DNA of 64,000 nt from assembly GCF_004010195.1 (NCBI RefSeq), contig NC_057749.1, forward strand, positions 20,087,663-20,151,662, read 5' to 3'. Below the pieces are notes generated by a model, which saw only the letters and a list, made by a program, of their open reading frames with translations, ran no database searches and was not told the DNA's origin. Shown one piece after another: positions 1-64,000 of the stretch. How positions within the stretch are numbered: the first letter of the stretch is position 1; every line of letters starts with the position of its first letter. The translations under genes and the position numbers were made by a program. This DNA is from Chiloscyllium plagiosum (lineage: Eukaryota).

Positions 1-656
1 ACTGGGGCTCGCCTGTGAGGGATTTTGCAGAGACCGTGTTTGAGGAGGAACGTGTACCTACGGGGTGCCTGTGATTTGTGTCACAGAGACGTAGGACACA
101 GGAATCCAAAGACCGGGGTGCCTGCAAAGGAACCTGGGCGATCACGGGACTGAAGGTCCGGGAATTGGCTACATTGTGATAGATTATCACGGGAAAAATA
201 CGAAGTCCTCGGAAATGGGAAATAAGGGATCTAAGGTGATTAAGGGAAAGGTAGGCTTAAACAGGGACAATGACACATACCCCGGGGTACCTGACGATAG
301 TCCGTTAGGGAGAATGCTAAATAATTGGGATCAGGGTGGAAGAAAGGGAAAATCTAAAAGGAAGATGTGAACCTCATTGCTCGTTAGAGCCAGGGAAGGG
401 AGGGTCTGGAGACGTTTGTTGCAGACTTTGTGATAAGGGTGCAAATTGAAGAATAATGATGTTTTTAAGAATGTGAACCTTATGGCTTGTTAGAGCCAAG
501 GAGGGGAGGGACTTGTACTGTATATAATGGGAGACTTTGTAAGCCTCAGCGCGCTTTTTCTCAGAAGAGTGCCCAACTCTGCAGACTTGCTAATAAAACT
601 TTGTTTTCCTGAATTTGTCTAGAGCGATTATTGAGAAGCGATTTTCGTTTCTAACA
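1..656 (+). mobile_element. Deleted ERV (class I-like): leader, gag N-terminus and LTR-like 3' end
   Basis: ATG at 215 starts MGNKGSK...PDDSPLGRMLNNW...KSKRKM, a myristoylation start plus the DSPLG.ML..W motif of gamma-like Gag matrix. It runs straight into an LTR-like segment with a duplicated TGTGAACCT...GTTAGAGCCA block (366, 472), TATATAA (521), AATAAA (~592) and a terminal CA at 656. Confidence 0.7.
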
Positions 657-1776
657 GGCACTGTCATTGCTATTATACGTGGCACAGGTCTGGCCTATTC
701 CCAGAACCTGTGCCGCTGCAGTCACCCGGGCCATCTTCCAGTTTATATGGAGGTCAAAGATGGACCGGGTCCGAACGGACTCGCTGTATAAAGATCTGGG
801 CAACGGGGGAAAAAATACACCTAATGCCACCCTCACCCTGATGGCCACCTTTGTGTGTGGCTGCATCAAGCTGTGCGTGGATCCCCGGTACGCAAACACC
901 AAGTGTCACTACGTACTGAGGTTCTACCTGTCCCCGGTGTTGCGAAGGATGGGCCTGGCCTCGCTGCCGCGGAACGCTCCAAGTAGTTGGACCGTTCCGT
1001 ATCACCTGTCCTTCATGGAGAAGGTTATGAAGAAAAACACCTTTGACCACAAGTCCATCAGGAGGTGGTCAGCACATAGTGTCCTTGAGACCCTTCGGGA
1101 AAAGGAGAGGTCGGATCCTATCGAGAGGTTCCCTGAGCAGACTGTCAAAGCCATTTGGCAGAATGCCTCATCACCAGAACTTTCCAACAAGCACTAAGAC
1201 ATGGTTTGGCTGGTGGTGAGAAGGGCTCCGACTGTGAGATCCTTTATGCACGCCCGGACTCTCAGCCGCACCGCACGCTGCCCTCGAAGCAGCTGCGGGG
1301 GGGAACGAGACTGTCACACACCTCCTTCTGGAATGTGCCTAACGGCCTGTTCCCCGGGACGCACACCGAGACGAACATCAACTGTGCCTGGAGGATCATC
1401 AACTCGGTGAAGGACGCTCTCTGGGTGGTCCGAAACCTGTTGATCTTCCAGCTGAAGGAGTTGACCCCGACTGAGTGTTGCAGACTGGCACATTCCAAGG
1501 TCCAGGACTACGTGTAGAGGGATGCGCTGAAGCTTGGGGCAGCTGCCACCAAGGCACGGTGGTGAAAGACCACCTTGTAACATCTGCCTGCCTAAAGAAG
1601 AACAGGGGGCCCGTGCAGTCATTTGGGCTCTGCTGATGTCTCAGCTAAAATTGTAATCGTACAGACTCTGTTTTCGGTATGCAAACAAATGGAATGTTTA
1701 CATATGTATGGCATGTCCAATTGTGCAGATCATCAAAGTATTTTATGAATAAAGTATATTTTTGAAATTAAAAAAA
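657..1776 (+). mobile_element. Tx1/L1-clade LINE, 3' part of ORF2 and tail
   Basis: ORF 667-1197 and following frames give LLYVAQVWP..IFQFIW..YKDLGNGG, a CPRSSCGG..H Cys/His knuckle and KDALWVVRN. There are stops and frameshifts. It ends AATAAAGTATATTTTTG followed by an A-tail at 1770-1776. Confidence 0.8.
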
Positions 1777-1848
1777 GGTTGGCACCAGGCAATGCGCTGG
1801 ACAGCTTAGTCCTGGGGTCCTCATTACTGCCGTTCCCAGCAGTACTCG

Positions 1849-1859
1849 CTCTCTTCTCT
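1849..1859 (+). promoter_or_regulatory. RPS17: 5'TOP/TCT pyrimidine tract, probable RPS17 transcription start
   Basis: CTCTCTTCTCT lies 16-26 nt upstream of the ATG, as is typical of ribosomal protein genes. Confidence 0.8.
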
Positions 1860-1874
1860 GGTTCGCAATCCAAG

Positions 1875-1877
1875 ATG
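1875..1877 (+). CDS. RPS17: 40S ribosomal protein S17, coding exon 1 (ATG only)
   Basis: CAAG ATG|GTGGGT; the ATG splices in frame to exon 2. Confidence 0.9.
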
Positions 1878-2973
1878 GTGGGTCTGTCAGAATTGGCCAG
1901 GATTAACAATCTGTTTCCATCCGCCCTTAAAACGGCACTAAATCCGTCAGCGGCTGGTCGGGTGCATCGTAAACTTGCCCGGCCACATTTAGCCGCCGAT
2001 ATTAGAGGGAGGCGAGCGGCCGATGGAGCGGAGGGCGGGTTTGGAGGGAAGCTGTGACTCTCCGCAGCCGAGTTGATGGTGGCGTTTGTCCCGGGGCTGA
2101 TTAAGGAGGGTTCAAGGGAAAAGGGGGCTCGAATTGAGGGGCCTTTTAGCCAGGCCTTGGGGGTGGTGGGTGGGAGGAGAGAGAATGAAGCAGTGAGTCA
2201 GGCCTTGGGCTTTCTCCGAGTATTTTCAGGCTCTCAGTCGGTGTTCCTAGTGGCTGCCGGCGCAGGTTGGCAGCAACTTTCCCCCTTTGAGATATATTCC
2301 AGGAGAATCTGGAATGCTCTTTGAGGCCGAGATATAATCGAGCTTAGGCTGGAGTAACTGGGGTAGGGAAGCAACAAGGTTACGATTAATTGGCAAAAGA
2401 ACCAGAGTGTTAAATATTATTCATAATAATATCGAGTTGATGTAGTTCGCAGTGTGCTTCCTGAAAGGGCAAGGAAAGCAGATTGAATGGCAGTTTTGCA
2501 AGGGGATACTTGAAATAGAACTCGTTACAGGTCAATGATTGTTTAAATAAGTTCTTTTGAAACCCTGACAGTATTATGAAGTGGTTTAACCAAGCAGTGG
2601 TTAGTGATCTCCATTTAGCAGCAGCATTGTGTCTATGGTACTCTTAATGTATTCAAAGGACATTCACTAGAGATGATGGAAGGCTGGGTCTGTTGTCTGA
2701 CTTCTGTAAGAAAAGCAATAAAAGGGCTCTTGTTTTTCAGCTACAGTTGCTGTATAGATTGTTAGTCTTAGGGAAATGGGAACATGCTGGTCCGAAAGCC
2801 AGTGTTGTCTTTTATGAACATACCTGGAATGTAAAAATACAGCTGTGGCCCAGACTATGAGGCAAGAGTGATTTGTTTATCAGTTCTTATTCCACAAATC
2901 ATTGTGGATGTCTGCCCTTTTATTGCTGTTGGATTATGAAAGTTGTGGAACAAGGATGGTTTTCTTAAAATGA

Positions 2974-3147
<174 letters not shown>

Positions 3148-3737
3148 TAGGTATCTTTGTGTTCCTCTTTACCTTTGCTGGATCTAATTGAGGTAGAAAG
3201 CAGCTTCATGTTCCTGTTATACTGGATCAATTATGCCAAATTGGTTGCAATCGACCTGCAAATAGTAAGAAAGAATGCTGGGAAAATGCTTCACCTGTGC
3301 GCCATGCCTTGTGAGGAAGGCAGAGGTGAGCACAAAGGGATTGATCACAGTCCTGTTCTGGTTATTACCACCGCTTGACAGAAGAGTTAGGTGTTGTGGC
3401 CAATTGCAGATCTTCCTGTTGTCCAATCTTTCTTGAACATTGGCTCAGGCAATCACGCAGTCCAGAGCAAGGCCCACTTGGACCATTGTGGCTCTGCATA
3501 TCAGATTAGTTCCATTATTTATTTTTCTCCTTGATATATGTAGATCCTGCTCCAAATATACACACTGCATCCAAGACTCTCAGCAAAGTCATCTCATCTG
3601 TCTGCATTAATAAAAACCAACCCAGTAGCTCCCTCAGTGCTCTTGCTGTGTTCCTTTATGGTTGTTGAAATAGAATTCCCATCTAAATGAGGAAAGGGTT
3701 TGTTTGCACTATGATGTGGTTTCAGTTGGGCTTGGAT

Positions 3738-4678
3738 AGTGAAAAAGGCATTTGATAGGCTTTCCTTTATTGGTCAGAGCATTTGAGTATTGGAGTTGGG
3801 AGGTCATGTTGCGGCTGTACAGGACGTTGGTACGGCCACTTTTGGAATATTGCGTGCAATTCCAGTCTCCTCATTGGAAAGATGTTGTGAAACTTGAAAG
3901 GGTTCAGAAAAGATTCACAAGGATGTTGCCAGGGTTGGAGGATTTGAGCTATAGGGAGACACTGATTAGCTGGTGCTTTTCCTCTCTGAGGCTGAGGGGT
4001 GACCTTTATAGAGGTTTATAAAATCATGAGGGGCATAGATAGGGTAAATAGACAAGGTCTTTTCCCTGGGGTGGGGGGAGTCCAGTACTAGAGGGCATAG
4101 GTACAGGGTGAGAGGGGAAAGATATAAAAGGGACTTAAGGGACAACTTTTTCATGCAGAAGATGGTGCATGTACGGAATGAGGTGCCAGAAGAAGTGGTG
4201 GAGGCTGGTACAAATACAGCATTTAAAAGATTTTTGGATGGGTCTATGAATAGGGGCGGAATGGTGGCTCAGTGGTTAGCACTGCTGCCTCACAGCGCCA
4301 GACACCCTGGTTCAATTCCCCGCCGCGGGCAGCTGTCTGTGTAGAGTTTGCACATTCTCCCCGTGTCTGCATGGGTTTCCTCCGGGTGTTCCAGTTTCCT
4401 CCCACAGCCCAAAGATGTGCAGGTTAGGTGAATTGGTCATGCTAAATTGCCCATAGTGTAAGGTGGATTAGTCAAGGATAAATATAGGGGGGTGGGTTTC
4501 TCTTCGGAGGGTCAGTGGGGACGTGTTGGACCGAAGGGCCAATATCTAATATCGAAGGGTTTGGAGGGATACGGGCCAAGTGCTGGCATTTGGGACTAGA
4601 TTAGGTTAGGATATCTGGTCAGCGTGGATGAATTGGACTGAAGGGTTTGTTTCCGTGCTGTACATCTTAGTGAATCTG
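3738..4678 (+). mobile_element. CR1 LINE 3' fragment interrupted by a SINE
   Basis: LYRTLVRPLLEYCVQF..RVQKRFTRM CR1 ORF2 C-terminus and 3' UTR; located in RPS17 intron 2. Confidence 0.85.
4253..4553 (+). mobile_element. tRNA-derived SINE (HE1-like)
   Basis: A-box TGGCTCAGTGGTTAGCA, B-box GGTTCAATTCC, V-domain-like GAGTTTGCACATTCTCCCCGTG, CR1-like tail. Confidence 0.85.
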
Positions 4679-4906
4679 AATGTCCTTCTGTGTTTGTTCC
4701 GATCTCCATTTAAGGGTGAAGATGGTTATACTAGTTGAACAGCAGCGGAATGAGATGATACTGCTTCTCCTGCAGCATTCATTTTGATTTGAAGGACTAG
4801 AGGACCTTACATTGTTCATACAAATGATGACCTGAAGAACTACCTGGAGGGTGTTGGTAGTGGGAAATGAAACTTGATAGCCTGAAATTTAAAATGTTCT
4901 TCAGAC

Positions 4907-7900
4907 TGGATTACTCCCAGTGCTATGAGCTAGTGAGGGCAGGAATAGGAGGATAGAGTAGATGAATGCATGGCTGAGGAGCTGGTGAATGGGTGAAGGA
5001 TTCATATTTTTGCATCATTGGAATCTCTTTTAGGGTAGAATTGACCTGTACAAGAAGGACGGATTCCACCTAAGTTGGAAGGGGACTAATATACTGGCAG
5101 GGAAATTTGCTTGAACTGCTCAGGAGGATTTAAGCTAGTAAGGTGGGTGGGGGTGGGACCCAGGGAGATGGTGAGGAAAGAGATCAATCTGAGACTGGTA
5201 CAGTTGAGAACAGAAGTGAGTCAAACAGTCAGGGCAGGCAGGGACAAGGTAGGTCTAATAAATTAAACTGCATTTATTTCAATGCAAGGGGCCTAACAGG
5301 GAAGGCAGATGAACTCAGGGCATGGTTAGGAACATGGGACTGGGATATCATAGCAACTACAGAAACNNNNNNNNNNNNNNNNNNNNNNNNNNNNNNNNNN
5401 NNNNNNNNNNNNNNNNNNNNNNNNNNNNNNNNNNNNNNNNNNNNNNNNNNNNNNNNNNNNNNNNNNNNNNNNNNNNNNNNNNNNNNNNNNNNNNNNNNNN
5501 NNNNNNNNNNNNNNNNNNNNNNNNNNNNNNNNNNNNNNNNNNNNNNNNNNNNNNNNNNNNNNNNNNNNNNNNNNNNNNNNNNNNNNNNNNNNNNNNNNNN
5601 NNNNNNNNNNNNNNNNNNNNNNNNNNNNNNNNNNNNNNNNNNNNNNNNNNNNNNNNNNNNNNNNNNNNNNNNNNNNNNNNNNNNNNNNNNNNNNNNNNNN
5701 NNNNNNNNNNNNNNNNNNNNNNNNNNNNNNNNNNNNNNNNNNNNNNNNNNNNNNNNNNNNNNNNNNNNNNNNNNNNNNNNNNNNNNNNNNNNNNNNNNNN
5801 NNNNNNNNNNNNNNNNNNNNNNNNNNNNNNNNNNNNNNNNNNNNNNNNNNNNNNNNNNNNNNNNNNNNNNNNNNNNNNNNNNNNNNNNNNNNNNNNNNNN
5901 NNNNNNNNNNNNNNNNNNNNNNNNNNNNNNNNNNNNNNNNNNNNNNNNNNNNNNNNNNNNNNNNNNNNNNNNNNNNNNNNNNNNNNNNNNNNNNNNNNNN
6001 NNNNNNNNNNNNNNNNNNNNNNNNNNNNNNNNNNNNNNNNNNNNNNNNNNNNNNNNNNNNNNNNNNNNNNNNNNNNNNNNNNNNNNNNNNNNNNNNNNNN
6101 NNNNNNNNNNNNNNNNNNNNNNNNNNNNNNNNNNNNNNNNNNNNNNNNNNNNNNNNNNNNNNNNNNNNNNNNNNNNNNNNNNNNNNNNNNNNNNNNNNNN
6201 NNNNNNNNNNNNNNNNNNNNNNNNNNNNNNNNNNNNNNNNNNNNNNNNNNNNNNNNNNNNNNNNNNNNNNNNNNNNNNNNNNNNNNNNNNNNNNNNNNNN
6301 NNNNNNNNNNNNNNNNNNNNNNNNAATCAGGAGGGCAAAAAGGGGACATGAGATAGCTTTGGCAAATAGAATTAAAGAGAATCCAAAGGGTTTTTCCAAA
6401 TATATTAAGGACAAAAGGGTAACTAGGGAGACAATAGGGCCCCTCAAAGATCAGCAAGGCAGCCTTTGTGTGGAGCCACAGAAAATGGGGGAGATACTAA
6501 ATGAATATTTTGCATCAGTATTTACTGTGGAAAAGGACATGGGAGATATAGACTGTAGGGAAATAGATCGTGAAATCTTGCAAAATGTCCATATTACCGA
6601 GGAGGACGTGCTGGATGTCTTGAAACGGGTAAAGGTGGATAAATCCACAGGACCTGATCAGGTGTACCCGAGAACTCTGTGGAAATCTAGAGAAGTGATT
6701 GCTGGGCCTCTTGTGTCATCGATTGTCACAGGTTAGGTGCCGGAAGACTGGAAGTTGGCTAATGTGGTGCCACTGTTTAAGGGTGGTAAAGACAAGCCAG
6801 GGAACTATAGACCGGTGAGCCTGACGTCGGTGGTGGGCAAGTTGTTGGAGGGAATCCTGAGGGACAGGATATACATGTATTTGGAAAGGCAAGGACTGAT
6901 TAGGGATAGTCAACATGGCTTTGTGCGTGGGAAATCATGTCTCTCAAACTTGATTGAGTTGTTTGAAGAAGTAACAAAGAGGATTGATGAGTGCAGAGCA
7001 GTAGATGTGATCTGTGTTTGACAAGGTTCCTCAAAAAACACAGAGGATTGATGAGGGCAGTGCAGTAGATGTGATCTATATGGACTTCAGTAAGGCATTC
7101 GACAAGGTTCTCCATGGGAGACTGATTAGCAAGGTTAGATCTCATGGAATACAGGGAGAACTAGCCACTTGGATACAAAACTGGCTCAAAGGTAGAAGAT
7201 AAAGGGTGGTGATGGAGTTTTTCAGACTGGAGGCCTGTGACCAGTGGAGTGCCACAAGGATCGGTGCTGGGTCCTCTACTTTTTGTCACTTGCATAAATG
7301 ATTTGGACATGATCATAAGAGGTACAGTTAGTAAGTTTGCAGATGACACCAAAATTGGAGGTNNNNNNNNNNNNNNNNNNNNNNNNNNNNNNNNNNNNNN
7401 NNNNNNNNNNNNNNNNNNNNNNNNNNNNNNNNNNNNNNNNNNNNNNNNNNNNNNNNNNNNNNNNNNNNNNNNNNNNNNNNNNNNNNNNNNNNNNNNNNNN
7501 NNNNNNNNNNNNNNNNNNNNNNNNNNNNNNNNNNNNNNNNNNNNNNNNNNNNNNNNNNNNNNNNNNNNNNNNNNNNNNNNNNNNNNNNNNNNNNNNNNNN
7601 NNNNNNNNNNNNNNNNNNNNNNNNNNNNNNNNNNNNNNNNNNNNNNNNNNNNNNNNNNNNNNNNNNNNNNNNNNNNNNNNNNNNNNNNNNNNNNNNNNNN
7701 NNNNNNNNNNNNNNNNNNNNNNNNNNNNNNNNNNNNNNNNNNNNNNNNNNNNNNNNNNNNNNNNNNNNNNNNNNNNNNNNNNNNNNNNNNNNNNNNNNNN
7801 NNNNNNNNNNNNNNNNNNNNNNNNNNNNNNNNNNNNNNNNNNNNNNNNNNNNNNNNNNNNNNNNNNNNNNNNNNNNNNNNNNNNNGTTGGCAGGTGGGAC

Positions 7901-7984
7901 TAGATTGGGTTGGGATATCTGGTCGGCATGGACGGGTTGGACCGAAGGGTCTGTTTCCATGCTGTACATCTCTATGACTCTATG
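4907..7984 (+). mobile_element. Near full-length CR1 LINE (disrupted; two N gaps)
   Basis: ORF1 esterase-like remnant, endonuclease start CIYFNARGLTGKADEL, RT motifs [28 protein letters not shown] and FADDTK, and a (TCTATGAC)n tail. Contains stops and a small internal duplication at ~6978-7090. Confidence 0.9.
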
Positions 7985-8134
7985 TCCAGTTTGAGTGTCA
8001 CCTGAAAGAGGAATATACTTGTCAGCTCAAATATGACTTTTAGAGCTGGAGTCTTCAGTTGGGAAGTCTACAAACTGGAAGCTGGTGATTAATTGCTTAG
8101 TGATTTGGTAGATAGTGATTAAAATGTACAGTAA

Positions 8135-8356
<222 letters not shown>

Positions 8357-9384
8357 TAAATTGCAAGATTAGGAAGCTTGAAGTATTCAACTAAAGTACT
8401 AAATTTGGCTGTAAATTACCAGTGTTCAAGGTTCTGTTTGAAATAATGTGAACCACTCTGTCTCTGAAGTCTGATTATAATTTGGATTTGAACTTAGGGC
8501 CTTCTGTCCCATTTGATTTCAATTTTCCAATAATTGCCATGACATTTGTAGGATGTGAGTTGTAGTGTGGAGAATAAATAGGGTCTGCATTCCTGCCATC
8601 TGAGATCTTGAGTGTTGCGCTGCATAATATTATTCTGTTACTTAGCCCCGTTTGTGCTGTTGTTCAATTCTGTAGCATCATTCCACTGTCTTCCTAATAT
8701 ATTTTGATGTTGTCGCGTAGATACCAATTGTTTGGAGTGCTGGCACTCACCCAGTGTTCAGATTGTTTGTTGGTTGTTCTTGATATCTGGGTTGGGGGTT
8801 CATTTTCAAAGGAAAGGTTACATAGTCTTGGGCCTGTATCCATTAGAATTATAAGAATGAGACAGGATCTTAAATATCTCAATAAGACTGAATAGGATGA
8901 ATGCTGAGGGATGGTTCCCCTTGTGAAATAGACCAGAATATGGGACACTGTTTTAAAAAGGGAGTCTTGCCTTTTTTAAAAAAAAGGAATGGGAGTATGC
9001 CATTCAGCCCTTTCCGTTTGCCTTTCAGTCTGATCATGGCTGATTTAAAAAAAAGTCTGTTTATTTCTACTCTTTTTGTTACTGTTTCCTTTTTGCTAAC
9101 CAGTTGGCGTTTGCCTGAAACATCGATTTTCCTGCTGCTCGGATGCTGCCTGACCTGCTGCGCTGTTCCAGCAACACATTTTCAGCTCTGCCTTCACCCT
9201 ATCCAGTCTTATTAAGATATTTAAGATCCTGTCTCATTCTTATAACTCTAATGGATACCGGCTCAGACTATGCAACCTTTCCTTTTAAAATGAACCCCCA
9301 ACCCAGATATTGAGAAGAACCAACAAACAATCTGAAAATGGGTGAGTGCCGGTACTCCGAACAATTAGTATCTACTAGACAACA

Positions 9385-10460
9385 CCATTTCCCTACTAAT
9401 ACTGATTTCCTCCAGTTCCTCTCACTATGCCCTTTTTGCAACACCATTTTTGGGATGTTATTTATGTCCTTTTGAAGATAGAAGCAAAATATGTATTTTA
9501 TTGGCCTGGCAATGTACCCTACTATAACTTCCACTGTTTTTGATTGTATGGAACCTACATTTGTCTTTGCTAATCTTTCTCTTCACATAACTATAAAGGC
9601 TTTTACAATCAGTTTGTACGTTCCTCGCAAGCTTACACTCATACTCTTATTTTCCCACTCTGTTCTGTTTTGCTAAAATCTAAATTGCTCTCAATCTTCA
9701 AGTCTGCTGCTTTTTTTTGATCAATGTGTATCCCTTCCTCGAATCTAATCCTGTTCTTAATTTCCCTTGTTAGCCATGGCCGGGCCACCTTTCCCATTTT
9801 ATCTTTGTGCCAGACAGGACTCGGCATTTGTTGCAGTTTCTCCATGTACTCTTTAAATGCTTGCCATTGCCCTTTTAAATAATGTTCCCCAGTTTATCAT
9901 AGCCAGCTCATGTCTCATACCATTGTAGTTTTCTTTTGTTAGATTAAGGACCCTTGTTTCAGAAGCCGATTTGTCACTCTTCATCTTAATGAAGAATTCT
10001 GTCATGTGGCCAGTTTTCCCCAAGGGGCCTTGCACAGCTAGGTTGCCACTTACTCTTTTCTCATTACACAATGCCCAACCAAGGATGGTCTGTACTCTTG
10101 GTCCTTAATTTATTGATCCAGAAACTATCGCATAAGCACTCCAGGAATTCCTTCTGTCTGATATTGTAACTGATTTGACTTGCCAATCTATATGTGGACT
10201 AATGTTACCCATAATTACAGCTGTTTGTTGGTCCCTTTGTTGCTTGCTTCTCTAATTGTTTGTTTAGTGCCTTCCCTAATGTTAGGGTTGATACACAACC
10301 CCCATTCTCATTTTCTGTTCCTTTGTGTTTCTAAGCTCTACCCATACAGATTCACTTCACTAGAGCTAATGTACTTCCTCGCTGTTGCATTATGATCCTG
10401 TTCAACCAGCAAGGCTACCTCAACTCCTTTTCCTTTTTGTCTGTCCTTCCTAAAAATTGA
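9385..10460 (-). mobile_element. Old CR1 fragment (endonuclease/linker region)
   Basis: Minus-strand peptides RVLNLTKENYNGMRHELAMINW and PWLTREIKNRIR are CR1 ORF2-like. Confidence 0.65.
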
Positions 10461-10464
10461 ATAG

Positions 10465-10805
10465 GCTGTGGCTTAGTATTATTACTAGACTATTTAATTT
10501 CAAAATCCAGCTAATATTCTGAGAGCCTGAGTTCGAATCCTACCATGGCAGATGGTGGAAATTGAATTCAATAAAAATCTGGAATTCAGAATCTAAAGCT
10601 GACCATGAAACAATTATCAATTGCCATTAAAAACCTATTTCATTCACTAATGTCCTTTTTAGGGAATGAATCTGCTGTTTCCACCTGGTCTGGCCTATAT
10701 GTGACTCCAGACCTACAGCAATGTGTGACTCAACTGCCCTCAGAGGCATCTAAGGATGGCAATAAGTGTTGGCCTAGCCAGCGACACCCATGTGAATGAG
10801 TGAAC
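10465..10805 (+). mobile_element. Second tRNA-derived SINE family; related pieces at ~16030-16800, 24525-24750(-), 25480-26005, 43790-44400(-), 52540-52745
   Basis: B-box GTTCGAATCC followed by CCATGGCAGATGGTGGAA; a shared tail resembling GGGCAATAAATGCTGGCC recurs across the window. Confidence 0.65.
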
Positions 10806-11839
10806 AAATTGATAGTAAAATATACCTCTGGATATTTAGTCCCCATCTATGGTCACCCTACAGCCACGTATCCATAATCCCAGTATATTATGCATCTGCG
10901 ACTAATTGACCCACTCTGTTGCTCCACGCATAAAAGCACAAGTTTGTGGAATAAAGTCCTTGTCTTTTTAAGCTGAATGTGCTGCTGTGGTTTGTATTTT
11001 TGTGGAAGTTTCCTTTAGTTAAACTACATCTGCAGTACTGTGTACAGCTTTGCTTTACTTGCTTAAGAAAGAATATAATAGCATTGAACTACTTCTAGAG
11101 AAGGTCCACTGAATTGGTTCCGGGACTGAAGAGGTTGTCTGATGAGGAAAGATTGAGCAGGTTGGCCCCTATACTCATTGAAGTTTAGAAGAATTTGAAT
11201 TCATCTTATTGAAAATTTGAAATCTGGAGGGGACCTAGCAGGATAGATGCTGAGAGGATGTTTCCCCTATAGGAGGAGTCAGGAATTAAGAGGCATAGTT
11301 TAAAACTGTGAGTCTCCCATTTAAGATTAGAGATGAACATGTTTCTGTCAAAACATGGTTGTCTGTGAAATTCTCTTCTACTAAAAGTAGTATAGTCAGT
11401 CATAGGTTAAACCGGCATGGACGGGTTGGACCGAAGTGTCTCTTTCCATGCTGTACATCTCTATGACTCTATGGTTCATGCTGACGATGATGCCCTCTCA
11501 GCTAGTTCCGATTGCCTGCATTTGGTCCATATCAGTTTAAACCCTTCCCATCGGTGTACCTATCAAAATGTTTTTTAAATGTTGCTATTGTATCTGCCTC
11601 AAACACTCTCTCTGGCAGTCCCTTCCACATATGCACCACTCTCTGCATGAAGAAGTTGCCCCTCAGGTCCTCCTTAAATCATTCCCCTCATTAAATATGA
11701 GAGATTTTTGATTAACAAAGCAAATTATAGTTATTGGGGGGGGGGGGGGGGGGGAGACAGGAAAGTAAAGTTGAAGAAAATGAACTATGATCTTTTTGAA
11801 AGGCAGAACAGGCTTGAGGACTGAATATCATCAATAGGG

Positions 11840-12045
11840 TCGTGCTGGAAAAGGTCAGCAGGTCAGGGAGCATCAGAGGAGCAGGAAATACGACATTTCG
11901 GGCAAAATCCCTTCATCAGGAATGGTGATGAAGGGCTTTTGCCTGAAACATCAGTTTTCCTGCTCCTCTGCTGCCTAACCTGCTGTGCTTTCCAGCACCA
12001 CACTCTTGACTCTAATCTCCAACATCTTCAGTACTCACTTTCACT
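11840..12045. mobile_element. Inverted-arm Penelope-derived mini-element with two head-to-head hammerhead motifs
   Basis: GTGCTGGAAA..TTTCGGGCAAAATCCCTTCATCAG, then its reverse complement TGATGAAGGGCTTTTGCCTGAAAC..TTTCCAGCAC; same end as the PLE at 30640-30765. Confidence 0.75.
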
Positions 12046-12397
12046 TTGAGGGGCTGAATGGCCTACTCTTATTTGTATTCCTTGATTCAGGACTATGCTG
12101 AGCTAGTGTTGGTTTGTTTGTAAAGCATGAGTGCTCTCCATAATAAATCATAGAACCCCTCTGTGGAAAGAGGCCATTCGCTGTCTAATCTGCAAGCACC
12201 ACACTCTTGACTCTAATCTCCAACATCTGCAGTACTCACTTTCGCTTTGAGGGGCTGAATGGCCTACTCTTATTTGTATTCCTTGATTCAGGCCTATGCT
12301 GAGCTAGTGTTGGTTTGTTTGTAAAGCATGAGTGCTCTCCATAATAAATCATAGAACCCCTATGTGGAAAGAGGCCATTCGGCTGTCTAATCTGCAA
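11995..12397 (+). repeat. Tandem duplication, ~201-bp unit x2
   Basis: GCACCACACTCTTGACTC...CTGTCTAATCTGCAA occurs at 11995 and 12196 with only a few differences. Confidence 0.9.
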
Positions 12398-13399
12398 CGA
12401 CCCTCCGAAGAGCATCTTAGCCAGACCCAACCCCTTATCCTATCCCCATAACCCCATATTTACCATGGCTAATCCCATCAAGCATGAGTATCCCTGGGCA
12501 CTACAGGACAATTTGCCATGGCCATTACCTAACTTGCACATCTTTGGATTGTGGGAGGAAACCGGAGCACCCGGAGGGAACCCACGTAGACACGGGGACC
12601 ACAAGTTTCATGGCTTGTGTAACTGAACCCAAATAATTAATGTTTGTCTGTAACAACTGGAGACAGTGACTTTGCATTTATGCTCAAAAAAGCTGTTTGC
12701 CAACATTGTAGACAGTTCCAGTACAGACAATTTCCATATCTTTGTCAGCGCTTCTCTGTTGCAAGTTCTAACATGAAACATTGATTAGACTTTCAGCATT
12801 GTTTCAGGGCTTTTTGGATGCTCAGGGTTTAGCTTCAATCAAAAGACTGAGATCTGTTGGTTTGATTCTGTTTTGCTTCTGGCTTTGTTGTAGCTCATTG
12901 CCAGTAATGTCCGCCTTAACACATTGTACATGTGAAAGTGTTAAATCTGGAATACTGAATAACTTGCCTCCAGGGGTATTGCTAATTCAATTACAAATCA
13001 TGAGTACAAATGTAGTTTGCTATTAGAACATTCTTGCCCAGGTCAATCCTGTCCAAGTGATCACAGTGTGAATACATTGGTTATTTTCAAAGTTCGAAGT
13101 TTGCACAGAGTGTTCATCTCTGAGATTACGGACTGTTGAGTCTTTGCATTTGGTTTAAGCCTTTTTATTTGCATTTTATTGTTATTTGGTTTTGATTTAT
13201 GTCTGGTCCTTTCCTGGAGCAGTGCATTGATGGGTTTTGAATGAGGGTATGTCATACCAAGTGTCTGGAAGAAGGAAGCATTTGCGTAGTTCCTTTCACA
13301 CCTCAGCACAATTAGTAGTCCAGTTATATTTGGTTATCACATGTGGGTGTTGTGCACAGGAAGATCTTTCAGCTGAGAACAGTATGAGTGACTGGATTC

Positions 13400-13749
<350 letters not shown>

Positions 13750-14082
13750 TAGAGGTGGGGTGGTGACTGGCTGTTGCTTCGAATTTGTAATTCATCTAGA
13801 CTGCTGTCGTTTGAAAGCCTCCAGAAGTTGTGGCTTGATGATACAAAGCTGCATTGATCTTGTGGCAGGAACTTGCATGTGGAGGTAAAGTGTCCTTTCA
13901 AGGAAAGTGGTGAGAGGATAGAAGATGTAGATGTGCGAAGGGACTCTGATGTCCTTGTCAATAAGTTAATTGAAGGCTAACATGCAGATGCAGCAAGTTA
14001 TTGGGAAGATTAATGGACTTTTAACCTTTATCACATGAGGATTTGAGTGGAGGATTTGTGAAGTCTTGCTTCAGTAGTATAG

Positions 14083-14580
14083 GGACGATAAAAACTGCAG
14101 ATGCTGGAATCCAGGGTAGACAAGCAGGAGGCTGGAAGAACACAGCAAGCCAGGCAACATCAGGAGGTGAAAAAGTCAACATTTCAGATGTAACCCTTCT
14201 TCAGGACTTGGATGCAGTCCTCTGAGGTGCAGAATTCCAAACATAACATTGAGTTTTTAAAAAACCTTTATCATGGTCCTAAATGGCATCCTTCCTGTTT
14301 GTTTATAAATTAAGGCTTACTCTTGTTCCATTGACAGTCCAGTGGCATTGTTCAAAACTGCTGGTTGAAGCTGGACTGGATTCCTGAAATGATAGGGGAG
14401 AAGGAACTGAGAACCTTCACGGTATTTGAAGGCGATGGCATAGATTAATAGAGGCCTACAGCATGGAAATGGGCCATTTGACCCAACTCAGTCCTGAAGA
14501 AGGGTTACATCCGAAACATTGACTTCTCCATCTTCTGATGCTGTCGGACTTGTGTTCTTCCAGTCTCCTGCTTGTCTACT
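14083..14580. mobile_element. Inverted-arm PLE mini-element enclosing copied local DNA
   Basis: Arms at ~14088-14208 and ~14491-14580 are mutual reverse complements. TSD TTCAGTAGTATAG (14070-14082) / TTCAATAGTATAG (14581-14593). Confidence 0.75.
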
Positions 14581-17500
14581 TTCAATAGTATAGAACTGGT
14601 TAGCCTGCAGCGGAGTATCGTGTATAGTTTTGGTCTCCTTATCTGAGGAAAGATATTTGTGCCAGAGAGGGAGTGCAAGAAAGGTTTACTAGACTTGTTC
14701 CTGTTTTGGTGGTACATCCTGTGAGAAGAGTTTGGACAAACTAAGCCTGTATTCTCCGTAGAGGTTTGAAGAATGACAGGTGACCTGATTGAAACTTGCA
14801 AAATGCTTAAAGAGATTGACAGGGTAGGTGCAGGTAAAATATTTCTGCTGGTTGGGAGGTCAGTAATCCGGGAGCATAATCTATAAATAAGCAGGAAGGA
14901 TGCCATTTAGGACAAACATGGAGGTGGTTGTTTTTAACTCAGTGGGTTATGTTTGGTATTCTGCACCTCCAAGGATTCTGGAAGCTCAGTTTTTGAGTAA
15001 GTAAAGGTTGATAAATTTTTGGTTTATAAAGACAAGAGTGTTAATATAAATAAGAAGCATTGAAGTGTTCAATCAGCCATAGTGATATGAAATGTTGGGA
15101 AAGGCTGAATGGCCTATTCTTGTTCCATTGACAATCCAGTGGCATTTTTTTGAAGCCACTGGTTGATGCTGGGCTGGATTCCTGAAATGATAGGGTAGAA
15201 GGAACTGAGAACCTTCACAGTATATGAAGACGATGGCATAGAGTAAAAGAGGACTGCAGCACAGAAATAGGCCTTTCGGCTTAACTCGTTCACGCCAACC
15301 AAGCTTCTAAACTGAAGTGGTCCTGTTTTCCTGTGTTTGGCTCAACCTTTCCTATCTGTGTACCTGTCCAAATTTCTTTTCAATATTGTAATTGTATCCA
15401 CCTGTACCATTTTTTTCCTGGCAGCTCATTCCATATATACACCACCCTCTCTGTGAATAAATTGCCACTCAGGTTTCTTTTTAACTCTTTCCCCTCTCCC
15501 CTTAAATCTATGCCCCCTAATTTTGGATTCCCTTAACCTGGGGAAAAGACCTTTCCAGTTTAGTAACATCCTCCCAATAGCAGGGCAACCCAGAATTCTA
15601 AGCAGTACTCCAAATGTGGAGTCTTCTACTGTTATAATATGCCATCCCAACTCCTGTATTCTGTGTTCTGACTGAGGAAGGGAAGTGTGCCAAACACCAC
15701 TTCCACCTTTCTGTCTTCATGTGACATCCCTTTCAAGGAACTATGTACCTGCACCCTGAGGTGTGTCTGTTTGACAACACTCCCTAGGCCCCTACCACTA
15801 ACTGTGGTAAATCCTGCCCTGCTTTGTCTTACCAGAATGCGACATCTCACACTTATCTGAATTAAATTCCATCTGTCGTTCCTTGGCCCACTGGCCCTGT
15901 TGATCAAGACCTCACTGTACTCTTAGATAACCTTTTTCACTGTCCGCAGTGAATTTTGGTGTCATCCACAAACTTGCTAACCGTGGCTGCTGTATTCTCA
16001 GTGATCATGACATGAACCAGAAATCCAAAAGCTCAGGTCAATCCTGTGAAGACATGGGTTCAAATCCACAACAGCTGGTGGAATTTAAATTACATTTAAT
16101 AAATTTGCAATGCAGCCTTAATAAAGAACATAAGGACTAGGAGCAGGAGTGGGCTGTCCAGCCATTCGAGCATGCTCCGCCACTCAATAAGATCATGGCT
16201 GATCGTTTTGTGGACTCAGATCCACTTACCCACATTTTCACCATATCCCTTAATTCCTTTATTTTTCATAAAAGTACCTACCTTAGCTTTAAAAGTGATT
16301 ACTGAAGTAGTGTCAACTACTTCCCTGGGCAAGGAATTCCATAGATTAACAACCCTCTGGGTGAAGAAGTTCCTTTTCACTTCAGTTCTAAACCTGCTCC
16401 CTCTAATTTTGACGCCAGGCCCTCTTGTCCTAGTTTCACCTACCAGTGGAAACATCCTATCTATTTCTGTTTTATAGATTGCCCTCATAATTTTATATGT
16501 ATCTATAAGATTCCCCCACCCCATTCTTCTGAATTCCACTGAATATAATCCCAATCTATTCAGCCTCTCCTCATAAGTCAAAGTTGACCAAAAAACAATT
16601 ATTAATTGTTGTAGAAACCCATCTAGGAAAAGAAATCTGTCCTTATCTGGTCTGGCCTACATGTGACTCCACATATAAGTTATATAGTTAAGTCTTAAAT
16701 TGCCCTGTGGACAGCAAGCCGCTCTTAGATAACCACTTTCCCTGTCCACCATATCACCAATTTTGAGGGTAGAAGGCCAATTAGAGATGGGTAACAAGTT
16801 CTGTTCCCCCTTCCTCCGCTTATTTTGCCGTACAAAATCAATGACTTCTGTTAGAATTTGGGGCTCTTATTCAGTAGGGCAGGGCTTAGACAGTTTATGG
16901 TAAGGCCCCTGGGGAGAGTTATTGAACCACACTTGTACCCTGGGGTACAAGTGTAGTTCCATGAAAGTAGCATCAGAGTGGTGACTAAGGCATTTGAACA
17001 CTTGCCTTTGTCAATCATGAGGTTCATGAAGAGGATGCCCTCGTTGTGTTGTCCTATTTGTGTCACCTGATAAATTGGATCCTGCTTGACTGTAATCCTT
17101 CTACCTCAGCAGATTTGTGACTGCTGTCATTTCACCATTTGGGTTTTGAAAGGCAGGTTGTAGTTGCAGTCCATTTTTGGTTTATCCAAAATTGCAGAAC
17201 TGCACTCGAGCATACCAACTTGCTGCTTGTTTGATGAAAGTGTTTCAATCCTTTCTCCTACCTTAAGTCTCTTTGCTAAACCCTACACTAACATTGTCTA
17301 ACTCAGCTGAGCATTCACTTCCCCACTCCCCAGTCTATAAATCTTAATCTACTATTCTTTTGACCTCCCTTTTCTCAGATGCTATTCACAGTAATACTTG
17401 AAGGATAATGTACTTTCATATAAAGAGCATTGGCAGAATCAACCATATTGTTTTGTATGTTATTTTGGGGTGTAGCACACTCGAGCATTAGATACACATT

Positions 17501-18351
17501 GAAATAGAGCAAATTTGGTCAAGATTCCAGCTACTGGCTTGATTTTCTTAATCTGTGTGATCCCAGAATGGATGAAAACATTTGTTGCTATCCGTCAGAT
17601 GTGCTGTGGGTCCCAGGTGAATCGAACATCAATGACAATAGACAATAGGTGTAGAAATAGGCCATTCGGCCCTTCGAGCCAGTGCCACCATTCATTATGA
17701 TCATGACTGATCATCCACAATCAGTATCCTGTTCCTGCCTTATCCCCATAACCCTTGATTCCACTATATTTAAGAGCTCTATCAATCTCTTTCTTGAAAG
17801 TACCCAGAGACTTGGCCTCCACCGACTTCTGGGGCAGAGCATTCCATACACTCACCACTCTCTGGGTGATGAAGTTTCTCCTCAATGATGGAACTTGGGA
17901 GTGGATGACAAACTCTACCATTCAGAGTAACAACGGAGCTTGACTCCACTTGCTTCATATAGATAGCCATGTTAAAATTCTCATTGGGAAGGGAAGCATG
18001 CACCATCTGTGCTGACTTCAATTAGTTTGGAACAGCATGATTAGGTTCATTTATATTTTACATTGAGTTAAGGCAAATGCATCGTGTGCAAATAAAATTT
18101 ACTATTGTGAATGGGTTTGTGCCTGCATTGCAACGTTTGCCTTTTTTTTAACCTTCTATTATAGCTCCTTCGTGTTCCACAAGCTTTCCCATTGCATTCC
18201 CACTGCCTGTAAGAGAGAGGTGTTCCATACATCAGGAGTCTGCATGGAAACTTAGATTAAGATCACATTTAACTCTATGCTAGGACTACACAAATTTTAG
18301 GATCTATTTTTAGCCCAACCTCAAATGGAAGGTATGAAGTAGGACTCAAAA

Positions 18352-18542
18352 AGTACATGATGAAAGTTAACTGCTAACCCTTTCACGCTATGAAGCTTTC
18401 CGAGGGCACTGTGACGGACATTTAACTGAACTTATAACTGAACTGTCGGTGTTGTAACTTGCTTATCTTGTAAAGTTCTCTGGGGCACCTGCGCCTGGAA
18501 TGTAAGTCTGTTGTCTGAAAAGACCGTCACTGGTCTGATGTT
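18352..18542 (+). ncRNA. Candidate intronic box C/D snoRNA/scaRNA (unassigned)
   Basis: C box ATGATGA 18357-18363, D box CTGA 18535-18538, a weak terminal stem, and the D box sits 84 nt upstream of the exon 5 acceptor. Confidence 0.4.
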
Positions 18543-18622
18543 GCTCCTTACTGAGCTGACCTGTGTATTGGGTGGATTTTTTTCTGCCTTGGATTTAATG
18601 TGGTCTGTGTCTTCTCTTGCAG

Positions 18623-18697
18623 GACTTTGGCAGCCTGTCCAATCTGCAGGTCACACAGCCTTCAGTAGGAATGGCCTTCCGGACTCCAAGGATCTAA
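18623..18697 (+). CDS. RPS17: RPS17 exon 5 (to stop)
   Basis: CTTCTCTTGCAG acceptor; encodes [24 protein letters not shown]. Total CDS is 402 nt, or 133 aa. Confidence 0.97.
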
Positions 18698-18724
18698 AAT
18701 TATTTGTGTGACATCCCTCTAAAA

Positions 18725-18730
18725 ATTAAA
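18725..18730 (+). terminator. RPS17: RPS17 polyadenylation signal (ATTAAA)
   Basis: ATTAAA 28 nt after the stop, followed by GT/T-rich sequence. An AATAAA near 18816 is an alternative. Confidence 0.65.
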
Positions 18731-20560
18731 CAAAAAGACAAAAATATTGCGTTTGTAATTTTCATTGTTCCACAGGCTGCATTTTCTTCTGACAACCTAC
18801 AGCTGATTTCTGTGAAATAAATGGAGTTTCCACAGGGTTGGTGTGAAATGCTGGCTTCTTGATCAAAAAGCCTTCAGTGATTGTAATTTCTGATATTTTA
18901 CTTTGTGGGGAAGGGGGGTGATGTTGGGGGGATGCTATTCAGTTTCTCCTGTACATCGGTCGGGTTATTGTGGCTGAGCAGAGGTGTGGATAGCCTGGTT
19001 TTGGGGATTGTTGAATCAGATTCCTTGACCAACCTGAAATCTAAATTGTATGGATTTAAACTCGATACCTTGATTTCCTCTGTGCATGACGAAGAGACTC
19101 GTGGAGCCCAATGCTTCCTCTTGCATAGTTACATTGGAAAGACTTGTGCATGCACTGCAGTGATAGGGACTGCTCAGAGTGGCAACTGCGATGACACCAT
19201 CTGACAGCTAACACATGTTTGTTTCTTCTGGCAAATAGCATGGATTTGACTAGAGCAAACTCACGCCTCCACTTGGTGCAAGTAGTTGGGATGGCTTCTG
19301 CAATGGGAAATCATTGGGATCTTTGCTAATTGGGAATTTGAGAAGACTGGCTTGTCAAGGCAGCAGAAACCCAAAGTGAATTATTATATTACATGACTCC
19401 AAGTGATTTGACTGTACCCTGTAACATGCATTTCACTGATTCTCCTGCATTAACTTGAAATCACCCATTGTGTGAACCCATCATTTTAGCAATGTTTAAC
19501 TTGTGTACTATTGATATTTCTGAGACAAGGGTACAACAGAGACCAAATGATGTTGTGCTCACAGGAAAGTTGGCAAACTATTGAATTTCTCCAAGTTGGA
19601 TTGGACCCAAGGTGAGGCTGGTGTCCATTTCTGCGTGCATTGATTGAGCTAAAATAAGAGATGAGCTTTTATGCATGACGAGATAGAACAGAGCTGTGGC
19701 ATGATTGCAATCTGCATTGTGTTTTGCATTGGGCTTAGTCTGAAATGCACACTTCTATACATTCTTCAGTTACATCCACTTATGTCTCTACTCCCTTGAT
19801 GGACAACTGCACCATTAACAATAGCTATTTAGGTATAGCACTCATACTATAAATAATAGCTGTTTCATACACACTGCATTTTAAACAATAGCTGAAATAC
19901 ATCTGAACCATAAACAATATATGTTTGAAATGTTCCAAAGCCAAAAATGATAGCTTTGTGAAACACCCTCCATCATAAACACAAGCAGTATGGTCACACA
20001 GTCACAGATACTGCTAAATACAGAACACATTACAGTGTGGAAACAGGCCCTTCGGCCCAACAAGTCCACACCGACCCGCCGAAGCGCAACCCACCCATAT
20101 CCCTACATTTACCCCTTACCTAATACTACGGGCAATTTAGCATGACCAATTCACATGATCAATATCTCCAAACATTCTTTCTGAAACATGTTTGTTCTTG
20201 TGCATAGGTACAACTTGTGTCCTCATTCTGCATGAAAAGGGAAGATAAAGTTCAAACTCCTTTGTTACTAGTAGTTATAAGCCAATATCTGGCAAGGATG
20301 CTGAGGTCCTGAAAGCATGCCCAGCAGATATGTGCATACTGTAAAACACCTAAAGAATACTAGTAGCTATACATAATCTGCATAAAGACCATCCTTGATT
20401 TTCATATAAAGAACTGGAGTATTCATACTTTAAAACAGTCATAACATCAGCAAGTGGAAGTTGTGCTTAATGATGGTTATAAATTTATAACTAGAGGACT
20501 TGCTGTCACATGACTGTGGCCATACTTGAAAGCAGGCTGTAGGGGTTGTTGGACTTTTTT

Positions 20561-20861
20561 TAGATTAGATTCCCTACAGTGTGGGAACAGGCTCTTCGGC
20601 CCAATCAGTCCACACCGACCCTTCGAAGAGTAACCCACCCAGACCCATTTCCCTCTGACAAATGCACCTAGTGCTATGGGCAATTTAGCGTGGCCAATTC
20701 ACCTGGTCACATCCTTGGACTGTCAGAGGAAACTGGAGCAAACCCACACAGACATGGGGAGAATGTGCAAACTCCACACAGACAGTCACCTGAGGCGGGA
20801 ATCAAACCTGGGACCTTTGTGCTGTGAGGCAGCCGTGCTAACCACAGCCACCGTGCCACCC
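20561..20861 (-). mobile_element. HE1-like SINE; other copies at ~12350-12597(-), 20025-20155(-), 21912-22231(-), 38969-39278(-), 42935-43236(-), 48200-48461(-), 58284-58563(+)
   Basis: Reverse complement of the 4253 element, including A/B boxes and the (AATCT)n tail. Confidence 0.85.
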
Positions 20862-21342
20862 TACATAAGGTTGGTAACCTGTCTGGTGATAGATACAATA
20901 GGGTGAGGGTTAGGGCTAGGCTTAGTGTTAGTGTTGAAGTGTCATTGCAGATATCTGGTTGGAAGTAAGATATGAATGCTTGCTGGATGACTTACCATCC
21001 ATATCTTAGCCCTTGTGAGTTCTACTATAGTCAAGCCAACTGTAGCCATTCAGCAGAGGTGGTGGCACCTGCAATAGGCTTAGGGATATGGTTAGAAAGG
21101 GGCTCAGTAAGACTTGGGATTAGGGGTAGTGTTATGGTCTCCTTGGAGATCACTGGGTGGAGTTGAGTTATCAACATTTACCAATGACTTCCTATCATTC
21201 TTGACAGGTTCTGCTGCAGCCCATCCACCGTTGCCATTCAGGAGAGGTTAGGGTGAGTGTTTATGTTAGGGTCTCCTTGTAGATGACTGGGTGGAAGTGC
21301 GATATCAATGTTGGCCAGATGATGTACTATTCCTATCTTAAC

Positions 21343-23033
21343 TCCCCCAAGATTACCTCATAACAGGGAACAGTTTTATAGGACGTGGCAGCCCTTTTTA
21401 AATTATATTGAAACCGACTTTTTGGCAATATTAGTCAGGGCCGTGGTACAGCCGTGGGAATCTTTACAGGCGCCCCTGGGGCCCTGGGAGGAGGAGACTG
21501 GAAGGAAAAGAATATGGATACTGCAGGGGATACTCCCTGGGATGGGAGCCTCAGTAGAGATGCGATGAGTAAGACAGAATAAAGTAATAAGACATTAACT
21601 AATTTTAAGTAATTTGAATGTAATATAAACTAGTATTTATTTAATATGTTTGTAGTTTAGTTTTAGTTAAGTAGACAGATTTGTTTTGGTGGAATAGTGG
21701 GCTGTTAAGTAACAATGGTATTGTTCGCCGAGCTGGGAATTTATGTTGCAGATGTTTCGTCCCCTGCTAGGTGTTATCCTCAGTGCCTCCTGTGAAGCAC
21801 TTCTGTGATCTTTCATCCGGCATTTGTAGTGGTTTGAATCTGCCGCTTCCGGTTGTCAGTTCCAGCTGACCGCTGCAGTGGTCGGTATATTGGGTCCAGG
21901 TCATGCTAATGATTAGATTAGATTACTTACAGTGTGGAAACAGGCCCTTCGGCCCAACAAGTCCACACCGACCCGTCGAAGCGTAACCCACCATACCCAT
22001 TCTCCTACATTTACCTCTTCACATAAAACTACGGGCAATTTAGCATGGCCAATTCACCTAACCTGCACATTTTTGGATCGTGGGAGGAAACCGGAGCACC
22101 CGGAGGAAACCCACGCAGACACGGGGAGAACGTGCAAACTCCACACAGTCAGTCGCCTGAGGCGGGAATTGAACCCGGGTCTCTGGCGCTGTGAGGCAGC
22201 AGTGCTAACCACTGTGCCACTGTGCCGCCCACGATGTGCTTATTGATTGAGTCTGTGGATGAGTGGCAGGAATTCCCTGGCTGTTCTCTGTTTGGCTTGT
22301 CCTATAATAGTAGTGTTGTCCCAGTTGAATTCATGTTGCTTGTCATCTGCGTGTGTGGCAACTAAGGATAGCTGGTCGTGTTGTTTCGTGGCTAGTTGGT
22401 GTTCATGGATGCGGATCGTTAGCTGTCTTCCTGTTTGTCCTATGTAGTGTTTTGTACAGTCCTTGCATGGGATTTTGTACACTACATTAGTTTTGCTCAT
22501 GCTGGGTATGTCCTTCGTTCTGGTGAGTTGTTGTCATGAGAGTGGCTTTTGGTTTGTGTGCTGTTCTGAGTTTGTGTCCTATTATAGGACAAGCCAAACA
22601 GAGAACAGCCAGGGAATTCCTAGAGGCATGGCACTCATCCACAGATTCAATCAATAAGCACATCGACCTGGACCCAATATACCGACCACTGCAACGGACA
22701 GCTGGAACAGACAACCGTAAGCGGCAGATTCAAACCACTACAAATGTAGGAGGAAAGATCACAGAAGTGCTTCACAGGAGGCTCCCAAGCACTGAGGATG
22801 TCACCTAGACAGGGGACTAAACGTCTGCAACACAAATTCCCAGCTCGGCGAACAGAACCACAACAACGAGCACCCGAGCTACAAATCTTCTCACAAACTT
22901 TGAACAATGGTACGATGTTATGGCCTTGTTCTTTGTACTGTTTTTTTCTGTTTTAATGGTGTTTTTGTTTCTTTATAAATGTTTTGTAACAGATTTAAAA
23001 AAGCTTTTCAGTAAAAATATTTATATAAAAAAA
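21343..23033 (+). mobile_element. L1-clade 3' end (ORF2 C-terminus, 3'UTR, A-tail) interrupted by a PLE
   Basis: EQFYRTWQPFLNYIE resembles the F.K.W.PF..Y end of fish L1 ORF2; T-rich UTR and an A-tail near 23030. Confidence 0.6.
21721..22902. mobile_element. Penelope-like element with inverted duplication of its 3' end (GIY-YIG)
   Basis: Minus ORF NVVYKIPCKDCTKHYIGQTGRQLTIRIHEH. The plus arm ~22576-22860 is the reverse complement of the left arm. Exact 10-bp TSD AACAATGGTA at 21711-21720 and 22903-22912. Confidence 0.9.
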
Positions 23034-26000
23034 GAAAGATAAAGCAAGCCAGCATGATTGGCTATGCTAATGTGCACGGGACCAACAAATTGTACAAACT
23101 GGAAGAGAACAAAGAGTTTGGGCGAGGCGCAGTGAGGCGAAGTGAACATTTTTCTGGCTACTGCAATTTTGATTTTGCAAGATTAAAGTCTTGTGAAAGA
23201 ATTTCTTCGTCTCCTGGTAATTTTTTATAGATTCTTCCACAACACTAGTAAGAACTCTCTGAAAGGTACCTGCCTAGAGAAGGGATTTGCACACAAAAAA
23301 AAGTTTGATACTGACCAGAGAGCAAATCTGCAGAGGAAGATACCAAGAAAAGATTTGATTGCTGGCTGGTTTTGAAATTTGAACTTTTCTGTAAATCTTA
23401 ATTGACGGTTTTATTGGACCATATTGTAAGGGGGAAGGTAAAACATAGGTTTAGATAAATAGTTGTTTATTAATTATTCTCTGTTAGACTTTTAAAAAAA
23501 ATTAAAGTTGTTCACGTTTACTTTAAATAGTGACTTTTGGGATAGTTCTTTGCCTCTTGAGTTTTCACAGATTACAGTAAGGGGTGAATCTTTTGTGAGT
23601 GTTGGGTTTAAATTAGCAGAGGGGTAACAAGATCCTTGGGTAGAAGTAGGATATCAATGGTTGCCAGATGAGCTACTGTCCCCATCTTAGCCTTTACAGA
23701 TTCTGCCACAGTCAAGCCATCGGGTGCTATTCAGTAGAGTTGAGGCTTAAGGTTCGCATTAGGATTTGTGAAGGGGTTAGTGTTAGGGTTAAGATTAGGA
23801 TTAGGCAAGTGCTCGGACTAGGAGTGGAGTTGAGGTTAGAGCTAGGGCCAGTGCTTGGGCTAGGGCTAGGGATCGTGTTTAGGTTAGGGCTTGGTTTGGG
23901 CTTAGGGGAGGGTTATGGTTAGGGCATGGGTTAGGGATGGGATAATAGTTGTGGTTAGAGCAAGAGCTAGGTTTAGGGTTGGGGATGAATTAGCTAGGGT
24001 TATGATTAGTTTTAGAGTTCAGGCGAGGGCTAGAGTGTGTAGTTAGGTATAAGGGCTAGATAGGCATAGGGTTCGGGTAAGGATTAGATTATAGTTAGGA
24101 TTAGAGCTAATGCTAGGGTTATGGTTAGGGATATATTGAGGGTTAGGGCTAGGGCATGGTCTAGATTTAGGGTTAGTTTGAGTGGTTAGTGTTATGATTA
24201 GGGATAAGGATAGAACTAGGTTTTGGGCTAGGGTTAGGCCGAAGGTTAGGGTTCGGGTTCCAGTCTCCTTGGAGGTGGGTGGGGGGGAGCTTTCAATCTC
24301 TGCCAGATGATTTACCGCCTCTATCTTAACCTTTGCATGTTCTGCTGTAGCCAAGCTATCGTTTGCCATTCAGTAGAGGTAGTGGTTCCTTGTTGATTCT
24401 AACAGCTGCTCACCTTTCTCTCTGTATGATTTTCTCCTACTCAAGCACTACCCTCATTGAATGGAAGATTTTGGCACCATTTCTGGTGATAGTTTGCCAT
24501 TGTGTGAGCATTTGTTTTTATTTATTCACTGGATGAGGGCGTCACTGGCTAGACCAGCATTTATTGCCCATTCCTAATTGCCTAGAGGATAGTTAAGAGT
24601 CAACCACATTGCTGTGGGTGTGGAGTTACATGGAGGCTAGACCAGGTAAGGTTGGCAGTTTCTTTCCCAAGAGGACATTAGTGAACCAGATGGGGTTTTA
24701 GAACAATCGACAGTGGATTCATGGTTAGACTCTTAATTCCAGATTTTTTAAATGTTTTGTTTTTATCAACACATTCCAAGTGCTGATGTTCATTGCAGAG
24801 ACCTTTAGCCAGACTTTGCAGCTGCCTTTGACCGCCGTATTGAATGTGGTGTATCTCTGAGCTGCCAGCAGTTTGGGGGGGTTGTAGTTGGCTGACATGC
24901 CATCCATCTCGGCTGCTGTGAGATGGTTGTGGCCACGGCACATAGCACATCTGTCTGTTGGAGGACGCTCTCGTTTATTCAGCTCAAACTTACAAAATAT
25001 GGGGCGAACAGGTAAATCCCCACAATTCCCAAAATGCTGGCTAAAATTCAGTCACAGTGATGTAGGGGGCAGATCCAGTTGAAAATAAGATGCCCACCCT
25101 CCCTGGAAACTGGGTGGAGCTTCTCCTCCTATCACAGACTGGTTCCCGCATGTGCTTGCTGGTGATTGGTTCATTACTGAGCCTGTCAGCAAGAACATGG
25201 GAGAGAACCAACCTGTGATTGGAGGAGCAGCGAGCAGCCAGGAGTGACTGAAATATAGGGGGAGACGCAATAGGTGCTCTACTAATAAACACCATCTAAA
25301 TTTAAAAGTTAAAAAAAAGCAGCTTGTTTGGAACAGTGTGGCTTTGTGAATATGTGATGGGAAAGTATGAGCTGTGGCCTCACCAATCTGGGTGCTGCAT
25401 TATATACACGCTAACAAGTGAATTATAAACAGCAGGAGGCCATTCAGCTCTTCAAGCCTGTTCTGCCATCCAGTGCAGGCAACGGTATCATCACTGGACT
25501 GTTAATCCTGTGAAATGCCCTGGGAATCATGGTTGGAAATACACCACAGCAGATGGTGGAAATCAAATTCCATTAAAAAAGTATGGAATTATGAGTCTAA
25601 TTAAGTGTCATGATTAGGGTCATAATTTTAAGGAGATTGGAGGAAGATTTAGGGGAGATGTCAGAGGTTGGTTCTTTACACAGAGAGTGGGTGGTGCATG
25701 GAATGCACTGCCAGCAGTAGTAGTAAAGTCAGAGACGTTAGGGACATTTAGGCGTCTACTGGACAAGCACATGGATGGCGGTAAATTGAAGGGTGTGTAG
25801 GTTGAGATTAAGATAGATACTCGGCACAACATCTGTACTGTTCTATGTTCTTTGTTCTATGTTCTAATGATGACCAAGGATCCATTGTCAATTGTGACTC
25901 CAAACCCACAGCAATGTGGTTGACTCTTAAACTGCCCCCTGCTAGTTAGGAATGGGCAATAAATGCTGGCCTACCCAGTGACGCCCTCATCCCATGAATG

Positions 26001-26045
26001 AATAAAACAGATCATGCCTGATCTGATTGCGACCTCAGTTCCACA

Positions 26046-27618
26046 TTGCTGGATGTCTTGAAACGGGTAAAGGTGGATAAATCCACAGGACCTGATCAGG
26101 TGTACCCGAGAACTCTGTGGGAATCTAGAGAAGTGATTGCTGGGCCTCTTGCTGAGATATTTGTGTCATCGATTGTCACATGTGAGGTGCCGAAAGACTG
26201 GAAGTTGGCTAACATGGTGCCACTGTTTAAGAAGGGTAGTAAGGACATGCCAGGGAAATATAGACCGGTGAGCCTGATGTCGGTGGTGGGCAAGTTCTGC
26301 TTGGAGGGAATCCTGAGGGACAGGATGTACATGTATTTGGAAAGGCAAGGACTGATTAGGGATAGTCAACATGGCTTTGTGTGTGGGAAATCATGTCTCA
26401 CAATCTTGAGTGAGTTTTTTGAGGAAGTGATAAAGAGGATTGATGAGGGCAGAGTGGTAGATGTGATCTATATAGACTTCAATAAGGCGTTCGACAAGGT
26501 TCCCCATGGGACATTGATTAGCAAGGTTGGATCTCACGGAAAACAGAGAGAACTAGCCATTTGGATACAGAACTGGCTCAAAGGTAGAAGACAGAGGGTG
26601 GTGGTGGAGGGTTGTTTTTCAGACTGGAGGCCTGTGACCAGTGGAGTGCCACAAGGATCGGTGCTGGGTCCTCCACTTTTTGTCATTTATATAAATAATT
26701 TGGATGCGAGCATAAGAGGTATGGTTAGAAAATTTGCAGATGACACCAAAATTGAAGGTATAGTGGACAGCGAACAGGATTACCTCAGATTACAACAGGA
26801 TCTTGATCAGATGGGCCAATGGGCTGAAAAGTGGCAGATGAAGTTTAATTTAGATAAATGCGAGGTGCTGCATTTTTGGAAAGCAAGTCTTAGCAGGACT
26901 TATACACTTAATGGTAAGGTCCTAGGGAATGTTGCTGAACAAAGAGACCTTGGAGCGCAGGTTCATAGCTTCCTCAAAATGAAGTCGCAGGTAGATAGGA
27001 TAGTGAACAAGGTTTTTGGTATGCTTTCCTTTATTGGTCAGAGTACTGAGTACAGGAGTTGGGAGGTCATGTTGCGGCTGTACAGGACATTGGTTAGGCC
27101 ACTGTTGGAATATTGCGTGCAATTCTGGTCTCCTTCCTATCGGAAAGATGTTGTGAAACCTGAAAGGGTTCAGAAAAGATTTACAAGGATGTTGCCAGAA
27201 TTGGAGGATTTGAGCTACAGGGAGAGTTTGAATTAGCTGGGGCTGTTTTTCCTGGAGCGTCGGAGGCTGAGGGGTGACCTTATAGAGGTTTACAAAATCA
27301 TGAGGGGTATGGATAGGGTAAATAGACAAAGTCTTTTCCCTGGGGCGAGGGAGTCCAGAACTATAGGGCATAGATTTAGGGTGAGAGGGGAAATGATATA
27401 AAAGAGACCTAAGGTGCAACGTTTTTACACAGAGGGTGGTACGTGTATGGAATGAGCTGCCAGGGGAAGTGGTGGAGGCTGGTACAATTGCAACATTTAA
27501 GAGGCATTTGGATGGGTATATGAATAGGAAGGGTTTGGAAGGATATGGGCTGGGTGCTGGCAGGTGGGACTAGATTGGGTTGGGATATCTGGTCAGCATG
27601 GACATCTCTATGACTCTA
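26046..27618 (+). mobile_element. Young 5'-truncated CR1 LINE with open RT domain
   Basis: 396-aa ORF 26046-27236 with [25 protein letters not shown] and FADDTK; TCTATGACTCTA tail; near-identical to the copy at 6609 onward. Confidence 0.95.
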
Positions 27619-27680
27619 AATGACTCATCAGTTTGAAATGTGCATCCCCCGATTTTAAACAGTGACCCCCTATTTCTAGA

Positions 27681-27990
27681 TCAAAGAGTATGGTGCTGGA
27701 AAAGCACAGCCAGTCAGGCAGCATCTGAGCAGCAGGAAAATCCATGTTTCGGACATAAGCCCTTCATCAGGAATGAGGCTTGTGGGCCAAGGGGGTTGAG
27801 AGATAAATGGGAGTGGGGGGGGGGGGGCTGGGGGGAAGGTAGCTAGGAATGCAGTAGGTAGTTGAAGGTGCGTGTGAATGATAGGTCAGAGAGGAGGGTG
27901 GAGCAGATAGGTGGGAAGGAATTTGGACAGGTAGAACAGGTCAAGAGGGCAGTGCCAAGTTGGAAGGTTAGGGCTAGGAAAAGGCAGTGG
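27681..27990 (-). mobile_element. PLE 3' end fragment with hammerhead motif
   Basis: TTTCGGACATAAGCCCTTCATCAGG followed by purine-rich sequence complementary to the PLE 3' region. Confidence 0.7.
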
Positions 27991-28949
27991 GGGAGAGGAG
28001 GGGTGGAAAATGGGGAAAGTGGTGAAATCCACATTGATCGCGTGTGGATCGTCCTGTAAGAGGAAGCATCCTCTCCCCATTCTCTCTGTCAAGATCCCTG
28101 AGGATCTTACCCCCATTCCAGGTATTAATGTCATAAACCTATTTTGAACCGCTTCCAGAGCATTCATAACCTTTCTTAAACAAGGAAAACATTATTGTAC
28201 ATAATACTTCAGCTGCAGTCTGACCAGTGTCCTGTATAACTGAAGCGTGAACTCTCTATTTTTATATTCAATTCCACTTGTGATAAATGATAATATTCTA
28301 TTATTTGCTGTAGCTGCATCCTAATATTTTGCAGTTCATGCATCAGGACATCTCCATCCCTCTTTACCTTTCTGCTCTCCAACCTTCTGTTACATCATTT
28401 TTTTAAAAATCTGCCTGATTACCTTGAACTTAGCCAAGTGGTCTGCTGTATCTTCTTTGAAAATAGATTCTAGTATTTTCTGTATGACAGATATTAAATT
28501 AACTGGACTGTTATTATTTATTTTCTCACCCCCTCCCATTTTGAGTTATATTCACTATCTTCCAATCTAATGGGACCATCCACAAATCAAGAGTTTTGGA
28601 AAATTAAAACCATCAGCTATCTCACTAGCTGCTTCTGTTATGAACATAGGATGAAATTCATCAGGACTCAGGCTCTGATAAAGAGTCATTTTGACTGGAA
28701 ATGTTAGTTTGCTCTCTCTCTATGGATGCTCTCTCTATTGACCCGCTGTGATTTCCAGCACTTTTTGTTTTCATTTTCCTGTATCTGCAGTAATTTGTTT
28801 CTACATAGCTCAATTTACTCAGTTTCATTTCACTTTAACTTTTATGTATTTCATTAATCTATCAGTTGCTGTACTATGTTGATCCTTATTAGTAGAACAA
28901 ACCTTAGTAACTTACTAGATTCATACCAAATAACTAGCTGCTTCTGACC

Positions 28950-30765
28950 TCTAACACCAGTGGTAGTCTGGCACACTGACCTCTACACCGCTGAAGCCAA
29001 ACGCCAACTCGAGGACACCTCTTCCTACTGCCCCCTCGACCATGAGCCCACCCCCCATCACCAAACCATCATCTCCCAGACCATACAGAACCTCATCACC
29101 TCAGGAGATCTCCCACCCACAGCTTCCAACCTCATAGTCCGGGAACCCTGCACTGCCCGGTTCTACCTCCTTCCCAAGATCCACAAGCCTGACCACCCTG
29201 GCCGACCCATTGTCTCAGCACGCTCCTGGCCCACTGAACTTATCTCTACCTACCTCGACACTGTCCTATCCCCCCTAGCCCAGGAACTCCCCACATACGT
29301 TCGAGACACCACCCACGCCCTCCACCTCCTCCAAAACTTCCNNNNNNNNNNNNNNNNNNNNNNNNNNNNNNNNNNNNNNNNNNNNNNNNNNNNNNNNNNN
29401 NNNNNNNNNNNNNNNNNNNNNNNNNNNNNNNNNNNNNNNNNNNNNNNNNNNNNNNNNNNNNNNNNNNNNNNNNNNNNNNNNNNNNNNNNNNNNNNNNNNN
29501 NNNNNNNNNNNNNNNNNNNNNNNNNNNNNNNNNNNNNNNNNNNNNNNNNNNNNNNNNNNNNNNNNNNNNNNNNNNNNNNNNNNNNNNNNNNNNNNNNNNN
29601 NNNNNNNNNNNNNNNNNNNNNNNNNNNNNNNNNNNNNNNNNNNNNNNNNNNNNNNNNNNNNNNNNNNNNNNNNNNNNNNNNNNNNNNNNNNNNNNNNNNN
29701 NNNNNNNNNNNNNNNNNNNNNNNNNNNNNNNNNNNNNNNNNNNNNNNNNNNNNNNNNNNNNNNNNNNNNNNNNNNNNNNNNNNNNNNNNNNNNNNNNNNN
29801 NNNNNNNNNNNNNNNNNNNNNNNNNNNNNNNNNNNNNNNNNNNNNNNNNNNNNNNNNNNNNNNNNNNNNNNNNNNNNNNNNNNNNNNNNNNNNNNNNNNN
29901 NNNNNNNNNNNNNNNNNNNNNNNNNNNNNNNNNNNNNNNNNNNNNNNNNNNNNNNNNNNNNNNNNNCAGGTAAATTTAAGGTCAGGGTGGAATGTGTTGG
30001 TGAAGTTGATGAATTGCTCAACCTCCTCAACCTGTGCCTACACCTCCTCCCTCACCTCTATCCAAGTCCCTAAAGGAGCCTTCCACATCCATCAAAGTTT
30101 TACCTGCCCATCCACTATTATCATTTATTGTATCTGTTGCTCCCGATGGGGTCTCCTCTACATTGGGGAGACTGGATGCCTCCTAGCAGAGTGCTTTAGG
30201 GAACATCTCTGGGACACCCGCACCAATCAACCAAACCGCCCCGTGGCCCAACATTTCAACTCCCCCTCCCACTCTGCCGAGGACATGGAGGTCCTGGGCC
30301 TCCTTCACCGCTGCTCCCTCACCACCAGACGCCTGGAGGAAGAACGCCTCATCTTCCGCCTCGGAACACTTCAACCCCAGGGCATCAATGTGGACGTCAA
30401 CAGTTTCCTCTTTTCTCCTTCCCCCACCTCAAACTTATAGCTCCACACTGTCCCCTTGACTTGTCCGGACTTGTCCGACCTGCCTAGCTCCTTTTCCACC
30501 TATCCACTCCACCCTCTCCTCCCTGACCTATCACCTTCATCTCCTCCCCCACTCACCTATTGTACTCTATGCTACTTTCTCCCCATCCCCACCCTCCTCT
30601 AGCTTATCTCTCCACGCTTCAGGCTCTCTGCCTTTATTCCTGATGAAGGGCTTTTGCCCGAAACGTCGATTTTGCTGCTCCTCGGATGCTGCCTGAATTG
30701 CTGTGCTCTTCCAGCACTACTGATCCAGAATCTGGTTTCCAGCATCTGCAGTCATTGTTTTTACC
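28950..30765 (+). mobile_element. Penelope-like retroelement (RT plus GIY-YIG), with an N gap and a short inverted piece
   Basis: RT motif RFYLLPKIHKPDHPGRPIVS; endonuclease IIYCICCSRWGLLYIGETG..FREH; hammerhead at 30635-30672. Segment 29967-30030 reads as RT (EQFINFTNTFHPDLKFT) on the minus strand. Confidence 0.9.
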
Positions 30766-32419
30766 CCGCTTCTCCTGTAAAATCAACTCCTGAGGCTGAA
30801 AAGGTTTAGGACAAGCAAAAGCAACACAACACCTCTTTTTCTTCCCCCATTACAGAATCACTTAACTCCTGCACTCTATTATAGATTGTGTTCCAGTGCT
30901 AAGTGGCACAAAGTTGGCGAATTTGATACGTTCTTAAATTAAAAATGCCAATATGACTTATAGGATAAGCACCTGGTTTCAGCTGCTTCATAATTAAACT
31001 GCTGTTTCATTGGAGCCATGTTAAAGCCTTACTTAAGACTGGCAGCTACAGAATTCTAAAATGTACACAACAGCAAATTATACAAAATGAACAAAAAGAC
31101 TTTCTTACTAAACCACTGCACTCAGTCCCAGGACAAACTGAGTTTGCTCGCTGCTTTTATAGGCTCCTGAAACAAAAGAGTAGCTGACTTATTGCTCTTT
31201 CACTGAAAGCCTTGCTAAAACTCTGTGAAGAAGGATTATACCCGAAACGTTGACCTCTCCACCTCCAGCGCTGCCTGGCTTGCTGTGTTCTGCCAGCCTC
31301 CTGCTTGTGAAACTAAAATTCTGCTGTAGGCTGGCAACTGCAGAGCGTCTTGGCTTTTTGTGTACAGAAATGTGTTTATTAATTTGAAAAAAAACTTCTA
31401 CGCTAACTTATGCCTGTTGTTTTGTACCAATCTATATAATTGTGATGTACAGGGAGTTAATACATTCCTTTTGTGTTACTTTATGTTTGACAACTGTTGA
31501 GAATATTTTTGTGTGGAGGCTGGGAGAATGCATTTCTACAATGTCCTGTTTGGTGACAGTTCAAAGTCGGTGTCTGGTCCCCCATTGGTGTATGATTCTG
31601 CTGTGGGGAGGTGGTTTATTTTGACAGAAGATCTTATCTGCGCCAAATAATTGCAGGGTGTGACCCCAATTGCTGGATTTGCACAATTTCTTTGTGAAGA
31701 GACGGAGATAATGGGATCATTTTTAGCAATGCCCCTCCAGCCAAAACAGTTTGCAACAACCTCCCAAGCAAGGGTTAGAATGATTGCGTAGAATTCAGAC
31801 TGTGAGCACAACAGTGCTGTCCAGTGAGTGGTACCAGCTCTTTTCATTGTCTGTCATAGAGCTAGTACAGAATTAATAGGTTGAATGATCACCTTCTTGT
31901 GCTGTGATAGGATAACATGCCCCTGATTAAGTCATGCATGCCTTGAATTGAATCTAAACGCAAATAACAAGATAATAATATCTTATGATTAACTTTGTAT
32001 ATTCAATTTTTAAATAATTTCACTTGGGTCTTTCTGTTCATTTAATGATCAAAGTATAATTTCCCTGAAGCGAATTCTTAGTTCCTGCTGTCCTTCTGCT
32101 GTTATCATTGCCAGCTGCAGCACGAAGTGATTCATGGTGTGTTTGTCGTGTAGACTATTGTTCTGATGAAATCTTCTGTATTCTGTTTATGTTAAAACTA
32201 ATGTAGATGTAAAATCATGCAGGCTGATTCAATTCTTGTCAGCTTACATCTCCCTATTAACTAGATGTGGTGTATGGACAGGGGTAGACAGCACAGAAAC
32301 AGAGACATCTTTGCTTCATTTGTGTAGACCCTTTGTGGCATTGCACCTGGAGTATTGCGTGCAAGTCCTAAGGAAGAATATATTCTCCACAGTGACAGTG
32401 CTGTGGAGGAATAATCTAG

Positions 32420-33240
32420 AATGGCAGGTAGATTGTACCATACAAAATTCATCAGAGTAGCAGAACAGGGCGCAGAATGCAGTGTTACAGCCGCGGAGAA
32501 GGTGCAAAGAGAGATCTGAATTAAAATTTGAGAGGTCCATTCAAAATCTGATAGCAGCGGGGAAGAAGCTGTTCTTGAATCTGTTCATGCATGTATTCAA
32601 ACTTTTATATCTTCTGCCCAATGGAAGAGTGTGGAAGAGAGTATCACCCGGGTGGAAGGGGTCTTTGATGATGTTGGCTGCTTTCCTGAGGCAGCAGGAA
32701 ATGTAGATGGAGTCGATGGATGGAAGGTTGGTTTTCCTGATGGGCTGGAATGTGTTTGTGAGTCTCTGTAACCTCTTGTGTTCTTGGGAACAGCAGTTGC
32801 CAGACCGCACTGTGATGCATCTGGATAGGATGCTTTCTGTACTGCACTTATTAAAACTTGGTAAGAGTTCTTGTGGGCGTTCTAAATTTCCTTAGCCTCC
32901 TGAGGAAGTAGGTTCATTAGCGTTCCTTTTGACCATTGTGTAGACGTGGATGGACCAGGATAGATTGCTGGTGACCATCACTCCCAGAGACTTGATGCTC
33001 TCGACCATTTCCACCTCATTATCATTGGTGCAGACAGGAGTGTGCCTTCCACTCTACTACCTGAAGTCAATGACCAGCTCCTTTGTTTTATTGATGCTGA
33101 TGGAGAGATTGTTGTCTTTACATCGTGCCACTAAGCACGCAATCTCTGCCTTGTACTCTGTCATGTCTTTGTTTGTGATCTTTCATCAGCCAACTTGTAA
33201 ATGAAGTTGGGGCGTAATTTGCCCACACACCCAGAGTCTA
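32420..33240 (-). mobile_element. Rex1/Babar-type LINE 3' fragment; another end at ~52950-53200(+)
   Basis: RKAANIIKDPFHPG..LPLGRRYKSL..RFKNSFFPAAIR C-terminal motif. Confidence 0.8.
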
Positions 33241-33870
33241 TAAGGAGTACAGTCCTCTCCATAACTCACTTTCCCAACTATCTTTGTGCCATCAGCAAAT
33301 TTACCTCTCATACCTTTGTTGCCTTCACCCAATCATTGATACACATTGTGAAGAGCAGCAACCCAATGACACACCATATGTGACATCTTGCCAAGTCTGA
33401 AAAGGACCCAATTATATCCATTCTGTTTGCTGTTCGTCAGCCATTCTATCACATTAATCCAAGAGCTTCTATTTTATATAATAACCTTTGACCTGGCACC
33501 TTATAAAATTCTTCCTGAAAATCTAAACATAACACATCCACACAGCTCCCCTTTATCCACAGTACAGCTTGCTTCTTTAAACAGCTCAAATAAATTAGCA
33601 AATCCATGTTGGCTTTGCTTGACTACATTAAGCGCCTCCAAAAGCCATATTACAATGCTTTTAATAATTGCTTCTAGCATTTTCTCTATGACAGATGGCA
33701 TTAAGATGGAGTATTAGACACGATTGTGTTGAATGACAGAACGGCCTACACCAGCTGCTAGCTTTTATGTTTGGAGGTTGAGTTTGTGAATGAAAGTGTG
33801 GGTTTGGAAGCTGAGTTTGTCAATACAAGTGGGTTGAAAAGCTACAGAACGATTATATTTTGTTAATACT

Positions 33871-34560
33871 TGTGGGAAAAGATCTGCCACCCTGCCAACC
33901 CAGAAGAGGCCCACAAAAGCAAGCTTGGCCAAACGGTACCAAAAACACCCAGAATGCCTCAGCAGGGACCAAGCAGGCTGACAAGCGAAACTGGACAGCA
34001 CTCGCAGACAAGGGAATACACTTCAAGCTCCCACTATCAATGACAGAGCACCACAGCTATCCCAAAGCTCCGAGGGCAGTTTCACAACCCAGCAATACCA
34101 AAGCCCAACAAATAGCAGGTCAGACAGAGAGGCATCAGCAAGAGCACTATTCCCAGAACAAGACAATGGAAGCACCTCACCACTTCAGAGGAGACATTAG
34201 CACCTACCTGTGAAGAGGAATGGAAGCTCCGAACCCATGGATACTGTCAGGAAGTTGCTTTGTGTAGAGAATTAGGACATTCCTCCGATAACTGTTTTCC
34301 GATTAGCAGCATCGTAACTAGATTACTCCATTTCCAGATACATTGTATTTTCCCCATTTCTAATTAGCCCCATTGTACAGGAATATTATAAAAACTGTCT
34401 TCATCCTCAGCTTGAGGAAGAGAAATTCTGATCTACCTGCACAGATTGTGTCAGCCTAGTCAATTTCTCTTCCAGCCATATGGTTTGTCATAAACAGCAT
34501 GTCAATTTTACCCGATCTGGTTTGTGTGGTCTCTACTTTGTTGGGCAAATTTCTCCGACG
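33871..34560 (+). repeat. 5' LTR (690 bp)
   Basis: TGTGGGAAAA...TCTCCGACG (terminal CA mutated); TATA box near 34385; direct repeat of 37841-38541. Confidence 0.95.
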
Positions 34561-34563
34561 GTT

Positions 34564-34580
34564 TGGCGTTAGTCGGCAGG
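34564..34580 (+). promoter_or_regulatory. Primer binding site, tRNA-Ser
   Basis: TGGCGTTAGTCGGCAGG matches TGGCGTAGTCGGCAGG, the complement of the tRNA-Ser 3' end CCTGCCGACTACGCCA, with one extra T. Confidence 0.85.
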
Positions 34581-36189
34581 CCCTTTTTGTCTCTCAACGG
34601 GGTAAGCGAACTGACATTTCAAATTTAGCCCAATTCGGACCTGGCGGTCAGCCCTGCCCCAGCGAGTCTGACCAGAGAAAGGCTGGACGACCGTGGAGTG
34701 TGGCCACAATTCTGATCTAGCAACTGCGGCAAATTGGCATCAGCTGCTACGACTTGGCCTGTGGAGGTAGTCTGGTAAGCAAATAAATTAATCACCAAAT
34801 TTAACTATTTGGAAACTGAGCAGTGACTTGGCCTGTGGAGGTAGTCTGGTGGGCAAGTAAGTTAACTAATTGGCAGCCGGTAATTCGGAATTGACTTGGC
34901 CTGTGGAGGTAGTCAGCTGTACTAAATTCATTTCCTAAATTTTGCAAGAAACAGAAATTTGGCCCATGTGTGATCCAACTTGAGGCCAGGCCGTGTATCA
35001 CGAGCCAGGAGAAAGATGGTCGGGCGGAGAAAGTATGGTTCGCCGATTAAATTTTCACTTTAAAACCCACAGATCGTGCGAAATTGGCAGGGGCCCTGCT
35101 GTCTTGTTTGTCTGTCTTGTGTTTGTCCTGTATCTGTCTCGTCTCCTTGTCCCGTTTGTTTCTGTGTTTGTCAGTGCTGCAGTCTGTTCTTTACTCCCAG
35201 CTCAAACCACAGGTGTATGAGGTTGTGGGACCCCCAACTCTCCGGAGAAGGACCGCCCCGGGGACAAGTCTAACTTGTCCCGCTGAGGCAGCAGTCCATG
35301 GACACCAAATCTCTCAAGGAAGTACCAAGCACCAGGGTAACCACTTACACTGAGAGAGCAAAGTAGTGACCCTTTTTATATAGGTCACCAGCCAATATTG
35401 TTTGGGAGCAGAATGGGGAAGGTAGGTGTGGCGACCCTTCGTGGCCTGAGAGTAAATAAGTTTAGGGAAGTGGTCAGCACACCCCCCCAGCCCTTAAATT
35501 GATCCCACAGAGTCCCGAAAACTCTGAAAAACAAAGGTCCCTTCCCACCCCCCCTTCCGTCAATAGCCCACACCTACCTTGTTGCTGAGGAACTTGGTCC
35601 TGGCGGGGGGAGGGGGGAGGGGGGGGGAATGAGGTGGCTGAGTTTCTGGCTTCCCAGGTGCAGAGGGCAGCAGAGAGAGATACTGACCAGCAGCCCGTCA
35701 GAATTCATGTTGGTAATCAATAGGGTCCTAGTGCCTGGATGAACTTATTCACTAAACCTTGAAGAAACTTTTGAGTTCTTTATGTTCTGCCTTGAATGCA
35801 CATTTGCTTGCTGGTGATTGAATGTCTGTTTCAATCCCTGCAGCTCAAGATCCAGAGGTGACTTGATTTATTTTGCATTCGGTGATCTATGATGGTTTTT
35901 CTTTTATCAGTGCTTTATGAAAGTTGTGCATAAGTTTTATTAATGAGGTATTAACACTCCCACCCTTCTCTGCTTGTCCTGCAGTCACTTGCCGAACCTG
36001 TCAATCACTCCCTGCCTGCGTGTTCGGTGAGCGCTCTCTGCCTTTTCTTTCTCCTCGAAAGCTAAGTACAGCACTTACAAATCATCCCAATACGTCCAGG
36101 ATGCCATGGAGGCACGGACATCCACCCTCTGCCAGGAGATGCCAGCTGTGGGAGCTGGGCAACCCCAACCACGTGGTGAGAATGGCCCA

Positions 36190-36310
36190 GGGCTGAAAAT
36201 GGACAAGAGTACCCAATAAAGGCATGGTGGAAAGGCCCGTACCTGATCCTGATGACGACCCGGACAGCTGTGAAACTGGAAGGACGGCCCGAATGGACAC
36301 GTACCGCCCC
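36190..36310 (+). pseudogene. Retroviral integrase C-terminal remnant
   Basis: [24 protein letters not shown] matches the W.GPY.VLLTT.TA.K..G...W motif. Confidence 0.8.
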
Positions 36311-36379
36311 GCTGCAGGAGGGCTCCACAACCAATGAGCAAGGACCGGACAGAGGAAGGCACCACTCCAACCACCAAGG

Positions 36380-37707
36380 ATGGATCCAGCTGCTCTCACA
36401 GCAGCCACCAGCACTCTCGGCCTGACCTGCCTGACCATCACACTGTGGCTTGCTGGTAAACGGAGACAAGGGACAGGGCATTTCATAACCCGCTTTGACT
36501 TGTGGTCCAACAACTTTCTGAGAATGGCCCGTGGGTATGCCCAGAGATTTAATCAGACCCGCTGCTGGGTCTGCACTAGGGTCCCTTTAGGGGGCATTCC
36601 TTTAGGCTCAATCCCCTTAAACATCTCTGACATGGAGGAGTGGTGGCTCAACCCAGACAGATCCCCTGAAGTTACTACACTGGCCATGCCCAACTACGGG
36701 GACAACAGCCCAGCCCACTGGAGGTCGGCGGGTTACCACCTGGACTAATTTAAAGGGTGGTTTTACCCGGCCTACAACCTCTCCCCAGCCCTGACCATTG
36801 CTGACACAGACGGCCCATCTGTTTAAAAGGCACACAACCATCCAGTTGGGAGGCTGGCTGGAGCCGATGCACTGACTCCCTGCTCCTGACTCCTGCAGCA
36901 CGCTGATCCACTGCAGAAGGCAGCATTTTAAACCTACAGGTCCTCAACAGGACCAGCCAGAACCCCACCTTCCTCACTGTCTGGACAGGGACCCAGACCT
37001 GGCATCTGCGGACCTACAGCGGCACCTATTTTATCTGTGGCTGCAAAGCCTACCCCTGGTTGCTGGTATCCTGGACTGGGAGCTGTTATGTTGGGTACGC
37101 CGTATCATTCCTGTATCACTCCCAGTCCCCTCCCTTCCCAAAGCCCATGACCCACAGTAGACGAGCCCTCGCTACCATTGAAGCAGCTCTCTACCTGATG
37201 TCACCCCACTCTACAACCCTACGGTTACAGGTAGAAGCCTATCACCTCACCGCCACACTAGAAGAGGTGGCAAGCTCCACAGCAGACGCACTCACCCAGC
37301 TGAATGCGGAGGCGGTTGCCATCTGTTCTGTGGCTCTGCAGAACAGGATGGCCCTGGACTACCTGCTCGCTGCGAAAGGGGGCACATGTGCCCTCGTTGG
37401 TGCTGACTGCTGCACTTGCATTCCTGACCCCAGTGAGAACATCACAGACCTGGCCCAACATATCCAGCAGGCAGCTTCTGTCCTGCATGGTCAGAGCTCC
37501 CACTGGGACTTATGGGAATGGGCATCCCCCTGGTTGGGGTAATGGGGCACAGCCCTACTACAGGGTCTGATAGCCTTCATCACAATCATTGCTGGGCTTG
37601 TAGTGTTGGCCATGGCCATTCGACGCCTCTGTGCAATCCTGCTACCCTCTGTTCCCCCTCACCACTCAGCTAGCACAGATCCACTGGGAGAGCATCCCTG
37701 CCCCTGA
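36380..37707 (+). pseudogene. env: Gamma-type retroviral envelope, disrupted
   Basis: Hydrophobic leader, SU CWVC, GTYFICG..AY...W.G.C, degenerate furin site HSRR, ISD LQNRMALDYLLAAKGGTC (37336), CX6CC and a TM helix. Stops at 36746 and 37540 plus frameshift(s). Confidence 0.92.
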
Positions 37708-37840
37708 GATAGCCTCTCCTGGGCCAAACTCGGACACCGAGAGCTACCTGTCACCGAGCCCCCCTCACCCAACAATCCCCTGGCTACATTGCCCCCTTCT
37801 CATTCCTCCCCTAAGCAAAACCAAACAAAAACGGGGGAAT

Positions 37841-38541
37841 TGTGGGAAAAGATCTGCCACCCTATCAACCCAGAATAGGCCCACAAAAGCAAGCTTGGCC
37901 AAACGGTACCAAAAACACCCAGAATGCCTCAGCAGGGACCAAGCAGGCTGACAAGCGAAACTGGACAGCACTCGCAGACAAGGGAGTACACTTCAAGCTC
38001 CCACTATCAATATCAGAGCACCACAGCTATCCCAAAGCTCCGAGGGCAGTTTCACAACCCAGCAATACCAAAGACCCACAAACAGCAGGTCAGACAGAGA
38101 GGCACCAACAAGAGCATTGATCCCCGGACAGGACAATGGAAGCACCTCACCACTTTAGCGGAGACATTAGCACCTACTGTGAAGAGGAATGAAAGCTCCG
38201 AACCCATGGATACTGTCAGGATGTTGCTCTGTGTAGAGAAATTAGGACATTCCTCCGATAACTGTTTTCCGATTAGTATCGCTGTAACTAGATTACTCCA
38301 TTTCCAGATACAATGTACCTGGAATGTATTTTCCCCATTTCTAATTAGCCTCATTGTACAGGATTATTATAAAAACTGTCTTCATCCTCAGCTTGAGGAA
38401 GAGAAATTCTGATCTACCTGCACAGATTGTGTCAGCATAGTCAATTTCTCTTCCAGCCATATCGCTTGTAATAAACAGCATATCAATTTCACCCGATCTG
38501 GTTTGTGTGGTCTCTACTTTATTGGGTAAGTTTCTCCGACA
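37841..38541 (+). repeat. 3' LTR (701 bp)
   Basis: TG...CA termini, AATAAA at 38470-38475, follows the PPT. Confidence 0.95.
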
Positions 38542-40538
38542 ATACTCCCTGGATAGACATTATCAGTCAGTATCAGGCACTCCACTGGGAGTGCCTGATA
38601 CTGACTGATATAATAAGAGCACTCAGACAAATACCTTTTTCTTACCACTCAGAGATATCTTTACCCTACTCAGGTAAATGAGTCTATGCTGTTTTGATCC
38701 ACATCTTAAAGGTGGACTCAATATTTATTGTTCAAGGTGAGAAATGAGTGAAAATTAGATTTTTTATCCAATGTTAACAAGGACACCTTTTGGAAGTGTT
38801 GTTGGGTGATTGGGGGTATTAGTGACACCCTTGGGATAGTTGGGGACTGCATCACTGTGGAATCATGAGAACCTGAAATACTGAGAAAGATAGACTCCTG
38901 GGATAGATCTGATTCTACAACTCCCCCCTCCTGCTGTTTGCAGGTCCTTTTTGGGAGCTCAGGGTTGAAGATTAGATTCCCTGCAGTGCAGAAACAGGCC
39001 CTTCGGCCCAACAGGACCACACCGACCCTCCTAAGAGTAACTCATCCAGACCCATTCCCATACCCCTGACTAATGCACCTAACTCTATGGACAATTTAGT
39101 ACAGCCAACCCACCTAACCTGTATATCTTTGGATTGTGGGAGTAAACCAGAGCACCCGGAGGAAACCCACGCAGACACGGGGAGAATGTGCAAACTCCAC
39201 ACAGTCAGTCGCCCGAGGCTGAAATTGAACCTGGGAACCAGGTGCTGTGAGGCAGCAGTGCTAACCACTGAGCCACCAAACATGAAGGATCATGTAGTTC
39301 TTGAATAAATTAAGGCAAATAGTTTGGATGAACATTTTTTAGTCCTTAGTCTGCATGGTATGTGTTAACCTGTTCGAGTGCCTGACAAGATCCTTCTTCT
39401 GAGGTAACTTTGGTGGCACAACCACATCTAAAATAAACACAAAGAACTCCAGACGCTAAGGGTATGAAGCAAAACATGGAAAGTGCTGGAGAAACTCAGC
39501 AGCTGTGACAGCATCTTTGGAGCAATGAGTCACTGAACTTGAGACGTTAATTCTGTTTTCTTCCTTGGATGCTGCCACCTGCTGAATTTCTTCGGTAACT
39601 CATGTGTTCGTTCCATCTGCACGTCCTGACTTGGAGAGTGTAAGTCTGCTCCTTATCAGATAGTAACACAGAGACAGATCCTGAAAGGCAGCAGGACAGG
39701 TAGATGAGGTAGTTAAGAGGAATACGGGATACTTTCACAAGGCTCTGTTACGAATGAGGTTATGAATGGAGCTGGATATAATGTTTAGTTCGGCCACAGC
39801 TGGAGTACTATGTGCAGTTCTGGTCGCCACACTATAGGAAGGATATGATTGTAGTAGAGAGGGTGCAGAGGAGATTCACCAGGATGTTGCCCAGGTTATG
39901 ATAGACTGGGGTTGTTTTCCTTACAGTTGGGAGGGGTGGGGGTTTGTTACCTGAATGAGGTGTGCAAAGATCTGAGGGACATAGGTTGGATGGTTGGGAA
40001 GAAACTTTTCTGCTACTAGAGGGGTCAATACTAGGTGAGGCGATGCAGTTTAAAGGTGAGGAGCAGGAGATTTAGAGGGGACTTGAGAACATTATTTTTT
40101 TACCTGATATTTGAAACTCAGTGCCTGAAAGGCTGGTAAAATTGAGACATTTGAGAACTATTTAGATGAGCACTTAAAATGCCACACTTACAAGGCTAAA
40201 GGCCAAGAGCTGGAAAGTGGGATTAGAATAGATGAATGAATGTTTGATGTCCACTGGGCCACATCTCTTCCCTTGCTGTAAAAACTCTATGACTCTCTCC
40301 ATGACTCTAAGCTTGAAGAGACCTAGAGGTTTTCTGCATGATTCTGTCTGAATCAGTTGGGGAACCAAAGTCATATCCAGGGTTATATTCGTTGTGAGAA
40401 TCACTACAGTGAAGGGGGGAGAAATGGATTGATGTGTTGTGTAAAATATGGAATAAACTAGTGACAGCTTACAGAAACCAGTATCTTTACCCATCAACAA
40501 TGACAAAACATGTGTGATACAAAGACCATCGTTTCCAA

Positions 40539-41297
40539 AGTTAAAATTCACACAACACCAGGTTAGAGTCCAACAGGTTTAATTGGAAGCACTAGCTTTC
40601 GGAGCACTGCTCCTTCGTCAGGTGGTTGTGGAGTACACGATTGTAAGGCACAAATTTATAGCAAAGCTTTACAGTGTGATGTAACTGAAATTATACATTG
40701 AAAAATTATGCGTTGTACTTTGCTCAAAAACTGCATGACTCACACACATACAGGCACTCACACATGCACCCTTTCACAGACTTATACCCTTTAAACACAC
40801 ACACACACACAAATAAGCTTGTGGGGTGAATTTGTACTTGCAGAGTTACATTGTACTTTGCTCAAAAACTGCATGAATCCATGTAAGACTCTGTTAATTC
40901 GTTTTTTAGATTGGAATCACTCTAAACATTATGGCACAGACAACAGAACACAAGGGGGCTAACACCTTCAATACATTATCTGAGCTGACATGAATTGTTA
41001 AAGTTCACTTGAGAATGTAACTTTTAAAAAAATGTTGTGATTTACATATGAAAGAAGTTGTCATTCTAACATTTGAGAAACTTAACAAACAATCAAGGTA
41101 TTTTTCAATGTATAATTTCAGTTACATCACACTGTAAACTTTTGCTATAAATTTGTGCCTTACAATCGTGTACTCCACAACTATCTGATAAGGAGCAGCG
41201 CTCCAAAAGCTCGTGCTTCCAATTAAACCTGTTGGACTATAACCTGTGTTGTGTGATTTTTAACTTTGTCCACCCCAGTCCAACACCGGCTCCTCCA
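40539..41297. mobile_element. PLE-type element with ~165-bp inverted arms, each bearing a hammerhead motif
   Basis: 40539-40705 is the reverse complement of ~41100-41266; a related end is at ~43240-43385. Confidence 0.75.
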
Positions 41298-44200
41298 AAT
41301 CATTATTTCCAAGATGGGGTAGCAACCATCCAATTCTCTTTTGACTACCTTGATTGATTCTGCCTCCACCACACTCTCAGGAAATGCATTCGAGTCTCTC
41401 ACCATTCACTGTGGGATCAAATTCTTCCTCAGGCCTCTGTTGTTTCTTCTGCCAATTCTCTTCAATCCGTGTTCTCCCGCTCCCTATCCTTCCATCCGTT
41501 AGAGGAGCAGTTTGTCTCTCTCTGCTCTGACCAGACGCCTCAATCAAATCTTAACTTATCCAACGAAAAACAGCCCCAATCTGTATCTGTAACTGGAAAC
41601 AGTTACTGTTATTACTGGGACTATTTTTATGAACCTTTTATGCATTATATGACCATGAGACAGAGGAGCATGAAGTAGGCCATTCAGACCATCAAATCTT
41701 CTCTGCCGTTGAATCATGGATTGAGTTGCTCAAGTCTCTCTAATGCTCAATCCTCCATCTCTAATGCCTCGACATTTTTCTAGAACTGGATGTAATACTC
41801 TAGTTGAGGGTGAACTAGTGTTGCATTTGGATTGTTACTTTCCTTATTCTGCCTGTTATAAATCTCACTTTTAGTCACTCAGGTACTGCAATCACATAAT
41901 AGAAAAGAAATTGCATTTTGTTCCTTTTACAAACTCAGTTTTATGGCCCTGAAGTGCCTACAAAGTGCAGTCAATGTTGCAAAGTAGGAAACTTGGCAGC
42001 CAATTTACACACAGTAAGCTCCCAAAAATCACTAAATTCTGTTTTTTTTACATCAGTAACGGTGCTTAAGGGAGAAGTTAGGTCAGGACACCTGAAGAAC
42101 GCCCCCTGTTCTTCTGAAGAGCAGTGCCATGGAATCTTGTACATTCAAGAGGCTGTAGACTGAACATCCCATTGACGAAAAGGACACTTCCAGCAGTGAG
42201 GAACAGCATCAGAGTCAACTTGAAATTTTCTTTTGCATCAGAGTTTCTGAAAGGGAATCCACAACCGCAAGATTCACTTTGAGGAAGGGATTGGTAGTTA
42301 GCAGTGAACATGCTACAGGCCTCCTGTGATATATGGTATATCCCTGTTTCATCTTGAGATGCAAGTAATTCACGAGCTCGTGAAATCGCTTCACTTTTGT
42401 CACACTCATTGGTGATTTGTTGGCTAGGAGCAGGCTGCCAGACAGCAAAGTACAAAAGTTGAATGCGGAGTTGGCATCATGATTACGTGTGGAAACAGGC
42501 CCTTCGGCCCAACAAGTCCACACTAATCCTTCACATTTACAACTTTAACAGCAGCACCCTCCTGCAGACGGGAAAAGTTATTTCACTGACATGAGGCTGC
42601 AAGAGACAGAAAAGGACAAATATAATCCCCAGGATGTGGTAACTCACATTGGAGTCAACAGTAACATGCTGCAAAGAACATCAGAGGGATTCTTGGTGAT
42701 ACTTGTGACTCCACTGAAGTGAACGCTATGTGATTTAGTTGGTGTTAACCATCTCCTAGTGAGCTGCACTGGATTGTGGAATCAGTGATCTAATGTTATT
42801 TACATATTATTGAACCAAAACCTGCAACCCAATCTAAAAGATGAAAGACTGAACAGCAATCTGGGTTTGTTCAATATATCATTTCAGTTGCATGACACTG
42901 TCATCTTTTGCTCTAAATTCTGTGTCTTTTTTTAATAGAATCCCTACAGCGTGGAAACAGGCCCTTCAGCCCAACAAGTCCACACTGCCCCTCTGAAGAG
43001 TAACCCACCCGGATCCATTCCCCCTACCCTATATTTATCCCTGACTAATGCACCTAGCCAACATATCCCTGAACACTATGGCCAATTTAGCATGGCAAAT
43101 TAACTTAACCTGCACATCTTTGGACTGTGGAAGGAAGAACATACAAACTCCACACAGACAGTTGCCCAGGGCTGGAATTAAACCAGGTCCTTGGCGCTGT
43201 GAGGCAGCAGCGCTAACCACTGAGCCACCACGCCACCAATTTATGGTCTTATGGTCCTGTTCCACAGCTACCTGATGAAGGTGCAACGCTCTGAAAGCTA
43301 GTGCTTCCAAATAAACTGTTGGACTATAACCTGGTGTTGTGTGATTGTTGACTTTGTCCACCCCAGTCCAACACCGGCTCCTCCACATAACTCTATTGCA
43401 GGAGTTCAGTTGTTTTGGTGGCGTACTCTGTGAAGGTGGCACATCAGAGTAATGTTCTGAAATTCCACTCGATGGCGCCAGAGCTCCACATTGATTATAA
43501 TAATCATTATAAAAAGGTAATAAAGATTCTCTCAATGCACAACTACACAATCCATACATAAATGTTTGAGGCCAGCAGGACATGTTGAGATGCCATTTAA
43601 AAAAGGATGCAGGATTTTGAATTTTACAAACTGAGGCATTGTGTACCAAAGCAAGAAAGTGATGCTGAAGCAACTTTGCAGGTTTGCATCCAGTTTGAGA
43701 ACACTGCAGTTCAGGAAGAATGTCAGAACGTGGGAGAAGGTACAGGAGAGATTTGCCAGAATACAATAAGTAATATTTTTTAAATGAATCTAATGCGATG
43801 TGGACATCACTGGCTAGGTCAGCATTTATTGCCCATCCCTAGTTGCCCTTGACAAGATGTTGGTGAGCTGCCTTCTTGAACTGCTACAGTCCATGTTCTG
43901 TGGATTGACCCACAATGCCATTAGGGAGGGATTTCCAGGATTTTGACCCAGCGACAATGAAGGAACTGTGATATGGTTCAAGTCTGCCACAGCTCTCCCA
44001 TTTTGACACAAGCGTCCAGATGTTGGTAAGGAGGACTTTGAGAATGGACAGGACTGTTAGATGGCAGCATTTTCAGTGCCTTGCCCTATCCCGAGTGATC
44101 CACCCGGGTTTCATTCCTTTTGTCAGACCTTGCAGTGGTTTGATAGAATTGGATGGCTTGCTGGGCCTGATGGTGTTGCTATGGGTCTGGAGTCACATAT

Positions 44201-44476
44201 AGGCAAAATTGAGTAAAGACGGTAGATTTCCTTCCCTAAAGGACATTGGTGACCCAAATGAGTTTTTATGACAATTGACAACGGTCACCATTAGTCTAGC
44301 TTTTTTTGTCCAAATTCCAGACTTCCTTTTTAATTGATTGAAGTCAAATTTCACCATCTGCCGAGGTGGGATTCAAACTCAGGTCTCCAGGAGTGGGGTC
44401 TCTGGATGAATTCAATAGATGTGGAGAGACTGGAGAAACTGCTACCATTCTGTTTAGAGCAGAGATAGTTAAGAAG

Positions 44477-44635
44477 AGGGTAAAAACAATGACTGCAGAT
44501 GCTGGAAACCAGATTCTGGATCAGTGGTGCTGGAAGAGCACAGCAATTCAGGCAGCATCCGAGGAGCAGTAAAATAGACGTTTCGGGCAAAAGCCCTTCA
44601 TCAGGAACAAAGGCAGAGAGCCTGAAGCGTGGAGA
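44477..44635 (-). mobile_element. PLE 3' end with intact hammerhead core
   Basis: Reverse complement of ~30610-30765; TSD GTTAAGAAG at 44468-44476 and 44636-44644. Confidence 0.8.
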
Positions 44636-45644
44636 GTTAAGAAGTGATCTGCTGTTGTCATGAGGGAGTTGTGGTGAGGTAAATTAGCAACAACTGTTAT
44701 CAGTAACCAGACTGAGATGAACAGTAATTGGCTGAGTAAGCCAAGAGGTGGTGAGGATTTGACTCTTTCCCCTAACGGCTTGTTATGATCCAGAGGATGC
44801 TGTCTGGAGAGGGTACAAAGCAAAACTGATTCAACACGATTGGAAGGGAATTGATCCATTGACAGAATTACCTCACTCCACAATCCAAAAGCTGTCCTCG
44901 ACTTTGAATGGGAACACAGACATGCACCTAGACTGAAGGAGTTTATCGATAAATATTTTACACTTGACTTCATTTCCACACTTTGGCTTCTATCTCAGAC
45001 TGAACTTCACCCAGTGAGATAGGCACAAACAGGAACCACTTGATCACAAAACAGCTCAGCCATTCGAATCGCCTTCAGCATCTCTCAATTTTGATAAGGA
45101 TCTGAACCAGGTACAAAGTGCACTAAACATTCAGCCATGAAGTGTAGCCTTACTAATTCACCTTTGGGACTCCACCTAACACACTCTTAGAGAAAAGAGT
45201 CTCTCTGCAGATGCTGCCTAACCTGCTGCATTTCTCCAGCTTTTTCTCTGGTCCTTATTCCAAATGCTGCCCTGTGTTGTTTTCCAAGGCACTGGAATGG
45301 GTTCTCCACATCAATTAGAAACTGAATCCCTACAATTCAGAATGTTCTATCAATCTCCTCTTGATCCTCCCTGGTTTGAGGACTCAAGAATCCTGAGCAC
45401 TGCCACTATTTTTGCAAATCTCTTTTGTCCCTCTCCAAGGCCTTTGCAGGAAAAGCGGCAAAATCCTACAAACAGGTTGTGGACAATGGGAGAACAGTCG
45501 GATAGCCCTCCGCACTTATCCACAACACAATCTGTTTTAGGAAGCAGATTCTAACTGCTGCAACTCTCAAGAAAAGACACAAGATCCATTTCATACCAGT
45601 TTAAATTTATATTTAATACAAATAAACTTTTCTCAACACCTTTG

Positions 45645-46410
45645 AGGTTCTGCATTTTGGGAAAGCAAATCTTAGCAGGACTTATACACTTAATGGTAAG
45701 GTCCGAGGGAGTGTTGCTGGAGTGCAGGTTCATACCTCCTTGAAAGTGGAGTCGCAGGTAGATTGGATAGTGAAGGTGGCGTTTGGTATGCTTTCCTTTA
45801 TTGGTCAGAGTATTGAGTACAGGAGTTGGGAGGTCACGTTGCGGCTGTACAGGACATTGGTTAGGCCACTGTTGGAATATTGTGTGCAATTCTAGTCTCT
45901 TTCTTATCGGAAATATTTTATGAAACATGAAAGTGTTCAGAAAAGATTTACAAGGATGTTGCTAGGGTTGGAGGATTTGAGCTACAGGGAGAGGTTGAAT
46001 AGACTGGGGCTGTTTTCCCTGGAGCATCGGAGGCTGAGGGGTGACCTTATAGAGGTTTTTAAAATCATGAGGGGCATGGATAGGGTAAATAGACAAAGTA
46101 TTTTCCCTAGGGTAGGGGAGTCCAGAACTAGAGGGCAGAGGTTTAGGGTGAGAGGGGAAACTTATAAAAAAAAACCTAAGGGGCAGCTTTTTCATGCTGA
46201 GGGTGGTATTTGTATGGAATGAGCTACCAGGGGATGTGGTACAATTGCAACATTTAAAAGCATCTGGATGGGTATATGAATAGGAAGGGTTTGGAGGGAT
46301 ATGGGTCAGGTGCTGAGAGGTGGGACTAGATTGGGTTGGGATAACTGGTTGGCATGGACAAATTGGACCGAAGGGTCTGTTTCTGTGCTGTACATCTCTA
46401 TGACTCCATG
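45645..46410 (+). mobile_element. CR1 3' fragment; other CR1-type 3' fragments at ~16132-16580(-), 39690-40310, 53581-54122, 62290-63235 (nested)
   Basis: VQKRFTRML..RRLRGDLIEVFKIMRG..TRG motif and tail. Confidence 0.85.
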
Positions 46411-49400
46411 ACCTGACATGTAACCACACTAGCCACTTTTTCATTCACACAAGATGAACACATACAAGGAAAGGTGGTGGCTAAAGAGGTAGCATGCACT
46501 TAGAGTTTTTAAATATGAGTCTAAAAATTCACTGGTTAATGGAGATAGAAGCTGGAAAAGCTGAAGTCTGAGGATTTATGTTTCATTCACTGATGGAAAT
46601 GGAGGTCAGAAGTTGCTGGTGTAGATTTCATAGCAGCTCGCTCCTTGCAATAGCAGGTTTCTGGTTTTGCTCCAACTGAAGATGGAGTCAAACCCTTGTC
46701 AGAAAGATATTCTTGGTTCTGTTAGTGTGCAGGGGAAATATTAGCCCTACTTCCTGTGCCATCAGAATGCTGGTAGGGTACTTTCCTTCACTAGGCAGCA
46801 TCTCTTCCTCCTATGTCACCCAGACACAAAGCAAGTAGAATGTTAACAAGGTGGTTTCTGTCAGTATCTGCATTCTCATTGTTCACATAAATAGTCCCTA
46901 GTGGTATTAACGTTTGACACACAGTCATGTTTAGTCTTGGCCTATGATTATAAATTGATACTATTCGACTGCTTCCAGAACTTATCATTACCCCAGTTTG
47001 ATTGACCAATCCACATTTTTGTAAAGAGATCAGGAACTTTAATGCAGGACTATAAATATACATCTTTTTACAAGGGATTACATACTTGAAAAGCTGTTGT
47101 TTTTATAATGGATTAAGTACTTGAAGGCAATTCATATTGAATGGGTCTAGAGCTATGTAATAATGTCTCTGAACAAATATAAGTATTGCTTGGGTTTTAT
47201 CTATTAGAGAATTGTATTAATATATGAAGTCTGTAACAGATACTTAGAACTTTATTGCATTTAATTTCAATATGGCTGTCATGTAAATAGTAGGTGAGTT
47301 GGCTTGGAACATAAAGGGCAAAAGGCAGTGGAGGGGGGTTATATGAGTTGGCACTAAGTTGGCATGAAGAATATGAGGGGACAAGTGGGGGCTAGAGGGG
47401 CATAAGTTGTTGTGGAGGGTTTAAGGAACTGTGGGAGGTTGGGCAACAGGAATGAGTTGACACGGGATGAGGGTGGGAGATGAGAGTTGAGAGTTAGATG
47501 GCCTCACTGTTTTTATTACAATCTGGACAAAGTTTCAGAGCACAGTCTGTCTGGGAACTGGCTGCCTCTGTGTAGGGCGACAGTAATCCATTCCAGTTAG
47601 CATCCCACCCCTCCACTCAGGCAGAGTGAGAAATATTCCCAATATTGTGCAAGCCAGTTGTGAACAAACATTCTATCCCTTAGTCTATGTGTCCCTCGTG
47701 GTCTCCTTCTGTCTCATCTCAACATTGGCAGATGTAAAATCCACAGGAGAAAATTGTTGGATTTTCAATATGTTTCAGAAAGGTTGTTTCTATTTTAATG
47801 TTTGATCCAGGTCTAGAGGCTACGTCCAGCCTTGGGTCGTTTCATGTGTAGTTACAAACAAAGAAGGAGGTCACCTGACCCCATAGACTCCATCTTGTTT
47901 GGAGGTAAGTTGTTCATTGTCCATTTGGTTTTACAGTAGTGTTTGTTTTTTTAAATAAATTTGCACTCAAGTGGACAGGTAATTATCCAATTTCTGTTGT
48001 CTGATTAAAAGGCCAATGCTTTGGTTAAAAGGTCCAGTTTATACCTGATAAAAGTCTGTTGTTTTTAAAATATTCTTTCTATTCCTTAAAGCAATGACTT
48101 CAGACCTCCAACTTGGCTCTTTTAACTCATGGTAAAAAAAGATCCTGGCTCTGCCTTTCCTGCTGACATACACATTTGCCTCATCCTCCCTCAGAGAGAC
48201 CCTACTGTGTGGGAATAGGCCATTCAGTCTATTGAAGCCATACCAACCGTCTCAAAAGCATCCCACCCAGACCCATTTCCCTACGCTATAGCCTTGTATT
48301 TACCATGGCTAACCCATCTAACCTGCACATCTTCGGACTGTGGGAGGAAACCCACGCATCACAGGGAGAACATACAAACTCCAGGAAGACACTCGCCTGA
48401 GGGCGGAATTAAACACCGATCCCTGGTGCTATGAGGCAACAGTGCTAACTGCTGAGCCACATGGCCTCCCCTGACACATACCAAAGATAAACTTTAGATT
48501 TGTGCAGTCATGTAAATTGGGTGAATCTCCCTACATCTCTTTGAAATAATACAACGGAGTATTTCATATTCACTCAATGTGGCAAAGTTAATATCTCATC
48601 CACCGATATGGGACCTCCACAGGACAGCTCACCTTTAGGGCTACACTGGAAGCATGTCTCTTGAGATTTTATGCACAAGTCTCTGGAGTGAGGCTTGAAC
48701 GCCTACCCTTCTCACTCAGAGAGAGCTACCTGCAAATTAACACACATAAATTAAATTTTAGTTTTATGATTTGTTGCCATGGGGAGGCATGTTGACCTAC
48801 CTTCTTGAACTGTTGCACTCTGTGTTGTGAAGGTTCACCCTGTTCTGATCCCAAACCATGGCAACCCTGGAACCTGGCTTGATAGACTCTACGTTAATTA
48901 TTTTCCAATTGTTTATTGTGGTGGTTAGTCACTGAAACATATTCTCATGAGGCTGTAAATATTCTTTAATATCTGTTTAGAACAATAGCAATAGAGATAG
49001 CAAAACAACATTTCAACTTTTGTCCCGGCAAGATGCATGACAGGTGCTCAATCCCAGAGAAATATCATTTCTGTAAGAACTCATTAGTTTATAACCTGAC
49101 TCTATCTATCTTTCCCTCTGAAACTGCTGAGAGAGCTTCTTACCTGTCCCCTTTTTTGGACTGCCAATCTAAATTTCTTTCCAGTTCTGACAACACAAAC
49201 ATGTCTTCACACATTCCCACATTTTGGAGATGAAACTCCGAAACACACAAACTAAAACCCTTCTGCTAAGGTGACTGTCCACCCTGAACTGAGCATGGAA
49301 TTCTCTTGCAAGGAGGAAGCTAGTTCCCATTCTGAATGGGACTCCTGACTCCTCTGAACTGAAGTCAAAAGCTAAGCTAACTGCCCCAGGTTGATTTTCT

Positions 49401-52400
49401 CTGTTTGTCATAAACTCAACAGTAATAAATGTTCCATCCATTAATACCACAGAGGTCCTGTCAGGCACTGACTGAATCTCATGCGTTTTTGGAAAGTAGT
49501 TGAAATGTCCAAAAGAAAGTCTTAGAAAAACGTTACCTTCACAAACTGAAACCACACATCTGCCCCTGTTTTAAAATTCCAAACTCCTAAATGATAAAAG
49601 CATATTTATTATAGATTTTTTTTATCAGTCAACTACTCTGTTGTTTGGACAGGAGTTCTCGGATTTTGACCCAGTGATATACGAAACGATCAGTGATATT
49701 TGCGGAGAGTTGTAAAGTGAGCTGCCTATTCTTTACCACCCACATTAGATTAGCACACAAGGTCAAATGCCAGGCCACACACACACAAACATTGCTCATT
49801 ATGATGCTTAATCACTTTGACCCATGTGCAGAGTCCTTCTGTACACCATTGGCAAATGGTAATTCCAAAATGGAGCAGGAGGAACACCTGATGTCATCCC
49901 AAATATACCAGTATTTGATTGAACTGAGTTCATCTTTGGACAAAATCCTTTGTTTGTGAGTGTAGTTCAATATTTATAATATTTAGTGAATTATCATTTG
50001 ACATTCTGACAGCATTTAATTGATCAATGCTGTCAGTGCCGTGTCAGGAATGTAAGCTGTATGTGTCAATGACTGAAATCAAATAGCACATTCCTTCAGT
50101 TGTTTGTAACAGGTAGAATACAGTCTGCACTCAGTCATACCATGCTTGCAAAACACCCCCAAAAGGAACTACCTTTAGATGCCATTCTACAACTAGGCAA
50201 GACTTGCTGAACAATTCTTAGTGTACCAAGAGCCATATTAACAACAACTAAAGATAATCAGATAATTAACTCATAGTCTGACTCATTTACAATTGCTAGA
50301 AGTGGCATCCAATTAGAAGCACGGAGCCATTCTCTGCAAGCAAAAGGAATAGGTTCAAGCCTTGCACATTTTGTGAATCACCCGGAAGTTTGAAGAGCCT
50401 GCAGTTTCATGTTTTTTTTTTATCCATGACAATGCCTCGGTCGATCAGAATTAACTTACCAACCAATCAACACCCTCCTCTGTAATAAATAGTTGCAATG
50501 GTTTGAAATTTGGCATTCTTGCATTTGTCCAGATGTGTTCAAGATGAAAAGCTTTAGCAACTTATCTCTCCGTCCAGATCATATTGAATGAGCCAATTAC
50601 TCCTTTGCCATTGGGGTAGCCATTAACCAGTGTCCTCCTTGGATAAATCAGAGAATGCCATATGTGTCAGATGGGTATTATTCATGCCCCTGCTCAATAC
50701 ACCTCCCCAGCAATGCGACTGAGACAGAGCAACATGGTGGGACCCACATCTGTCTATGGGGTCACTCTTCCAGCTTTCATCCACCTCCCAGCCGACTATC
50801 CCACATTCCCTCTGAAATCTGAACCTCCTTCCCTCAAGACTGTTAGTCTCTGCAATATTTTATTCCATATATTCACTAAAAGGACATTTCTCTTTATTCC
50901 TTCACAGGATGTGGGTGCCACTGGCTTGGTCAATATTCATTGCCAGTTCTTAAGTGCCCTTGAGAAGGTGGTAGGAAGTTACCATCTTGAAGCGCTGCAG
51001 CTTAATGGGGTGGGGTAGGTAGACCCACAATGCCATTGGGGAGGAAATTCCAGGATTTTAACTCAGCAACACTGAAGGAACAGCAATGTGTTTCCAAATC
51101 AGGATGGTGAGTGTCTTGGAGGGGACATTGCAGCTGGTCGCGTTCCCATGTATCTGCTGCCCTTGTCCTTCTGGATGGTAGAGGCTGTGTTCAGAAGGTA
51201 CTTGTTGTATTCCTGCAGTGTATCTTACAGATGGTACCCACTGCTGCTTCTGTGCATTGGTGGTGGAGGGAGTGGATGTTTATGTTAGTGGATGTATAGA
51301 GTCATAGGGTTTCACAGCACAGAAAGAGGCCCTTCAGCCCATCGTGACTCTCATTAAGCATCTATCCAGCATTTGGCCAGTGGCCTTAGAGTCATGGAAA
51401 CAGATCCCTCTTCTGAAACCTATCAAGCTTAATAATATCCTTCCTATAACAGGGTGACAGAAACTGGGCACAGTGCTCCAGAAGAGGCCTCACCAACATC
51501 CTGTACAACCTCAACATGATGACCCAACTCCTATGCTATTGTGTTTCAAGTGCTCATCTAAATATTTCTTGAATGTTGTGATTGTTCTCCCTACTGCCCT
51601 ATTGGGCAATAAGTAACATATACCCCCCCCCCGCTTTCCTTAAATCCATTCTAATCTTCTGCTCTTTACTGTAACCTATGCCCCTAGTTATTGATCCCTT
51701 TCCTAAGGAGAACAATTTTTCCTATCCATCCTATCTACGGCTCTCATCATTTCGCACACAATAAAAGCATTTTCAGCATGCATTCATAAAAATGTCAATG
51801 CATATATAAAACGGCTAAGCGTTAAATTTTTAACCAATGATGAACTGAACCAAATACATGTCCAAAATACATCCCGCGTGTAGTCGAGTTTCGGACATTT
51901 GCTGGCTGAATGATTTCCCGGTCCTCAACGTTATTCCGACCTCAAGATTAGGAGCCAACCTGCCTCTGGAAGAAGATCAAATTATTACTGTTCTGCAATT
52001 CTAAAAAAAAAATCACTTTGCATTTCTTATGTCAGCAGTGTAGTGGTGCAGGGATGAGTGATGTTCCATTGGCAGGTGAAGTACAATTCTGTGTGGGTTT
52101 GTGTTAGCATGTGGGCTGGATACAATGTGAAACACTGTTCAATGATCTTGTACTCAGCGATGATTTTACTTTTGATTTCCTACCACTGGCTGTTGTTTTC
52201 TGAGGTTGCATTAGAACACTGACACACACACTGCGCTGCCTACCTGAAATTATTCAGTCGTGATTACCCAAAGCAGAGCAGCAAAATGCTTTTGCTTTAT
52301 TCGAAAGGGAAGTGATTGTGATATTTTCGATCGTGATTGCTTCGATTAGACAGTGTAGGTGTAGAGTGGTTTCAAAAGTAATTTAATCTAAGGTGATGGA

Positions 52401-54603
52401 TTTGATTCTTGTCAGCAATGCTGATAAATGCACAAAATAGAATCCGGTAAACCCCAGATGGTATTTTGTGACCAATTTTCCAATGTTCAGAAAATAATCT
52501 TAATGCTAGGAAAGGACGCCTGACCTGTAGTTGTTTTCCATTAACAATCTGGTTTGCTAATGTCCTTTATGGAAGGAATTCTGCCATTCTGTGCCTGGTC
52601 TGGTCTACATGTGACTCCAGACCTATAGCAATGTGGTTGACACTTAACCACCCTCAGAAATGGCCCAGCAAGCCACATAGTTTCAGGGCAATTAGGAATG
52701 GGCAATAAATGCTGGTCTTGTCAGTGGCCCCCACATTCCATGAAAGAGTTTTTTTTTAATCGCTGAAGAGGTTTTGAGAAATGTGAAGGAAAAGGATGTT
52801 TTCAGCTTTATTCTCAGCAACACCCGGGGTTAGGGGAGGGGTGGTCAGCAAGTTGTATGTGAATAGCAGTCTTAATTGCTAACTTTGTACTGTACAGAGT
52901 AAAACACAACAGGAATGCAACATGGGCATCCTGTAAATAGGTGAACTTTGTTCCTTTGGGGAGAAAATACAAATACTTGAAAACACGTTTCAACAATTTC
53001 TTCACCGCTGTTATCAGACTTATGAACGGAACTGTCCTATATTTGAATTAATCTTTATCTGCACCTTTTCTGAAGCTGTAGCACTATATTGCATTCTGTT
53101 CTCTTACCCTGGTGTACTTATGTAAGGTATGATTTGTCTGGTTAGCACGCAAAACAATACTTTTCACTGTATCTCAGTACATGACAATAATAAATCAAAT
53201 CAAGTCAAATATTCAATTTGCCCTCATATTTATCCAAGTGACCACTTTGTTTTATCATGAATTATTGTTTCCTAAAGCTTTCCCACCAATGATGTCAAAC
53301 TGACTAACATGGACTTACTGATATAAAACAGTCAGGCTTTTTTTGAGCAAATGTGTGTCATTAGGAATTTTCCAGATGAGTGGAAGATCATGGTCAATAA
53401 TTCTTACCTTTACCATAAGTATTCTTCCTTGCATACATCTGGTGACTTAAGCACAGTCAACACAACCATTATCTCACTTCCATGAATTGTTACCACACTC
53501 TGTGCCTCAGCTACCTGCAATTTCACTGTGACCCGAGCAGCTTTTTCTTTCTTTTAAAAACAAACGCAAAGAACTCATTCATTAGGCCACTTCTGGAGTA
53601 CTGTGTACAGTTCTGGTCGCCCTGCTGTAGGAAGGATAATATTTTTTGGAGGGGGTTCAGAAACGATTTACCATGATGCTGCTGGGATTGAAGGGTTCGA
53701 GTTATAAGGAAAGGCTGGGACTTTTTTCCCTGGTGCGTAGGAGGTTGAGGGGTGATCTTAAAGAGGATCATAAAATCATGAGGGGCATATATAAGGTGAA
53801 TAGCCAAAGTGTTTTCCCTAGGGTAGGGGAGTTCAAAATTAGAGGGCATACTTTAAGGTGGGAGGAGAAAGATTTAAAAGGGACCTGAGGGGCAACCTTT
53901 TCACACAGAGGGTGGTTTGTATCGAACTGCCAGAGGAAGTGGGTGATACCGGTACAGTTACAACATTTAAAAGACATTTGGATAGATACATGAATTGGAA
54001 AGGTTTAGAAGGATATGGGCCAAACGCAGGCAAGTGGCACTAGTTTTAGTTTGGGAGACTTTGTTCGCATGGATAAGTTGGACAGAAGAGTCTGTTTTTG
54101 TGCTGTACACTTCTATGTCTCCATGTTTATTACCTCAGCCATGCTCTCTCCCACCATGTACAAAACAGAAACTAGGAACAGGAGAAAACCATTCGGCACT
54201 TTGGGTCCACTCCTTCACTCAATATGATTATGGCGTTTCCCATACCTCATCGCCATGTTTCTGCTTTCCCACATACCCCTTGACACCTTTAAAATCTAAA
54301 ATCTAAAAGTGTAACAATCTCTTTCTTGAATACATTCAGTGACTTAGCCCCCACAGCCTTCTGAGTGAATGAATTCCACAGGTTGTCCACCCACTCCAGT
54401 CCTAAATGGTCGCCCTCATATCCTGAGATTGTGACCCCTGGTTCTAACCAGGAGAAACATCCTTCCTGATCAAGTCTGTCTAGTCCTGTTAGAATTGTAC
54501 ACATTTCATTCAGATCCTCTTTTACACTTCTACACTCTTGTGAATACGGACCCTTATGAACCAACTTTTCCTCATATGACAGCCCTGCTATCCCTGGTAC
54601 CAG

Positions 54604-54802
54604 GAGGGAAAAAGTGAGGACTGCAGATACTGGAGATCAGAGTCGAGAGTGTGGTGCTGGAAAAGCACAGCTGGTCAGGCAGCATCCGAGGAGCAGAAGA
54701 ATCGATATTTCTGATGAAGGGCTTATGGCTGAAACATTGATTCTCCTGCTCCTCAGGTGCTGTCTGACCCGCTGTGCTTTTCCAGCGGCACACTCTTGAC
54801 TC
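54604..54802. mobile_element. Palindromic PLE mini-element with a central hammerhead motif
   Basis: Inverted arms around CTGATGAAGGGCTTATGGCTGAAAC; TSD CTATCCCTGGTA(C/T)CAG at 54588-54603 and 54803-54818. Confidence 0.8.
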
Positions 54803-57800
54803 CTATCCCTGGTATCAGACTAGTGAACCTTTGTTGCACTTCTTCAATGGCAAGTATATCTCCTGGGAGATAACGAGACAGGAGTTGATCACAATACGCC
54901 AGGGATGTGGTATCATCATGTCTCTGTATAACCGCAGTAAGACATTCTTACTCTTGAATTAAAATCCTTTTGCAATGAATGTCACCTTATCATTTGTCTT
55001 TCTAACTGCTTGCCGCGCCTGCTCTGCTGACTGTAACCAACTGGTGTACAAGGACACCCAGATCCCTTTGGACATCCCAAACTTTCCAATATATCTCCCT
55101 TTAAGTAAAACTGTGCCTTTTTGATTTTCACACTGAAAGCGCATTTCCTTTATTACTCTGGGATGCAAATTATCAGGCCCTAGGTATTTGTCAGCTTTTG
55201 ATGCCATTAATTTCTCTCAGTAAATCCTCTTTAATGTGCTTAATCAATCCCACCCCTCCTTTTACTCCTATTTTCCTATTTATTTGCCTGCAGAAAACAT
55301 TTGCATCCCCTTTTATATTAAAACATAAAAACTAGGATCAGGAATAGGACATTCAGCCCCTGGACCCTGCTCTGCCATTTAGTATGATCATGGCTGATCT
55401 CATCTTGGCCTCAACCATACTTTCCTGCCTGCCCTCTGGAACCTTTAACCCTGTCACTAATTAAACATCTGTCTACCTTGTCCTTAGATTTATTCATTAT
55501 TCCAGCCTCCACCATTGAATTCCACTGATTCATGACTCTTTTAGAGAAGTAGCTGCCTGTCTCTTCTCATGTTTTCTCTTTGTTTCCCTTATTTGTATTT
55601 TCACTTCCCTTCTAAGTCTTCCATTATTCAACCTGGGTCCCATCTGCATTGTCCACCTGATATCCACCCTTAGACCTCATCTTGGTTTGAAATGTGTCCA
55701 GAACTTTGATTATTCTCTTGAAGTTCAGTGCAGCTATTTATTTGGCTGTTTCGATGTCTTGACAGATGACAATATGCTGTCTTCAAATGCTTTAATATAC
55801 CCTGCACAGGAGGATTTGTTGGCACCATTGTTCAATGGAATCATGTGAATTCTTGGCTATCTTTCAAGAAATACTACTCAGCAGGGATTTTGATACAGCT
55901 GTCAATGGGAAGATGAGTTTGTTTATTTTGTTTAGAGGATAATTTTTTTTAAACATTAAGTGATGTATTTCCTTTTATAGATTTATGATCTTCTCAAAGA
56001 CATTCCAATGTTATTACAAAGCTTCTGAATACTGGTCGTATTAGAGTGGGTTATGGAGAGTGAGGATGATGTGGTGGCTGTAGGATTGTTACAGCATCAT
56101 ATATTCAACCTCAGAACTGGGCCGATGTATGGGCAAATGTAGACAGGCCTTTTAACCTGGTTTCCTTGGTAATGATTGTCTCTGTTTCTGCTTCAGTCCC
56201 GACTCCAATTTGTTCCTGTGGCATTAATATGGTTGAGCACTGCCAGTCAGAAGGTAGAAAATGTACAGATTCCAGTCCTTTATCTCTCTTTTCATGAAGA
56301 AAATTCTGCAATTGTTTGTCCTACTTTTCCTCCTGTAGGCTGTATGCATGTTCTCACTGTACCTCAACCATCTCTTGTTTAAAACTGGCTGTTGTTCTGT
56401 TAGCATTTTACCAGCCAATTTCAATTGTGGTTTCAATTTGCCTGGGCCAGATCCATTCTCACTATATGAAAGTTGATCTAGTTGATCTAATGGATGGCTC
56501 CTTTATTTTTATTCTTGATGAGTTGTGGATTGTTGTCCATGCTTGGTTGCCTCTGAGTGGATTGGCTTTCTAGGCCATTTCGGGGATAGTTAAGAGTCAA
56601 CCTCATTGTTGTGGGTCTGGAGTCACATGTAAGCCAGTCTCAGTAAGGATGTTGGAATTTCCTGCCGAAAGGATGTTCTCTGTAGTCAAATAAAACCTAA
56701 CAATATTATGATCACTCTTCCTTACATATTCCCTTACTGTCAACCCCTTTAGTACATTTCATTTCCCAGAATTGATCCAATAATCTTTCCTTTCCATTGA
56801 CATACCATTGTAGAAAATTATCCTAAATTCACTCTGAAAACACTTGGCAATCTCCATCCTTCACGCTATTCTGATCTCAATCTATATTAAGATAATTGAA
56901 GTTCTTCTGTTATATCTATTCTGTAATTATTGCACTTCCCTGTAATTTCCTTGCTAATGGGTTCCGCTACAAGTTTTCCAATATGGGTGGCTTATTGAAT
57001 ACACCCAGCAGTATAGCAATGCCTGTAATGTTTCTTAACTCTTCCCAAACAGATTCTGGTCTTGGCCATTGTGGAACATCTCTTAATTCCTTAGTCCAGA
57101 ATTCCTTAGTCAATACTTCCACCCTCCACCCCCTCCTTTTTAGCCTTCCCTATATTTCCTTAATGTTATCTATCCAGAAATATTTAATATCGTGTCACAG
57201 AGTCATGGAGTCTTGTGCTTCTTTCAACCAGGTCTCTATCATTGCCACAACACAACTATCCTGTGCTGCTATCTGCAACTGCAGCCCCACAGTCTTATTT
57301 ACTGCACTTTGCATGCATTCCCATACCTGCTGAGTAAAGCTAATTTAAATCTTATTTCATTCCATCTTATTCTGACTTCACTAATTATGTTACAATTTTG
57401 TACTCTCATACTATCTATTTTTCTCTAGGTTCTCCTTTCAAATATTACGTCCTGGTTCTCATGCACCTGTCACAGCAAATACCCATTGGTGCTGACTCTG
57501 TTCAGGTGCAACACAGCCAGGCTGTACAGCATTCATCTCTCCTAGAATTAGTCCCAATGTTGCAAGAAACTGAAGCCCTCTCTCCTGCATTATCTCTGCA
57601 GCCACACATTCATCTGCTCTTTATTTCTTATTCTATACATGTGACTGGGAGAAATCCTTTGAGATCCTGCTTGCTGGTTCTTTCCTACCTCCCTCAACTC
57701 TGCTGAATTGGGATAATTTGATATATTTTCAATGGATCAAGGTGTCACGAGCAAGGTCAACTTTTGTTGTCTATCCCTCATTGTTCTGTAATTAATTTTC

Positions 57801-59008
57801 ACTCCAGGGCATTTTATAGAGCAGTTATGAGGCGACTACATTGCTGTGGGTCAGGAATCACATCAGATCAGAATGGCAGATTTCCCTCCCTAAAGATATT
57901 GGTAAACTGGATGGCTTTTTATGACAATCAACACATGCTAGCCATCAGCTTTGGTGGGAATTTCTTTTAATTCCTTTGCAGAATGATGGCCAGCATTTAT
58001 TGCCCATCCCTAATCACCCTTGAGAAGGAGGTGGTGAGCTGCCTTCTTAAACCCCTGCTGTGGGTTAACCCACAAAGCCGTTAGGGAGGGAATTCCAGGA
58101 TTTTGACCCAGTGACACGTCAGAGTGGCTTGAAGGGGATAGTGTTCCCACATATTGGCTGACATGATAGTCCTCAACTTCAATTTCCTACCTTTTACCCA
58201 TTGACTATTGATTCTCTTAATGATTATAAAGCCATACGATGTAAAACAATAGCCTGGGCTAATGGATGACTAGTGTAGTTATAGAGGCAGCATGATAGCA
58301 CTGATGGCTCATAGTAGCAGAACCCAGGTTTGATTCCACCCACAGTCAACTGTCTGTGTGCAGTTTGCACATTCCCCTGTGTCTAAGTGGGTTACCTCCA
58401 GGTGCTTCGATTTCCTCCCACAATCCAAAGATGTGCAGGCAAGGTGGGTTAGCCATGAGAAATACAGGGTTACAGGGATGGGGTGAGTCTGGGTAGGAGG
58501 CTCTTTGGAGGGTCGGTGAGGACTTAATGGCTTGCTTCCACACTGTAGGGATTCTATGATGATTAAGAGGACAAGAGCACCTTCCCATATTGAAATATCA
58601 ATATATAAGGTGGAAAGTTGGGTAAATAGAGGTACAGATCAGCCCTGGTCTAATCGGGTGATGAAATGGGTTGCAAGAGGTTGTTTTCGTTTATGGTGTG
58701 AATGATCCAAATGTTTGGGCAGCAAAAGGATGGATCTTTGGCAAATGCAGAGATTGGGAGGGGATGGGGGTGTCAATTCAGTTAGATTGAGAAAAAGTGC
58801 GGGGAGTTGATATTGAACAAAAGGAATCTGGCTCTTGGGACCCATAGGAAGTCATTGGGTCCACTGCATATTTAATAATAATTTTGAAAAAGTGAAGAAT
58901 ATTTGTTCATCTTGATGCTGTGAGTTGGAAATGCAGAGTTTGAGCCCCAGGTTAACCAGGGCCCACTGGTTCCAGTTCCAAGAGCAAGGCCTCTATGGGG
59001 CCATGTGC

Positions 59009-59232
59009 TGACCTGTGACCTCACAGCGCCCCGCCCACACTGGGGTCACAGACCCGGAAGCGATTGCGGTCGGGCTTCCGGTTTCGCTCCTGGAGCTTTT
59101 CCTTGTCTTTCGGAGGAGGAGGAGGGGAAAAAAAATCCCAGGAAACAATCTCAGAGAAAAACCCGGGACACCGGAGAGAAACGGCGGCACCGAGCGGAGC
59201 CAGAGCCAGAGCCGGCCCGACACCCGGTGAGT
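59009..59232 (+). promoter_or_regulatory. CpG-rich promoter and probable non-coding first exon of an unidentified gene
   Basis: Local CpG enrichment, DR1 TGACCTGTGACCT (59009-59021), opposed ETS cores CCGGAAG (59054) and CTTCCGG (59075), strong donor CG|GTGAGT at 59226/59227, and no ATG in the exon. Confidence 0.65.
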
Positions 59233-62200
59233 GTCCCCGGCCCGGGGAGGGGCAGAGGGAGGGAATGAATGGGGCAGAGACAAAAAGAGTTGGGGGAGAG
59301 AAAAAGAGAGAGAGAGAGAGGGAGGGAGGGATACGGAGGTAGCAAGGGAGAGGATGGGGAGAGAAGGGAAAGTATGGNNNNNNNNNNNNNNNNNNNNNNN
59401 NNNNNNNNNNNNNNNNNNNNNNNNNNNNNNNNNNNNNNNNNNNNNNNNNNNNNNNNNNNNNNNNNNNNNNNNNNNNNNNNNNNNNNNNNNNNNNNNNNNN
59501 NNNNNNNNNNNNNNNNNNNNNNNNNNNNNNNNNNNNNNNNNNNNNNNNNNNNNNNNNNNNNNNNNNNNNNNNNNNNNNNNNNNNNNNNNNNNNNNNNNNN
59601 NNNNNNNNNNNNNNNNNNNNNNNNNNNNNNNNNNNNNNNNNNNNNNNNNNNNNNNNNNNNNNNNNNNNNNNNNNNNNNNNNNNNNNNNNNNNNNNNNNNN
59701 NNNNNNNNNNNNNNNNNNNNNNNNNNNNNNNNNNNNNNNNNNNNNNNNNNNNNNNNNNNNNNNNNNNNNNNNNNNNNNNNNNNNNNNNNNNNNNNNNNNN
59801 NNNNNNNNNNNNNNNNNNNNNNNNNNNNNNNNNNNNNNNNNNNNNNNNNNNNNNNNNNNNNNNNNNNNNNNNNNNNNNNNNNNNNNNNNNNNNNNNNNNN
59901 NNNNNNNNNNNNNNNNNNNNNNNNNNNNNNNNNNNNNNNNNNNNNNNNNNNNNNNNNNNNNNNNNNNNNNNNNNNNNNNNNNNNNNNNNNNNNNNNNNNN
60001 NNNNNNNNNNNNNNNNNNNNNNNNNNNNNNNNNNNNNNNNNNNNNNNNNNNNNNNNNNNNNNNNNNNNNNNNNNNNNNNNNNNNNNNNNNNNNNNNNNNN
60101 NNNNNNNNNNNNNNNNNNNNNNNNNNNNNNNNNNNNNNNNNNNNNNNNNNNNNNNNNNNNNNNNNNNNNNNNNNNNNNNNNNNNNNNNNNNNNNNNNNNN
60201 NNNNNNNNNNNNNNNNNNNNNNNNNNNNNNNNNNNNNNNNNNNNNNNNNNNNNNNNNNNNNNNNNNNNNNNNNNNNNNNNNNNNNGTGGCGAGGAGAGGG
60301 GGAGTGAGCATACGGGGAGTAGGTGACGAGAAGAGGGGTGTGAGGAAAAAGTGATCCAGGTGGTGGTATTGCTTGGGTCTGAAATATTGCAATGTAGCTT
60401 CTATTAATTGTCTCCTTTGGCGTTTTCATGCTTTCTGTTCTGTGAAACCTATTTTTCAAGGTACTGTTTTTGGATTTGAAGTGCAATTTGGATAGGAAAC
60501 TTCAGGTAGGGAATATGAAGTAAGTTAAGTGTTAAGATTGGAAATGAGTGATTTGAAAGAGCTGGCAGTGCGCGGGCACAAAGATAAAAGCTGGCTTAGG
60601 TAGGTTGGTTGAGTCAGTGGTAGTCGGGTGAAGAATGCCAGTATAGATGATGATGGAAAAGTTGACTCAGATCAGAGCCAAGTATTGGCTGCCAAATGTG
60701 GGAGCAGGTGGCATGCTGATTGAGAGGGGGAGCGTGGGAATAGGACTGGAAGGAGGTTAAAAATATGAGTTGAACGACTGAGGGAAGAATTACAGTCAGC
60801 AGAAATAAACTGCAGTGGTGATTCAGCTCAGTATTGGATATCTTGTTACGTTTTTTACTATCAAGTTCACTGCTTGAGAAATTTAATCTCTTTTTAAGTT
60901 AATTTTTAAAGCTGTGAATTGGGAAATGGAGGAAAATATCGACTTGCCAACTGGGTGAAGGTGGAGCACACGTCTATATTAATATTTTGGTTATTAATTC
61001 TGAGAAGCTCCTTTGCCTTGGAAGTACTGGTATTATGTTTGTGTGGGGGTGGGGGTGATGGGGTGGCAGGTTGGCTTCATGAGGGGGGAACAGGTGGCAG
61101 AAGGACTGGCATTTTTTCTGAGTGGTAGCACTCGACCTGACAATGTCCATCCTCCAGCCCTCTGCCAGGGTGAAGCTATTATTTATTCCTTCAGCCTTGC
61201 CCCGATGGAAGGCAAAGCCATTGTATTAAAGTATTTGAAATGGCCGGATTTATTAAATTATGGTTTTTGTTCATGGGGAAGCTAAGTAAGCAGATGTGGG
61301 AGAAAGTGATTTGAGGTTCTGTTGAGACTGAGGAAAAGGGGAGGCAGAAGGCTTGTTGGAGCATACCACCAGCATGGGCGGTGGGGCCAAATGGTCCCTG
61401 GTGTTGTAAAGAGTGCAGTTTTCTCAAATGGAAAGTGTAGGTGTGAGTTAAAACATGAGGGACAACTGTTTTTATATAGAGGTGGTTCATATGTGGAATG
61501 GACTGCCATAGAAAGTGGTGGATGTGGGTACAGTTACAACATTTAAAAGGCCTTTGGATAAGTGCATGAATAGGAAAGGTTTGAATGGATATGGGCCAAA
61601 CACAGTCAAGTGGGACTAGTTTAGTTTAATTTGGAAACAATGTTGGTGTGGACTTTTTGGTCTGAAGAGTCTGCTTCCGTTCTGAATGACTCTGGAGTCT
61701 TCAGCTGTGTTATTGTTGCCAATAATGTTCCTGGTGAATGGTTTTCAATATCTGTTATTTTGAGTTCTGGTGATCTATTGAAACTGAAGCAGTTAATGTA
61801 AACTATTAGAATTGACTGATTACTGAGAATGCAGTTCTCTCTCACCTTTTGGATCCTGTGTCCCTCATGAATCACTATGCCAGTACTGAGTTGCATCCAT
61901 AATATCAGCTCCAGCATTGGCTTAGTAATCCTGGTAATTATGCCAGGGTATTCAGTTTTATTTTAAAATAGTAAGCCTGGCTGTCACTCCTCTTGCCTGC
62001 CTTAGCTGGTGTCCATTCCCTTTGTTTCCTCTTCTGGCTTCATGTACTAATGGAGTACAAAGCATGACCAAAGAGGACAGGCAGAGTTAATGTGCGAATC
62101 AACCAGGCTCAAAATAACTAACTGAACAAACTCAAGCTCAGAGGGAAGTTACAACTTGAATTTATGTTGCGTCCTTTTTAAAGGAGAATAATATCCTGAG

Positions 62201-64000
62201 TTGCTTTAGAAGTCTGAGGTAAATGACTGCTGAACCACAGCAAGTGAGATGAACAGGTGTGAGGGTTCAGGTGGTGTTTAAACTGGTGTTTTGTCTGGTG
62301 GGTGAAACTAGGACAAGAGGGCATAGCCTCAAGATTAGAGGGAGCAGTTTTAGGACTGGATTAGAACATAGAAAAGTACAGCACAGAACAGGCTCTTTGG
62401 CCCATGATGTCGTGCCGAGAATTATTCCTAACCTAAAATAAAATAACCTAACCTACACACCTCTCAATTCACTACTGTCAATATGCATGTCCAGCAGCCA
62501 CTTAAATGCCCCTAATAACTCTGCTTCCACCACCACAGTTGGCAGCGCATTCCATACATTCACAACTCTCTGCGTGAAGAACCTTCCTCTGATGTCTCCT
62601 CTATACCTTTCTCCTAATATCTTAAAACTATGACCCCTCGTGCCAGTCAATCCTCCCCGGGGGGAAAGTCTCTGGTTATTGACTCTATCCATGCCTCTCA
62701 TTACCTTGTATACCTTGATCACCTCTCTTCCTCCTCCTCTCCTGGGAGAAAAGTCTGAGCTTAGTCAACCTCTCTTCGTAAGTCAAGTCCTCCAGTCCAG
62801 CAGCATCCTGGTAAACCTTCTTTGCACCCTCTCCAGAGCCTCTGTATCTTTCCTATAGTAGGGCAACCAGAGCTGGGCACAATATTCCAAGTGTGGTCAC
62901 ACCAGGGACTTGTAAAACTACACCAAAACCTCTCGGTTCTTAAGCTCGATCCCCCTGTGAATGAAAGCCAGAAGACCATATGCTTGAGAAGGAGCTTCTT
63001 CATGGAGGGCTGTAAATCTATAGCATTCCTTGCCCAGTTAAGTGTTAATGCTCCTTCAGTCAATGCTTTTAAAGCTGAGAGTTTTTTATGAACAATAAAG
63101 GCATTAAGGGATACGATGAGAACGTGGATAAGCGGAAAGCTGAGTCCACAAAAAGATCAGCCATGATCTTATTAAATGGTAGAGCAGGCTCGAAGGGCCA
63201 GATGACCAACTCCTGCTCCTGGTTCTGATGTTCTTGAAGAACACGGCTGTAAGAATGAAGTGGCATGGGACATGAGCGTGGATGGTACAACTACCAATGG
63301 AAGAATGAGGTTGGGTCTGAGGAGGGGAGTGGTTTAGGTGTGCAAAGTCACAATGCAGTTTGTTTTGGATGGGAAGGTAAGGGCTGTGAATTCTGCAGTG
63401 ATAGTGGGGTGTTGAGGAGAGCCTACAGAGGTGGTCTCAATGAGGCCTTGGGGAAGGAGTGCCAGTATTAGCCTGAAAGTACAAAGGGTAATTGAGAGTC
63501 AGTGCAGGTGTCTTCCACAAGCTGGAATTCTGGTTGACTGACCTGTAAGAGCATCTGGAGACATAGAGGACATGTGTATTTGTATCTTTGGATTAATGTC
63601 AGTTTTCTTGTTTGACACATCTATGCAGTGCCTTGGGGCACCCGACTGTGTTACAGATGCCTCTATAAGCACAAGCTGTTGCATTTGCTACTTACGAGAG
63701 GCTGCAGGGTTAACGCCACAGTTTGTTGCTGTGTCCATGCTTCTGCGTAGAATGTAGAACTGTCACGTGTAAAATCAGCAGGTCTTTGTGATGACTTGAT
63801 ACTACAGCTTAGTTGATCAGTTGATTATTCACACATTCCCAGAGATTGCCGTCTATGCCTATGGTCCTTTAGCACTGGGGATGATGACATAGCAATACCT
63901 GAAGTTGTTGTTCCTTTGTTGTGACAAAGACTTTATGGTCAGTGTCCTGTTTGTATCAGCTAGAAAGGTAACTCTATTCTGCTCTCTATAATCGGGGTAC

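Follow-up and report, generated by a model that had tools for sequence, protein, structure and literature searches.

An endogenous retrovirus of a cartilaginous fish with a broken gamma-type env and without detectable gag, protease or reverse transcriptase

Introduction

Loss of env has been reported for endogenous retrovirus (ERV) families that spread within genomes, and helper-dependent retroviruses, which are known, have usually lost the envelope as well. A locus of Chiloscyllium plagiosum (contig NC_057749.1) raises the question of whether a retroviral element can instead keep env, lose gag and nearly all of pol, and still multiply. An earlier note on the 64,000-nucleotide stretch of DNA analysed here (the window) had described the locus as an env-only provirus and had proposed an env-carrying satellite of an ERV-S-like (class III) lineage, possibly complementing an env-less partner. 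We therefore considered what the provirus retains, whether it belongs to a family, and which kind of retrovirus it came from.

Results

A genuine provirus occupies positions 33866 to 38546 of the window. Its boundaries and signals are as follows.

33866..33870, + strand: left target site duplication (TSD), ATACT
33871..34560, + strand: 5' LTR of 690 nt, TGT...ACG, its terminal CA decayed
34387..34391, + strand: TATAA, presumed to act as a TATA box (counterpart at 38368)
34410..34476, + strand: long hairpin, -24.9 kcal/mol, presumed R region, in both LTRs (38391-38457 in the other)
34564..34580, + strand: primer binding site (PBS) for tRNA-Ser(AGA/TGA), with one extra base
37827..37839, + strand: polypurine tract
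37841..38541, + strand: 3' LTR of 701 nt, TGT...ACA, with AATAAA at 38470
38542..38546, + strand: right TSD, ATACT

The two LTRs, whose limits follow from their alignment and from loose contig ends, are separated by 3,280 nt and are equal at 649 of 689 aligned bases (p, 5.8%; K2P, 0.061; 3 indel events), within the 5 to 7% that had been estimated by eye; the 5' copy ends in CG and the 3' copy in CA. ATACT flanks both, a five-base match with a chance probability of 0.0011. Because a T precedes both LTRs, a 4-bp TSD (ATAC, with the LTR read from TTG) was also possible. Other copies were judged from the contigs of two organisms (X1 and X8), using the joints and loose ends listed for them, and their flanks loosen before 33871 (36 and 32 contigs; agreement, 0.38 to 0.39), so the LTR was taken to start there and the shorter duplication was ruled out; the 5-bp length is that of one copy. 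Behind the 5' LTR, the flanks of other copies loosen after 34559 (22 and 21 contigs). The PBS is identical to bases 1 to 16 of the Ser PBS in XtERV-S apart from the extra base, and the polypurine tract is also seen in joints to the LTR in other copies. The R-region hairpins gave z scores of -4.1 and -4.6, with equal stability in 0 of 200 shuffles; candidate hairpins in the leader were no more stable than shuffles and were set aside. An Rfam scan gave two subthreshold microRNA matches, both outside the element. The LTRs, polypurine tract, 5-bp TSD, tRNA-Ser PBS and 3.28-kb interior of the earlier description are thus all borne out by the sequence.

To determine what coding capacity remains upstream of env, all six frames of 34561-36200 were compared with Pfam, stops being read as X, and no family was found at E <= 1. 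With tblastn, 129 Gag and Pol proteins reached at best 28.5 bits in the same interval, versus up to 30.0 bits in 20 shuffles. Neither search detected the gag, protease or reverse transcriptase (RT) that had been reported missing, and a decayed gag start suspected by eye near 35.3 kb gave no signal above shuffles. What remains of pol is its 3' end.

36180..36425, + strand: remnant of the pol 3' end, an MLV-type integrase C-terminal domain (core 36228-36296)

This integrase tail matched MLVIN_C at an E value of 3.3e-5 (23.9 bits, under the cut-off of 29.2) and PDB entry 2m9u at 1.2e-5; in the PDB comparison it resembled the MLV integrase domain and not the foamy virus integrase. Its best natural matches are teleost class I Pols, among them P0037, whose RT scored 508 bits against gamma-type RT versus 192 against foamy RT. 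The ranking of these matches is partly circular, since the profile behind the Pol set was itself seeded with hits to the tail and the set held no identified class III Pol. A phmmer search with the tail gave nine hits, two of which (P0022 and P0023) were dropped as repetitive artefacts. A word search confirmed none of four candidates, viral contigs searched with the integrase held nothing related, and a protein atlas returned unnamed clusters only.

With no RT in the element, that of P0037, one of the best tail matches, served as the proxy. Membership in ERV-S, or in class III more generally, had been argued from the 5-bp TSD together with the Ser primer and the gamma-type env, and it is not supported: teleost integrases of class I are the best matches to the one remnant of pol, and neither TSD length nor PBS is diagnostic. 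The element does share with ERV-S-like viruses the tRNA-Ser PBS, the 5-bp TSD (in one copy), LTR ends of TGT...ACA and a class I env with N-terminal CWxC and CX6CC. However, those two env motifs are common also to class I-linked fish envs, the gammaretrovirus Rev-A makes 5-bp TSDs, and PBS type has been described as an unstable trait. In fish and amphibians, gamma-type env is moreover reported to accompany pol related to epsilon, gamma or SnRV. According to the available portion of its description, XtERV-S pol terminates in a dUTPase-like segment (PMC8278194), and HERV-S, likewise from a partial text, has a PABL-related env and no dUTPase (PMC4724089). Here, the MLV-type integrase tail stands directly before env in place of a dUTPase-like end, and its frame overlaps the env start; both are class I traits, the former from a match below cut-off, and 39 of 216 class III HERVs likewise carry GPY/F or chromo motifs. 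No class III sequence was detected anywhere in the element by phmmer, Pfam or tblastn searches, and a search for the PBS motif in HERV supplementary data found nothing. Intact cis signals without gag-pol, a trait of nonautonomous ERVs, are present here.

The region between PBS and pol remnant carries splice-like sites and repeats.

34602..34607, + strand: donor-like site (exon end 34601), candidate major splice donor
34751..34914, + strand: three leader repeat units, candidate packaging region (identical 22-nt core at 34751, 34825 and 34893)
34915..35980, + strand: leader and noncoding middle region, no gag, protease or RT detected; multi-copy contigs follow it collinearly up to 35849
35792..35829, + strand: 38-nt piece common to another, more abundant repeat family
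35960..35984, + strand: polypyrimidine tract and predicted splice acceptor (AG at 35983-35984)

The donor-like site at 34601/34602, about 20 nt behind the PBS, is additional to the one noted previously at 34774/34775. The latter exists, as does the acceptor-like site at 35984, and falls inside unit one of the threefold leader repeat, a part that other copies replace or skip. By our own scoring rule, the acceptor is one of two strong acceptor-like sites in the 3,280 nt. A contig of this locus (X5 record 11) begins exactly at 35984, and X5 depth is present in bin 34516-34667 and nil in 34668-35731, hinting at splicing in what is one small run of unrecorded type that is not on record as RNA. Of a raw RNA run (X22), about 6% was covered and no reads were placed, a sample that is no test of expression. 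We also considered whether the provirus might be a retrocopy of a spliced env RNA; donor and acceptor are both retained, 1.2 to 1.4 kb apart, between two complete LTRs, and with the intron still present this idea was rejected. The 38-nt piece is marked by loose ends (28 and 15 contigs in X1; 12 and 14 in X8) and by bin depths of 1776 and 7297.

Behind the acceptor lies env.

36380..37707, + strand: broken gamma-type env of about 442 codons, including a signal peptide and a membrane anchor
36563-36574, + strand: CWVC
near 37165, + strand: SU/TM boundary
from 37336, + strand: ISD
37387-37413, + strand: CX6CC

The frame is not open in this copy: it is interrupted by stops at 36746, 36904 and 37540 and, near 36.8 kb, by a net frameshift. 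Translation from the env ATG yields at most 122 aa, and the stretch from the acceptor to the start of env contains nine ATGs. The earlier note had called the env compact, gamma type and about 440 codons long; length and type stand, but the size is normal for its group (XtERV-S, 441 aa; relatives, 404 to 427 aa). Nearly all named relatives are shark and ray proteins, which backs the cartilaginous-fish host that had been guessed. At two of the three stops (positions 36746 and 37541), nearly all other X1 contigs differ, which makes these stops private to this copy. Among columns conserved in 18 relatives, 34 of 39 are kept; a loss of five (P = 0.13 at an assumed 7% per residue) fits decay after insertion. 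Env was thus probably whole when this copy inserted and decayed later. Relaxed selection behind the long env branch (1.12, in an unrooted tree without a class III row and without P0021 and P0130, in which no ISD motif was found) was discarded, both because the conserved columns are kept as expected and because the divergence of the fusion peptide (5 to 8 of 32 positions) has its match in one natural pair (5 of 32). Viral contigs searched with an env piece and with the env alignment held nothing related, a metagenome scan with one env found none, and a scan with the alignment gave 14 loci from 68 candidate stretches, all distant (24 to 35%) and none with a TSD. The N-terminal part of env had no usable match in the protein atlas.

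The contigs of the two organisms suggest that the element represents a family with many insertion sites. At least 36 other flanks were found at the LTR start. Single-locus contigs in X1 have depths of 12.6 to 15.1; relative to 14, the median summed depth, which is not a copy number, was about 400 for the LTR, 30 for the leader (range, 7 to 73), 25 for bin 35884-36035 and 62 for the integrase tail and env. The corresponding values in X8, for which a single-locus depth of 16 was assumed, were 325, 17, 19 and 33. Every internal bin was far above single-locus depth. One X1 contig (record 2; depth, 165) joins the PBS region to 35144, and another (record 5; depth, 156) is collinear from before 35234 to 35849, such that multi-copy contigs keep collinearity with this copy over 1.3 kb of the noncoding middle region. 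No gag branch appeared among the best-supported loose ends listed. Across the last junction (35.85 to 36.2 kb), no multi-copy contig among those listed spans 35849-36228; the sole piece there (X8 record 21, 35825-36154), which has a depth of 20.7 and differs at 14 places, may come from the orthologous locus. A joint in X8 from 35038 to 36058 has a depth of 128 and a short side of 28 letters only, and joints that delete env have depths of 58 to 100 in X1 and 88 in X8. Depth over env is about double that over the leader, so that one in two env-bearing copies may differ upstream, full pol included. Depth, flanks and collinear contigs therefore speak for a multi-copy, nonautonomous env-carrying element, as had been proposed, up to a final junction absent from the listed multi-copy contigs. 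Four matches to the LTR-end/PBS pattern in viral contigs were taken as chance.

Discussion

On balance, we lean towards a decayed copy of a helper-dependent, env-retaining, gag-pol-less subfamily of a class I shark ERV. The parent would have been a class I shark retrovirus with epsilon- or gamma-like pol and gamma-type env. Its founder would have lost gag and nearly all of pol and kept the LTRs, Ser PBS, leader, acceptor, polypurine tract, integrase tail and env, a loss presumably common to the copies. Gag-Pol of a complete relative may then have packaged, reverse-transcribed and integrated the subfamily RNA in trans, its integrase cutting with a 5-bp stagger; the subfamily could, tens of millions of years ago, have grown to tens of copies. 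Env would have been dispensable in cis, whole at insertion and decayed afterwards.

TSD length mirrors the integrase of the helper and not the remnant. It could reflect a class III helper, in a mosaic that took its LTR ends, PBS and leader from an ERV-S-like element, the supplier of RT and a 5-bp integrase, and that acquired integrase tail and env jointly from a class I virus. The ends do agree with those of XtERV-S as to LTR size, TGT...ACA, Ser PBS and TSD, the env matches XtERV-S Env in size and motif order, HERV-S took a PABL-related env (PMC4724089, in part), and XtERV-S has 19 deleted copies (PMC8278194, in part). We nevertheless regard such a mosaic as rather unlikely: none of these end features is diagnostic, the element yielded no class III sequence, and the three lineages described from the elephant shark are SnRV-like and epsilon-like. 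A deletion or rearrangement that happened once, at this locus, in an ordinary full-length ERV, with the depth contributed by complete relatives, would account for the missing last junction, and the pieces from organism B, 94 to 97% alike and about as close as its flank piece, may be an orthologue. The collinear middle region, the lack of a gag branch among the best-supported loose ends and a depth of 19 to 25 times the single-locus level in bin 35884-36035 make this quite unlikely.

Env that looks whole at insertion (conserved columns, private stops), an acceptor that was kept and perhaps used, and a pattern opposite to the env loss reported for intragenomic spread would also suit a bipartite system, in which a gag-pol partner that lacked env but shared the ends received its Env in trans and each needed the other for cell-to-cell spread. 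No partner was found, however, and the proposal drew no supporting result and two weak contrary ones. In neither organism is the leader deeper in coverage than env, although an abundant env-less partner sharing the leader would raise leader depth (a few env-less master copies would be missed by this comparison), and env-deleted variants occur at multi-copy depth; the nine upstream ATGs also count against it. We therefore hold mutual dependence to be very unlikely, and the same low probability applies to an ancient shark retrovirus split into a multi-copy env-only satellite with a working acceptor and an env-less gag-pol partner, possibly class III, sharing its ends. Finally, X5 contigs over the env exon are identical to the locus (0 to 1 differences), as a co-opted, syncytin-like gene would have it, but X5 is of unrecorded type, the X22 sample is no test, and three stops and a frameshift refute a full-length Env, leaving co-option here extremely improbable.

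For the favoured helper-dependent subfamily, the pattern is the reverse of the usual one: gag-pol apparently lost, env near normal at insertion, and tens of copies in at least two organisms. The family provides natural copies with which to ask whether maintenance of env in trans is possible, and it cautions against classifying an ERV without RT by TSD length and PBS. Were a mutually dependent env-less partner real, this would be a natural two-part retrovirus, of which no description was found in the limited open-access literature searched.

Among known systems, SFFV and avian EAV-HP are defective, helper-dependent, env-expressing proviruses. Like the element here, they and an FeLV-B-related locus lost replication genes and kept env; they are from mammals and birds, and the FeLV case is a defective locus, whereas the element here appears to belong to an old family of tens of copies. 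That locus secretes an RBD that acts in trans, according to the accessible part of PMC9967133. XtERV-S, in the available portion of PMC8278194, is alike in its LTR of about 700 bp with TGT...ACA, Ser(AGA/TGA) PBS, 5-bp TSD and gamma-type env of about 441 codons with N-terminal CWxC and CX6CC, and its copies Xt-S4 to Xt-S22 are two-LTR deleted derivatives, as here; it differs in a class III pol with a dUTPase-like end where an MLV-type integrase tail precedes env here, and the deleted copies usually keep the gag start and polypurine tract, with no env retention described in that portion. HERV-S (PMC4724089, in part) is alike in its PABL/PRIMA41 class I-related env, a name given to many env relatives here, and in lacking a dUTPase, whereas it is defined by a class III Pol for which this element has no RT to compare. 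The portion seen of a survey of anamniote ERVs (bioRxiv 2021.11.23.469661) places gamma-type env with several pol classes in cartilaginous fish and has high-copy lineages tending to keep env, as here, but describes no gag-pol-less, env-keeping subfamily. The teleost class I Pols P0036 to P0041 (tuna and other contigs) are the best tail matches (top three, 48 to 52 bits), and in them, as here, pol ends equally close behind the tail motif; as complete bony-fish Pols with about 190 residues between protease and RT, they are not the parent.

Boundaries and age of the provirus

The element comprises the following features.

33871-38541: provirus, from LTR to LTR
34387: TATAA in the 5' LTR
34410-34476: R hairpin
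36380-37707: env, interrupted by stops at 36746, 36904, and 37540 and, near 36.8 kb, by a net frameshift
38470: poly(A) signal

The LTRs measure 690 and 701 nt, agree at 649 of 689 aligned bases (K2P, 0.061), and enclose an internal part of 3280 nt, and the target-site duplication (TSD) ATACT flanks the element at both ends. A 4-bp TSD was conceivable because a T precedes each LTR. However, in X1 and X8, public sequencing runs from different organisms, contigs of other copies come loose just before 33871 (36 and 32 ends; agreement, 0.38-0.39) and behind 34559 (22 and 21 ends), which fixed the termini as TG...CA, set the length of the duplication to 5 bp, and excluded the 4-bp reading. The primer-binding site (PBS) is identical to the Ser PBS of XtERV-S, a class III ERV, across 16 bases, plus one insertion. 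These results bore out the provirus with paired LTRs, Ser PBS, and 5-bp TSD described in the earlier note.

The LTR divergence gives an insertion age of 138 My at 2.2e-10 per site per year, the rate assumed for the elephant shark in an excerpt of PMC4422223, of 43 My at 7e-10 (our own assumption), or of 14 My at 2.2e-9; all of these figures hinge on the assumed rate, and the real rate may differ. The surroundings include an inverted repeat 20 nt past the provirus (38561-38612; miRNA matches below threshold), a degenerate telomere-like GGGTTA/GGGCTA array (23800-24250), a LINE reverse transcriptase (RT) open frame of 404 codons (26022-27233, plus strand; Pfam RVT_1), and numerous further LINE and SINE fragments across the window.

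Coding content and class assignment

No Pfam family was found at E ≤ 1 in the six frames of 34561-36200 with stops read as X, and none of 129 Gag/Pol queries matched this interval beyond 20 shuffled controls, in agreement with the reported absence of gag, protease, and RT. What is left of pol encodes an integrase C-terminal domain (MLVIN_C, 23.9 bits, below the 29.2 cut-off); in the PDB, this tail matched that domain of MLV integrase at E 1.2e-5, and foamy integrase gave no match at E ≤ 10. Among 1.84 billion representatives, the tail had nine matches, two of them repetitive artefacts; the other seven were tails of MLV type, present in teleosts, a turtle, a primate, and one contig without a name. 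Full Pols of the teleost group ranked top among the 129 queries, a partly circular ranking, and the RT of one teleost Pol, P0037, places it in class I (508 bits to gamma-type RT versus 192 to foamy). These teleost class I Pols (P0036-P0041) have about 190 residues without assignment between protease and RT.

The env shows CWVC close to the N-terminus, an ISD, and CX6CC, and its size is ordinary for its group. PF00429 was present in all 20 env relatives recovered from 2695 candidates, sharks or rays were the source of 12 of the 13 named ones, and a TM-region tree (25 rows) grouped this env with the relatives P0002, P0003, P0014, P0017, and P0020 (support, 98/94). Because 34 of 39 conserved columns are retained, matching post-insertion decay, and this copy alone carries two of the three stops, we infer a whole or almost whole env at insertion. 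In the close relatives P0002, P0005, and P0016, an additional part at the N-terminus precedes the region of this env's start and terminates in a furin-like site.

The 5-bp TSD and Ser PBS are weak classifiers for class III, since Rev-A also yields 5-bp TSDs (PMC3790719 and PMC4422553, in excerpt), although the latter excerpt gives 4 bp for every other gammaretrovirus, and since PBS use is unstable (PMC4724089, in part). Moreover, in XtERV-S, IN is followed by a dUTPase-like segment (excerpt of PMC8278194), whereas this element has no room for one. With the MLV-type tail and the class I P0037, this told against the ERV-S-like class III membership that had been proposed. Fish and amphibian gamma-type env has been found with epsilon-, gamma-, and SnRV-related pol (bioRxiv 2021.11.23.469661 and PMC9967133, both in part). 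Against a class I reading, 39 of 216 class III HERVs scored positive for GPY/F or chromo motifs (the available text of PMC1224870 gives GPY/F in gamma, epsilon, delta, and lentiviruses as well as in errantiviruses, and as not determined in spuma-like ones); TGT...ACA is a class III motif in an excerpt of PMC3601003; and the class III HERV-S has a PABL-related env (PMC4724089, in part). Because TSD length reflects the helper's integrase, it is conceivable, though in our view unlikely, that a class III helper bore a tail-plus-env cassette of class I origin.

Copies in public sequencing runs

Four public runs were compared with 33300-37840. In X1, contigs of this locus had depths of 12.6-15.1, and summed depths, which give an order of magnitude rather than copy numbers, had medians relative to 14 of about 400 (LTR), 30 (leader; 7-73), 25 (bin 35884-36035), and 62 (integrase tail and env); relative to an assumed 16, the X8 values were 325, 17, 19, and 33. 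Single contigs are better family evidence than summed depth. In X1, record 2 (depth 165) connects 34517-34799 with 35040-35144, record 5 (depth 156) extends from upstream of 35234 to 35849, and record 4 (depth 68) extends from upstream of 35107 to 35673; therefore, many copies have in common a non-coding middle in gag's expected place. Among the contigs and joints listed, only two bridged 35849-36228, namely X8 record 21 (depth 20.7; possibly the orthologous locus) and the X8 joint 35038-36058 (depth 128; 28 letters on the short side), and no branch into gag or pol was present among the best-supported loose ends listed. A short piece, 35792-35829, also occurs in a far more abundant repeat family, possibly as a cis element common to non-autonomous elements; no further copy was found in the window. 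In contigs L001 (142-5164) and L002, from the search for related loci, the order is env, LTR-like stretch, PBS-like site, and gag, which probably reflects assembly collapse of a multi-copy fish ERV.

In the bipartite system envisaged earlier, an env-only family supplies envelope to an env-less gag-pol partner with the same leader. An abundant partner should push leader depth above env depth, but the opposite was seen in both the X1 and X8 organisms. Variants without parts of env likewise reach multi-copy depth, with env-deleting joints at 58, 100, and 100 in X1 and one common to X1 (18) and X8 (88). Since a few master helpers would escape the depth comparison and env was apparently whole at insertion, we retain this system, at a very low probability. 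The observation in the earlier note was confirmed and its interpretation held in part: the collinear deep contigs supported a multi-copy, non-autonomous env carrier, and neither the class III nor the bipartite proposal gained support.

Putative mobilization and env expression

As a non-autonomous env carrier, the element would be transcribed from the 5' LTR into a short genomic RNA that contains the PBS, leader, and PPT, and a complete relative would provide Gag, RT, and integrase in trans. Env might be expressed from a spliced RNA via the acceptor at 35984, one of two strong acceptor sites in the 3280 nt. Run X5 (62 million letters) has contigs with zero or one difference from this locus over 35984-36460, 36627-36880, and 37318-37619. 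One, with one difference, starts at 35984, on the acceptor's last base, and alone accounts for the bin depth of 2.21; depth is zero across 34668-35731. This pattern is as expected of spliced RNA, X5 being of a type not on record as RNA and contigs being unable to prove starts; no splice joint into 35984 was among the X5 joints listed. Candidate ends of the upstream exon are 34601, 34774, and a site in host rps17 (about 2995-18700, plus strand), which lies about 15 kb upstream of the provirus on the same strand. Three rps17 exons match Pfam Ribosomal_S17e, and we take a fourth to lie at about 18623-18697. Since the three rps17 donors shown all terminate in G, read-through splicing into 35984 is possible. 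Nine ATGs between 35984 and the env start argue against efficient translation, in this copy, of an env RNA spliced at that acceptor.

Comparison with known systems

Helper-dependent deleted proviruses are already known, SFFV and EAV-HP among them. In the open-access literature searched, which yielded general papers (e.g., PMC4977317, in part) and an unrelated one, no env-only or gag-pol-less amplified ERV family was described; for intragenomic spread, env loss is the pattern listed in an excerpt of PMC10536682. A defective FeLV-related locus provides an envelope piece in trans (PMC9967133, in part), and the 19 deleted XtERV-S proviruses (PMC8278194, in part) are a further helper-dependent case.
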